A stretch of 44,420 bases of DNA. It comes from a virus (lineage: Duplodnaviria; Caudoviricetes). Under the pieces are notes generated by a model. That model did not search any database, had not been told where the DNA came from, and saw only the letters and a program-made list of their open reading frames with translations. Positions 1 to 44,420 of this stretch are shown here, piece by piece (the first letter of the stretch is position 1; the number at the start of each line of letters is the position of its first letter). Both the position numbers and the translations under genes were made by a program. Where the stretch lies: IMG/VR virus record IMGVR_UViG_3300028364_000057, positions 1 through 44,420 of that record; one strand, given 5' to 3'.

Positions 1-155
1 AGCGTATGGCTGACGGCTCTCTGACTCTCCCTACACGTGGCAGGTGAGCTGGTTAGTCCTGTAGGACTACCCAATCTTCTTCCAGTAGGTCTGTTTGTGA
101 AGCTAGCCACGGGACCTGGTTATCATCTGCTGTCTTCATGTAGATGTAAGGCAGC
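1..155. repeat. Terminal direct repeat, left copy (circular assembly overlap)
   Basis: 1-155 equals 44266-44420 except C29 vs T44294; the exact part 30-155 is 126 bp. Confidence 0.97.
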
Positions 156-313
156 GTCATTTTTGATCCTGTGTCCGGGAACTGTGCTTTCAACCACATC
201 CCTTTACTGTTCCATCCGTTTCGAGCTACTCTACGTCCTGCTTTCAGGTGCGTGAGTGCCATTTGAAACGATACTAGCGTCACGTTTGCTACTTCTTCTG
301 TAGGCTCTGACAT
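53..313 (-). CDS. tad2: DUF2829 / Thoeris anti-defence Tad2-family sponge protein
   Basis: Family motifs ALTHLKAGRRVARNGWNSKGMWL and PYIYMKTADDNQVPWLASQTDLLEEDW. Confidence 0.85.
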   Translation of the reverse strand: MSEPTEEVANVTLVSFQMALTHLKAGRRVARNGWNSKGMWLKAQFPDTGSKMTLPYIYMKTADDNQVPWLASQTDLLEEDWVVLQD

Positions 314-316
314 AGG

Positions 317-577
317 CTAGGCTGCTTTAGGCTTATCATACACGCTCTCACCACCATCTGCGTACTGGATCACCTTACCGAGTCGCATACGGGCATCCTC
401 GACGGCACGTAGTGCGATCATGGCGTGCGCAATACACTCTCCTTTGTTAAATCCCTCTGCGTCAGGTGTTTCTTTAACTTGTGCTACAAAGTCACGTATA
501 TGCGCTTCCTGCTGCTTTAGTGACTCTCTTCCCTCTCCGGCTCGGTCAATAACTTTTTGTACTGGTGTTGCTTCCAT
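317..577 (-). CDS. Small helical-hairpin protein, Acb2/Tad1-like (putative immune-signal sponge)
   Basis: C-terminal helix GECIAHAMIALRAVEDARMRLGKVIQ resembles the (LA)xTxLEEAxM pattern; adjacent to tad2. Confidence 0.45.
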   Translation of the reverse strand: MEATPVQKVIDRAGEGRESLKQQEAHIRDFVAQVKETPDAEGFNKGECIAHAMIALRAVEDARMRLGKVIQYADGGESVYDKPKAA

Positions 578-612
578 AGTTTATTTATTAGCTTGGGTAA
601 TAATACGACTAC

Positions 613-891
613 CTACTTGAAATAGTCGTAAATCTTCTGTGATGAAAGGAACGTCACCACACCTCCGGCAAGTACTTGTGCGTACGTTGCTACTTGATCT
701 GCTGGTAGCTCTGCGCCCATGAGAATAGACGATACGATGAGTGCGATGAGTCCAAACGCTGCGTTCATAATTTGAATCCAGGTCCGGCGTGCGTCGATCT
801 CTTCTTGGTTAAGTAGTGTTGTTTTCGCTGGTTTCACGAACTGCGTGATCCCGTTAGCGATAAATGCTGCGATGATTGCTGCTATTGTCAT
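613..891 (-). CDS. Putative holin
   Basis: 92 aa with 2-3 hydrophobic segments, directly downstream of the endolysin. Confidence 0.6.
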   Translation of the reverse strand: MTIAAIIAAFIANGITQFVKPAKTTLLNQEEIDARRTWIQIMNAAFGLIALIVSSILMGAELPADQVATYAQVLAGGVVTFLSSQKIYDYFK

Positions 892-903
892 AATGAATAT
901 ATA

Positions 904-2037
904 TTACCCTAGAAAATGCTTTTCTGGGTCGATAGTTAGCTCTTGCCAATTATCCTTGTTAATGTCTGCAATTTGCACCTGGTCGAACCACACGTCTATG
1001 TGACAGTGGGGACCAGTTACAAAACCGGATTGCCCGGTAGTTCCGATCGTTTCTCCTGCTTTACGGACTCCACGATGCGGCAATCCTTGTAGATGCAGCA
1101 AGCGAGCAGCGTATTTGATTTTGTTGTGGGTGTACCTGAACTCGCAGAAGTAGCCAAGTGTATTAGAGAATCCGGCTGAAACAACTTCTCCGTCGATCCA
1201 GGCTTTTAGCTGCGTACCCATTGGCGTAGCGTAGTCGCAACCGATGTGATGCTCTGTTAGTGGGTACCACTCAGGCTTGTGAATACCGTACTTCTGTGAT
1301 ATTGGGAACGCTGCTAGTGGGTTTACCATTTCTACTACTCCCTTTTCTTTTTCGCTGACTTGTTTCATAAGTGGAATTATATATAAAAGTAGACTCAGTA
1401 AGAATCGAGTTAGTGACCATCTAGTGAAGTCCATGTGTCGATATACCTGTCGGACGTCCTTTAATACATAGTCTGCGTGGTGGACCGGTAGCTCTTTAGG
1501 GTTTGTGATACCCATACTAGCCCGTAGCTCGTCCCGTCTACCTGAGAAGTGAGTCAATCCGTGTCCAGCTTCATGTAGGAATAACCGGATGATCTCTAGT
1601 AGTCCCCTTGTGGCATGGCGTGACTTGGCAACTTCGTTTGGTGCGCAACAAATATACGCTTCTAGCACGGCGTTGTTGTCTTTCCAGTACACACCATTAA
1701 GAGTCTCAGGAAGTCCCCAAGCGGTTCTCTGTTCTGGTGTTATGTGCCATACAACAATGTTACGTTCTTTGACGTTGAGTTTGTTGGTGATGTTTTCCTC
1801 GAACCATGAGTGTCGCATCTGCGCACGGTTCTTCTCAGCGTTCCAATACCGCATCCCGGCAATATCCGGGACCGATACGTTTTCTCCAATAAATAGTGGT
1901 TCTGTCACTAAGTTTGGAATGTTTTTTGTTGCATCGTCCCACTCCCTTGAAAGTTCTTCATAGACTTCCATCGGAATCTTGGTGGTTGATAGCAGGATTG
2001 CTTTTGCTCTAAACTGTTGCTGCGTGGGTATTTGCAT
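904..2037 (-). CDS. Endolysin: HExxH metallopeptidase-like N-domain plus M23 peptidase C-domain
   Basis: LHEAGH, HIGCD (HxxxD) and GPHCH (HxH) motifs; start moved to ATG 2037 (TAACTATG coupling). Confidence 0.8.
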   Translation of the reverse strand: MQIPTQQQFRAKAILLSTTKIPMEVYEELSREWDDATKNIPNLVTEPLFIGENVSVPDIAGMRYWNAEKNRAQMRHSWFEENITNKLNVKERNIVVWHITPEQRTAWGLPETLNGVYWKDNNAVLEAYICCAPNEVAKSRHATRGLLEIIRLFLHEAGHGLTHFSGRRDELRASMGITNPKELPVHHADYVLKDVRQVYRHMDFTRWSLTRFLLSLLLYIIPLMKQVSEKEKGVVEMVNPLAAFPISQKYGIHKPEWYPLTEHHIGCDYATPMGTQLKAWIDGEVVSAGFSNTLGYFCEFRYTHNKIKYAARLLHLQGLPHRGVRKAGETIGTTGQSGFVTGPHCHIDVWFDQVQIADINKDNWQELTIDPEKHFLG

Positions 2038-2039
2038 AG

Positions 2040-2150
2040 TTAGTAGAGAATGAATCCTAGCCAGCACACTATTGCGATGCACCACAGTGTGCTTTCGTTT
2101 ACCTCTAAGAAGTAAACTACTTCATGGCGTAGATGTTTGAGTAATTTCAT
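2040..2150 (-). CDS. 36-aa membrane peptide (not in ORF track)
   Basis: MKLLKHLRHEVVYFLEVNESTLWCIAIVCWLGFILY*; fills the gap between the giant gene and the endolysin, TATG start. Confidence 0.6.
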   Translation of the reverse strand: MKLLKHLRHEVVYFLEVNESTLWCIAIVCWLGFILY

Positions 2151-2156
2151 AAATGC

Positions 2157-5100
2157 TTAATTTGCCTTACGTAGTTCCTTATTGAGGTTGTCGGAGAAAA
2201 GAATAGGCACCATACTTCCGGCTTCTGTTCTGATCTTCCGTCGCCCTAGCTTGTAGAACTCTTGAAATGCTTCCTCTCCGATCTCTGCTTCTAGTTCAGT
2301 GAGGTATTGTACCTTGTCAGCATTTGAACGTAGTCGCATTATATCATCAACGTACTCATTATTGAGTCCGTACTGTCGATAAACTGCTAGTTCCTTACGT
2401 ACGTTGTTCCGTTGTAGGTCAGTAACCTTTCCGTTGTAGAGTTCGTCGATTAACTCATCCTCGATCTGTGAGATCGCACCACGTCCTTTATCGCTCGCTT
2501 CAAACTGCGCAACGGCGTTTGCCATCAGATCATCCTCCCGGAACTCTTTTACGTAGTCGGTATTCTCACTAATGATCCCTGACTCCTGCGATGTTGCCTG
2601 TAGCTCACGTGCTGCTTCGATATCACCACGTCCTACCATCCCTTGAATAGTCCTCCTGACGTCTGTGCGCCCGGCTGTGATGTTATCTTGTGCTTTCCAC
2701 GTTTGGACTCGTTGATCCCAAAGAATCGCTTCCTGAGTCGGTGTGTAGCCTGTAGCACGTATCAGCGCTTCCCATGTGTTGTACTTGTATGGATCACCAT
2801 TTGCATCTAGTAGTGGGTTCCCGGATGAACTACGTACTCCCCAACTGTAGCCAGTAACCGCTTTGATCGGGTTAGCGAATACGTCTGGTAGTAGTTTTCC
2901 GGCTGCGTCTGCATACCGTTGCTGTCCAAGCATGTCGATCCCTTGTGGTAGTCGCTTAAACAATAGTGATCCTGTTGCACCAATGTACGATCGAACGTCT
3001 GACGGGTTATCCAGGATAGAGTCAACTGTCATTAGTCCAATACCAACTCGACTGGATAGGTCAATCCCGGTGTACGCAGCTGGAATACCACGGGTAAGTG
3101 CTATTTCCCATGTATCTAGCTCTCGCATGATCTCTTCTTCGTCCCGGTCGTCCCCTACTAGCTTCCTGAATATCTCGATCATTAGTTTTGCGAATGGTAG
3201 CGCTGTGACTCCACCAATAACACTGGTATATGCCATCTTTCGTGTTAGCGCTACGAACTCTCCCCGTGAAGCGTCACGGTATAGCTGGAATAGGAACGAT
3301 CGAATGTAGTGTTGGAAGACAAACACAACTGCTAGTCGTCCCCGGAACGCCCGTGGTCGGTGCTGTCGTCCGTATCGGAAGTGGATATCATCTGAGACTT
3401 CTTTTGATTTCCGCTGTGCTTCGGCGTTGGTCATACCCTGCGCTTTGAAGTGTCGGTACATCGCTAGGAATGATGGAATACGGTTGATATTCTGCTCAAC
3501 GATCGCTGTACTCTTGAATAGCAGCTTACTGAACCGTGAACTGATCTCGCTATAAACCGGGTTATTCTTAAATCCAGTTAGCTCGGCTGACATTTCAGCG
3601 CCTAAGTGTCCCTTTTTCAGCATTTGGTCGATCACTATACGCTCATGCGCTGATATCCTGCCACTAGAGTAGTCAAACATCGCTTTCACCAGGTCTTTCT
3701 CAGGACCAGCAATCTTTCCTGCACCCTCGTAGTACTTACTCATTTCACCAAGTCCAACAATGAAGTTCTGGGTTGCGTTGGTTGCTAGGTAGGACAAGTC
3801 GTTCGCTAGGAAGTAGGCAAACGTCATACCACGCATACTGATACTCATAGTCTGATCCTTTCCAGTAGGGATCGGGATGTAGATATCCTCTGGTTTGTTG
3901 TTCAGCTTGTAGATAATAGCGTCACGCTGCCATGCAAAGAACTCTGGCTGTCGTCGTGCGTCGATCTTAGATAGCGCATCGAAGTACGCAGTCGAGTGAC
4001 GCATCTTTGAAATATACCCACTAAATCCACTAAAGTAGTTGGCAATAACTTCTGGTGTGCGGTTGGTATCGTACCCTCCTACACCTGTTCGGCGTAGATA
4101 GTGGCGTCCAAAACCTTTCTCCTTAAACATATCAACCAATTGGTTGCGTAGAATACGTGATACATCGTCCCGGATGAATCCTTTCTCTTTCATGTTCTCG
4201 ATCACTGGGATCATACGTTCTGAGGTTAGCTCTTGCGATCCAAAGAAGTCCACCTCTAGGCTCTGTAGTTTGTCGATCTCGAACCGAGTCAGTGCATCTT
4301 GGCTCTCATTAGCTAGCTGCTGGGACCGTTCTTGTGCTAGTTTCTCAGTCTTGAATGACTCCATCAGGTACGTTTGGTACCCTCCGCCCTCGTTCATCTT
4401 CTGGTGCTTGACCACATACGGGTACTTCCACTTGTGCGGCATGTAGCCTTTACGTTCTTGTCTGAAAGCGTCAATCTCTGCTTCTTCCATACCCTTGCCA
4501 CGCATTTCCTGTAGCAGCATTTCGTGAGCAACGTCCAGCGCATACCGTACACCCTTGTACGCTTTTTGCTGTTGAGTAGTCATACCCATCTGGATGATCT
4601 CTTGGTCGCTGAACTCTTTACCTAGTGAGTCACCTCTCCATAGAATCTCATCGACTCTAGCTCGATCTTTACTTTTCAGCTTCATGTAGTCCTGGATGTT
4701 TTCTGCCATCATAGCGTCGAGCATTTCCTTGTCTGCATCCTGGTTCTCAGCCACTGTCTCGTATAGATCAGCTGCCTTGAACTCTTCCGGGTCTTTCAGG
4801 TAGAGATCACGTGACTGCGCTAGCAGGTTCTCGAACATATTTATGTCCTTGCGCACACTGTTAATGACCTCCGGTTGGTTTACCGACTGATCCAGGATTG
4901 AATTGAATAGTGCCTGACGTCCAAGTGAGTCTTCGTAGTCTTTCTCACGCTTTATCGCACCAAAGTCTAGGTATTTAATACCGTCTGGTGTCTCGAACCG
5001 TACCCGTGCTGCTCGTACCGGGTTAGCGTGTAATTTAATACTCTGTCGTTTGTTTTTCCCGGTAGCAACTGCAAAGTAGAACTTCTGTAGTCCTGGTAGA

Positions 5101-8100
5101 TCACGTCCTAGTGCTGCGTTCACCTTTACCATAGCGTCGTATAGTGCCTGGTAGAAGCGTCCCATCATAGTTGTCTGTCCCATTTCACGCCGGGCAACGT
5201 ACCCCTCGAATCCAACAGCAATTTTCTCTTCTGCTGCTACTCGTTGTCCTGCTGTCTTTGGCATTACACCACCGTTAGCAGTCTTTAGCAGCGCATCCAT
5301 GTTGAACTCCATGAACGGGTCGATCTTTCCAACTAGGTTTCGTAGGACCAAGTGGATCATTTCGTGATCTGGTGTTGTCTTGGTACTGAATGTAGGGAAC
5401 GCCATACCCATGTTGTATGACACACCGTATGCTCGGACCATTTCAATACGTCCGTGGACTAACTCTTGCTCTCCGGTATAGATGGTATCAACAAACTCCA
5501 CTGGGAAGTCCAGCTTGAATCGTCGCTTGTAGTCTGCAAGGCGCTCTGTGATCTCACCAGGCATCGCTGCGGTCATTTTGTACTGATACTCCAATGCCGC
5601 ATCCCTACCCTGCTTACGGTCGATATTTGCCGCTTTAATAGGGTTGTACTCTGAGACTCTACCCTTTCGGTTGACTCGTCGCTCTGTCGCTCTTGAACTG
5701 ACCAAGTTGTTCATCATTGTCTCTGTCTCTGACAAGTCCGGGACCGTTTGACTGTATGATCCAAGGAACTTCCCGGTTTCAGTGTCTCGAATCGGTACTG
5801 TCTTCACTCTAGCGTACAGTGGTGTCTCTTCGAGCATCATCCGTTCTCCGTTGCGTGAGATAACTGTGACGTCGTTAGTGTCGAATACTACATAGTTAAA
5901 TGTCTGCTCTTCCTGGTTTCGAGTGAATCCATCAGCGTATTTCACACCTTTAATACCGTATTCTAGCATCGCCTTACTTGCACCCTCTTGCCCTCCAAAG
6001 ATAGTAGAAGCCACACGGTAGAACTCACCACCAGTACTGCTACCCTCTGGGTTCAGTCGAGAATCGCTTTGTTGTAGTGCTTCAGCTGCGAATCGTCGGA
6101 TTTCTGCGCTTTGGTTAGCCATTGGTTCGTCCCATAGCAACATTGTCTCAATTGCTGCATCTTCGATCTCTAGCTCGTATAGGTACGCTGCTGAGTTCTC
6201 ACGGTTCCATCCTCGGAACTGCATAATGAAGTCGATATTCTTTTGGTTTGGATAGGTTGAATGTGTTCGACGTCCCTCGTATTGCTTAGTGTCCTTGTTA
6301 TAGCTCTCCACTGTTACTTCAAATAGTCCAACTGCTGGGTTCATGTCTAGTGCAATCACTCGATCTGTCTTTCCTCCCCAACTAGGTACTGTTTCACCTA
6401 CAGTAAAGTACTCTTGCAGCAATTCTGCCTGTGCTGACTCCTGGCTAGTGTCGATGGTTCGATCTCCCTTAGTGTACGTGCCTGGTTTTGCTGTTTTCTT
6501 TGTCTTTTCCACGTCCCTGTAGACGGTTGATACTGTCTCTGTGTCAGCACTATAGAATCCCCAACCAAACGCTTGGTTGCCCTCGCCTGTGTTTACAAAA
6601 TCAGTACTAGGCTGCGTGAACTCTGCGCCTGATCCGTGCCAAGTTCGTTTGTATTGTGGTGCGTGCGCTAGTGCGTAGATCGTTTCCAGCTGCTCTCTGG
6701 TTTTGATTTGGAATGGTTCAAACGCTACGTATTCTGATACTCCCTTTCCAAAGTCACTAACTACACCGTCATATCCGGCTTCTTTAATTAAATCCAGGTA
6801 CTCAGGATCATTAAATAGAAGATCTTCAAACTCCATGATCTCAGCAATACCTATGTTTTCGTCGATCCACTCTAGCGCTTCCTTGCTGTCAGTGATCTTC
6901 TCGCCGGTCATAATCTCATATAGCAGCGGCGCTTGGTCTTCGTTTGAGAATACCGCTGACTGTCGTAGGTCAATTGGATTTGCGACTGATAGGTATACTT
7001 CCTTGATCTTCATTTCCCGTTCATCACCTTTTGGTCGTGTTTTCTCTATAAAGTCTGGGATGTAGCTCTTATCATCACCCTTTAGGAAGAAGAATCCCCA
7101 ACTAGTATCTGCAGCTTCTGTATTGCTGCCCTTTTGTTTGTGATCGAATACCTCAAAGTCTGCCAGTGTTCCGTGGTAGTGAGCATCACCCTGTGCCTCA
7201 ATAAAGCTCTCCACCGTGTCATGCTCGGTAGCTTCTGCAAACAACTGATCCTGGACCTCTTGATCGTATGAACGCTTGGCACTGAACATAGCGTCGTCAC
7301 CAATAAACATATCGCTGTTTTCAGCCTTACGCTCGGTAGTGTACTCAGTGTAGTCAACCTTTCCGACGGTACTCATCTGGGTTTGCTTCTCAATAGCAGC
7401 CTTTTCTAGCGCTACGATCTGCTCTTCCTTGATAGCTTCACGCCGGGCAAGTCGCTCGTCGATCTTAGCTTCGTTCTTGGACATGTTCTCTTCGATGCTG
7501 CCAATATCAACTCCACGGTCTTTTAGCATCTGCGCTACATTAGCCAGTCGTTCTTGTGCATTTTTGATAGTAGACTCCAACCAATCCCAATTTGGGTTCT
7601 CTGCGTATCGTTCCTTGGCTTTGCGTACATCCTCCCACGCTTTGATATATTGCTCGTTCTTACGGTTGCTGTAGGCAAACTCGGACTCTAATCGACTGAT
7701 CTCGATGCCAATTTCCTGCTCTTTCATCTGGTACTCCAACTTGGTTCGATGTACCGGGTCAGTCAATAGGTTCTGCATCAGCTCTGTGTAGTCGATATCT
7801 CCGATCTCCACCACGTCGTCACCGGCTTTGATTGACTCTTCGTAGCGCTTCTCTTTGTTCTTTAGCTTCTGCGCCATGAAGATATCTACTGAGTTTTCAG
7901 TAAACATCTGGTTCACACGCACGTTTCGCCACTTGTTACCCTGTCTCCACGCTCGTCCGATCACTTGCCGGACCGCTGTAAAGTTCCACGGCTGCGATAG
8001 CATGTAGATATCAGTAGTTCGTTCCTGTAGGTTCACTCCCTCTTGGATAGCGTCTGACCCAATAATGACCTTGACCTTACCAGCGTTAAAATCTGCTTGA

Positions 8101-11100
8101 ATCTTGGGGCGGTTCTTCTTTGGTGTTTTACCACTAATGATCTTCACTTGATCCGCTTTGAGTCCCACTTCCTCGATCAGATACTTCTCAATGTATGGGA
8201 AGTACTCCACCCCAAGCGTTGAATAGATCAGCTGTCCTGAGTCTTTTACGTCCTTTAGTGTCTGCTTCACCAACTCCATTGTCAGCTTGATCTTAGGTGA
8301 TCCCTCGACAAACTGCTTGGCTGTTGGTGTTGGACCACTGTAGAAGCGACTCATGTACGGAGAAAAAGCAATTGCACGTAGCTCTCTGATCCCTTTAAGT
8401 ACACCTCCATCTTTTTTATCGTTGAATAGTGGTTGTGCTGCTGCCTTGAAGTCGTACTGATCCTGGTTTTCTGGTATCCGGAACTCACGTGTTTGTCGGT
8501 CTGGTCGCACGATCCCTGCATCTTTACCGTCCCGGAAGTCGATAAACTGTGTCAGTAACTGTTGGAACTGTTGGTAGTTCTTGAAATTACGTACATCAGG
8601 CTTCTCAGAATAGTCACCATTGGCTTTGAACTCCAATTGTGAGGTTACATCCATGAACATCGACATAAAATCGTTCACGTTCAAAATACCCATATCCTCC
8701 ATTGTCTTGCGAGCGAAGAGTGATAGGACTGAGTAGTACTCTAGTGGATGGTTTGTGAATGGTGTAGCAGACAATCCGATCACGTTTCGTCCGTTATTCT
8801 TCTCCTGGATGTATTGCGCAGCTAGCCACGTCTTTAGCCCGTATTGTGATGGTTTCAGCTGGAATCCCCGGAACTCGGTTGTTTTAGCGTCTTTATCTTT
8901 TGGCTTGGCTTTACCAATGATGTGGTTGGCGTTGTGGATCTCGTCGATAGTAAGCGCATCGAATCCTAAGTCCTCGAAGTACCGGTCGTTATCAGTCCCA
9001 CGCATCATCTTTCCAACTGTTTCCTCACCAGCGGCTTTGTCTACTTCTCGTTGTCGCTTGGTTTTGGCTGCATCAGGCTGCTCGATCACGTCATTGAATA
9101 GCGCAGTCGCTGTGTTGTAGGTTTCATCCTTGAAGCGTAGCTTCTTAAATCCCTCTTCTGTTACTAGTGAAAGTGTACCCTCTTCAATCTCTAGCGTTGC
9201 GTAGTCACCTTTGAAGTCTTCACCAAGGTTGGCTAGCTCGTTGATCTTTATATCAGGACTGATCTCTTGTATCTCAGTGATCCACTGTTTGTACACGTTA
9301 ATGTTTGGTAGAACGATCAGCGGCTTCTTAGCCCACCCTCTTTCGAGCATTTCCAAGTTGGCAACAATCCCCTGCATAGTTTTACCTAGCCCAACATCAT
9401 GTGCGAGTAGTCCTACTCCACGGTTCATAAGAAAACCAACTCCGTACTGCTGTACTTCCCGGAGATCTAGCGGCTTGCCTTTGAACGTACTTGATACGAT
9501 CGCTCGTAGTGGGACCTGTCTATAATCAGGCTTGTAGTACCCGTTAAACGCTGTGTTGTACTTCTGCTCAACCTCTGCCTGCTGCTCAGGTGTTAGCTCA
9601 TCTTTTAGGAACTTACTAAACAATTCATCACCTACTGTCCGCCTAGTCCGTCGATCCTGTTCGTTTTTCAGCTTGTCACTACCTCGGACCGGCGTACCGT
9701 TGGTGTACCCTCGAACGTCATACTGTGAAGAATCACCGAACGCTGACTGTGGTAGGTCTTTGATCCAGCCAAGGAACCGTTGCTGCAGCGACTTGTTTGC
9801 TAGCATTGTCACCTCAGCAAATCGTGTGTGTGGTGAGATACGCATACGATTAACTGTCATACGCTCAGGAATAACCGCTTCTAGCATCGCTTTTTGCTTT
9901 TCGTACTTCTCAGGTGTTAGCTCTGACTTGTCAGCTTCCAGCGTATTGAGTCGAGAATAGATGTTTCCTTGCACGTAGTTGAACTCGTTATAGTACTTCC
10001 CGTCCATGTAGAACGCTGTATCTGCATTAAAGTCTCCGGCTAGCTCTCCGGTTGGTTGTACGTACTCCCACTGTCCATTGTCGTACGCATCGACGTCAGT
10101 AAAGGTTCTCAAGTCTAGCTTACCCTTTGGCACTGGTTTGTATTCTCGTTTCGGTCGTTTCGCTTCACGGGTTTCTTTCTTGATATCAGCGCCCTCTTGC
10201 TCAATCCGACGGCTCTGTTCGTCTACCGGCTCTAGTGTCTCAGTCTTCTGCATTTCTTTATGTAGGTTCTCATCAGTCAGCGTTTTCAGCTTCTCACTAG
10301 AATCAACTGGTTCTTTCACCTCTTTACCGTTGGTTTCAATTTCTGCTTGTGTGTCTAAGTCCACGTATGTCTCACTCACAATCGCTGAATTGCTTGGTAG
10401 TGCTGCAAAGTCAGTAGTATTAAATAGCTCAATCGCTGCTTCTAGTGATCCGTCAACAAACGCTTCCTGCCCAAACCGCCCGGACCGCATACCCTCGTCA
10501 CCTAGAACGTGGTTGATATTGGACCGGAAGTACATATCATCGCTGGTTGTACGCATCCGGGACGCAAAGATAGCCATACCTGACTGACTCTTCATGTCTT
10601 TGATCGCTTTCTTTTGGAATACCAGGATGTCAGTACCGATATCAGTGGTATCAAACGCACCGTTAGGTAGTCGCATAGCTGCAACCAACTCGCCTAGCTC
10701 GGCAATTGCTTTCTTTCCAGTCTCAGTATTGCCGTTGCGCAGGAACGCTGACGGGACCACCATCGCAACGTAGCCGCCCTCCTTGGTGATATCGAGTGAG
10801 CGCTTAATAAAGTAGTTCTCGTACTTACTGATCTTCGACTCTTCACCTAATCCTTTGAATAGCCCTCTGTGCTTTCCGTATGGTGGGTTACCAACTACCA
10901 GGTCAGTCTCAGACTTGTACGGTAGCTTCTTCCCGGTTTCATCCATGAATAGGCGCTCGAACGGTTGATTGAGGACCGCTATATCAGAACGCTTGGTTTT
11001 TAGTGCCTGTGACGCATCTGTGTCGATCTCGAACGCAATTACGTTGGCGCTGCTTGGTACACCCTCCAGGAAGTTACCGACTCCGGCTGCTGGTTCTACG

Positions 11101-14100
11101 ACGTTCTTACCCTCTAGGTTGAGTCCTAGCTTTCGCAGGATGTCATACGTCATTTTGACTGCTTCTGGTGGTGTCCAGTACTGATCGAGTAGCCCTCTAC
11201 CCTCTGCACCATCACGCTCTCGTCCTCCAGCTGGTACAAAGTCTGCTGCTTCCTTTATCTCAGCTTGGCTTGGTTCCTTGGTCAAGTCCACCTCGAATAC
11301 GTCGATCCCTAGATCGTTCTTGTGCTTGGTGACTGGTGCCAGCGCATCTGCAGCAAGTTCCTCTATGCTTTGCTCTGCATTTCCTCCCTCGTTTTCCGTT
11401 GCTTCCTCCCCTCTTGCATCGCCATTAGCATCTTTTGTTTCACTTTTTTTAGGTGGTTCGATGATTGTTGCGTTTTCATAGATGTCGATTATTTGTTTTC
11501 GTAAATCTGCAGTACTAAAATCACTACCAATTCTGATAGATAGTTGTTCGTCCAGCTGCTCGAATAAAGCATCTGCAAGTAGTCGTCGCTTGGTTTCGGT
11601 TGTTTTCTTTGGATAAGAGAACGAACGGACGTCGTCAAAGGTGTCTAGCGCATACTTCACATCGTCTGAGGTACGTGCGTTATCAGGAATCCAAGCCGGG
11701 AACGTAGATGGTACACCGTCCCATTGTCCACTGTCTCCTACCGGGAACCGATAACCTGGTTCTGCTAGCTCTAGTTCTACCAGTATTTCACTCAACACTT
11801 TCTCCGCTTTACTGTAGCCCTCTACGTCAGACTCACCAAGCGCAAGGTACATGGACCGCATATCACGCTCTAATGCTTCCACTTCCGCCCGTTCTACCGT
11901 CTTTGGTACTTCTTCCTGTGCTACTTCGATACTAGGCGCACTCTGAACGTCCAGGAATCCATGTGCTTTGAGGTTATCAGCCCATAGTGATAGAAATGAG
12001 TCTTTTGCCTTGATAGGGACCGCACCGCTTAATTCTCGCCCGTTTAGGACCATTGGTGGATGTTCGATGGTCTGCGCTACTAGTTGACCGTCATTGTCGA
12101 TCTGAAATACCACCTCCGGGTCACGCATGATGTCCCCGTTTTGTGTGTACACGTGTGACATAGCCAACCGGTTGTCACTAATACGCTCTATGTTTAGTGT
12201 CATGTAGCCCTCTCTCTTCACCTGGAAGTAGGTAGACTCGTTTTCTAGGTCTTCAAAGTTGTTCTTAAACATCTTTGTCACCGCCTTACCTAGCTTACTC
12301 TTTTGCTTCTCGTTGATCCTGGCTGTGGTGTTGTGCGTATATACTCCCTCAGCGTCCATACCAATACTCGCTTTACGGACCGTGATCTGTCGCATCGTGT
12401 TCTTTATTTTGAATCTACCATCAGTCCGTTTAGTGATTGTTGCACTATAACGTTTGTTATCCCCCCCCATTGGTATATCCGCAACCGCTTTTGTGATTGC
12501 AAGTGCTTCGTCGTATGTATACCCAGCTTCGTCGCTACCACTTATATAATCAGTGGCTGTTGGTGGGTTTCCAGCTTGCGCAAAGAAGTCAGCGACTACA
12601 CTCTCGATCGATCGCTCAGATGTCTCTACATCTTCCCCCTTTACGCTGCTGTCGCTAGATCGCTTTCCAGGCTCACTACTGCGCTGCTCACGCTTCCCCC
12701 GTGCCACTTCGTCGCTAGACTCTGTATTGCTTTCTCCTGGTACGGTCGATCCTGGTTCACTAACGCTGCCACTTTCGGAATCTTCTCGGCGTCGAATGTC
12801 TCGTTTAGTATCGTTATCGCTTTCATTGTCATTATTTTGCTGTTTATCGCTAGTATTGTCAAGTTTGTTCCACCAATCTAGTAGGTCAGTCCGGCTGAAT
12901 CCTTGCGCTGACTTTGCTTTGGACTTCTGCACGTCCTTAACAAACTGATCGAACGTCGGCGCTTCTTTAGCTAGTCCAAATAGTACTGGGTTCACATTGT
13001 TCATAGCAGCTTCACCGTCTGATAGCTTTGGATAACGTACTTTATCGTACTCCTGGACGTCTTCCGCTAGTTCTTTCTTGCTAGGTGTGAACTGTGTCTC
13101 TTGCTGTACATCATCAACAATGTTCTTTGCTTGGTTTGGGTCTTCCTTTCGAGCGTTTGGACTGACTGTTGCTAGGAAGTCTGACTCGATCTCACTCTGT
13201 CGATCAGCTGACTTCTCGATTTGATCCTGTAGGTTGGTAGCTTCTGTACCTTTTGCGGTCTTTGCTTTCTCCTGTAGCGCTGCTTGCTCTTCCTGGACCT
13301 GTCGGTACTCGTCTGCATAGTCACGCTCAAAGATATCCTGTGCTTCTGTGATCTGCTCTGGTGTCATGTTTTCTACACCCTCGAACGTATTGTCGTTGGT
13401 TGGTGTCTGGTTTCCTTGGACCATAGCAACTGCTCGGTCGATATCTGCTGTGATATCAGTCATATCACCCTGATCTTCCTCTCTCTGGTTATTAAACTCT
13501 TCTAGTGCCGCTTCCTGCTCGGCTGCGGTACGATCTGACTGAACATCCTGCTGGAACTGGCTATCTACTGCCCGTGCTGCGGTTTCAATGGCTGCTGGGT
13601 TCTCGGCTGCCAAGGCTTCTAGTGCGTCCATCTTAGCGTCTAACTCAGGACCAGGACCGTCTTCTGTTGCTTCTGACTGAGTATCTCCAACCGCTTCATT
13701 GACTGCTCGCCTAATCTCGTCACGGGTTCCCTCCGGTAGTGCGTCGATCATCCGTTCTGTATAGTCGTCTGCCGCTTCACGTTCTTCACGTGGTGTCATA
13801 GCCTTACCAGCTGCCTGGAATACCAAACCTCCGATCATACCAAGGATAAACGACTGCTGACTCTCTGTTCCAAAAATATCAAACTCTTCACCAAGCGCTT
13901 TCTTTGAAATATAGCTTTGGTATACCTCCTCCCCTCCCTCTGTAGCACCAGCGGCTGCCATTTCTAGCGCTTCTACTACGATCCGTCCCCAAATAGTCTT
14001 TGTACCAGCGGCAATCTTCCCAATAGGTGTTGCAGCTACTGCCAACTGAAACGCATCCAATCCAATTAGGTTCATGTTACCTCGATACACCTCAGCACCA

Positions 14101-14951
14101 GCACTAACAGCTTCTGCTTCGGTCATACCTTTAGCTTTGGCTGCTTCGTAGGTATCACCAGCTTCTGATAGTCCCTCAATCGGACGCATCACACCGGCAC
14201 CTGCTAGTGAACCAACTGCATACTGAACAAACAACGGGTACTTAGCCAGCATCGCTGTCTTTGCAACTGCACCTGTGACTCCTACACCGGGAATCATCAA
14301 CGCAAGACTAGGAACTAGCTGCTCTGGTGCCTTAGTTAGCCAAAAATCACCGTAGGCAAGCGCTGCTACAGGGTCTTCATTAAAAATACGGTCAATTTCT
14401 TTTGATCGTTCCGTCTGTAGCGCTGTCGTCATGCCCTCACCAGCGCCTGATAGCCATTCTCCGGCTTTAGAGTACGCTTTCCATAATCCACCACCTGATC
14501 CTAGTTTACTCCCCGTATCAGTCCCTTTTGCACCCAAATACGTTAAAGCAGAACCAAACATAGACGCAGTATTTCCAATACCACGGTTGGCTGACGCTAG
14601 TAATTCGTTCACTCCCCGGCTGTATGTGTTCCAGGCACCAGCTCTTTTCTTTTGCTCACGGTTGATATCACGGTTGATATCGCTGTCGATCCCACCAACT
14701 AGCTTCTGAATGTTCGGCGACGATGCTTGGTACGATGGCGCTTCAAACTTCTTGTTGGCGTTAGGGTTATAGTCCGGGACCGTATGTTGTTGACTCAAAA
14801 TAGCCTGGACCTGCCAAGCTGTATTGTATTTCTTAGCACCCTCACGGTCACCGCCTGTCCTGGCTGTTTCCATGCGACTTCTAGCTGGTGTAGGACGGGT
14901 AGGTGTGTCTGGTTCCGTCGTAATCTTAGAGAGGTCTATATTTCTTGACAT
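2157..14951 (-). CDS. 4264-aa DarB-like large polyvalent (probably virion-ejected) protein
   Basis: Gly/Ala hydrophobic N-terminus; DUF6908-like segment (GYMTLNIE..SHVYTQNGDIMRDPE); amino-MTase (YWTP, EPAAGVG, NPPY); SNF2-like helicase (HDVGLGKT, DEIH, SATP, QVIGRAWRQGN); two ART-PolyVal-like domains (YHGT, WHGS..GEGNQAFGWGFY); HEMIH; helical C-terminus. Confidence 0.88.
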   Translation of the reverse strand: MSRNIDLSKITTEPDTPTRPTPARSRMETARTGGDREGAKKYNTAWQVQAILSQQHTVPDYNPNANKKFEAPSYQASSPNIQKLVGGIDSDINRDINREQKKRAGAWNTYSRGVNELLASANRGIGNTASMFGSALTYLGAKGTDTGSKLGSGGGLWKAYSKAGEWLSGAGEGMTTALQTERSKEIDRIFNEDPVAALAYGDFWLTKAPEQLVPSLALMIPGVGVTGAVAKTAMLAKYPLFVQYAVGSLAGAGVMRPIEGLSEAGDTYEAAKAKGMTEAEAVSAGAEVYRGNMNLIGLDAFQLAVAATPIGKIAAGTKTIWGRIVVEALEMAAAGATEGGEEVYQSYISKKALGEEFDIFGTESQQSFILGMIGGLVFQAAGKAMTPREEREAADDYTERMIDALPEGTRDEIRRAVNEAVGDTQSEATEDGPGPELDAKMDALEALAAENPAAIETAARAVDSQFQQDVQSDRTAAEQEAALEEFNNQREEDQGDMTDITADIDRAVAMVQGNQTPTNDNTFEGVENMTPEQITEAQDIFERDYADEYRQVQEEQAALQEKAKTAKGTEATNLQDQIEKSADRQSEIESDFLATVSPNARKEDPNQAKNIVDDVQQETQFTPSKKELAEDVQEYDKVRYPKLSDGEAAMNNVNPVLFGLAKEAPTFDQFVKDVQKSKAKSAQGFSRTDLLDWWNKLDNTSDKQQNNDNESDNDTKRDIRRREDSESGSVSEPGSTVPGESNTESSDEVARGKREQRSSEPGKRSSDSSVKGEDVETSERSIESVVADFFAQAGNPPTATDYISGSDEAGYTYDEALAITKAVADIPMGGDNKRYSATITKRTDGRFKIKNTMRQITVRKASIGMDAEGVYTHNTTARINEKQKSKLGKAVTKMFKNNFEDLENESTYFQVKREGYMTLNIERISDNRLAMSHVYTQNGDIMRDPEVVFQIDNDGQLVAQTIEHPPMVLNGRELSGAVPIKAKDSFLSLWADNLKAHGFLDVQSAPSIEVAQEEVPKTVERAEVEALERDMRSMYLALGESDVEGYSKAEKVLSEILVELELAEPGYRFPVGDSGQWDGVPSTFPAWIPDNARTSDDVKYALDTFDDVRSFSYPKKTTETKRRLLADALFEQLDEQLSIRIGSDFSTADLRKQIIDIYENATIIEPPKKSETKDANGDARGEEATENEGGNAEQSIEELAADALAPVTKHKNDLGIDVFEVDLTKEPSQAEIKEAADFVPAGGRERDGAEGRGLLDQYWTPPEAVKMTYDILRKLGLNLEGKNVVEPAAGVGNFLEGVPSSANVIAFEIDTDASQALKTKRSDIAVLNQPFERLFMDETGKKLPYKSETDLVVGNPPYGKHRGLFKGLGEESKISKYENYFIKRSLDITKEGGYVAMVVPSAFLRNGNTETGKKAIAELGELVAAMRLPNGAFDTTDIGTDILVFQKKAIKDMKSQSGMAIFASRMRTTSDDMYFRSNINHVLGDEGMRSGRFGQEAFVDGSLEAAIELFNTTDFAALPSNSAIVSETYVDLDTQAEIETNGKEVKEPVDSSEKLKTLTDENLHKEMQKTETLEPVDEQSRRIEQEGADIKKETREAKRPKREYKPVPKGKLDLRTFTDVDAYDNGQWEYVQPTGELAGDFNADTAFYMDGKYYNEFNYVQGNIYSRLNTLEADKSELTPEKYEKQKAMLEAVIPERMTVNRMRISPHTRFAEVTMLANKSLQQRFLGWIKDLPQSAFGDSSQYDVRGYTNGTPVRGSDKLKNEQDRRTRRTVGDELFSKFLKDELTPEQQAEVEQKYNTAFNGYYKPDYRQVPLRAIVSSTFKGKPLDLREVQQYGVGFLMNRGVGLLAHDVGLGKTMQGIVANLEMLERGWAKKPLIVLPNINVYKQWITEIQEISPDIKINELANLGEDFKGDYATLEIEEGTLSLVTEEGFKKLRFKDETYNTATALFNDVIEQPDAAKTKRQREVDKAAGEETVGKMMRGTDNDRYFEDLGFDALTIDEIHNANHIIGKAKPKDKDAKTTEFRGFQLKPSQYGLKTWLAAQYIQEKNNGRNVIGLSATPFTNHPLEYYSVLSLFARKTMEDMGILNVNDFMSMFMDVTSQLEFKANGDYSEKPDVRNFKNYQQFQQLLTQFIDFRDGKDAGIVRPDRQTREFRIPENQDQYDFKAAAQPLFNDKKDGGVLKGIRELRAIAFSPYMSRFYSGPTPTAKQFVEGSPKIKLTMELVKQTLKDVKDSGQLIYSTLGVEYFPYIEKYLIEEVGLKADQVKIISGKTPKKNRPKIQADFNAGKVKVIIGSDAIQEGVNLQERTTDIYMLSQPWNFTAVRQVIGRAWRQGNKWRNVRVNQMFTENSVDIFMAQKLKNKEKRYEESIKAGDDVVEIGDIDYTELMQNLLTDPVHRTKLEYQMKEQEIGIEISRLESEFAYSNRKNEQYIKAWEDVRKAKERYAENPNWDWLESTIKNAQERLANVAQMLKDRGVDIGSIEENMSKNEAKIDERLARREAIKEEQIVALEKAAIEKQTQMSTVGKVDYTEYTTERKAENSDMFIGDDAMFSAKRSYDQEVQDQLFAEATEHDTVESFIEAQGDAHYHGTLADFEVFDHKQKGSNTEAADTSWGFFFLKGDDKSYIPDFIEKTRPKGDEREMKIKEVYLSVANPIDLRQSAVFSNEDQAPLLYEIMTGEKITDSKEALEWIDENIGIAEIMEFEDLLFNDPEYLDLIKEAGYDGVVSDFGKGVSEYVAFEPFQIKTREQLETIYALAHAPQYKRTWHGSGAEFTQPSTDFVNTGEGNQAFGWGFYSADTETVSTVYRDVEKTKKTAKPGTYTKGDRTIDTSQESAQAELLQEYFTVGETVPSWGGKTDRVIALDMNPAVGLFEVTVESYNKDTKQYEGRRTHSTYPNQKNIDFIMQFRGWNRENSAAYLYELEIEDAAIETMLLWDEPMANQSAEIRRFAAEALQQSDSRLNPEGSSTGGEFYRVASTIFGGQEGASKAMLEYGIKGVKYADGFTRNQEEQTFNYVVFDTNDVTVISRNGERMMLEETPLYARVKTVPIRDTETGKFLGSYSQTVPDLSETETMMNNLVSSRATERRVNRKGRVSEYNPIKAANIDRKQGRDAALEYQYKMTAAMPGEITERLADYKRRFKLDFPVEFVDTIYTGEQELVHGRIEMVRAYGVSYNMGMAFPTFSTKTTPDHEMIHLVLRNLVGKIDPFMEFNMDALLKTANGGVMPKTAGQRVAAEEKIAVGFEGYVARREMGQTTMMGRFYQALYDAMVKVNAALGRDLPGLQKFYFAVATGKNKRQSIKLHANPVRAARVRFETPDGIKYLDFGAIKREKDYEDSLGRQALFNSILDQSVNQPEVINSVRKDINMFENLLAQSRDLYLKDPEEFKAADLYETVAENQDADKEMLDAMMAENIQDYMKLKSKDRARVDEILWRGDSLGKEFSDQEIIQMGMTTQQQKAYKGVRYALDVAHEMLLQEMRGKGMEEAEIDAFRQERKGYMPHKWKYPYVVKHQKMNEGGGYQTYLMESFKTEKLAQERSQQLANESQDALTRFEIDKLQSLEVDFFGSQELTSERMIPVIENMKEKGFIRDDVSRILRNQLVDMFKEKGFGRHYLRRTGVGGYDTNRTPEVIANYFSGFSGYISKMRHSTAYFDALSKIDARRQPEFFAWQRDAIIYKLNNKPEDIYIPIPTGKDQTMSISMRGMTFAYFLANDLSYLATNATQNFIVGLGEMSKYYEGAGKIAGPEKDLVKAMFDYSSGRISAHERIVIDQMLKKGHLGAEMSAELTGFKNNPVYSEISSRFSKLLFKSTAIVEQNINRIPSFLAMYRHFKAQGMTNAEAQRKSKEVSDDIHFRYGRQHRPRAFRGRLAVVFVFQHYIRSFLFQLYRDASRGEFVALTRKMAYTSVIGGVTALPFAKLMIEIFRKLVGDDRDEEEIMRELDTWEIALTRGIPAAYTGIDLSSRVGIGLMTVDSILDNPSDVRSYIGATGSLLFKRLPQGIDMLGQQRYADAAGKLLPDVFANPIKAVTGYSWGVRSSSGNPLLDANGDPYKYNTWEALIRATGYTPTQEAILWDQRVQTWKAQDNITAGRTDVRRTIQGMVGRGDIEAARELQATSQESGIISENTDYVKEFREDDLMANAVAQFEASDKGRGAISQIEDELIDELYNGKVTDLQRNNVRKELAVYRQYGLNNEYVDDIMRLRSNADKVQYLTELEAEIGEEAFQEFYKLGRRKIRTEAGSMVPILFSDNLNKELRKAN

Positions 14952-14957
14952 AGCGGT

Positions 14958-14966
14958 ATTATAACA
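14958..14966 (-). promoter_or_regulatory. Extended -10 promoter (TGT-TATAAT), leaderless, for the giant gene
   Basis: Minus strand GTGTTATAATACCGCTATG; 6 nt between the hexamer and ATG. Confidence 0.65.
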
Positions 14967-16377
14967 CTCCTGTGACTTTATCTTTGTAGGTAGTCCACCT
15001 AGTCAGCATGGCGTCTGGTGGAATTGTCTGTTGGTCTTTCTGCTGTTCGTCTTCGATAAACCAAGCTGGTGGGACTGAACTATAGAGTCCGAGTGAGTTA
15101 AGTTCGTTCTTGACTTGAGCTAGTGTTTCAGGATCATCCATAAGCGCATCTTGAATATCTGCCAAGGTGGTGACTTCGTTGATAATGTTCTCTGTAAACT
15201 TCTGGTACTGAGTCGCTTCTTTCTCTTCTTTCTTCGCTGCGTCGGTAGAGAGTCGGTTTTCTCGCTGTTGGTCAATTGCTGTACCGGCGTTTCGGTTAGC
15301 GATCTGATTAGCGATGTTATCAGCCTGTAGTCCCCGGTATTCGAGGTCTGCGGCTGCTGTGGCAATATCACCTAGCAATAGGTCAATTGGAATACCACTA
15401 GTCTCTGAGTAGGCTTCTAGGACCGCTGACTGCTGTTCTACACTCAATCCATTTAATCGTTCTGCTAGTGCTGGTGCTGCTCGTTCTGACTTACTCAACA
15501 TAGCGTCGAGGTCTGCCTTTTCTTTATCTCTTAGCTCTTTATTGTTAGCTCTGATCTCCTGGTTACGCTTCACGGCGTTATTAAAGTTGTTAGTTACCTG
15601 ATCGTTCATCCGATCAAACGCATCACCAATAGCGTCGTACATAGAGTTAAACGCTTCCATATCATTCTCTTGCTTGGCGGCTGCAGCTGCGGTTATCAGA
15701 CTAGTCATTTCAGACTCAATCTGCATTACTCGCATGTGACCCATCTGCTCTTCGTTGGTCATAAGTCCGGCTGACATTTCAGCTAGGTACCGAGCGTTCC
15801 CGGACCGTTGGTTATTGACTCCCTGTGCTGCCAGCGTCCGACTGTTTGTGTCTTTCATCAAGTTGATACGGTTCTCAAACTGACTCTTGATCCCTCTAAT
15901 CATTGATCGGTACTCTTTTCTAGCTGTCTTTTCTAGCTCATCGTAGTCTGCAAAGATCTGCTCACGCTCGTCTTCATAATTTTGCTCGATAATAAGCCGT
16001 CGATCATCCAGTGAAGCAAACGGGTCTGTGGTGCCTGTTCCAGTACCACCAGTAGTACCATCACCTGTTCCAGTACCTGTCCCATCGGCTGCAGCTGCGT
16101 CTTTATCAGCTTTCTCTTGCGCCCGGCGTTCGTTGATCTTTACTTGAATCTCTTCTGCTTCACTCTTGATACGATCCAACTCCGCCATATTGTTGGTGGT
16201 TGTAGTTCGATAAGAAGCGGTTGATTGTACCGGTTGTGTATCTTCCTCAGTCCTGGTTGATACTGTTTCTATTGTCTCTGTAGGCGTCGTCACTGAACTA
16301 CTAGGGTTTTTCTCCCGTTGCTGTCGAGCTTTAGTCTCTGCTCTTCTTTCCCGTGATCGTGCTGAACCTGTAAGCAT
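14959..16377 (-). CDS. Coiled-coil virion/ejection protein
   Basis: 472 aa helical, GT-rich linker, lies between the tail fibre and the giant protein. Confidence 0.5.
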   Translation of the reverse strand: MLTGSARSRERRAETKARQQREKNPSSSVTTPTETIETVSTRTEEDTQPVQSTASYRTTTTNNMAELDRIKSEAEEIQVKINERRAQEKADKDAAAADGTGTGTGDGTTGGTGTGTTDPFASLDDRRLIIEQNYEDEREQIFADYDELEKTARKEYRSMIRGIKSQFENRINLMKDTNSRTLAAQGVNNQRSGNARYLAEMSAGLMTNEEQMGHMRVMQIESEMTSLITAAAAAKQENDMEAFNSMYDAIGDAFDRMNDQVTNNFNNAVKRNQEIRANNKELRDKEKADLDAMLSKSERAAPALAERLNGLSVEQQSAVLEAYSETSGIPIDLLLGDIATAAADLEYRGLQADNIANQIANRNAGTAIDQQRENRLSTDAAKKEEKEATQYQKFTENIINEVTTLADIQDALMDDPETLAQVKNELNSLGLYSSVPPAWFIEDEQQKDQQTIPPDAMLTRWTTYKDKVTGVL

Positions 16378-16379
16378 AA

Positions 16380-18092
16380 CTATGTTTTGATTAGCCAGTT
16401 ACCAACAACATACGGCTGCATGTTGGTGTGTGGGGTGTCCCCACCAGCGAAGAAGTCACCAGTTTTACTGTCTGCTCCACTTGAGTCGGATCTATCCCTG
16501 TCTAAGCCAGGACCATAAGTACCATGTTCGTGTCGTGGCATTTCATCAACTGTTAGACGATGCTTCTCAGTTCCTCCTTTGTCTCCAATTGCGTAGGTAG
16601 GTTGTACGAATGAGACTGTCAACACGCCTGATCCAACATCTGAGATAGTCTCTTCTAGCCCATCAAGCGCACGTTGTAGTGTTGTTGCTAGTTTGAATGT
16701 AGTGTCAGTCACTTTGATTAAATAAAACGTACCAGCGCTTATACCGTTAGGCATAACACCATCTGTACTAACAGCAACAGGATCACCAGTTTGTAGTTCT
16801 TCTGTCAAACCACCTAGTACTGTGAAGACAGCACCATGAATGACTGTTGCACCTGAAAGAGAGTCAGCACTAACTGCGTGGTTTGGGTAAAGGTTGTTTG
16901 TATTAGTATTTGAACCAGATTGGTATCTTGTATTTGCAGTACCACCAGCAAAGTTAGTGGTGTACATAAACGTATCTCCTGCTATTAGTCCGTGGGCATC
17001 AATCCTGATCCAGTCATCTCCTGCATCAGTATCAGTCACAACACCAACACTTTGACCAATTTGAATGTTGTCTGTAGTAACCTCAGCTTTTATTTGCTTC
17101 TGTCCTTGTCCAACAAGGACCGCACCTCGCATATCCGGGATGAAACAGCTTTGTGTGTAGTAATACGCACCAGTTCCTGTGTCAGTGATATCAACCGCTG
17201 CACCTCCCTCTGAGGTAGAGACTTTGAATGTATTGGTAGTAGCTGAAATAACGTAATACACCGTGTTTGGTAATAGACCGGCTGGTAGTGTGCCGTAGGT
17301 ATAGAAAAGTAACCGGTCGTTGTCTGACAGTCCGTGTGCTGCTTTAGTGAATGTGTCTGTAACAGTATCGAGTGAATCTGTCTCTAGCCCGGTTGGTAAC
17401 CCGTATTTACCTCGTAGCAGTGCTGTAAGCGCCGGGTAGGTATCAAAGTCTATTTCTTGTCCGTCAGCTTGTAGCCATCCAGTCGGTTCATTATCTGCTG
17501 CGTATGGGATCATCGCCCCAACAGAAATACCAATAAACTCCTTTTCACTAGCGGTTGGTAGTCTAGTGCCGTATTTAGATGCTGCTAGGCGCTCAGGGTT
17601 CACCATCAGTCGCCTAGTAGTTGATCCAGCACCCTCATCAGCGTCAATCTCTGCTGCAGTGGCTTCCTCTGAAATACCAGCGGTTGTTAGTCCTGCATCT
17701 GCAGCACCAGCGTTGGCAATTGCGTCCATGTAGTCCAATAGCGCTTCGTACCAGTGAGATACGTTCGAGATCACTACTGGCGTACCAGGTGAGTGAGGTG
17801 AAGCAACTCCACCGGCACCAAACTCTGATACAACTTTGAGTCCTCTAGCTACACCCGTGTCGATTGAAACGGAATTGTCAGCGTTCACTGTGAAGTCGGT
17901 AAACGATACGACTTCTGCGTTATCGGTTCCTGGATTTATAGTCATCCAGCCTTTGACTCCAAAGTTCGCCATCGTTAGGTTTTCACCGTAAATATCCTGC
18001 AGACGGTTGACTCTAATCTCAGCAGTCTCAGTCGCAGTAATACGATTTGAGAGATATGTTTTCTTAGCTTGTGGAATTACAGGTCTTGACAT
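16380..18092 (-). CDS. Tail fibre with tail-collar domain
   Basis: GAMIPYA..PTGWLQADG..YPAL, PDMRG, GGTEKHRLTVDEMPRHEH, HTNMQPYVVGNWLIKT. Confidence 0.85.
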   Translation of the reverse strand: MSRPVIPQAKKTYLSNRITATETAEIRVNRLQDIYGENLTMANFGVKGWMTINPGTDNAEVVSFTDFTVNADNSVSIDTGVARGLKVVSEFGAGGVASPHSPGTPVVISNVSHWYEALLDYMDAIANAGAADAGLTTAGISEEATAAEIDADEGAGSTTRRLMVNPERLAASKYGTRLPTASEKEFIGISVGAMIPYAADNEPTGWLQADGQEIDFDTYPALTALLRGKYGLPTGLETDSLDTVTDTFTKAAHGLSDNDRLLFYTYGTLPAGLLPNTVYYVISATTNTFKVSTSEGGAAVDITDTGTGAYYYTQSCFIPDMRGAVLVGQGQKQIKAEVTTDNIQIGQSVGVVTDTDAGDDWIRIDAHGLIAGDTFMYTTNFAGGTANTRYQSGSNTNTNNLYPNHAVSADSLSGATVIHGAVFTVLGGLTEELQTGDPVAVSTDGVMPNGISAGTFYLIKVTDTTFKLATTLQRALDGLEETISDVGSGVLTVSFVQPTYAIGDKGGTEKHRLTVDEMPRHEHGTYGPGLDRDRSDSSGADSKTGDFFAGGDTPHTNMQPYVVGNWLIKT

Positions 18093-18113
18093 ATTTATTT
18101 CTATTATACAACA

Positions 18114-20159
18114 CTAGCGCTTAATATTCGCCGGTATGTTCTCTGATAAGTGTATATTCTCCCCGTAGGCTAGCAATTCAAACCTAGAATCCAGTTCATC
18201 ACCGGAGAAAACGATTTGTCGCTCGAAGAAGTCCAGGAAGTTGGTCAGATTTACCTCCCGTTTCTTCACTAGGAAGTCGATCGGGTTCCCTCCCAGTGGT
18301 GACTCACCAAGTGGATCAGTACCAATGGACCCAGTAGTACTAGGGACAAACACCGTTGCATCCTCTTCATCAGCTTTAATCAGGAACTCACGGGACTCTA
18401 ACGCACCTTTATATTCGTAGTTGATAGTCTTCTTCACTACGGTTGATCTACTCATGTACGCTTCATGCGCTGTCTCTGAGAAGTTCTTTGACATAAACCG
18501 GGTACCAAAGTTTTCATACCCAAACGCTGCTACCCAAGAGATCGGTACTGAAAGGTCTGAGAATCCCCGTTGGATGTAGTACGTTTCGTTTCCAACAGAA
18601 CTATGCCCACATAACTCATCGTCGATAATAGCTAGGCGTGATACAGGAATGTTGTATGGTGGTTGCCAATACCCGTAGCGTAGATCGTACTCTAGGACCA
18701 GCCCATGCTTAGGAATAGCCACAAACATAGACTCCCGGAAGTACAACGTGTGTACGTTGGTGAGATCATACGATAGGAAGTCGTCCCGGATATCATCTGA
18801 GAGTGTCTTACTCTGTACGTTGGTGATGTTTTCTACTGCGCCGATCGAGTCTACTGCTTTAGCTACACTCACGTAGGCAATATAGTTCTTCATGCGTGCA
18901 ATAGCGCCGGGACCAACAGCTGCTTGTCCTGGTGCTGTCTTTAGTTTTCGTACGATAACAGTCTCACCTTGCTGATCTGCGTTTAGTTCCATTAGCACTT
19001 GGTACCAATCATCGTCACCAGCTGAAATGTATAGCTCGTTCTCATCAGGAACAAACGCATTAGGTGTAGAATCGAACGTCATAAGGAATCCCTCACCTGG
19101 TTTTCGTAGTGGTGTGGTGAACGTGAAGTCTGAGAAGTCTGTATTCTTGCTTAGGTAGGCTCTACGTGACGTATAGGACCCAACTATCACATGACCGTAA
19201 AAAACCTCTAGGAAGTCATTTTTGCTGCCTGAGAGTGCCGCTGGTGCAAACTCCATGACTGATTGAATTACCGTATCGCCAGCAATCACTCCATCATCGA
19301 CCGGAGAACGGGTAATTCCGGTTAGGGTTCCAGTGTTTTCTCCACCTGTGTAGGTGTAGTCGATCCCTCCAATGCGTACAGAACGGTTAGCTTGACTCAC
19401 TAAGAAGCGTCCCTTTGCCCACGTATCGTTGTTTTCCCAGCCAATCAGCACATCTGCGCCAACAGCTTCGGTCATAAGTCGTACCTCAGCATCTACAGTA
19501 ATCACCCCAGCGGTAACTTCCCGGATGATATATACACCGTCGTTACTGGTACTGCCTGATATTTCAATACTGTCTCCAACAGCGAACCCGGCGGTAATAA
19601 ATCCAGCATCTTCATCGGTAATAGTGTCGAGATCAGCGCCGTTGTCATTAAAACCGTAGGTAGTACCACGTAAATACCCTTTCTTGGTGATGGTATCAGC
19701 GGTTACACTAGCCACTTCTGCCAGTCCACCACTCCACATCCTGATCTTGTTGTCCCCATTGACCATAAGCAGCAAGTCCATCAACTCATCCTGACTCCAC
19801 CACGGTACAAACTCAAAGTTCCCGGACTTAAATCCGTTCATTACTCTTACCCACGTATCGTTCCACTTCACCTCTAGCTCACCTTTATCAACTCCACCTC
19901 CCCAGTAGGACCGCATGTTGCGATATACACCCGTGTTAGTTTTCCAGTCGATTGAACCCTCTACTCCATTGTTTATGTTCTGCGCTGCACCAAGTAGCTC
20001 GATCCCTGGACGGATAACTACTTTCTCACCATTCACGATCTTACAGTCACGTGATCCTTGCACCAGAAAATGTCCCTCCAGGTTGGTTATCTCCCGGTTG
20101 TTTACATATCCCCGTGGGTTCAATGCTTCGACGTACTTTCCTGCTTTTTTTCCTGCCAT
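18114..20159 (-). CDS. Tail nozzle / packaged-DNA stabilisation protein (P22 gp10 / T7 gp12-like)
   Basis: 681 aa beta-rich; position after the adaptor-like gene in a podovirus-like module. Confidence 0.6.
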   Translation of the reverse strand: MAGKKAGKYVEALNPRGYVNNREITNLEGHFLVQGSRDCKIVNGEKVVIRPGIELLGAAQNINNGVEGSIDWKTNTGVYRNMRSYWGGGVDKGELEVKWNDTWVRVMNGFKSGNFEFVPWWSQDELMDLLLMVNGDNKIRMWSGGLAEVASVTADTITKKGYLRGTTYGFNDNGADLDTITDEDAGFITAGFAVGDSIEISGSTSNDGVYIIREVTAGVITVDAEVRLMTEAVGADVLIGWENNDTWAKGRFLVSQANRSVRIGGIDYTYTGGENTGTLTGITRSPVDDGVIAGDTVIQSVMEFAPAALSGSKNDFLEVFYGHVIVGSYTSRRAYLSKNTDFSDFTFTTPLRKPGEGFLMTFDSTPNAFVPDENELYISAGDDDWYQVLMELNADQQGETVIVRKLKTAPGQAAVGPGAIARMKNYIAYVSVAKAVDSIGAVENITNVQSKTLSDDIRDDFLSYDLTNVHTLYFRESMFVAIPKHGLVLEYDLRYGYWQPPYNIPVSRLAIIDDELCGHSSVGNETYYIQRGFSDLSVPISWVAAFGYENFGTRFMSKNFSETAHEAYMSRSTVVKKTINYEYKGALESREFLIKADEEDATVFVPSTTGSIGTDPLGESPLGGNPIDFLVKKREVNLTNFLDFFERQIVFSGDELDSRFELLAYGENIHLSENIPANIKR

Positions 20160-20162
20160 ATA

Positions 20163-21353
20163 TTAAAATCTATGATATTGAACGGTCTGCTGCATGGACT
20201 GATCCGGGAACTGCTCGTTGTAGATGTCATACAATCCACGGTTCCACTCACCTCCACTACGTTCCCAGCCTAGTAGCTGGTTCTCAAACCACCGTGCGCT
20301 TTGCGTGATCGCTTCATCCCCTAGCTGCTGGATCAGAATAAGCATCAACTCATAGAGAAAGATGTTTTCGCCGTCGTTCATTAGAATGACGTCGCTATCT
20401 GCGGTTGGTACTTCCTTGTACGTTCCGTCGATCCCTTGGAAGAAAAAGCGGGAGTAGTACACCACTTCATACGGTACTCCCTTACTCATGGTGAGGTTTT
20501 CTAGTCTCACGTTCGCAAGTGCAGCGCCAGTGGTGTAGTTCAATACCACCTGGAACGTATCGATCTCTGCTACCACTGGACTGCCTACAGTCGCCGCATT
20601 GGACCAGTCACCCCGGAAGATGGACCATACGCCGTTTATGAACGCTGTGCGGTCGTGAGGACCAGTTACAGTCGCTTCATAGTAGTTGCTAGCGTCTGAA
20701 CCCCACCTGATTTTGATATCAGTGAGTCGTGATACGTCCGGGAACTTAATGCCACCAAAGACAGAAGCGATTGTCTCTAAGCTAGTGAGGTCAATAACCG
20801 ATGGTGTGACGATCAAAATGGTACCTACTCCCGTAGCACCTGATAGCCCAAACTGGACCGATGCCAGTCCTGATAGATAGTCGAACCGGTTGGTGGTGAG
20901 GTCAGCCACGTCACCTGATCCAGTGATAGTCTGACCGACTGTTAGTGAGTCTAGTGTCGCAATAGTGATATGTGGACTCACATCTTTACTCAACCTGAGT
21001 GTCTTTACCCCGTTTATGACTTCCACGCTGAACGTGTTCTCTTCCTTTTCAATATCAAATTGGTTCGGGAACCTTGCCCGGTTCTCGTCTTCGGTACTTC
21101 GTTGGCTGTATGGTCGTATGTCAATCACTTTGTTATCGCCTTTGAGGTCAATTGGTGCCACGTAGTTGTGAATATGACTGTAGATAGCGTTAGCAATAGG
21201 CGCTGAACGTCTAGTTTCAATTGGCGCAGTTCGTAGCAGCACGTTACTAGCCGCTTCTTTACAGTGTAGGTAGAACCCTCCGATGTTAGCTACTGAGCTA
21301 CCTCGTAGTTTCGGCTGCACCAAGTCTTTAATGTTTGCGATTTGTGTTGACAT
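20163..21353 (-). CDS. Head-tail adaptor-like protein with inserted beta domain
   Basis: Helical termini, central beta-rich insert (IRWGSDASNYY), synteny. Confidence 0.5.
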   Translation of the reverse strand: MSTQIANIKDLVQPKLRGSSVANIGGFYLHCKEAASNVLLRTAPIETRRSAPIANAIYSHIHNYVAPIDLKGDNKVIDIRPYSQRSTEDENRARFPNQFDIEKEENTFSVEVINGVKTLRLSKDVSPHITIATLDSLTVGQTITGSGDVADLTTNRFDYLSGLASVQFGLSGATGVGTILIVTPSVIDLTSLETIASVFGGIKFPDVSRLTDIKIRWGSDASNYYEATVTGPHDRTAFINGVWSIFRGDWSNAATVGSPVVAEIDTFQVVLNYTTGAALANVRLENLTMSKGVPYEVVYYSRFFFQGIDGTYKEVPTADSDVILMNDGENIFLYELMLILIQQLGDEAITQSARWFENQLLGWERSGGEWNRGLYDIYNEQFPDQSMQQTVQYHRF

Positions 21354-21360
21354 AGTATTA

Positions 21361-21981
21361 CTAATTTATATCACTAATAAGCCCGTCAAGTGTCTCAGTT
21401 GTTATTACTTCTTCTGAGTTACACTCTTCTGTTACAACAAACTCGTCACTAATCACTCTTTCCAGCTCTTTGAAGACAGTATCACCGTTAGACGTGGGTA
21501 TAGCCAAAGTGATCTGTGTCTCCCAGCGATACGTCCCAGGTGTGAACCTCTGTTGTAGTAGACGGGTAAAAACAATCATACTTGGTGGTTGAGAGTCACT
21601 ACCGGGTATAACTTCATAGAAAGGTGTGGTGGTGTACGATCCGTTGTACTTCCCCCACACGTTTCCTCTAGCTTGTACTCCTATCTCGTCATTGTTTACT
21701 GCGTTCCAGCCAGTTTCGGTACCACTAACTATCCTTTTGAGTAGGAAGCTCTGCTCTACATCATCCACACATAGGTCTTCCGGGACGTATTCTATAAAAT
21801 CCAAGTACGCTGCATCAGGTGCTGCAATTATCGCCAGTTTTTCTGCTTCTAGTTCAGCTGTTTGAATGCGGTCTGACACATGTGGGATCACCACAAATAT
21901 GATCGCAGCTAGTAAGTACCAATGCCAATTGGTATAGAACTTTCGTTTTTCTTCTTTTAATATCAGCTTTAATTGAGTCAT
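21361..21981 (-). CDS. Single-pass membrane protein
   Basis: TM segment WYLLAAIIFVVI followed by a beta-rich domain; ATG 21981 follows the upstream stop by 1 nt. Confidence 0.6.
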   Translation of the reverse strand: MTQLKLILKEEKRKFYTNWHWYLLAAIIFVVIPHVSDRIQTAELEAEKLAIIAAPDAAYLDFIEYVPEDLCVDDVEQSFLLKRIVSGTETGWNAVNNDEIGVQARGNVWGKYNGSYTTTPFYEVIPGSDSQPPSMIVFTRLLQQRFTPGTYRWETQITLAIPTSNGDTVFKELERVISDEFVVTEECNSEEVITTETLDGLISDIN

Positions 21982-21982
21982 G

Positions 21983-22321
21983 CTATTTTTTGTTATCATT
22001 ATTGGGTAATTTTGCATAGCCACTGATAATCTTTATGAAGAAGTCACGCTCGCCAATCAGTGATCCAAAAGAGAACACTCCGCCTAGTGATAGCCATATA
22101 CTCGGTTCGGTTCCTCCGTAGAATTGAGCGCTTACTACTGCTGCCATGAACACTACAAAGGTGATAAGCAGCGTTGCTATCTTTACTATCTCCCCCCACT
22201 GGACCTCGATAGTCCGGGTATCAACAAATATCCTGCTTAGTACCAAACGATCAAAGAATACACCTAGTACAAAGACTATAGAGTGTGTCATAAGGTTAAT
22301 GATGATGTCTGGTAGTAACAT
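21983..22321 (-). CDS. Three-TM membrane protein (holin-like)
   Basis: 112 aa with three hydrophobic segments. Confidence 0.55.
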   Translation of the reverse strand: MLLPDIIINLMTHSIVFVLGVFFDRLVLSRIFVDTRTIEVQWGEIVKIATLLITFVVFMAAVVSAQFYGGTEPSIWLSLGGVFSFGSLIGERDFFIKIISGYAKLPNNDNKK

Positions 22322-22324
22322 AGG

Positions 22325-24142
22325 CTAGTTTATATTTATTATTCTACGATCTGAACCCCCACCGTTGTCTTCTTCTGCACCTACTGTGATGAATGTTGAG
22401 ACTGAGGATTGGTTGTTGTATTCTGTAGTAATCCAGTCAGCACCCAAGTTACTTGCCCTCATTCTCCATCCATCAAGTTTCCCGTTAAAGTCAAAGCCTG
22501 ATGTGCCATCTTTGGCTTGACCAATCCGTTGACCACCAGAAACGTCCCCGTCGTGCATTGAGCCTGTTGTTGAAACAACTGCACCATCAATATAAATCAA
22601 CCCGTTATTTGAAACAGCTGAGTCACGCATAACTGTAATTGCATGAAAATCTCCGTCATCAAGGTTTGGGTTACTAGTGACGTGCATTGCATTACTCCCT
22701 CCAGTCGATTCACGAGTAAAGACTCTAATGTTACCGTCTTGACTAGATGCACCCCTGTTTGCTTCAATAAACATACGGGGTGCAGAACCAGTTTGGTTGT
22801 CTAACAGCATCATGTTTCCGCTTTCTGTCCAAGACGCCCATTGTTGTATAGTAATTATTCCACTACCGTTCCACCAGCTTGCACCTCCACCCTCAATATA
22901 GTCACCAGAACCGTCAAAAGTTTGCCCGTTTCCAATTTGTCCAGCTGAAGCTGTCGGTAAAGAACCCGTGTAAGTACCATCTGAGTTTCCTGTACTGTCT
23001 GTTGCCGTAGTACCCGAAGACTCATTAAAGTGCAGTACACCTAAATAATCACTCCAAACAGCATTGCGCCCATACGTAGCCGTCACAGCGTAACAAGAAG
23101 CCCCAGCATTACCGTAGTAAATATAAAACGTAGTGTCAGTACTCCCACTGATACTGTCTGCCATGAAGTGTAGCTCTCCTGAGTCAGTCCCAGCGTCGTA
23201 ACTAACCAGCTCAAAAGCAGTTTCAGTAGTCTCGTCACTCTCCACTACTCGAATATCACAGCCGTCACTCTTTACGTTTGTATGAAAGCCAGCAGGTAAT
23301 TCACCCAAATCTACGTATACAGGGAAACTTGTTTGGGTACTTGGTACTTTGGTAGCGTCGATAGTGATAGCTACTCGTTTAGTCCAGTCAGTATCAAACC
23401 ACGGGTCAAGGTGTCCATACGCACCCTCAGAACCGATAGCTTCTAGGAAGAAGTTACCGTCGTCACCAGCCGGATAGACAATGTTTAGCTTGTAGTACAG
23501 CACCTCACGATCCTTGATACTAAACTCCGAACTCTTTTTCTCTGCAATATAGCCATCTACACTCTTCCGAACCTTGTCACTCTTTGCCAGTTTTACTAAA
23601 TCCTTTGAAACTTCAAATAGATCGTTCTGTTGTGATGGTAACTCTACCCACTTATTCACCATCTGAGTTGTCTCTTTTTTAGTGATTTTCTCTGAGCATT
23701 TTAGATCCTCAGCTGTTGATGAAGCAGTGTCCCCTTTAAGTTTCACCTGTTTGATTTCAGACTCAACACAAACAGTCTCATACTCAGCCGGGACAATCTC
23801 TTCCACTTCAACAAGTACTTTAATATCTTTTATGTAGCGTCGCTCATTTACAAAGTAGCCAGCCAGCTCAATGTCTTGCTCAACACCACTCATGTTAGCT
23901 ACTGCAACGTATACCGTCGCATTGGTTAGCCCGTCATTGTACCGTTTCTGGTCAGTGTAGATGATTAAGTCTTCCTTTTCGTTGTTATCAGTCCAGGTGA
24001 ACTCAATGGTCTGACCATCGACTGTGATTGGATCCGGCACTCCTGCCTTATCGACTCCACCAATAAACAACGAGAAAGTAGCCACCACTCCGATTGTTGT
24101 GGCTACTGCGGCTCCTAGCTTTGTTCGTTGTTTGTTTTTCAT
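22325..24142 (-). CDS. DUF2341 + LamG/ConA-like protein with N-terminal membrane anchor
   Basis: PWFDTDWTKRVAITID..FPVYVDL..DGCDIRV..FYIYYGN; LamG pattern (IYIDG, RIGQ, FNGKLD, WITTEYNNQ); basic then hydrophobic N-terminus. Confidence 0.75.
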   Translation of the reverse strand: MKNKQRTKLGAAVATTIGVVATFSLFIGGVDKAGVPDPITVDGQTIEFTWTDNNEKEDLIIYTDQKRYNDGLTNATVYVAVANMSGVEQDIELAGYFVNERRYIKDIKVLVEVEEIVPAEYETVCVESEIKQVKLKGDTASSTAEDLKCSEKITKKETTQMVNKWVELPSQQNDLFEVSKDLVKLAKSDKVRKSVDGYIAEKKSSEFSIKDREVLYYKLNIVYPAGDDGNFFLEAIGSEGAYGHLDPWFDTDWTKRVAITIDATKVPSTQTSFPVYVDLGELPAGFHTNVKSDGCDIRVVESDETTETAFELVSYDAGTDSGELHFMADSISGSTDTTFYIYYGNAGASCYAVTATYGRNAVWSDYLGVLHFNESSGTTATDSTGNSDGTYTGSLPTASAGQIGNGQTFDGSGDYIEGGGASWWNGSGIITIQQWASWTESGNMMLLDNQTGSAPRMFIEANRGASSQDGNIRVFTRESTGGSNAMHVTSNPNLDDGDFHAITVMRDSAVSNNGLIYIDGAVVSTTGSMHDGDVSGGQRIGQAKDGTSGFDFNGKLDGWRMRASNLGADWITTEYNNQSSVSTFITVGAEEDNGGGSDRRIININ

Positions 24143-24143
24143 A

Positions 24144-25403
24144 TTAGTCGGCGATTGTGTACGTTACTGATACTCGGACCCAGGTAGGATCACCAGATAC
24201 ACTTGTAATGGCTAAATCTACACTCTCGTTGTCGGAAATGGTGCTATCTCCGGCAAAGCTCGTATCATCCACGCCTGAGCTAGTACAGGCGATGTCAGTG
24301 CCATTCACGTCCGCTGGTGTACCGTCGTCTACTTGTAGGTCTAGGTTGACTGTCTGATCGCTTTCACATGATATCTCAACAATAGTGAGGTTTTTCCCAA
24401 AGTCATTCTCAAAGATACTTTTGAAATCGTCGTCTGCGGTTGGTGACTCGAACCATAAGCTGAACGTATCAGTGTATAGCTCTGCATCTGCTACTACCGA
24501 GTCTCCCGATAGTGTTAAGGACCGTCCAGCGGTTAGGTTGGTATCACTTGATACATCAACCGTGGTTAGGTAACTACCTAAATCGCTGATCTGCGACTCT
24601 GTTATTGATAGCAAGCCTTGGTTAATACCCACTGTATCACCGGATAAAGTAATAGGTGAAGAGACTGCCAAATTGGTATCACTTGATACATCAACCGTGG
24701 TTAGGTACCCAGCGCTTGCGTGGTTACCCCACCCATACGCTGTATTCCAGTTACTGCTAGCGTCTGTGATCGTTGAATAGGTGCTTGCACCAGTACGCCG
24801 CAGCAAACCGTTGGTAGAGAACACACCATCTAGTTCTGAACCAGCAACACTATCGTTTGGTGAAGTAATAAACCCACTGTTGTTAGTGAAGATGCTGATA
24901 TTCTGACCAGTCAAAGCACTAATTGCTCGACTGTTGGTGAAATAGAGGTTGGATCCCTCACTAAGATCATCTGTGTCGTTGTCGCTTAGATCATCGTCGT
25001 TTAGCGCACCGTCGTTATTGGTAAACACATCTGTTACATCAGTCAACACTCCCTCTAGCTCTGCTTCTGTGTCGATATCAGCTTCATTGAGATCACCACC
25101 TCCGCTACCTCCGCCACCAAAGTCAGCCCAGGACCCTCCTGAGTTCTTAAACTGCATATCACCACCGTTGTCACGGAAGCCATACCCGGAACCACCGGAG
25201 ATACTCCCAAAGTTTAGGTATTTGTTACTCCCGTTGATAAGGATATCTCGACCCTCAGCCCAAGTAGTTTCTAGGTAGGACCCTAAACGCTCGACCCATA
25301 CTTCACTAGTACGAGCAGCATTTGTATCTGGTGCCACTATAGCCATCCCTAACAGTAGGCAGAAGACTGCGAGGATATACCGAGGATCAAAGAATGTGAA
25401 CAT
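24144..25403 (-). CDS. Fibre-like protein with signal peptide
   Basis: Signal-like N-terminus; fibre motifs DTDDLSEGSNLYFT, NWNTAYGWGNHASAGYLT, ITESQISDL. Confidence 0.6.
   Translation of the reverse strand: MFTFFDPRYILAVFCLLLGMAIVAPDTNAARTSEVWVERLGSYLETTWAEGRDILINGSNKYLNFGSISGGSGYGFRDNGGDMQFKNSGGSWADFGGGGSGGGDLNEADIDTEAELEGVLTDVTDVFTNNDGALNDDDLSDNDTDDLSEGSNLYFTNSRAISALTGQNISIFTNNSGFITSPNDSVAGSELDGVFSTNGLLRRTGASTYSTITDASSNWNTAYGWGNHASAGYLTTVDVSSDTNLAVSSPITLSGDTVGINQGLLSITESQISDLGSYLTTVDVSSDTNLTAGRSLTLSGDSVVADAELYTDTFSLWFESPTADDDFKSIFENDFGKNLTIVEISCESDQTVNLDLQVDDGTPADVNGTDIACTSSGVDDTSFAGDSTISDNESVDLAITSVSGDPTWVRVSVTYTIAD
24538..24707. repeat. Perfect 35-bp intragenic direct repeat (24538-24572, 24673-24707)
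   Basis: TTGGTATCACTTGATACATCAACCGTGGTTAGGTA twice; encodes YLTTVDVSSDTN. Confidence 0.95.
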
Positions 25404-25405
25404 AG

Positions 25406-26332
25406 TTATTCTGGGTTAAATGCGGTATACGGGATGCCAGCTTCCTTGAATTGCTTCTCGATATACGCTTCTTGTTGGATAAGGTGCTTTTTGTACTTAG
25501 CTTGTGCGATCTTCTGTTCTTTAGTTTCTTCTAGCGACTTCTTAGCTTTCTTCTCGTCCTCAGTAGCCGCTTCAATTGCTTTCACTATTGCTACACGCTC
25601 AGTGTCGAGTTCTTTCACTTCTTTTTGTAGTGTGTCCCGGTTAGTTTTCAGCTTTGCTTCGGTTGCTTTACCCGACTTCACTCGATCCTCAACCTCAGCC
25701 AGTTCAGTCTCTGCAGTTTCCTTGGCTTCTTTAGCTGCTGCAATCTCCCCTTGGAGAGTCACATCCTGACGTTCTAGCTTTTTAGCTTCGTCTGTGAGTG
25801 CCTGGATCGTAGTTTTAAGCTCGTCTTCCTCCGTTTCAAGCTCTACAACACGCTTCTCAATGTCAGATACACCACCTTTCAGCGCTTTTACTTCATCTTT
25901 AGCTTTTTCCACTAGTGCCTTGGCTTCTTTTTTAGCTTCATCAAGTAGCGTCTTCTTAGTCTCCTGCATGGTTTCGATCTCTTCTGAGAGGTCTGCATAC
26001 TCTTCTGACTGCTTCACTACCTCGTCAGTCTTCTCCTTAGCGTCGTCAATGGCTTTCTTAGCGACTTTCTCCGCTTGTTTGACCTTGGACTCCATCTTCT
26101 CTAGTTCTGTGCTTAGAGTGACCTTTCTAGCTTCCTCAGCCTTGGTATCAGCCTTGACTGTGGCTAGTTCCTGCTTAGCACTAGTGATTGAGTTCATTAT
26201 CCCGTCCAATTGCTCGTTAGCAACCTCCTGATCGGCTTTAATGCCACGAAGTACCCGGCTTTCCCGGATTTCTGCTTCCTCAGTTGATCGTGGGTTCTTT
26301 GCTACGGTTGGTTTTGTTTCTTTTTCAGCCAT
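25406..26332 (-). CDS. Long coiled-coil protein
   Basis: 308 aa, E/K/A-rich heptads throughout. Confidence 0.7.
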   Translation of the reverse strand: MAEKETKPTVAKNPRSTEEAEIRESRVLRGIKADQEVANEQLDGIMNSITSAKQELATVKADTKAEEARKVTLSTELEKMESKVKQAEKVAKKAIDDAKEKTDEVVKQSEEYADLSEEIETMQETKKTLLDEAKKEAKALVEKAKDEVKALKGGVSDIEKRVVELETEEDELKTTIQALTDEAKKLERQDVTLQGEIAAAKEAKETAETELAEVEDRVKSGKATEAKLKTNRDTLQKEVKELDTERVAIVKAIEAATEDEKKAKKSLEETKEQKIAQAKYKKHLIQQEAYIEKQFKEAGIPYTAFNPE

Positions 26333-26333
26333 A

Positions 26334-26720
26334 CTAGTTGTCGTTAGCTGATAAGAGTGCAGTCACATTCCCGGCTACCCGTGCAGTCACGATAACAGTC
26401 ACCCATCGTAGGTGGTTGGTATTTACTTCAAAGATGCGTTGATCGTCGGTACCAGCTAGTGCTAATCCCACATCCCCGTCAATTGAACTAGCATCTTCTA
26501 GGTCTTTGATCTGAATATAGTCCCAAGCGTTAGTAGGTGATGCGGCTGCATCAAAGTCTGGTGCTTCCTGTTGGATAGAACCAGCTACTTTCACGGTTAG
26601 GTTAGCTGAACCGGCTGTGTGTATCGCTAGGACCAAGTTACGTAGGTCTGCGACGTTTACCACTTGCCCGGCACCTGTTGCTGCTACTGCATCCAGGATT
26701 TTCTTAGTATCTAATGTCAT
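26334..26720 (-). CDS. Small beta-sandwich virion protein
   Basis: 128 aa beta-rich, directly after the capsid gene. Confidence 0.5.
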   Translation of the reverse strand: MTLDTKKILDAVAATGAGQVVNVADLRNLVLAIHTAGSANLTVKVAGSIQQEAPDFDAAASPTNAWDYIQIKDLEDASSIDGDVGLALAGTDDQRIFEVNTNHLRWVTVIVTARVAGNVTALLSANDN

Positions 26721-26735
26721 AGGCGTTGTTAAACT

Positions 26736-26815
26736 TACTTGATAAAGCCCGTTTGTGAGCTATGCAAGAGAGGAACCCACGCTCCCTCCCTTGCACAACC
26801 CACAATGAGTTGTGC
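26736..26815 (-). terminator. Hairpin cluster after the major capsid gene (stabiliser or weak terminator)
   Basis: GCACAACUCA/UGGGUUGUGC, UGCAAGGGAGGGAGC/GUUCCUCUCUUGCA and AGCUC/GGGCU; G-U pairs favour the minus strand. Confidence 0.6.
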
Positions 26816-26824
26816 CAATACTGA

Positions 26825-27844
26825 CTAGGTATCGAATGATCCGATGATCCCACGTGGTGAGACTGCTCGGTAGGCGTATCCGGCACGTACACCGAATGTC
26901 CATACGTCTGCAGAATAATCGTGGTTTGCACCAGTCTCGTTGGTTGGTGCTTCCTTGAATCGTGGTGCTTCCCACATTCCAAGGTACGCTTGCCATCCCA
27001 TTTGACCTTGACCAATAGATGCTAGGAACCAGTACTTCTCTTTTCCAGAGTCCCGGTTACCGTTAGCGTCAGTTGCTAGGTACGGCAGCTCGATGTGAGT
27101 GTACTTCCCTTTGTACATGTTCATCACATTAGAGTTGTCCTGCCCTACTTCTGCGCCTGAACCAAGCAATTGCCGCACAATGTTGCAAGTGTTTGGATCG
27201 TCAGACGTGATAATAGCGTTGAATCGCATTACCCGGCGTTCTCCGAAGTGAGAGAGAATACTTGTCTTGGTCAGCTTTTCAGCTGCTTCAAGTCCTGCTT
27301 TACCAATAACAGGATCACTAGCCACACGGTTGGAGAAAGTGAGAGAGCTAAACTTCAATGTGTGTGCTGCGTTGATAAGTGATAGTCCATCACCTACTGC
27401 AACGTCTACTGAGTCACCATCCATATCGACGTATGAAGTGGCACCTGAGAAGCCAAGTACATGGCTACCATCAAGTTCCATACGTTGAGGACAGAAGTGA
27501 ACTAGGCTAGTAATAAGGGTACCGACTTCAGAATAACGGTTTTCATCCCGCATTTCCTGAGTAATGTCGATTTCCATAGCGACACGCTTTTTAATCATGT
27601 CTACTGAGTAGCCAACACCTACGCTAGCTTTCTTTGACTTCTCAGCTTCTCGCTTGCCACGGGCAAACGTCTGAGTGTCGATTTCAGTGTATCGCTTGGA
27701 TTTTCCTTGTCCTTTTCCAATCGGTTCCATGATGAACAGCTGATTGACCGTAGGCGCAACTTTCTCTGAGTGAGTTACGAACTGTCGGCGAATCAGATCA
27801 GTCATTTCCGGAAGCGAAATGGTATTGAGCAAATTAGTTTCCAT
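26825..27844 (-). CDS. Major capsid protein (HK97 fold, Mu gpT-like)
   Basis: 339 aa; DGLSLINAAH, YWFL, and C-terminal FGVRAGYAYRAVSPRGIIGS; position downstream of scaffold and decoration genes. Confidence 0.8.
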   Translation of the reverse strand: METNLLNTISLPEMTDLIRRQFVTHSEKVAPTVNQLFIMEPIGKGQGKSKRYTEIDTQTFARGKREAEKSKKASVGVGYSVDMIKKRVAMEIDITQEMRDENRYSEVGTLITSLVHFCPQRMELDGSHVLGFSGATSYVDMDGDSVDVAVGDGLSLINAAHTLKFSSLTFSNRVASDPVIGKAGLEAAEKLTKTSILSHFGERRVMRFNAIITSDDPNTCNIVRQLLGSGAEVGQDNSNVMNMYKGKYTHIELPYLATDANGNRDSGKEKYWFLASIGQGQMGWQAYLGMWEAPRFKEAPTNETGANHDYSADVWTFGVRAGYAYRAVSPRGIIGSFDT

Positions 27845-27881
27845 AGAGGATATCGCTTAATTGAATAATAACTAGTCGAGA

Positions 27882-28310
27882 CTAGGTGGTTGCTACGTTG
27901 ACACTACCTGCAAGTGCGTTGACAACTACTACAGCTTTACCAGTTGAGATAAAGTCTACAATCGTTACTACGTCCTTAGCAGAAGCATCAGGGTCTACTC
28001 CAGCGCCGTTTGCTACGAGGTCACAAGTGTTTCCTACATCAGCAGCCGCTAGATCATCGTTTGGCACATCTACTTCGAGTCGAGTCTGACCGTCAATAAC
28101 ATCAACAGGCACACGTGTCTCTTCAGCATAGTCAGCATCAGTTGCAAGGACATCTCGCAAGATAATACCGAGGTGGTTACCGGAAGTAGCGTCAGCCGGG
28201 ATGATTTCACCAGTACCATTGGCGTATACCAGTCCACCATTGGTGAACACAGTAGAAGCAGCCTTTTTGAAGTACTCGATGTTTGGTCGTCCGTTTTGTC
28301 GTTTGAACAT
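27882..28310 (-). CDS. Capsid decoration/cement protein
   Basis: 142 aa A/D/V-rich beta protein immediately upstream of the capsid gene. Confidence 0.6.
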   Translation of the reverse strand: MFKRQNGRPNIEYFKKAASTVFTNGGLVYANGTGEIIPADATSGNHLGIILRDVLATDADYAEETRVPVDVIDGQTRLEVDVPNDDLAAADVGNTCDLVANGAGVDPDASAKDVVTIVDFISTGKAVVVVNALAGSVNVATT

Positions 28311-28529
28311 AAAATTGAAACTACAGTGAATAATGAATCTTGAACTAAAAAAAACACTACCAACAATGGTGTGTCCTACGGTCGTTTTCTTGCGTGGTGA
28401 CCAACCCAGATAAGTTCAGGAACCGTTTTGCGTGATCGGTAACAGTGAATTGTGTGTGCCTGTCAGATCGTGAGTGTTGGAACACCGAGTAAACTCAGTG
28501 TCCCTCACTCGCTCTCTGCACAAGGTACT
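28311..28529 (-). ncRNA. Structured ~220-nt capsid-operon leader or sRNA
   Basis: Long hairpin GGGACACUGAG/CUCGGUGUUCC, two CACGCAA-loop hairpins and an internal terminator. Confidence 0.55.
28347..28376 (-). terminator. Intrinsic terminator within the leader (attenuator-like)
   Basis: GGACAC-ACCA-UUGU-UGGU-A-GUG followed by 8 U. Confidence 0.6.
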
Positions 28530-28534
28530 CCGTT

Positions 28535-28543
28535 ACTATAGCA
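28535..28543 (-). promoter_or_regulatory. Extended -10 promoter TGC-TATAGT
   Basis: Predicted +1 at ~28529, the base of the first hairpin. Confidence 0.6.
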
Positions 28544-28583
28544 CACAACACCTGGACCATTTTGGTCAAGTGGACAATATGGT

Positions 28584-28592
28584 TGTGGATAA
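28584..28592 (-). promoter_or_regulatory. DnaA-box consensus TTATCCACA
   Basis: Exact 9-mer in intergenic DNA ~40 bp upstream of the capsid promoter. Confidence 0.4.
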
Positions 28593-28701
28593 GGTGCCTA
28601 CGCTGAGGTAAAGGGGTAGTCGAGTATAAGTCGGCTGAAAGCACGTATTCCCCTCAGTCACTGGCCTTTATTCCGTGCTTACCCCAGCGTAGAAACCTTA
28701 T
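28589..28701 (-). ncRNA. 113-nt end-paired pseudoknotted RNA, unknown family
   Basis: AUAAGGU/ACCUUAU and CUACGCUGGGGUAA/UUACCUCAGCGUAG closing stems; GCACG/CGUGC crossed by AGGGG/CCCCU; own -10 element. Confidence 0.6.
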
Positions 28702-28707
28702 TTATTA

Positions 28708-28716
28708 AATATATCA
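28708..28716 (-). promoter_or_regulatory. Extended -10 promoter TGA-TATATT
   Basis: Predicted +1 at ~28701, the first base of the closing stem. Confidence 0.5.
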
Positions 28717-28755
28717 CAAACAAAGCAGCTTCCACTTTGGTTATGTGGAAGCTGC
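28717..28755 (-). terminator. Intrinsic terminator of the terminase-portal-scaffold operon
   Basis: Perfect 11-bp stem GCAGCUUCCAC/GUGGAAGCUGC then UUUGUUUG. Confidence 0.8.
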
Positions 28756-28854
28756 CTTAATAGAAAACAGGCTAGCAGCTGAAAGCATAGCCCGTTTTCT
28801 GAGAGTATTTACACACCCGAATTGTCACGAATGTTACAAAGTGACAATCGTATA

Positions 28855-29682
28855 CTACTCTTTATTTTCAAGGATTTCCAGCATTTTCTTCACAGGTAGC
28901 TCGCTTTTTACGTCACTCACTCCCCACAGCTTACGTTCTCCGTCGATCTTCACCTGTTCGATGATCGACAACAGCGTTTTCGTTACATTGTCTACCGTGT
29001 TTCCAATAACTGAGAAGACAGATGCTGCTTCGAGAAACGTAATGTTGTGCTTCTCGAACGTCGGCACGATGATGCGGCGCATGATATCCCGGAAGACTAC
29101 GAACCCTTTTGAGTGTTTGTAGACTATATCTTCTAGGTAGGCTTGCATCTTCTGCGCCCTGGCTTCTATTTCCTTTAGTTTAACTGGATCGTCAGTATTC
29201 CCGGCTTCCACACCAAGCGCATGTAGCTTCCTCTCCACCTTGTCCATTTCCTCAGTCTTATTAAAGTCACGTTCACTAGGCGTTAGGTTCGACTCTTCTG
29301 CGATCAATCCCATTATCTCAATCGCACAGGCGACTACTCGCTCGTCAAACTTCACGTCAGTAGTAACTTCTTCAAGCAGATTGGAAGTGGTGGTCAATAA
29401 CTGACAAAGGTACTGCACATCACCATAGCGTAGGTCATTATCAGTAATAATGGTACGCATGTTCTCAGCAACAAACGTCCGGTACTGCTCATGCTCTTTG
29501 TCCTGCTTGCTTTTGTTGTCGTAGTCTTCTGTCTTGTAGTTATGTTTGAAGTCAAACGTAGCCATCTGACGGAACACCTCGTTGACTACCGGGACCACTC
29601 GATCCTTACGCTCTTGCGTAAAGTCTCGCTCGATCCCTAAGTCTTTCTTCTGTTCTTCGTTCAGTTGTTGTGGGTCAGACAT
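28855..29682 (-). CDS. Hypothetical helical protein with a loose internal duplication
   Basis: 275-aa ORF with TATG start in operon. Confidence 0.7.
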   Translation of the reverse strand: MSDPQQLNEEQKKDLGIERDFTQERKDRVVPVVNEVFRQMATFDFKHNYKTEDYDNKSKQDKEHEQYRTFVAENMRTIITDNDLRYGDVQYLCQLLTTTSNLLEEVTTDVKFDERVVACAIEIMGLIAEESNLTPSERDFNKTEEMDKVERKLHALGVEAGNTDDPVKLKEIEARAQKMQAYLEDIVYKHSKGFVVFRDIMRRIIVPTFEKHNITFLEAASVFSVIGNTVDNVTKTLLSIIEQVKIDGERKLWGVSDVKSELPVKKMLEILENKE

Positions 29683-29685
29683 AGG

Positions 29686-30405
29686 CTATTCCTGCAAAGC
29701 AGCAGCTAATTGATCTTTGGTAACAGTGAATCCCATTGAACCACAGTCCAACTCGAATACCCGTCGTCCACTGATAATCTTGTTACGGAACGCAATTACC
29801 TTACGTCCCTCGTACTCAAAACCACTCTTAATTGCTGTTTTAAGTGCATCTTCGACATCTTTACCGTCTAGCTTGGCTGCGTGGCTTACAGGTGGCGTTT
29901 TAGCCGCACCAGGACCAGTCTCAACCTTTACTTTAGCAACTAACTCTTCTAGTGCTGGTGTATCTAGGTCTTCTGCTTCTTTCAGGTACGTTTCTCGCTC
30001 TTCCTCAGTCAGACCCGGTAGCAATAGTCCCAGTTCAGCCATCAGTGCGACTGATCGTTCCGCTGCGGCTTTCTCTTCCTCAGTCATTTCCACGTTTTCC
30101 TCACCTTTTCGCTCTGTCACCTCAGCACCATCACCCTCGTTCTGCATCGCTTCATAGTCGTCGAATGATACTAGGACCAGATCACCAACTTCTTTATCAT
30201 CGAACTCTTCGACTCGATCCTCAGTGATTGTGTACGGTACAGCATATAGTTGTTCCGCTGTTTCCTTGATCCATACCACTCGATCAGCGTTAGTAGAGTT
30301 CACAGACGGCTTATCAGTCTCTACTCCACATAGAATAAAGCTCTCGATCACTCCGTTTAGTAGCGGCTTGTTCATTTTCTCGATCTCCTTGAAATAATTG
30401 TCCAT
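29686..30405 (-). CDS. Hypothetical acidic protein
   Basis: 239-aa ORF with tight gene spacing. Confidence 0.7.
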   Translation of the reverse strand: MDNYFKEIEKMNKPLLNGVIESFILCGVETDKPSVNSTNADRVVWIKETAEQLYAVPYTITEDRVEEFDDKEVGDLVLVSFDDYEAMQNEGDGAEVTERKGEENVEMTEEEKAAAERSVALMAELGLLLPGLTEEERETYLKEAEDLDTPALEELVAKVKVETGPGAAKTPPVSHAAKLDGKDVEDALKTAIKSGFEYEGRKVIAFRNKIISGRRVFELDCGSMGFTVTKDQLAAALQE

Positions 30406-30427
30406 AAATAAAATGATTAGTTAATAC

Positions 30428-31009
30428 CTATTTGAGCATGTTTACCCAGTTCTCGTTCACTTCTACCAGCGTTCCCTTGAAGTCCACCACGTAGTTGTGG
30501 ATGGTTCCAGTTACAACGTCCGGGACCACCATATCTAGCTCTTCCATGTGGTACGAGTCTCCCTCCGGTACGATCCGTTTAGTGACTGCACCGTTCTCGA
30601 TCTCCCATTGTTCACCCTTTCGCTTCTTCACCGGGCAGTCCTGGCGTCCTCCTTTGTCCATAAACTCTAACCAGTTGATCCGTGTGATGATCTCAGTCTT
30701 GTTTGTAGCTGGATCTAATACGATCAGGTCACATAGCAGAATCTCCCGGTTTGGTTTACTAGGGTCCATTTCAGTCCATGAGTACCACGGCGCATCCTCG
30801 TCCCCTTTGTTTACCATCCCTACTACTGGCATACCATCAACCGTAGCGATTGTTACCAGTCGTTCTTTCTTCACATTGATACTGTTTGCAGCATCCATCC
30901 CTTTACCGTTGTTCTGAGACTTCACTAGTGCAATCAACTCAGCGTTCTGAGCGATGATAGCGTCCAACTCTGACTTAGGTACTGTTACTTCTGTTTTGTC
31001 TTCTGACAT
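30428..31009 (-). CDS. Hypothetical protein
   Basis: 193-aa ORF in the head module. Confidence 0.7.
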   Translation of the reverse strand: MSEDKTEVTVPKSELDAIIAQNAELIALVKSQNNGKGMDAANSINVKKERLVTIATVDGMPVVGMVNKGDEDAPWYSWTEMDPSKPNREILLCDLIVLDPATNKTEIITRINWLEFMDKGGRQDCPVKKRKGEQWEIENGAVTKRIVPEGDSYHMEELDMVVPDVVTGTIHNYVVDFKGTLVEVNENWVNMLK

Positions 31010-31017
31010 AAGCGTGG

Positions 31018-31647
31018 TTATTTAGCGTCCTCAACTTGTAATCCCATCATATTTGATAGTTGCTTCCCTCCCTCAGTGGTAGAGAAGTCTTCACCCTCAG
31101 CGTTAGGCGCACCCATATCACCTCCCCGGTCATTATGTGCTGACTGAACCGCTTTTGGTGCGTCTGATCCCATCATATTGACCGCAGACGTCACGAATCC
31201 AGCTATTTCATCTTCTGTCGTAGCCTTTTCACTTCCTCGTAATAGGTTGTAGTTAGCCTTTAGCTTGGCTGCAACCTCCTGGTCACCATTAGCGAACTTG
31301 TCTACGGCCTTATTGAACCGAGACTCCCGTTCTTTAGTGTTGTTTTCCTCAACAATCTTCCGAGTTTCCTCCTGTTGCTCGTAGATTAGGTCTTGATCCT
31401 CCTTAGCAGCTAGCTCAGACTCTGATAGCGTAGCCTTTTCATCATCAGTCATGTCTTTCAGTGGCTTGTACTTACGACGTGCGCCGATAACATCCTGAGT
31501 CTTCTGCTCGATCAACTCATCCTTTTCAGTAATGGTTGACTCTAGCTTCTCTACCTTGCTCTCTACAGCAGTCTTTTGTTCATTTAGGGTAGTAATATGT
31601 GCCAAAACCTCTTCTGGTTTCATGGCTTCTAGTTCTTCTTTTGTCAT
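31018..31647 (-). CDS. Putative scaffolding protein
   Basis: Acidic coiled coil with flexible C-terminus, between portal and capsid. Confidence 0.6.
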   Translation of the reverse strand: MTKEELEAMKPEEVLAHITTLNEQKTAVESKVEKLESTITEKDELIEQKTQDVIGARRKYKPLKDMTDDEKATLSESELAAKEDQDLIYEQQEETRKIVEENNTKERESRFNKAVDKFANGDQEVAAKLKANYNLLRGSEKATTEDEIAGFVTSAVNMMGSDAPKAVQSAHNDRGGDMGAPNAEGEDFSTTEGGKQLSNMMGLQVEDAK

Positions 31648-31650
31648 AGG

Positions 31651-32103
31651 TTAGGTTATATCAAACTGATTAAAGTCGCCGGTTGTGATTTTGCGCCGTT
31701 GGTACTCGTCTTCCATGTAGCCCACCTCTTCTTCTGTGAGTTCTACACCGTTGACCGAGTAACGACTAAAGTTGATCTCATCGAGCGATCCAGCGTAGCG
31801 TGCAATATGTTCTGCTTGGTTATCTACCAACCATTGGTTAATTACCTTGCGTGCTGGATTAGTAAACAGTTCATGTGCGTATACCAAAAAGGTAGACACA
31901 TCTTCACCGTTTATTTCTAGTGACTCTATAAGATCGGTTCCTCTAAACGTGCGTGGGTTATACGACTTCATCCGAGATCGTACAACGTCTTTAGCGTTCA
32001 GTGATTTACTTTTCCTTTCAAGAGCAGCGAGTTGTGCGTCCCACTGTTCTTTCTCCTTTGCGAATACCCAATGCGAGAGAAGTGATCGAAGTTTATCGAC
32101 CAT
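31651..32103 (-). CDS. Hypothetical protein following the portal
   Basis: 150-aa ORF, coupled spacing. Confidence 0.65.
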   Translation of the reverse strand: MVDKLRSLLSHWVFAKEKEQWDAQLAALERKSKSLNAKDVVRSRMKSYNPRTFRGTDLIESLEINGEDVSTFLVYAHELFTNPARKVINQWLVDNQAEHIARYAGSLDEINFSRYSVNGVELTEEEVGYMEDEYQRRKITTGDFNQFDIT

Positions 32104-32110
32104 ACGTTGT

Positions 32111-34135
32111 TTATTTTACCACGGGACGTACCGGTTGACGTTGAGCGTTTGTGGGCAATTGTACCTTTTGTCCACCACCGTCAGCAGCGTTATCTGTGGG
32201 TGCTGATAATCCTCCTGTCATACCCTTTTCCATCATGGTCATAATGTCCATTTCCTGGAACATCTTAGAGTAGTCTTCGTTAATCATTACAGCGTACCGT
32301 TGCTTTAGATACTCCAGGTTAAGAGAGTCAGGTCCAAAGATTTCCATAGCAGTCTTGATATTCTGTACGAACATCAACACGGCGATCTTATCGCTGTTCT
32401 TAGGCGTCGGACTGATAATGATGTAGTACTTGTAGCGTGCTTTACGCAATTGTTCCGGGTTCACATACGAAATGCGAACCGGACGTCCTTGTTTCTCTGA
32501 CAACTCTTCCTCTTCTTTCACTTGCTCGTTAATCGTAGGGAACGGCTTGTCAGTGAACTTGAATACCTTTACACCGTTCTTACCGTCCTCGACGGTAGTT
32601 TCTAGTGATAGTGTCTCGTAGAAGTTCTCTAGTGACTTGTTATCTTCCTCATCTAGCACCTCTGTTTGGAACTTAGGCGTCATAACGTGATACAGGATAG
32701 TCTCAATTCTAGCCCATGACATTGACCGTTCCAGGTTCATAACAGCATCGAGAGAGCTACCCAGCTTCATCATCTGTTGTTCCTGCATGATCTCAGCTTG
32801 TCCAAGCGTATCAACTCCACCATCACCTGATCCTGAATACACCTCATTGACGGTCTTCTCGTTGATACTTTCTTTGATTAGGTTATAGAAAGAGAACTCA
32901 GCAGCGTTAATACCCAGGCTTTGCGCCGGGATCAGTTGGTGGAATGTTCCCTCCTTGATATCAGTAGTGATAGCACCAGGGTCAAAGATGTTCTGTGAGT
33001 ACACTTTCTTACTAGAAGAGCCAAGCGGCGGTTTACGGGACTGTCTGATACCGTCGATCATCAACCGTGTAATCTCGTCGATCACCTCCTGGTCCACTTT
33101 AGTCTTTGCTGGAATACCCTTTGATAGCCAATAGCCACTAATAGGTTCTAGTTTTCCTTGGAGCAGTGGATGGTTACCACTAGGACGCAACCTGGTCAGT
33201 TGGTAGTTGTGTGGCAGCTGCGGTACTCCATTGAGATAGATTTGATACCGGTTAGTTCTAACATTAAAAGTCTTTAGTTCCGATACCTCCATCTTGTCGG
33301 TATTAAATACGGTCCAAGCGTTGTATGCACCTGTCTCTGAGATCAAAGACGCTAGTGAAGCGTTACCGGAGATATTCTGTGTGTCATACGGTACGTACTT
33401 GAACCGTTGCCACTGACCATAGATCGAATACGCATGTTGTCGTGAGATCTTACGTCCAATAGCAACAATGTCCTGCTCGTCGATGTACTCGATTGTAGGA
33501 TCACTCACTAGAACGGTTGGCTGCTTGTGCATCCTGATCTTACACATCCGGTTTACCCGGCGTAGTCGTTCTTCTACTTTGTACTCGTTGAAGTCGTCCA
33601 TCGCTGGATTGAAGTCCAAGCTATCAAAGGATTGCGGTTGGTACTCTTCGATAAACGTATCTTCTAAGAATACATCCCCTTGGTGGATCATTTCCCGGTA
33701 TACAATTGGTCGTTGTCGTTCCCACAACTCTACCTGACGGGTCTTCTTGATTAGATCACCCATATCGTTACCAGCATCCTGTACCACCATATCGTCCTGG
33801 TCAAAGGCAGTTACATCCGGTTCTGCGTTGAGGTTCAGTAGGGTAGAGAGCAACGTAGAAGACTTCTCACGGGTAGTACCAGTGACAATACGCACGTCGT
33901 TCCGGTTTTTCTTAGGTGGAATGTATGATAAATCCTTTTTACGGTTAGAGTCGTAGTACTCCAAGGCGTTCATACCGTCGATCTCTTCTACACTTTGCGT
34001 CTTTAAGTCAGCCATCATTTGAAGAACGTGGCGGTCTTCGTGAATAGCTGATAGCTCAGTGTCTGTGAACTTTACTTCCGGGATTGCAGTCCGTTCACCA
34101 GTCTCTAAAGGGACATTGGGTTTAGTTTCGCTCAT
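32111..34135 (-). CDS. Portal protein (P22-like)
   Basis: 674 aa directly after terL; Q/M-rich C-terminal helices; start moved to ATG 34135 (MSETKP). Confidence 0.8.
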   Translation of the reverse strand: MSETKPNVPLETGERTAIPEVKFTDTELSAIHEDRHVLQMMADLKTQSVEEIDGMNALEYYDSNRKKDLSYIPPKKNRNDVRIVTGTTREKSSTLLSTLLNLNAEPDVTAFDQDDMVVQDAGNDMGDLIKKTRQVELWERQRPIVYREMIHQGDVFLEDTFIEEYQPQSFDSLDFNPAMDDFNEYKVEERLRRVNRMCKIRMHKQPTVLVSDPTIEYIDEQDIVAIGRKISRQHAYSIYGQWQRFKYVPYDTQNISGNASLASLISETGAYNAWTVFNTDKMEVSELKTFNVRTNRYQIYLNGVPQLPHNYQLTRLRPSGNHPLLQGKLEPISGYWLSKGIPAKTKVDQEVIDEITRLMIDGIRQSRKPPLGSSSKKVYSQNIFDPGAITTDIKEGTFHQLIPAQSLGINAAEFSFYNLIKESINEKTVNEVYSGSGDGGVDTLGQAEIMQEQQMMKLGSSLDAVMNLERSMSWARIETILYHVMTPKFQTEVLDEEDNKSLENFYETLSLETTVEDGKNGVKVFKFTDKPFPTINEQVKEEEELSEKQGRPVRISYVNPEQLRKARYKYYIIISPTPKNSDKIAVLMFVQNIKTAMEIFGPDSLNLEYLKQRYAVMINEDYSKMFQEMDIMTMMEKGMTGGLSAPTDNAADGGGQKVQLPTNAQRQPVRPVVK

Positions 34136-34141
34136 ACACGT

Positions 34142-34150
34142 ACTATAACA
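34142..34150 (-). promoter_or_regulatory. Extended -10 promoter TGT-TATAGT, leaderless, for the portal
   Basis: GTGTTATAGTACGTGTATG; 6 nt to ATG; overlaps the terL stop. Confidence 0.6.
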
Positions 34151-35936
34151 CCCCGAAGCGGTCGTCAACAGAGTTTTGGCTGTTAGTAATTGCTTGGACG
34201 TCGGCAGAACTTTGTGCTTGTCCCAAGCCGTCAGTTTGTTCCAGTAGAAATGTTAGTGCAAGTGCATCGTTTTTGTTTGGAGACTTGATCCGTAGCTTGT
34301 TCATTTCCTGCTTACTCATCATCTGCACCTTATTGCCCTGTAGCGATCGCTTATACCGTCCCGATGCTAGCTGTTCCGCAAAGTCAGAGTTCTCGACGTT
34401 GTTATCTATTACCCGTCCCCCTTTCATAATCCAGTCACGCATCCGGAAGTGCATCAGTGATCGTAGATTGAGGAACCGACACTGACCTCCCTCTTCCACT
34501 TCACTTTCAAATAGCACAAAGAACTCAGCGTTGGTCTTACTTTCATCAGTTGGTCGGTTACCAGGCAGCACAATGTACACGTCTATCTTGCCCTTAGTGG
34601 CTTTTGATATCCGTTTAGCTACCGACACACCAATACCGAAGCCCTCGATCACGATATCACCCGTTTTGAGGTTGTAGCGGTCAATGAACGTCAGTAGGTT
34701 CTCAGCAATAACCGCATCGTTGGTGGTATTGAGAGTCAAAATGTTTTTAGCCCGGAAGCTATCACGCAGCACGAACTCACACTCATCATCACCCTCACCA
34801 GACGGGTCAATCGCAAGGAACTTCTTACCAATGAACTTATCGTTCTCAGCCAGTGACGGTTCCACGTTGATCCGGGTCCGAGGAATAAGCTGCAAGTACC
34901 CACTATCATCCATCATATCCTCACTAGGGAACTGTCCCAGCACACGAATCCGGTACTCATCTGACTCTACACCGTGTCGCTTTGCTTGCCGCTGCACGTA
35001 CCGAGAGTCCACTACCGGCGATTGCTCACAGTTGAAGTGGAATGTTTGCCAATCCTCAGAGTTCTTGTGGTGACTATCAAAGAAGTACCCGATCACTCTA
35101 GTAGGGTTAGAAATCATCACTACTCCCACGTTACCGGATGTAAGCGCACCCTCAGCCGTGTTATATACCTGCTCAGGCACCCCAGACGCTTCATCTACAG
35201 CAATTAGCACGTGTTCCGAGTGAACACCAGCCAAGGCTTCTGTATTCTCCTTAGAGGACGTTTTAGCACGTGCGAACCATGTCTCAGGATCATGCTTCAT
35301 ACGAATGTAGTCACTCTTCCAGTCAAATACCTCCCGGACACGCTCGTTCTTGATCCGGTTGATCCATAGAGACAACTCTTTCCACAACACATCGTGCATC
35401 TGTCCTGACGTTGGTGCTGTTACCGGTACCTGCGCTTGGAAGTAGCAATACAGGAACCATAGAACGATCCAGGTCATAGTGGCTGACTTTCCAATACCGT
35501 GACCAGAACGCACACTGATATGAAACGACACATCCTTGCTGCGAGTAGCTTTCTCTACACCCAATAAGATCAACGTCTGTTGCCAGGTGAGGTTGCTACC
35601 CTTAGTAAATCCATGCCAGGACCATATCCAATAGCCATCAGGTACCTGTACACCATGTCCGAACCACTCAGCCTGTACTGTTTCTTTGAGTCGTAGCCAG
35701 TTCTTACCCTCAGCACGCATAACAGCTTCCCAGGCTTCTTTGTACTCCGGTAGTGGTTCCTGCGGTATAAGTCCCCACATCACCTTAATGAAATAGAGGA
35801 TTGACTGTCTAAAATTGTGAATCTCACCAGCTACCGAACCAATAGCGTCCACTGACGTAGGACTAGGACGTGATACCGGCTTCCCTTTGCGCTTGGCTTT
35901 TGGTTTCCGCTTGGCTATTTTGAGTTTAGTCTTCAT
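34143..35936 (-). CDS. terL: Terminase large subunit
   Basis: Walker A SGHGIGKS, Walker B AVDEA, ISNP, nuclease AIDPSGEGDD and SPNKNDAL. Confidence 0.93.
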   Translation of the reverse strand: MKTKLKIAKRKPKAKRKGKPVSRPSPTSVDAIGSVAGEIHNFRQSILYFIKVMWGLIPQEPLPEYKEAWEAVMRAEGKNWLRLKETVQAEWFGHGVQVPDGYWIWSWHGFTKGSNLTWQQTLILLGVEKATRSKDVSFHISVRSGHGIGKSATMTWIVLWFLYCYFQAQVPVTAPTSGQMHDVLWKELSLWINRIKNERVREVFDWKSDYIRMKHDPETWFARAKTSSKENTEALAGVHSEHVLIAVDEASGVPEQVYNTAEGALTSGNVGVVMISNPTRVIGYFFDSHHKNSEDWQTFHFNCEQSPVVDSRYVQRQAKRHGVESDEYRIRVLGQFPSEDMMDDSGYLQLIPRTRINVEPSLAENDKFIGKKFLAIDPSGEGDDECEFVLRDSFRAKNILTLNTTNDAVIAENLLTFIDRYNLKTGDIVIEGFGIGVSVAKRISKATKGKIDVYIVLPGNRPTDESKTNAEFFVLFESEVEEGGQCRFLNLRSLMHFRMRDWIMKGGRVIDNNVENSDFAEQLASGRYKRSLQGNKVQMMSKQEMNKLRIKSPNKNDALALTFLLEQTDGLGQAQSSADVQAITNSQNSVDDRFGVL

Positions 35937-36534
35937 GTTCAATGATAGTTACCTCATCCTGTCCCAACTTGTCTGCAGTCTCGTACACTGATCGTACCAC
36001 TCCAAGCGTATGGGTATGATCGTTCTGCTTCCGTTCCGTCATATCGTGGTCACTCATTAGGATCAGTCCGGCAGTCTTCGAGTTATAGGCACCAGATACA
36101 CCAAAGGACGTTAGATACTCGTATTGCACCTGCTTTATGATCTTTAATGCCCGGTTGAAGTCCGGGTACTTGCGAGCGTACCCAGGGAACACTTCGATAC
36201 TTTGTCCCAGGTATAGCGCATATCCTTGCTGCGATGGTAGTCGAATGGTTGTCACCGGTACTGTAGCGTCAGCCACACGTCGCATACGTGGCAGGTGAGA
36301 GTCCTCACAGTATTTTAAGTATTTATATAGCATCGACGTACACCACTCCGGTTTGTACTTGGTCTTACGCTTACTCTTTTTATCTTTAGTAGTTACGTCA
36401 AAGACTCGACAAGTTGCCGAGCAGTATGGTTTGAAGAGATCATCCAGGAACGAACCCTTACATTTATCGTAGTGGCACGTCGAGAGGACTACCTTTTCTT
36501 CTTTTTGTTTTGATACAGCTTTTCTACTACCCAT
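35926..36534 (-). CDS. terS: Terminase small subunit (P22 gp3-like) with N-terminal Cys cluster
   Basis: TKYKPE..PSQQGYALYLG..YARKYPDFNRALKIIK..SGAYNS; upstream of terL. Confidence 0.75.
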   Translation of the reverse strand: MGSRKAVSKQKEEKVVLSTCHYDKCKGSFLDDLFKPYCSATCRVFDVTTKDKKSKRKTKYKPEWCTSMLYKYLKYCEDSHLPRMRRVADATVPVTTIRLPSQQGYALYLGQSIEVFPGYARKYPDFNRALKIIKQVQYEYLTSFGVSGAYNSKTAGLILMSDHDMTERKQNDHTHTLGVVRSVYETADKLGQDEVTIIEHED

Positions 36535-36562
36535 ATAGACGGGTACCTTGCGTGAGAGAGTA

Positions 36563-36765
36563 TGCCCGTGAATGGATTTGCACCATTGAGATAGAGGAAG
36601 TGAGGTGGTTGAACTAATTCATTTAGTTTTGAATACTCACCGTTACTGTATAGCCTTGATCCGGCTCCACACCGGACTAGTGGAGATTGTTGATTACAAC
36701 GTAGTGATCTTTACGATCGAAAAATGTCTCCCTCTATCTTTCTGCATGGCTGATATGCCACGGGC
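36563..36765 (-). ncRNA. 203-nt tRNA-like RNA with a large insert in place of the anticodon loop
   Basis: Acceptor GCCCGUG/CACGGGC+A; T arm AAUGG-UGCAAAU-CCAUU; GCAU/AUGC arm; 12-bp AGAUAGAGGGAG/CUUCCUCUAUCU stem. Confidence 0.72.
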
Positions 36766-36797
36766 AGGTGCTGGTAGTCGTACGTACCAGCTCTTTG

Positions 36798-36806
36798 ATT
36801 ATAACA
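36798..36806 (-). promoter_or_regulatory. Extended -10 promoter TGT-TATAAT for the tRNA-like RNA and packaging operon
   Basis: Perfect TGn-TATAAT just after a terminator; predicted +1 at ~36791. Confidence 0.7.
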
Positions 36807-36807
36807 C

Positions 36808-36840
36808 AAGAATAAAGGACCCCAGTTACCCAGGGTCCTT
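36808..36840 (-). terminator. Intrinsic terminator
   Basis: AAGGACCCUGG-GUAA-CUGGGGUCCUU then UAUUCUU. Confidence 0.75.
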
Positions 36841-36851
36841 GTATATGGGGA

Positions 36852-37013
36852 CTATTTGCTTGGTGGTTGACGTAGATCGTCTTCCTCTTTATCTTTCTGC
36901 TTACGCTTGCAGCGTGGTCCACAGAACAAACGATCGTTGTACTCCAACATGCTGTCCTCAAACTGGTTGGAACCACACTGATAGCAGCGTGCTATCTCGA
37001 ACCGGGCAGTCAT
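36852..37013 (-). CDS. 53-aa Zn-finger protein (not in ORF track)
   Basis: MTARFEIARCYQC...FCGPRC; ATGA overlap with the upstream gene. Confidence 0.7.
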   Translation of the reverse strand: MTARFEIARCYQCGSNQFEDSMLEYNDRLFCGPRCKRKQKDKEEDDLRQPPSK

Positions 37014-37216
37014 ACCTCAGAGTAACGAACTGGTAGCTCGTCCCTCCACTTATCCCGGCATCGAGTACCACAGAAGTGTTCAGACACGATCCCGTTGGTA
37101 GCTGTTATCGCTTGTGAAGCACGAACCGTCTGATTGCAGCCAGTCCAGCCACAGCTGAGGTTACCAAACAACTCGTCGTCGCTTGGTGGTAGATCAATTG
37201 GCAGTTGTGTATGCAC
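37010..37216 (-). CDS. Zn-finger protein (CxxxxC...FCxxxC)
   Basis: CGWTGC and FCGTRC; AAGGAG SD with GTG start. Confidence 0.7.
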   Translation of the reverse strand: MHTQLPIDLPPSDDELFGNLSCGWTGCNQTVRASQAITATNGIVSEHFCGTRCRDKWRDELPVRYSEV

Positions 37217-37319
37217 GTTGCACTCCTTTCAAGTATTGACGCCATTTGATACGGATTGGTTTAGTGATTGCTCGACGTTTCTTGCGTTTGCGCAGCTGCG
37301 CTTTGGTTAGTCTATGCAC
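37194..37319 (-). CDS. 41-aa highly basic peptide (not in ORF track)
   Basis: MHRLTKAQLRKRKKRRAITKPIRIKWRQYLKGVQRAYTTAN* behind AAGGAGGTGATCCA. Confidence 0.65.
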   Translation of the reverse strand: MHRLTKAQLRKRKKRRAITKPIRIKWRQYLKGVQRAYTTAN

Positions 37320-37354
37320 TTTGGATCACCTCCTTGACAATGAACTCTACCCTC

Positions 37355-37363
37355 AATATACCA
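37355..37363 (-). promoter_or_regulatory. Extended -10 promoter TGG-TATATT
   Basis: Intergenic, upstream of the SD-led three-gene unit. Confidence 0.5.
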
Positions 37364-37366
37364 CCA

Positions 37367-37579
37367 CTAGTCTTTCTGTAGGTTGAACTGATCCCCAATC
37401 TCGTTGATAGTCTTGGCTAGGTGAAGCGCCAGGTTCCCAACAAACTCCTGACTATCTTTTCTGGTAATGATCTCTAGCTGCTTCTCTTCACTAAGTTCCT
37501 CGAAGCATACGTTGGTCCATTTATCGTCGATCTTTTCCCGGAAGTACACGCCTGATAGGTTTCTTAGTTGTTTTGTCAT
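37367..37579 (-). CDS. Hypothetical protein
   Basis: 70-aa ORF, TATG start. Confidence 0.65.
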   Translation of the reverse strand: MTKQLRNLSGVYFREKIDDKWTNVCFEELSEEKQLEIITRKDSQEFVGNLALHLAKTINEIGDQFNLQKD

Positions 37580-37580
37580 A

Positions 37581-37718
37581 CTAAGAGTCGCTATCTGTGT
37601 CCAGCTTGATCGGTCCTTTAGCTATCCACTTACTGATAATCACTACGAAGATGGCTTTTGATAACCACCAGCCTAGTCCAACAAAGAATCCAATCCCAAT
37701 TAGTTCTACTATGGTCAT
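37581..37718 (-). CDS. 45-aa membrane peptide (not in ORF track)
   Basis: MTIVELIGIGFFVGLGWWLSKAIFVVIISKW...; fills the gap exactly. Confidence 0.6.
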   Translation of the reverse strand: MTIVELIGIGFFVGLGWWLSKAIFVVIISKWIAKGPIKLDTDSDS

Positions 37719-38026
37719 ACGTTTGTTTCCTTAATGTGATAAATATGCAACCCTCCCCGATGTGAAGAATACCAACACATCATCTGAAACATCTTGTTGT
37801 TGTGCAGCGCAACTAGGATATCCTCGTTACCACTCCATCCACCAGTGATGAGTACAAACTCCCGGTAGTTAGTCTTATGATCGTCTTCTTTCCACGGTCC
37901 AAGTCGAGCATAGTCTTCTCCCCAGTTCCAAATAGACTGGATAAACAGCGCTAGTTCCTCGAAGTTACTGTAGTCCCACTGTTCGATCTTCTGTAGTTCC
38001 TCGTCTGTTGGGTATCTGTTGTCCAT
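37715..38026 (-). CDS. Hypothetical phage protein
   Basis: YPTDEEL..W, TGGWSGNEDI, WYSSHRGG motifs typical of a phage family. Confidence 0.7.
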   Translation of the reverse strand: MDNRYPTDEELQKIEQWDYSNFEELALFIQSIWNWGEDYARLGPWKEDDHKTNYREFVLITGGWSGNEDILVALHNNKMFQMMCWYSSHRGGLHIYHIKETNV

Positions 38027-38028
38027 AA

Positions 38029-38544
38029 CTAGTCCCTGATTAGAGTAATAAGGTGATAATGCGCATGTTGCGGCTGACTTTGACCAATAGTGAAGTTCTT
38101 TAGGATGAAGTCATACTGTCGATCCTTTTCAAACTTAGCGTATAACCAATCACGCTCTTGTATCTCGAAGCCTGTTAGCTCGTTTATATCAGCTACGTGC
38201 CGCTTAGGGACGAGTAAGTGATGAACTGTAGCAATTGCATCATACGGGTAGTTATTCTCGATTAGCAGCCAGTTTTGGAACTCCTGGACCACTTCATATC
38301 CCTCACTATCACACATAAAACACTCTCCCTCCTGCCGCCTTGGTGCATTTTGGTATCGTTTCCAGCAATCAGCGCTACGTAGGTTCGTTCCTTGTTGTGC
38401 TTTACTAGTCTTACTACCCTGATAGGCAACCATCATAGCCCTTTCCGCATCACCCATAGTGGGATGAACTGATAGAGTCTCCACCTTTTCGACGTGATAC
38501 TTGTTAATACCTCCCTTTTTTGTCCGATAGATTGTGCTTATCAT
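38029..38544 (-). CDS. HIT-family nucleotide hydrolase
   Basis: CFMC, NNYPY, HHLLVPKRHV, HAHYH histidine triad. Confidence 0.85.
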   Translation of the reverse strand: MISTIYRTKKGGINKYHVEKVETLSVHPTMGDAERAMMVAYQGSKTSKAQQGTNLRSADCWKRYQNAPRRQEGECFMCDSEGYEVVQEFQNWLLIENNYPYDAIATVHHLLVPKRHVADINELTGFEIQERDWLYAKFEKDRQYDFILKNFTIGQSQPQHAHYHLITLIRD

Positions 38545-39062
38545 AGTTTAATTTGTATTTTGATTAGAACTAGTAGCTGTTAGTAGTAGGCCAGGTTGCT
38601 CGCTTAGGTGTTCTGATATCGTTCTACCGTCTTGCATGATGGTATAGGGTAGGAATATCTGTGGAATGGTCACCATGTTGATCTCCACTAGCGCTAGCTG
38701 TGCATCTATCCAGGCGTAGATCACACGCCACGCAGTACGAATAGCCTGGTTATCAAGGCTTTTATCTTTGTGTCTCACGCTAGTTATACCTTGCTGGTCA
38801 AACACTTCCCGGACCGCACGCCAGTTGCATGGCAATTGAAAGCCCATTTCTCTACCGTCTATACGTAACTGAAAGCTGACAGCACTTACTTGCTTACCAT
38901 CGTACTCAGTCATCATCTTAGTGACGCCATACTCGCTCAACATCACTTGGATCTCACCAATGGTCTGTTCTGCCGGGACTGTAGTGGTGTAGTTTTTAAT
39001 CATATTCAACGTGATACTTGTTAATACCTTCCTTTTTTGTCCGATAGATTGTACTTATCATA
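38492..39062. repeat. 54-bp direct repeat (38492-38545, 39009-39062) flanking one gene
   Basis: 52/54 identical; both copies encode MISTIYRTKK(G/E)GINKYHV. Confidence 0.93.
38548..39003 (-). CDS. Hypothetical phage protein
   Basis: NYTTTVP..TIGEIQ..QAIRTAWRVIYAWIDAQLA..FLPY; ATG at 39003. Confidence 0.75.
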   Translation of the reverse strand: MIKNYTTTVPAEQTIGEIQVMLSEYGVTKMMTEYDGKQVSAVSFQLRIDGREMGFQLPCNWRAVREVFDQQGITSVRHKDKSLDNQAIRTAWRVIYAWIDAQLALVEINMVTIPQIFLPYTIMQDGRTISEHLSEQPGLLLTATSSNQNTN

Positions 39063-39189
39063 ATCCAGCATCCATAGCGTTGTCTAATACAATTTCAAGT
39101 TGTCGTCGCTCTTCTGCACGCAATTGTTTTTGCCGCTGTGTGTGAGCATCGAATACTGCCAGTACAAAGGTTTTTACTGTTTCGTTCAT
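39058..39189 (-). CDS. 43-aa hypothetical protein (not in ORF track)
   Basis: MNETVKTFVLAVFDAHTQRQ...; ATGA overlaps at both ends. Confidence 0.6.
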   Translation of the reverse strand: MNETVKTFVLAVFDAHTQRQKQLRAEERRQLEIVLDNAMDAGL

Positions 39190-39545
39190 ATCCGGGTAAC
39201 GTGAACTGATAATGCCTGTAGATCAGACTCAGCAAAGAATGATCCTTTCTCGTCGAGATACCAGAACGCATCCTCAATAGTGATTTTGTGGAGAAATACA
39301 CCACGATCACTGAGGATAGGTCCTTGCCGGAACGTCACACCGGAAGTTAATTGACCATAGAAGCCGTTCTCACGGTCACCAAGGAACCAATCAACCGGCG
39401 CAGTACATTGTGCTGAGGTTTCAAAGTTACGGTTATTACAGTCGATCTTCACTGTGACTGAGGTAGCAGCAGAACCCTGCCCGTGGGCAAGGTTAGCTAC
39501 TACCATGAATAGAAATACAATTACGATTTGTTTAGCTAGTTTCAT
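39186..39545 (-). CDS. Secreted protein with signal peptide
   Basis: MKLAKQIVIVFLFMVVANLAHG signal peptide. Confidence 0.7.
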   Translation of the reverse strand: MKLAKQIVIVFLFMVVANLAHGQGSAATSVTVKIDCNNRNFETSAQCTAPVDWFLGDRENGFYGQLTSGVTFRQGPILSDRGVFLHKITIEDAFWYLDEKGSFFAESDLQALSVHVTRI

Positions 39546-39672
39546 GGTTGTGGGATTTATTGCGAATATAGATGATGCTAGCCTGTACGACTACATCGGC
39601 GTCTTTAGCTGTCATAGTACCGAGTGTACTTTCCAGCATCTTTAGCAGCACTTCGATGTCTGATTGCTTCAT
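39532..39672 (-). CDS. 46-aa hypothetical protein
   Basis: MKQSDIEVLLKMLES...; fills the gap. Confidence 0.45.
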   Translation of the reverse strand: MKQSDIEVLLKMLESTLGTMTAKDADVVVQASIIYIRNKSHNHETS

Positions 39673-39683
39673 TATACGTTGTG

Positions 39684-39815
39684 TTAGTTGACTATTTCAT
39701 ACTGCGCTGTGTGTAACTCTAAGCATTCGATAGCAGAAAGCTGGAATGTGATTAAGAGGTAGATAATAACAACGATGAGTAATAATAGCGTTAATAATAA
39801 GGGTTTATTAGTCAT
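39684..39815 (-). CDS. 43-aa membrane peptide
   Basis: MTNKPLLLTLLLLIVVIIYLLITF...; TATG start. Confidence 0.5.
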   Translation of the reverse strand: MTNKPLLLTLLLLIVVIIYLLITFQLSAIECLELHTAQYEIVN

Positions 39816-39874
39816 AACTAGTAATTTTTTCTAGGTTATACGGGTAACTTTATGCAAGCGGCTTGTATACTTTT

Positions 39875-39883
39875 ATTATAGCA
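39875..39883 (-). promoter_or_regulatory. Extended -10 promoter TGC-TATAAT overlapping a stop codon
   Basis: GGA TTG CTA TAA T. Confidence 0.55.
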
Positions 39884-40103
39884 ATCCAGCCATAGTTTTC
39901 AAGGCTTTTTTAAGCTCTACGGTTGCATGTTTTGCGTCAAAATACGCATCTTCTAGCTTCTCGATGTGATCCTCTAAACAAAGGATGCTTTGTTCTGCTC
40001 GTCCGATGTCGTGCGACTTCCTGGATGAGTGTTGTCTTACTTCTTCCAGCTGTTTGTTCTGTGTGTCGATCACCAGCTGCAGCTGTGCGATGTGTTGGAT
40101 CAC
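39876..40103 (-). CDS. Coiled-coil hypothetical protein (start uncertain; frame open to 40391)
   Basis: GTG at 40103 just after the upstream stop; heptad pattern. Confidence 0.5.
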   Translation of the reverse strand: MIQHIAQLQLVIDTQNKQLEEVRQHSSRKSHDIGRAEQSILCLEDHIEKLEDAYFDAKHATVELKKALKTMAGLL

Positions 40104-40107
40104 TACA

Positions 40108-40542
40108 CTAGGTAGCGGTCCCGTTCCTCCTGGTACTACGACTCTTTTTGAAAGAGGTATCGAAGTGACCTGGTCGCCCGAAACAGACAGCACGTGTAAT
40201 CTGTGTGGGTACTGTGTGCGTGACGGTTTCTCCCTCGACTCCACTGAGTGTAAAGGTTTCTGACCCGTCTTCTTGAACTGTAATGCCTTCTTCGTTGATG
40301 ACGTTGTTTGATAGCCACGTCTTCCTCTCTTTGAGCTTCTTCTCGACTCGTCTTTTGTAGGCTGAGTCTTCTGTTTGTTTTGGTTTTTCATACGGTATTT
40401 CTACAATGACGGTCTGCGGTTTGGTTTCTACTTCATCATCCGACTCTAGTGAGTGATCCCAGAACTTGTGTCCTTGGATACACTCCCAGACAATCGTGCC
40501 TGGTTGTAGTCGCATGGATAGAAAACACTTTTTGCAGGTCAT
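40108..40542 (-). CDS. Hypothetical protein with N-terminal Zn ribbon
   Basis: CKKC...CIQGH. Confidence 0.6.
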   Translation of the reverse strand: MTCKKCFLSMRLQPGTIVWECIQGHKFWDHSLESDDEVETKPQTVIVEIPYEKPKQTEDSAYKRRVEKKLKERKTWLSNNVINEEGITVQEDGSETFTLSGVEGETVTHTVPTQITRAVCFGRPGHFDTSFKKSRSTRRNGTAT

Positions 40543-40555
40543 AATGGTTAATTAG

Positions 40556-40774
40556 TTAGCCGAGTGCGTCCATAACTACTTGCTCTTCTGTGATATGTCG
40601 ATGCCGCACTAGGTGGTGTCCCATCCTTTCTTTATTTACTTTGGAATAGAACTTCCCGGCGTGCATCGAAAATGAGCAGGTGGTGCATAGTACGTAATCG
40701 GTACAGTGACTAGGTGATAGTGGGTTGCTGCACATTGGGCAGTCCCCGTGATAAATACCAGCCCATTTGTTCAT
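40556..40774 (-). CDS. Zn-ribbon protein
   Basis: CPMC...CTTC. Confidence 0.65.
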   Translation of the reverse strand: MNKWAGIYHGDCPMCSNPLSPSHCTDYVLCTTCSFSMHAGKFYSKVNKERMGHHLVRHRHITEEQVVMDALG

Positions 40775-41169
40775 AAGGTGATTGTTATTTTCTTTGCTTT
40801 GGTTTCTCGAACTTCCGCATGTCGGTAGTTCTTTTCTTTATTTGCTCTCGCATTCAACACTACCGAGCTAGTTGGTCGATATAGTTCGTTGTCGTTCTGA
40901 ATGACTTGTCGGTTCCGGCGTAGTGTTTCAAAGTTGGGCAGCTTCATAAGATCGTCCAGCGTTATCATCGCTACACGCTGACTGGTACGGATCAATAGTT
41001 CAGGGTGATGCTCGATGATGTAGCCTTTCAATAACTCTTTGTCGCTATTGCGTGACTCCGGGTATTTTTGTAGTACATGAACTACTTTATCTTTGAATGA
41101 CTTTAATTCTTCCATTTTTGTTGGTTTTAGATGTATTTGACCGTCTGTATTCGTTTTTAAGCGGTTCAA
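40771..41169 (-). CDS. Hypothetical protein (start uncertain)
   Basis: VLQKYPESRNSDKEL..ETLRRNRQVIQN phage-type motif. Confidence 0.65.
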   Translation of the reverse strand: MNRLKTNTDGQIHLKPTKMEELKSFKDKVVHVLQKYPESRNSDKELLKGYIIEHHPELLIRTSQRVAMITLDDLMKLPNFETLRRNRQVIQNDNELYRPTSSVVLNARANKEKNYRHAEVRETKAKKITITL

Positions 41170-41204
41170 TATACCTTAGTTGAGTAATGTGTCGTGTCTG
41201 CTAT

Positions 41205-41861
41205 TTACGTTGCAGCTAGCCTTGTTTCCTCTTGAATCCTGCGAAGTTTAGCGGTGCATGTGCCAGTGGCTGTAGAAGATAAAAAATATCCGATTTTTTT
41301 GCTGGCTACATTAAGGTCCTCGCCGCAGCCACACAAACATAGGCGTGGTGCTTCTGGTGATTTAAGTGGCGCTGCTTCCCTACTGCGTTTAAGGTCATGT
41401 TCTCTTGCTTCATGCTTCTGAGCGTAGTACTTCCTCCCTTTGAGGAACTTGTACTGACTAATCTTGTGCTGCATATCTGCAAAGTCCCTGGTCCGTAGCC
41501 GGTTGATCTGAATGTCAAACGATGCAACGTATGGCGCATCCTTTGGTCCAGTGTAATTGACCAGTCCCTTAGACTGATAGAACAGTAACTCTCCGACTGA
41601 TGCAAGTTCACCTTCTTCGTTGAGAAACTCTTTCAGCTCTTCTTTCTCGAACTTCAATAGCTCTGGTTCGCTGTAGTCTTTGCGCTGCTCGTCTGCGACG
41701 TACTCCACGTCCCGGATCGAGGTACTCATAATCAGCATACCTTTGCGCAACTCCACGTTTGTAGGCATATCGCCATTCTTCTTCATTTCGTATAGCTTTG
41801 CGCCTTTCTCGTCGTCTAATGTCTCCGGTAGTCTGTCCCCTTTGAATGTGACCTTGTACAT
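41205..41861 (-). CDS. Hypothetical protein downstream of the initiator
   Basis: 218 aa with C-terminal CLCGCG. Confidence 0.65.
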   Translation of the reverse strand: MYKVTFKGDRLPETLDDEKGAKLYEMKKNGDMPTNVELRKGMLIMSTSIRDVEYVADEQRKDYSEPELLKFEKEELKEFLNEEGELASVGELLFYQSKGLVNYTGPKDAPYVASFDIQINRLRTRDFADMQHKISQYKFLKGRKYYAQKHEAREHDLKRSREAAPLKSPEAPRLCLCGCGEDLNVASKKIGYFLSSTATGTCTAKLRRIQEETRLAAT

Positions 41862-41866
41862 AATGG

Positions 41867-42589
41867 TTAAGTGAGACTGAGTGTGTCGCCCTTAGTACTC
41901 GCATCTTGTTTGGGTTCAGTACTGAGGTCGTCTTCGTATCTCCGTTGATTTAAGAACGTGGCTGGGTACGGGATAAACTTGCCGCCGTCCTTGTTCCAGG
42001 CTTTGGTAGTTTTATACTCATCCACTTTGTTGATAATTTCTTTTGTTTTGTCGTCGTCCGGTCTGATCTTTAGCCACGCTTTCTCCGCATGACCCTTTCC
42101 CTTTTTATTGGGATAGGTTGCGTAGAACAGGGTAAAGTTCTCCAACATTTCTTCTTTTGTTGGTCCACTCGCTTTTCGCTTATTCTCTGTAGTACTCTCT
42201 TGTGTACTCTCTGTTATAGAAACGTCAGTTTCTAGCGAATCGAAAAGGCTAGTTTCTAGCGTTTCAAAAAGTAAGTTTCTTACGTTTTGAAAAGCGATAC
42301 GGTAGTGAAGTGTGGGTTTCCCCATCGCTCGCATCACCTTAGACTCCACTAGTCCGAGTTTCTCCAACTTCTTGCGTGCCTGATCCTGTTGGAACCGGGA
42401 TAGGCAAGTCTCATCTGTGAGTTCCTGCTTCGTCTTCCAAAACCATCCGTCAGTTCGTACCGTTTTGTCTGACCAATAATCTAGTTGACCGAGCAGTATT
42501 GCTTCGTTTAGCCCGATGATCTTGGCAACTTCCGGGTTGTACGCTACCCGTCGTAGTGCCAGTCGAGCAATATCAGTTTGTTTCTTCAT
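41867..42589 (-). CDS. Phage replication initiator (wHTH plus DnaD-like C-terminus)
   Basis: AILLGQLDYW..DGWFWKT; FYATYPNKKGK..AW..FIPYPATFLNQRRYED. Confidence 0.85.
   Translation of the reverse strand: MKKQTDIARLALRRVAYNPEVAKIIGLNEAILLGQLDYWSDKTVRTDGWFWKTKQELTDETCLSRFQQDQARKKLEKLGLVESKVMRAMGKPTLHYRIAFQNVRNLLFETLETSLFDSLETDVSITESTQESTTENKRKASGPTKEEMLENFTLFYATYPNKKGKGHAEKAWLKIRPDDDKTKEIINKVDEYKTTKAWNKDGGKFIPYPATFLNQRRYEDDLSTEPKQDASTKGDTLSLT
42227..42296. repeat. Three 23-24-bp iteron-like repeats (putative origin)
   Basis: AGTTTCTAGCG at 42227 and 42251, AGTTTCTTACG at 42274, each followed by AAAAG. Confidence 0.7.
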
Positions 42590-42626
42590 GTGGGTGTCCA
42601 GCTAGTTGTACCTTGTGGACTGATAA

Positions 42627-42740
42627 CTAGTACGATTGGCGCAGCTGCTTCCGTTTGCGAGCTTGTTTCAGCTTCAGCGCTTTTTCTTTCTCGTACGTAT
42701 TTTGTTTAGTGTACGGTTTAGTTTTTTTCTTCATTGTCAT
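42627..42740 (-). CDS. Small basic protein
   Basis: MTMKKKTKPYTKQNTYEKEK... Confidence 0.4.
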   Translation of the reverse strand: MTMKKKTKPYTKQNTYEKEKALKLKQARKRKQLRQSY

Positions 42741-42912
42741 TAAGTGGGTCTTCCAACACTTTGCGTCGATGATTAGCCCAGCGAACATTTGCCGCTTTCT
42801 TGTAGTGATCTGCACCATGCCTTTGGCGGGTGACACATCCTCCTTTAGTACCAATCCTCTGCAGGTGCATTGTAAGAGTAGTGTTTTTAATCTTTCTTTT
42901 TGGTTTCCTCAT
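42718..42912 (-). CDS. KGG-motif small basic protein
   Basis: RIGTKGG..HGADHYKKAANVRW. Confidence 0.6.
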   Translation of the reverse strand: MRKPKRKIKNTTLTMHLQRIGTKGGCVTRQRHGADHYKKAANVRWANHRRKVLEDPLNDNEEKN

Positions 42913-43264
42913 AAGTTCTCTGAATATAAGCTAGCGCTCTGACTACTTTTTCTCCATGCAAGCCAGTGTCGTAGGCTACTCCATGACTGTTGATCCCACG
43001 TTTGATAGTAGTATCACCTCCATTCCATATCCGACCGATCTCTTCCGCTGTGTAACCAGCTTTCAGCCACTTTTGAACTTTCATCACCACTAGGTGTCGT
43101 TCGTTGATATACGTCCTTGGTGGAACATACCCGTAGATTTCTTTAGCGTATTGGACGTAAGTACTGTCTAGGAATTGCCAGCATCCGGTTTCATTAGATC
43201 CGCCGGGTAGGTCATGGCAGTCTTCATGCCCTTGAGCTTCTACAGCTTTCATCGCATCTGTCAC
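42887..43264 (-). CDS. Lysozyme-like / lytic transglycosylase domain
   Basis: KAVEAQG (catalytic Glu), GCWQFLDSTY, WNGG. Confidence 0.7.
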   Translation of the reverse strand: MTDAMKAVEAQGHEDCHDLPGGSNETGCWQFLDSTYVQYAKEIYGYVPPRTYINERHLVVMKVQKWLKAGYTAEEIGRIWNGGDTTIKRGINSHGVAYDTGLHGEKVVRALAYIQRTYEETKKKD

Positions 43265-43281
43265 CTGGATGGCTCTCAGGC

Positions 43282-43662
43282 TTAGAGAAAAAGTTCTCGT
43301 TCTCGTAGTTCTTCCTTTTCTGCTTCTAAATCAGCTTCCATCTTTTCAATTGCTTGACGCATGGCGTCGTCTTCACGTAGTTGGTTGAACTTGCTCTCGT
43401 TCTCGTCGTAGGCAGCCTGGAAGTACTGATCTAGTCGATCTGAACTCTCTACTGGTGCTTCCTCCTTGAATGGAGCGTTGTTCGTTACCGTTGTAGTGGT
43501 CATATCTTCGTATGCTTGGACTACTTGCGGTACCACTGTGATGTTGAGATAAGTGGTGCCAGCTGCACCGATGATTGCGGCAAACGCTGCGATCTTCAGT
43601 GTACGACGCACACTCACTTTATTATCTAACTTCCTCTTGATGTAGGTTTTAATTGACTTCAT
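43282..43662 (-). CDS. Membrane-anchored coiled-coil protein
   Basis: Basic N-terminus, TM IAAFAAIIGAAG, acidic coiled coil. Confidence 0.7.
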   Translation of the reverse strand: MKSIKTYIKRKLDNKVSVRRTLKIAAFAAIIGAAGTTYLNITVVPQVVQAYEDMTTTTVTNNAPFKEEAPVESSDRLDQYFQAAYDENESKFNQLREDDAMRQAIEKMEADLEAEKEELRERELFL

Positions 43663-43730
43663 AAACTTGTTATTGGTTTTGTTAATGATCGACCTCCGGC
43701 GATTGTGTCGGGTGTGTTTCCGACTCCCTC

Positions 43731-43796
43731 ATTGTAGCAGGTGTGGTGAGCTTGTCACGCTTGCATACGGGGACATGGGGATAACTATGGTATAGT
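43731..43796. promoter_or_regulatory. Divergent promoters: TGC-TACAAT (minus, 43731-43739) and TGG-TATAGT (plus, 43788-43796)
   Basis: The only divergent intergenic region; DnaA-box-like TGGGGATAA at 43776-43784. Confidence 0.65.
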
Positions 43797-43804
43797 AAAA
43801 ATAT

Positions 43805-44176
43805 ATGAATACTATCAGCGTCGATGATCTCAGGAAGTTAGGTGGTGGTGGCGTCAGTAAGTATCGCAATACCAGGACCGACTACAACGGGACCGTATAC
43901 GACTCAAAGAAAGAAGCGATGTACCGGCAGCAATTGGATATGTTGACCGGAGCAAACATTCCGGACCATGAACGGGTAGCTTTGATCGAGGAACAAGTGC
44001 GCTATCCGATCGTTATAAACGACGTGAAGATTTGCAGCTATGTGTTGGACTTCAAAGTGACATACGGCGACGGTCATGTGGATCACGTTGATGTTAAAGG
44101 GATGAAGACTCAGGTGTATAAGTTGAAAAAAAAGATGATGCTAGCTGTACACGGTATCGAGATTGTAGAGGTCTAA
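43805..44176 (+). CDS. DUF1064 PD-(D/E)xK nuclease-like protein
   Basis: SKYRN..YDSKKEA..YVLDF..DVKG..YKLKKKM. Confidence 0.85.
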   Translation: MNTISVDDLRKLGGGGVSKYRNTRTDYNGTVYDSKKEAMYRQQLDMLTGANIPDHERVALIEEQVRYPIVINDVKICSYVLDFKVTYGDGHVDHVDVKGMKTQVYKLKKKMMLAVHGIEIVEV

Positions 44177-44253
44177 AATAAAAAATTGCGCCGAGCTTCG
44201 CTCCCTATCACATATAGGTTCCGCCGCCGGATCACTTGTATAGTTGAATATAT

Positions 44254-44281
44254 AAGAAAACCGCCAGCGTATGGCTGACGG
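44254..44281 (-). terminator. Terminator of the late minus-strand operon, at the convergence point
   Basis: CCGUCAGC-CAUAC-GCUGGCGG then UUUUCUU; lies downstream of tad2 on the circle. Confidence 0.7.
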
Positions 44282-44420
44282 CTCTCTGACTCTTCCTACA
44301 CGTGGCAGGTGAGCTGGTTAGTCCTGTAGGACTACCCAATCTTCTTCCAGTAGGTCTGTTTGTGAAGCTAGCCACGGGACCTGGTTATCATCTGCTGTCT
44401 TCATGTAGATGTAAGGCAGC
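44266..44420. repeat. Terminal direct repeat, right copy
   Basis: Matches 1-155 with one mismatch; implies a 44,265-bp circular or permuted genome. Confidence 0.97.

Follow-up and report, generated by a model that had tools for sequence, protein, structure and literature searches.

Phage small RNAs and related pseudoknotted RNAs

RNAC and RNAD of phage T4 are small non-coding RNAs that are transcribed late and are described as being of unknown function (PMC9697503). The element analysed here, an end-paired structure of 113 nt that is a candidate small RNA (positions 28589-28701, minus strand), resembles them in being a small non-coding RNA of a phage, but the T4 RNAs have been shown to be transcribed whereas the element is predicted. 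Both were compared with it only through a BLAST search of 50,697 phage records, which gave no match.

ToxI and CptI consist of tandem H-type pseudoknots of 36-45 nt with single-stranded ends, and their toxin is encoded adjacently (PMC4627078). In common with them, the element would be a pseudoknotted RNA working by protein binding, which in its case is a prediction. Unlike ToxI and CptI as they are described there, it is present in single copy, is paired at its ends and has no toxin gene beside it. Racr are viral accessory small RNAs that act as decoys mimicking CRISPR repeats (PMC10651486); they share with the element, as far as that account goes, the character of an accessory RNA and, by prediction, that of a decoy, but the element matches no CRISPR-repeat family.

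HDV-like and theta ribozymes, which are also found in phages, present the same order of strands as the element (A 5', B 5', A 3', hairpin, B 3'), and the catalytic C is the first base of their J4/2 junction (PMC10879173). Compared with the ribozymes of that report, the element has no nested second pseudoknot and no C opening the last junction, and a long end helix is added. The put RNA of HK022, a double hairpin of 65 nt needed for lytic gene expression, is a structured RNA located right behind a phage promoter and before a terminator (PMC8632103). This position is shared by the element which, in contrast to put RNA as reported, is end-paired and dispensable. No paper describing the RNA of this locus was found in the literature searches.

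The phage genome and its probable host

The window, that is, the whole stretch of 44,420 nt analysed (IMG/VR record IMGVR_UViG_3300028364_000057), contains a complete phage genome of 44.4 kb with a terminal repeat of 155 bases. Nearly all the long genes are carried by the minus strand, and the gene content includes small and large terminase subunits, a replication initiator and a DarB-like polyvalent protein of 4264 aa. The latter (window 2157-14951) contains methylase, SNF2 helicase and ART-PolyVal domains and is likely an injected anti-defence cargo. DNA of the phage was found in metagenome runs from lakes and salt lakes; the 24 runs listed include no RNA run and have no bearing on expression.

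The element sits in a gap of 544 bases (28311-28854) between genes encoding proteins of 275 and 142 aa. Homologs of the 142-aa protein weakly match a phage cement family (two of the three tested, below the cut-off). The 339-aa gene that comes next matched no family and no solved structure; from its position, its size and the weak cement match in homologs of the preceding gene, we infer that it encodes the major capsid protein. Relatives of this gene occur in three genome records, two titled Gammaproteobacteria and one Bacteroidia. The two Gammaproteobacteria-titled genomes and three kin measure about 1 Mb and lack COX1 (0/5) and ribosomal protein L30 (0/5), a combination of small size and missing genes that we take to be characteristic of Patescibacteria. 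For these reasons the host is likely Patescibacteria-like, and the phage contigs in those genomes may be misbinned. In a sample of the likely host phylum, genome sizes are 0.7-2 Mb among the 20 entries listed, and RNase III is present in all five genomes of the likely host group.

Structure of the element

All the helices named in the initial annotation (the paired ends, GCACG/CGUGC crossed by AGGGG/CCCCU, and AGCCGA/UCGACU) were located in the sequence, and the element is real. The end helix is formed on the minus strand by a 5' arm (28679-28701) and a 3' arm (28589-28611), which constitute an inverted repeat with pair probabilities of 0.99-1.0. In the numbering of the 113 nt it comprises 7 pairs (1-7/107-113) and 15 pairs (9-23/91-105). 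The pairing of the ends, previously put at about 21 bp, is therefore right in kind and amounts to 22 pairs, since one U.G had been omitted.

The helix GCACG/CGUGC (28641-28678, in which 28678-28674 pair with 28645-28641; 24-28/57-61 of the 113 nt) encloses an invariant loop of 28 nt. It is absent from the nested folding ensemble, so that its support is one covarying pair, changed from G-C to A-U in the allele L051 and in the metagenome run X4. The crossing helix AGGGG/CCCCU (28612-28654, with 28654-28650 paired to 28616-28612; 48-52/86-90) reaches pair probabilities of 0.7-0.99, and its stacking on the end helix is predicted; it shows no covariation because it is invariant in all three alleles. 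Since the latter helix is invariant and the former is not favoured by the nested ensemble, the pseudoknot is a prediction, and both helices, each with one line of support, could be alternative states. The small hairpin AGCCGA/UCGACU (28618-28636; 66-71/79-84), detected by helix search and allele comparison, carries an invariant C.A mismatch, and the pair 65:85 that flanks it is C.A, C-G or U.G depending on the allele.

Folding of the minus strand of the 113 nt gives -42.9 kcal/mol (z -4.0) and that of the plus strand -42.2 kcal/mol (z -4.3); in either case none of 200 shuffles was as stable. Among 1108 segments of 113 nt the one containing the element ranks sixth in energy. A crossing arrangement of two 5-pair helices that directly abut the end helix appears in 0.11% of 20,000 shuffled cores with Watson-Crick pairs and in 2.1% when G.U is allowed, for a pattern that was defined after the fact. 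An alternative pairing (45-50/94-99 with 17-22/84-89) was rejected as 9-19 kcal/mol worse in its nested parts; it is a possible folding intermediate.

No ORF was found in the element. Antisense partners in the phage genome do not exceed chance (the longest is 10 nt, and at least 10 nt was reached in 30 of 100 shuffles), and no pairing longer than 6 nt was found between the element and the leader downstream of it. An exact direct repeat of 10 bases links a junction of the element (28634-28643) to the loop of hairpin H2 (28778-28787); it is lost in L051 and is probably due to chance.

Other stretches of the window are structured as well. A tRNA-like fold on the minus strand (36564-36766) contains a 7-pair acceptor-like stem, a D-like hairpin and a T-like arm, with about 110 additional bases closed off by a 12-pair helix, and it lies behind a terminator and an extended -10 box at 36806. 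It is missed by ARAGORN at default settings and had no BLAST match in seven relatives. Positions 44177-44420 and 26721-26860, which are non-coding or gene-end, also fold strongly.

Natural alleles and strand

A metagenome scan with the 142-aa protein returned four loci, L049-L052. With respect to the element of the window, L049 is identical, L050 differs in one base and L051 in 10 of 113 bases; L052, with 51% protein identity, has no element. The comparison thus concerns three distinct alleles, which align free of gaps. In L051, six of the 10 changes make three both-sided pair changes (6:108 from G-C to C-G and 7:107 from U-A to G.U, both in the end helix, and 24:61 from G-C to A-U). The other four fall in loops or in the flanking pair 65:85, and not one pair is broken. 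Seven of these changes are also seen in run X4. The helices had been named before any allele was compared, and when ten substitutions are placed at random three both-sided changes are expected with a probability of 4e-5 and no broken pair with 5.5e-4. The shuffle control of the covariation tool, applied to three sequences, was not significant (53/500), and the adjacent changes 6:108 and 7:107 could be a single event. The homolog comparison suggested as a check supports the fold through the pair-preserving changes, within the limits of three alleles.

Bases 25-60 (36 nt) are invariant across the three alleles. In the 278 bases downstream of the element the window and L051 differ by one indel. 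The element is therefore far more diverged between alleles than its downstream flank, which fits the exchange of an accessory locus. The promoter region is also altered in L051, where a TG-n-hexamer still lies 7 bases ahead of the same start.

With respect to the strand, the evidence had been called mixed. This holds for the window allele, in which, if the plus strand is read, the invariant C.A and one further C.A would become wobbles, but not once L051 is included: L051 contains four G.U pairs on the minus strand versus one on the plus strand and folds 5.5 kcal/mol better on the minus strand. The minus strand is for this reason favoured by the allele comparison.

The element might instead be a functionless hairpin insert, selfish DNA or debris, among the several variable hairpins of the gap. 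We consider this unlikely. The gap does have three other hairpins in the window, L051 shows one more and an inverted loop, relatives carry unrelated long hairpins at this place, and both strands of the window allele fold alike. However, the both-sided changes include the 5-pair inner helix and a G.U, which would not be expected from inverted-repeat repair. A MITE is not a good description either, because a segment of about 20 promoter bases beyond the 5' arm varies too, the genome holds a single copy, and only TT appears to be common at the junction as a target duplication, a comparison in which six letters of strain X5 were unseen.

Promoters, terminators and leader

An intrinsic terminator lies upstream of the element, outside the cassette (28717-28758, minus strand). 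Its hairpin (28758-28722, z -5.3) is the one terminator returned by the terminator search. It is followed by the extended -10-like box TGA-TATATT (28708-28716), for which no -35 partner was found. The predicted start, A28701, is the 7th base after the box, and with either promoter version it coincides with the base that opens the end helix. The layout of terminator, TGA-TATATT and start on the first base of the closing stem is accordingly present as first described. Further upstream, two more hairpins past the 275-aa gene (28762-28848, minus strand) were delimited by inverted-repeat and folding analysis. Both L051 and X5 have the 9-base loop of the terminator (window 28722-28758; L051:99-145) in inverted orientation. 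In L051 the terminator is preceded by an inserted hairpin of 36 bases that carries a separate -10-like box, and a loose end of X4 that had been taken for a second RNA cassette was discarded in favour of such an insert.

The cement/capsid operon is preceded by a structured leader (28347-28530, minus strand) with pair probabilities above 0.9, at the start of which, at 28543, the promoter search placed a second extended -10-like box (28535-28543, minus strand). The leader ends in a terminator hairpin (28374-28347) located 36 bases ahead of the 142-aa gene, about 240 bases away from the element, and this is the first terminator downstream of it. Because no terminator belongs to the element itself, transcription from 28701 would yield about 355 nt of RNA unless processing occurs, and a discrete RNA of 113 nt would need processing. 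The insulation attributed to the element is consequently real upstream and lacking downstream.

The leader is 75% identical across 116 nt in L011 and L012, and many relatives have analogous hairpin-plus-terminator leaders. Leaders of 10 loci had no Rfam match. The stretch 28347-28543 may be a late-gene attenuator, and its homologs are numerous enough for an analysis of covariation. The sequence TTATCCACA (28584-28592, minus strand), which we take to be the DnaA-box consensus, is the only perfect box in the window and overlaps the last 4 bases of the element. A DnaA-box-like site within one mismatch is found in the same gap in 15 of 43 relatives, versus about 0.13 expected per gap, and the order terminator, box and promoter is repeated in several of them. 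Control of late genes by the host DnaA, or an origin, is possible.

The arrangement raises a cis-acting role, in which the element would be a 5' module and second promoter of the cement/capsid operon whose fold stabilises the transcript or drives a put-like read-through of the leader terminator. We regard this as a serious though rather unlikely explanation. No terminator separates the element from the leader, the leader terminator stands just ahead of the 142-aa gene, and put RNA (PMC8632103) provides a promoter-proximal phage precedent. On the other hand, put RNA is described as a double hairpin whose ends are not paired, attaching the element does not change how well the leader terminator folds (pair probability above 0.9 in both cases), and X5 and all the relatives searched keep the leader without the element.

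Presence and absence of the element

Four metagenome runs were compared: X3 and X4 have the element, X5 is devoid of it, and X11 does not cover the site. The X5 evidence is one contig with flanks 96-99% identical, in which position 28592 is joined to the terminator after six letters. Its geometry is the L051 layout minus 135 letters, which correspond to the -10 box and the element, with one mismatch and a distance of 38 letters to 28762. X5 retains the terminator, then TTATCCACA, then the second promoter.

The element was absent from the more distant relatives (0/32 by DNA search and 0/42 with the model R1, the 42 records taking in neither L050, L052 nor G009). R1 found nothing past the four carriers in 50 sources, one match of 12.9 bits in 20 stretches of seven phage records, and none in bacterial genomes (0/61 and 0/151). 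Five IMG/VR pattern scans yielded 1, 3, 0, 11 and 4 loci, all 19 with at most 11 bits by R1, and a GTDB pattern scan yielded none. When the gap or the element was searched by BLAST against the phage records (50,697) and plasmid records, nothing beyond short chance matches was returned. In redundant sequence totalling 1.63 Mb, a loose topology descriptor picked out about 19 further sites, none of them evidently alike. Distant homologs may escape R1, which was built on three near-identical sequences.

Because X5 has neither the element nor the -10 box, and every more distant relative searched is without the element, the latter is, by genome comparison, a dispensable accessory cassette. The simpler interpretation is that this lineage acquired it; X5, represented by one contig, may show the ancestral state or a later loss. 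The closest IMG/VR relative has in the same gap an unrelated rod of 95 bases in which a terminator is nested (L011:2105-2200).

Comparison with catalogued RNA classes

At the gathering cut-off, Rfam 15 had no match in the window; between 28200 and 29000, searched to E 10, there were six matches, all far below the cut-off and none spanning the element. The element belongs to no Rfam family, and its fold is in no catalogued family for a comparison that covers Rfam; large sets of candidate motifs, such as that of PMC8040213, exist beyond Rfam. ARAGORN found no tRNA or tmRNA gene.

In the hammerhead core, stem II is preceded by a conserved heptamer and followed by GAAA. The heptamer is absent from both strands of two alleles, and the plus-strand GAAA is lost in L051. 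HDV-like ribozymes are built on a nested double pseudoknot with P3, L3 and P1.1. A loose descriptor of this type found nothing on four strand and allele combinations, while 10 of 60 shuffles pass it. Twister, twister sister, pistol and hatchet gave no match with the Rfam models. The previous statement that the element does not fit hammerhead, HDV, twister or pistol is in agreement with these Rfam models and descriptors.

A self-cleaving ribozyme of an undescribed class, cutting the read-through transcript, is nonetheless conceivable and in our opinion quite improbable. The predicted junction is compact and pseudoknotted with invariant, unpaired, purine-rich strands, and cleavage would provide the missing RNA end. 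Ribozymes are often located near phage genes, and new classes have been discovered in that way, as reported in PMC6765202. Against it are the empty Rfam searches for ribozymes to E 10, the lack of a hammerhead core and of HDV-like descriptor matches, and a helix order that is HDV-like, yet without P3/L3 and the catalytic C. In its boldest form, which we likewise think improbable, the element would represent the first example of a previously undescribed class of small catalytic RNAs: an end-closed pseudoknot carrying its own promoter, excising itself from the capsid transcript and moving between strains of a Patescibacteria phage as a 130-base cassette.

A stable phage sRNA had been proposed, with an antitoxin or Cas mimic as examples. 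The structured RNA is upheld by the pair-preserving changes of L051 and by the persistence of a modified -10 box ahead of the element, but the two examples are not. Phage mimics of type III antitoxins exist. However, the tandem repeats of such antitoxins have no counterpart here, the unit being unrepeated in 28200-29000 and elsewhere in the genome, and none of 301 genomes from the phylum of the likely host had ToxN over the cut-off, with one weak broken match, in a search that covered ToxN among the toxins and in which the controls were also 0/14. With respect to a Cas mimic, no CRISPR-repeat family matched 28200-29000 to E 10.

Proposed function and significance

By elimination of the other classes, our tentative proposal, to which we give somewhat less than an even chance, is that the element encodes a stable accessory RNA that would serve in trans as a decoy, binding an RNA-binding protein of the host. 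The host RNA polymerase would start at 28701 from the extended -10 box and read about 355 nt, as far as the leader terminator at 28347. A protected RNA would then result from RNase III cleavage within the 22 pairs of the end helix or from trimming of the 3' end up to it, and because the RNA would begin at the base that opens this long helix, both of its ends would be shielded. The predicted pseudoknot would display the invariant 36-nt core (25-60) as a binding surface, and this core is likely the binding face in such a model. Patchy presence and diverged alleles are reminiscent of arms-race loci, and the element appears to be selectively kept, yet dispensable.

The significance of the element is limited by the absence of distant homologs in the searches. 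With three natural alleles, a natural null strain and a short length, it offers inexpensive experimental access. Strain-variable phage loci usually encode proteins; if the proposal is true, an accessory cassette that encodes only an RNA, one with an uncatalogued pseudoknot, would point to an RNA-binding defence or regulator of the host, in Patescibacteria-like small-genome bacteria, the probable hosts, whose interactions with phages are little known.

Follow-up and report, generated by a model that had tools for sequence, protein, structure and literature searches.

A structured RNA gene at the head of the terminase block

The window analysed here is a whole virus record of 44,420 bases (CheckV completeness 92%). 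On its minus strand, ahead of the terminase genes, it carries a 203-nt RNA gene, numbered along that strand from G1 (position 36765) to A203 (position 36563). The elements that frame the RNA and the main genes of the phage are listed below.

36815..36840, minus strand: intrinsic-terminator-like hairpin with 11 pairs, 6 of them G-C, and a T-rich tail
36798..36806, minus strand: extended -10 promoter, TG-N-TATAAT (TG at 36806-36805, hexamer at 36803-36798), with no -35 box
36766..36791, minus strand: 5' leader with a 7-bp hairpin (36791-36770) and U at position -1
36535..36562, minus strand: 28-nt trailer, which is the terS 5' UTR; it has no Shine-Dalgarno sequence and can compete with the acceptor stem
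35926..36534, minus strand: terS, first gene of the terS-terL-structural block, with its ATG at 36534
35942-34143, minus strand: terL
27844-26825, minus strand: capsid gene; tail protein genes also lie on this strand
2157-14951, minus strand: DarB-like polyvalent protein of 4264 aa with methylase, helicase, ART-PolyVal and DUF6908 matches
53-313, minus strand: Tad2-like gene, by family match

The assignment of terS was supported by Pfam (GP3_package, PF16677, E 3.9e-9) and PHROGs (phrog_606 and phrog_3064) and that of terL by PHROGs, which bears out the position at the head of the packaging operon proposed in a sequence-only reading of this DNA. The upstream terminator, the extended -10 and the leader hairpin described there were all present, and no terminator was found on the minus strand in the 28 nt between the end of the RNA and the terS ATG. 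The DarB-like protein and the Tad2-like gene are probably counter-defence cargo.

Judging from its sequence, the hairpin at 36815-36840 would close the upstream early/middle genes, and a related phage, L011, has a hairpin in the matching slot, before its terS promoter. The extended -10 element was not listed by the sigma-70 scan because that scan demands a -35 box; similar -10 motifs stand ahead of other gene blocks of the phage (43739, 39883, 37363 and 28543) and also before terS in L011 and L058. The late transcript presumably starts near 36792, and the segment 36766-36791 is presumed to be a leader that RNase P would remove. Two ORFs across the RNA, 36734-36976 on the minus strand (which crosses the terminator) and 36605-37036 on the plus strand, had no family match and were rejected. 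The likelier upstream gene is a 53-aa ORF at 36852-37013, without a Pfam match.

The host of the phage probably belongs to the Patescibacteria, to judge from promoter type, scarcity of Shine-Dalgarno (SD) motifs and one terL relative. The phage promoters lack -35 boxes and are of the extended -10 type, an SD-like motif was found in only 4 of 32 phage ORFs, and one terL relative sits in a metagenome-assembled genome (MAG) of Ca. Taylorbacteria; two further terL loci lie in MAGs labelled otherwise, one as Gammaproteobacteria and one as Methylomirabilota. For these reasons, the Patescibacteria (the class of the Taylorbacteria MAG and its phylum) were taken as the comparison set. A terL match was found in 1 of 401 genomes of the presumed host class, and 2 of 151 genomes matched the replication protein; Atlas taxa gave no pointer to a host.

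The RNA combines the top half of a tRNA with a stalk and a structured insert

The 203-nt RNA gene is real. Its fold has a z-score of -4.32, none of 200 shuffles was equally stable, and the RNA ranked second among 112 minus-strand windows of 203 nt, 111 of which formed a grid over the record. It is composed of the following elements.

36759..36765, minus strand: 5' strand of the 7-bp acceptor stem (G1, C2, C3; no G3-U70)
36744..36758, minus strand: D-like arm of 4 bp with a 7-nt loop, stacked straight on the acceptor; positions 8-9 are missing
36728..36739, minus strand: 5' strand of a 12-bp stalk that replaces the anticodon arm
36601..36727, minus strand: 127-nt cargo insert (MFE and centroid folds)
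36718-36706 and 36700-36689, minus strand: small cargo hairpins
36685-36652, minus strand: competing hairpins or a possible pseudoknot
36628-36612, minus strand: last cargo hairpin
36589..36600, minus strand: 3' strand of the stalk, followed by a single C (36588) and then the T arm
36571..36587, minus strand: T arm of 5 bp with a 7-nt loop and G at position 55
36563..36570, minus strand: 3' strand of the acceptor stem (36570-36564) and discriminator A73; CCA is not encoded

The acceptor stem with C3-G70 and A73, the 12-bp helix in the place of the anticodon arm and an insert of about 125 nt had all been described correctly from the sequence, and the D-like and T arms appear in both the MFE and the centroid folds. 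Acceptor pairing has a probability of 1.0 when the transcript ends at or just past the RNA and of 0.05-0.91 once terS sequence is included (5 contexts). The stalk, which is 92% complementary with one G-U pair, has a probability of 1.0 in 7 of 7 contexts, and the D-like arm reaches only ~0.6. The T arm is the sole descriptor-positive one within the whole record.

Of the four hairpins proposed in the insert, three are present in the MFE and centroid folds, whereas the fourth (RNA 81-86/96-101) has a probability of only ~0.24 and competes with a 7-bp hairpin at RNA 89-107 that reaches 0.69. An H-type pseudoknot cannot span a 6-bp stem with a 0-nt loop, and the pseudoknot proposed between UCCGG and CCGGA (RNA 90-94 with 102-106) would have exactly this geometry; its strands are better drawn as an alternative hairpin. 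A different pseudoknot, combining 81-86/96-101 with 88-91/111-114 and having loops of 1, 4 and 9 nt, is geometrically possible.

Compared with tRNA (RF00005), the RNA has the 12-bp acceptor/T branch with its discriminator and lacks the 5-bp anticodon stem with a 7-nt loop, U8/A14, the variable loop and a match for the 15-48 pair. Its junctions measure 0, 4 and 1 nt, where those of tRNAs measure 2, 1 and 4-5. Rfam gave no match for the whole record at E <= 1 or for a 301-nt region around the RNA at E <= 10, and ARAGORN called neither a tRNA nor a tmRNA gene in the RNA region; at a threshold of 80% ARAGORN returned noise (707 tRNA calls in 60 sequences). These searches agree with the earlier description of a non-decoding tRNA mimic outside known families. 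Since it has no anticodon, the RNA probably cannot decode. The D-like arm was not accepted as an anticodon arm (CAG, Leu), since A32 and C37 are wrong and no D region lies ahead of it.

A rare D/T elbow signature is intact

The AG of the D-like loop (36751-36750) matches G55 and C56 of the T loop, and the D/T elbow, 18-55 and 19-56, is intact as a base signature. To see how this couple behaves in genuine tRNAs, we can turn to two sets. In the first, G55 was accompanied by a D-loop AG in 24 of 24 cases and U55 by GG in 37 of 37. The larger set comprised 167 tRNAs parsed from 183 (L107-L136, L138-L169 and L187-L262), in which G55 cases had been deliberately enriched by pattern searches; under a stricter rule, 57 of its 58 G55 tRNAs carried AG only, whereas none of the 109 U55 tRNAs did (51 had GG only and 58 both or other motifs). 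The G55 loop motif was present in 26 of 61 presumed-host-class genomes, against 2 for the reversed control. No published description of the G55/AG couple was found in the literature search. The intact elbow argues for selection on tRNA shape.

Relation to known tRNA-like RNAs

The RNA is not a sequence member of the tmRNA, tRNA, YrlA or T4 RNA C families. In architecture, but not as a sequence family, it is T4 RNA C-like. The 139-nt rnaC and 119-nt rnaD of T4 (NC_000866, 70908-71171) are likewise phage non-coding RNAs, and RNA C, which is stable and has a canonical T arm adjoining its paired 3' strand, shares with the 203-nt RNA a T arm, paired ends, long arms and the lack of an anticodon arm; ARAGORN misses both. 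However, the long arms of RNA C stand in for the D and anticodon arms, whereas the 203-nt RNA keeps a D-like arm and has a perfect 7-bp acceptor and one stalk that opens into a multi-hairpin loop. Furthermore, the T4 RNAs lie in a tRNA cluster and the 203-nt RNA stands alone before terS. There is no sequence similarity to rnaC or rnaD (best match 8 nt, E 0.31; 8.4 bits under our model R1). The function of RNA C is stated as unknown in PMC3014915 and PMC12685909.

Class II-like tRNA-Leu and tRNA-Tyr have in common with the RNA the 7/5 acceptor branch, A73 and a single C before the T arm, and a G1-C2 start was commonest in tRNA-Tyr and tRNA-Leu among the tRNAs fetched (13/17). Unlike class II-like and irregular tRNAs, including the irregular tRNA polycistrons and allo-tRNAs described in PMC5389517, the RNA has no anticodon arm, is not of the 8/4 or 9/3 type and holds a 127-nt insert. 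In the Y RNA YrlA, the order is permuted so that the T arm precedes the D arm, and Ro60 is encoded no more than 4 kb away, whereas the 203-nt RNA has the normal order; there was no Ro60/TROVE match among the 44 phage ORFs scanned and no match in Rfam.

The RNA is conserved among strains but absent from the same slot in relatives

Three strain variants of the phage (L008-L010), ~98.5% identical, show one change in the 203 nt, at RNA 144 in the loop of the last cargo hairpin. The non-coding block 36535-36850 (316 nt) contains this single variable site, compared with 1.7-2.5% in the flanking genes of L008-L010; ~5.6 sites would be expected (P ~0.02, calculated by hand on related strains). These three strains make up the homologue set and, being 98.5% identical, show no covariation in the cargo, the stalk or the D arm.

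The RNA was seen in one phage species only. Searches with blastn against GenBank phages gave one 21-nt chance match, a terS search of viral contigs gave no match, and a terS alignment search of metagenomes gave 3 loci, all of them the phage itself. Five pattern scans of viral sequences (5, 1, 0, 32 and 76 loci) found no homologue; their loci were real tRNAs, chance matches and other tRNA-like RNAs. Model R1 matched none of 47 related and comparison records, in a loose first look that missed the L014 element described below (16.9 bits under R1 with filters off), and none of 151 genomes of the presumed host phylum. We found no published description of the RNA in a search of literature listings that cover few subscription journals.

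The closest terL relatives by protein are 68-73% identical (P0005-P0008), and the upstream DNA was compared across 50 terL loci from viral contigs and genomes. In L011/L012 (terL 59%), the hairpin and an extended -10 lie ~30 nt before terS with no RNA, and in L058 (terL 51%) the -10 adjoins the terS ATG, again with no RNA; the whole L011 record, searched with filters off, gave no credible match to the RNA. The slot before terS is thus empty in the closest relatives compared, and the RNA is optional.

A descriptor of the acceptor stem plus T arm found 5 matches in 141.7 kb upstream of terL; the 218 kb downstream gave 2, one of them duplicated, and 360 kb of reverse strand gave 1. Of the upstream matches, one was the 203-nt RNA and one a genuine tRNA-Pro, while L014 contributed one element and L030 two. 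In L014 and L030 (terL 45-46%), the stretch from a cold-shock-domain gene to terL holds tRNA-like RNAs in tandem that lack a D stem and gave no Rfam match and no default ARAGORN call:

L014:2990-3223, plus strand: tandem array of tRNA-like RNAs
L030:3221-3432, plus strand: tandem array of tRNA-like RNAs

L030 has a 56-nt element with G3-U70 and A73, and L014 a different element of ~70 nt in the same slot; the arrays share an 89-nt element with G55, and their middle hairpin shows compensatory changes. Moreover, tRNA-shaped RNAs of 95-128 nt that have the AG/G55 elbow but no anticodon occur in the viral contigs L155 (~409-529), L231 and L232. None of these other tRNA-like elements is a sequence homologue of the cargo. 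The earlier claim of a new tRNA-mimic class was therefore too strong, given the shared plan of T4 RNA C, the RNAs in L155, L231 and L232 and the tRNA-like RNAs of the terL relatives. Collectively, the observations suggest that phages of what are probably Patescibacteria hosts carry a class of exchangeable RNAs built on a tRNA scaffold.

Further tRNA-shaped elements with a G55 T loop, lacking either the anticodon or the D arm, were also noted in unrelated viral contigs at L003:1445-1522, L061:1664-1708 and L007:~1477-1522. The 7-bp acceptor stem of the L003 element is identical to that of the 203-nt RNA, but its discriminator is U73.

Proposed role as a processed tRNA-scaffold decoy

The acceptor/T stack and the elbow are the features of a tRNA that RNase P, RNase Z or exonucleases, and the CCA-adding enzyme recognise. 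The intact 12-bp top half and elbow support the earlier suggestion of an RNase P/Z-type substrate, although as a prediction, and we consider it likely that the 203-nt RNA is a processed, tRNA-scaffolded RNA. That it acts as a non-decoding decoy for tRNA-binding host factors is our tentative proposal, plausible but somewhat short of probable. The late promoter would give one transcript comprising the leader, the RNA and terS-terL, in which the 12-bp acceptor/T stack and the A18-G55 and G19-C56 elbow would direct host RNase P to cut at 36765. RNase Z or exonucleases would then trim after A73 and the CCA-adding enzyme would complete the end, yielding a stable RNA of 203-206 nt that would display its 127-nt cargo on a stalk, not an anticodon arm; charging by LeuRS may be possible. 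Late in infection, this product would compete in trans for factors that recognise the top half of tRNAs, candidate targets being tRNA-attacking defence enzymes, sensors, and processing or charging enzymes, and the defined 5' end of the terS mRNA would be a by-product. Processing of this type has been shown for a YrlA with a 7-bp acceptor (PMC4201824).

The decoy reading was chosen on these grounds: the cassette can be absent or exchanged, its position suits strong expression late in infection, and the phage has counter-defence genes. Anticodon nucleases fit less well as targets, since a decoy for them would be expected to keep the anticodon loop. The probability not taken up by this proposal and the alternatives below goes to other functions of the cargo in trans. 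Ever since T4 RNA C and D, phage RNAs that resemble the upper part of a tRNA have lacked an explanation, and they escape standard tools. The RNA described here is a clean case, with an intact elbow containing a rare covarying couple, its own promoter slot, and relatives in which the slot is empty or a nearby slot refilled, and offers a small molecule with which to examine whether tRNA look-alikes help phages against defences that target tRNA.

Alternative explanations

The main rival to the decoy reading is a role in cis on the terS-terL mRNA, which we regard as rather unlikely: the RNA would be a processing or timing element, acting through an RNase P/Z cut or a trailer switch, and the released RNA would have no job. 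The lack of a terminator before terS is consistent with such a role, as is the competition of the trailer and terS start with the acceptor stem in longer transcripts; given the drop in acceptor pairing when terS is attached, the fold may be a cis switch instead. With SD-like motifs so scarce in this phage, structure at the 5' end may also matter. However, a processing signal needs ~60-75 nt and not a conserved 127-nt cargo, L011/L012 and L058 use the same promoter slot for terS without the RNA, and the tRNA-like RNAs of L014/L030 stand before terL, in tandem.

An improbable alternative is that the RNA derives from a tRNA, by decay or by recent assembly, and at present has no function. Its restriction to one phage species, being found neither in the 47 records of the loose first look nor in the other terL-upstream loci among the 50 compared, would suit such a remnant. 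Against it stand the intact stems throughout the top half, the retention of the rare A18/G55 couple and the depletion of SNPs from the block.

The sequence-only reading had noted a topology resembling tmRNA and had suggested a mini ribosome-rescue RNA. As in tmRNA, a tRNA top half is followed by a helix in the place of the anticodon arm and a larger domain beyond it, and the tmRNA order of pseudoknot, spacer, short frame and hairpin is possible in the 203-nt RNA too. Unlike tmRNA, the RNA has a 4-bp D stem in place of an open D loop, a short stalk, C3-G70, a single C before the T arm and no Ala-ending tag, GAC connector or GCN resume codon. RF00023 gave no match at E <= 10, although plain tRNAs reach 23-42 bits on this model, and the RNA was accordingly rejected as a canonical tmRNA. 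Among 61 presumed-host-class genomes, 57 passed the RF00023 cut-off; in the 33 tmRNAs called from 40 loci, G3-U70 was found in 29 (2 unparsed and 2 read otherwise), a GCN resume codon in 32 and a GAC-like connector in 31, and the tags end in Ala.

The statement that tmRNAs measure ~350 nt holds for most of them, but a tmRNA of only 232 nt exists in the presumed host class. The one-piece tmRNA of genome G069 (L124:1295-1526, plus strand; RF00023 73.4 bits) is the shortest among the 57 above the cut-off, the next being ~300 nt. It has a tRNA-like domain (TLD) with G3-U70, a long helix 2, pseudoknot pk1, a 16-codon tag and helix 5, with no pk2-4, and an AG/G55 elbow, and it overlaps the end of an smpB-like ORF, identified as SmpB by eye. 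So small a message loop can therefore exist in the presumed host class. No published description of a Patescibacteria tmRNA without pk2-4 was found in a search of literature listings that cover few subscription journals.

A mimic of a mini-tmRNA, with a slim chance slightly below that of a remnant, would be charged independently of an anticodon (by LeuRS), enter stalled ribosomes and add a short tag without an Ala-ending degron, or else titrate host trans-translation. Such a molecule would be of a new build: its D arm would be of tRNA type, its acceptor would take an amino acid other than alanine, possibly leucine, and it would have a single pseudoknot and a degron-less tag of five codons. The candidate tag lies in the cargo:

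36623..36640, minus strand: speculative 5-codon tag-like frame with a GUG start, a stop in the last hairpin and UA at -5/-4

The frame begins 11 nt past the possible pseudoknot (RNA 81-114), and a descriptor of a pk1-like knot, 11 nt, UA and a frame, written post hoc, picked out 2 of 1500 shuffles and, among 21 true tmRNAs, only 10. An 11-nt spacing and A86 are described for tmRNA in PMC2481249. Minimal A73 tRNAs with D/T contacts are leucylated, LeuRS needing A73 and these contacts and not the anticodon arm (PMC9976931), and phage DS6A carries a TLD-only tmRNA (PMC4131195). Besides the absence of the tmRNA hallmarks named above, several findings argue against the mini-tmRNA. A matrix built from 20 host-class tmRNAs left the tag-frame site outside its best 6 and preferred RNA 146 (9.8 bits), from which no stop precedes the 3' end; the stalk has 12 bp compared with roughly 25-30 in G069; the first stem of the pseudoknot is the hairpin of only 0.24 probability; and no SmpB was found in the phage record (G000). 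If true, this reading would imply late rescue of stalled ribosomes with phage proteins spared proteolysis, or out-competition of the host tmRNA, and trans-translation would no longer be confined to alanine and the SmpB surface known so far.

It is very unlikely that the locus is a tRNA gene with an intron of unknown kind, from which splicing would produce a decoding tRNA. Lak phage tRNAs carry enigmatic introns (PMC6784885), and host-class tRNA-Met genes in L110, L119 and L133 hold group I-like introns of ~200-270 nt. However, excising any single segment of 108-133 nt from the RNA yielded an ARAGORN tRNA in none of 1313 cases at thresholds of 100, 95 and 90%, whereas a host tRNA-Met interrupted by a group I-like intron, treated likewise as a control, returned 59 matches in 3600, including 4 that were the expected tRNA-Met. 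There was no Rfam intron match, and positions 8-9 are missing whatever the splicing. A group I core was rejected, the candidate P7 strands being in the wrong order relative to L110/L119/L133.

A packaging RNA or pac-related structure working with TerS, TerL or the portal, as suggested earlier from the position at the head of the terminase genes, is the least probable explanation and very unlikely, because the slot is empty in the closest relatives compared, including phages of the same terS family (PF16677) with terL 51-59% identical whose promoter lies directly before terS (L011/L012 and L058), while the elbow signature points to tRNA-reading enzymes and phages often place tRNA genes behind late promoters. 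Among candidate antisense targets within the record, the best matches were of 13 nt (E 0.12) and were rejected.

Other structured and variable regions in the record and its relatives

Another structured region lies in the 545-nt gap 28311-28855 on the minus strand, which contains four strong hairpins and the best-folding 203-nt window (z -4.6), with two extended -10 motifs (28716 and 28543) and no Rfam match. Within this gap, a structured leader of ~225 nt (z -2.2) precedes a 142-aa ORF.

Two regions vary between strains. Strain L008 lacks ~318 bp at 36889-37205, a segment that covers a pair of small cysteine-rich ORFs, and a 14-nt near-copy of the RNA linker and stalk start, possibly a chance match, lies at the deletion edge (36887-36900). 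A near-duplicate of ~58 nt occurs at the starts of adjacent small ORFs (38510-38560 and 39005-39062, minus strand), at the edge of strain indels.

In the host-class genomes, the intron-bearing tRNA-Met genes of L110, L119 and L133 were missed by default ARAGORN. Among the terL relatives, translation under code 11 of the DNA upstream of terL gave either no ORF of at least 50 aa or just fragments in L049-L054, though terL itself matches; these loci may possibly have a recoded stop codon. Finally, three close terL relatives of 913-928 aa (P0007, P0018 and P0061) have Pfam matches of the LAGLIDADG/Hom_end type, which are probably inteins.
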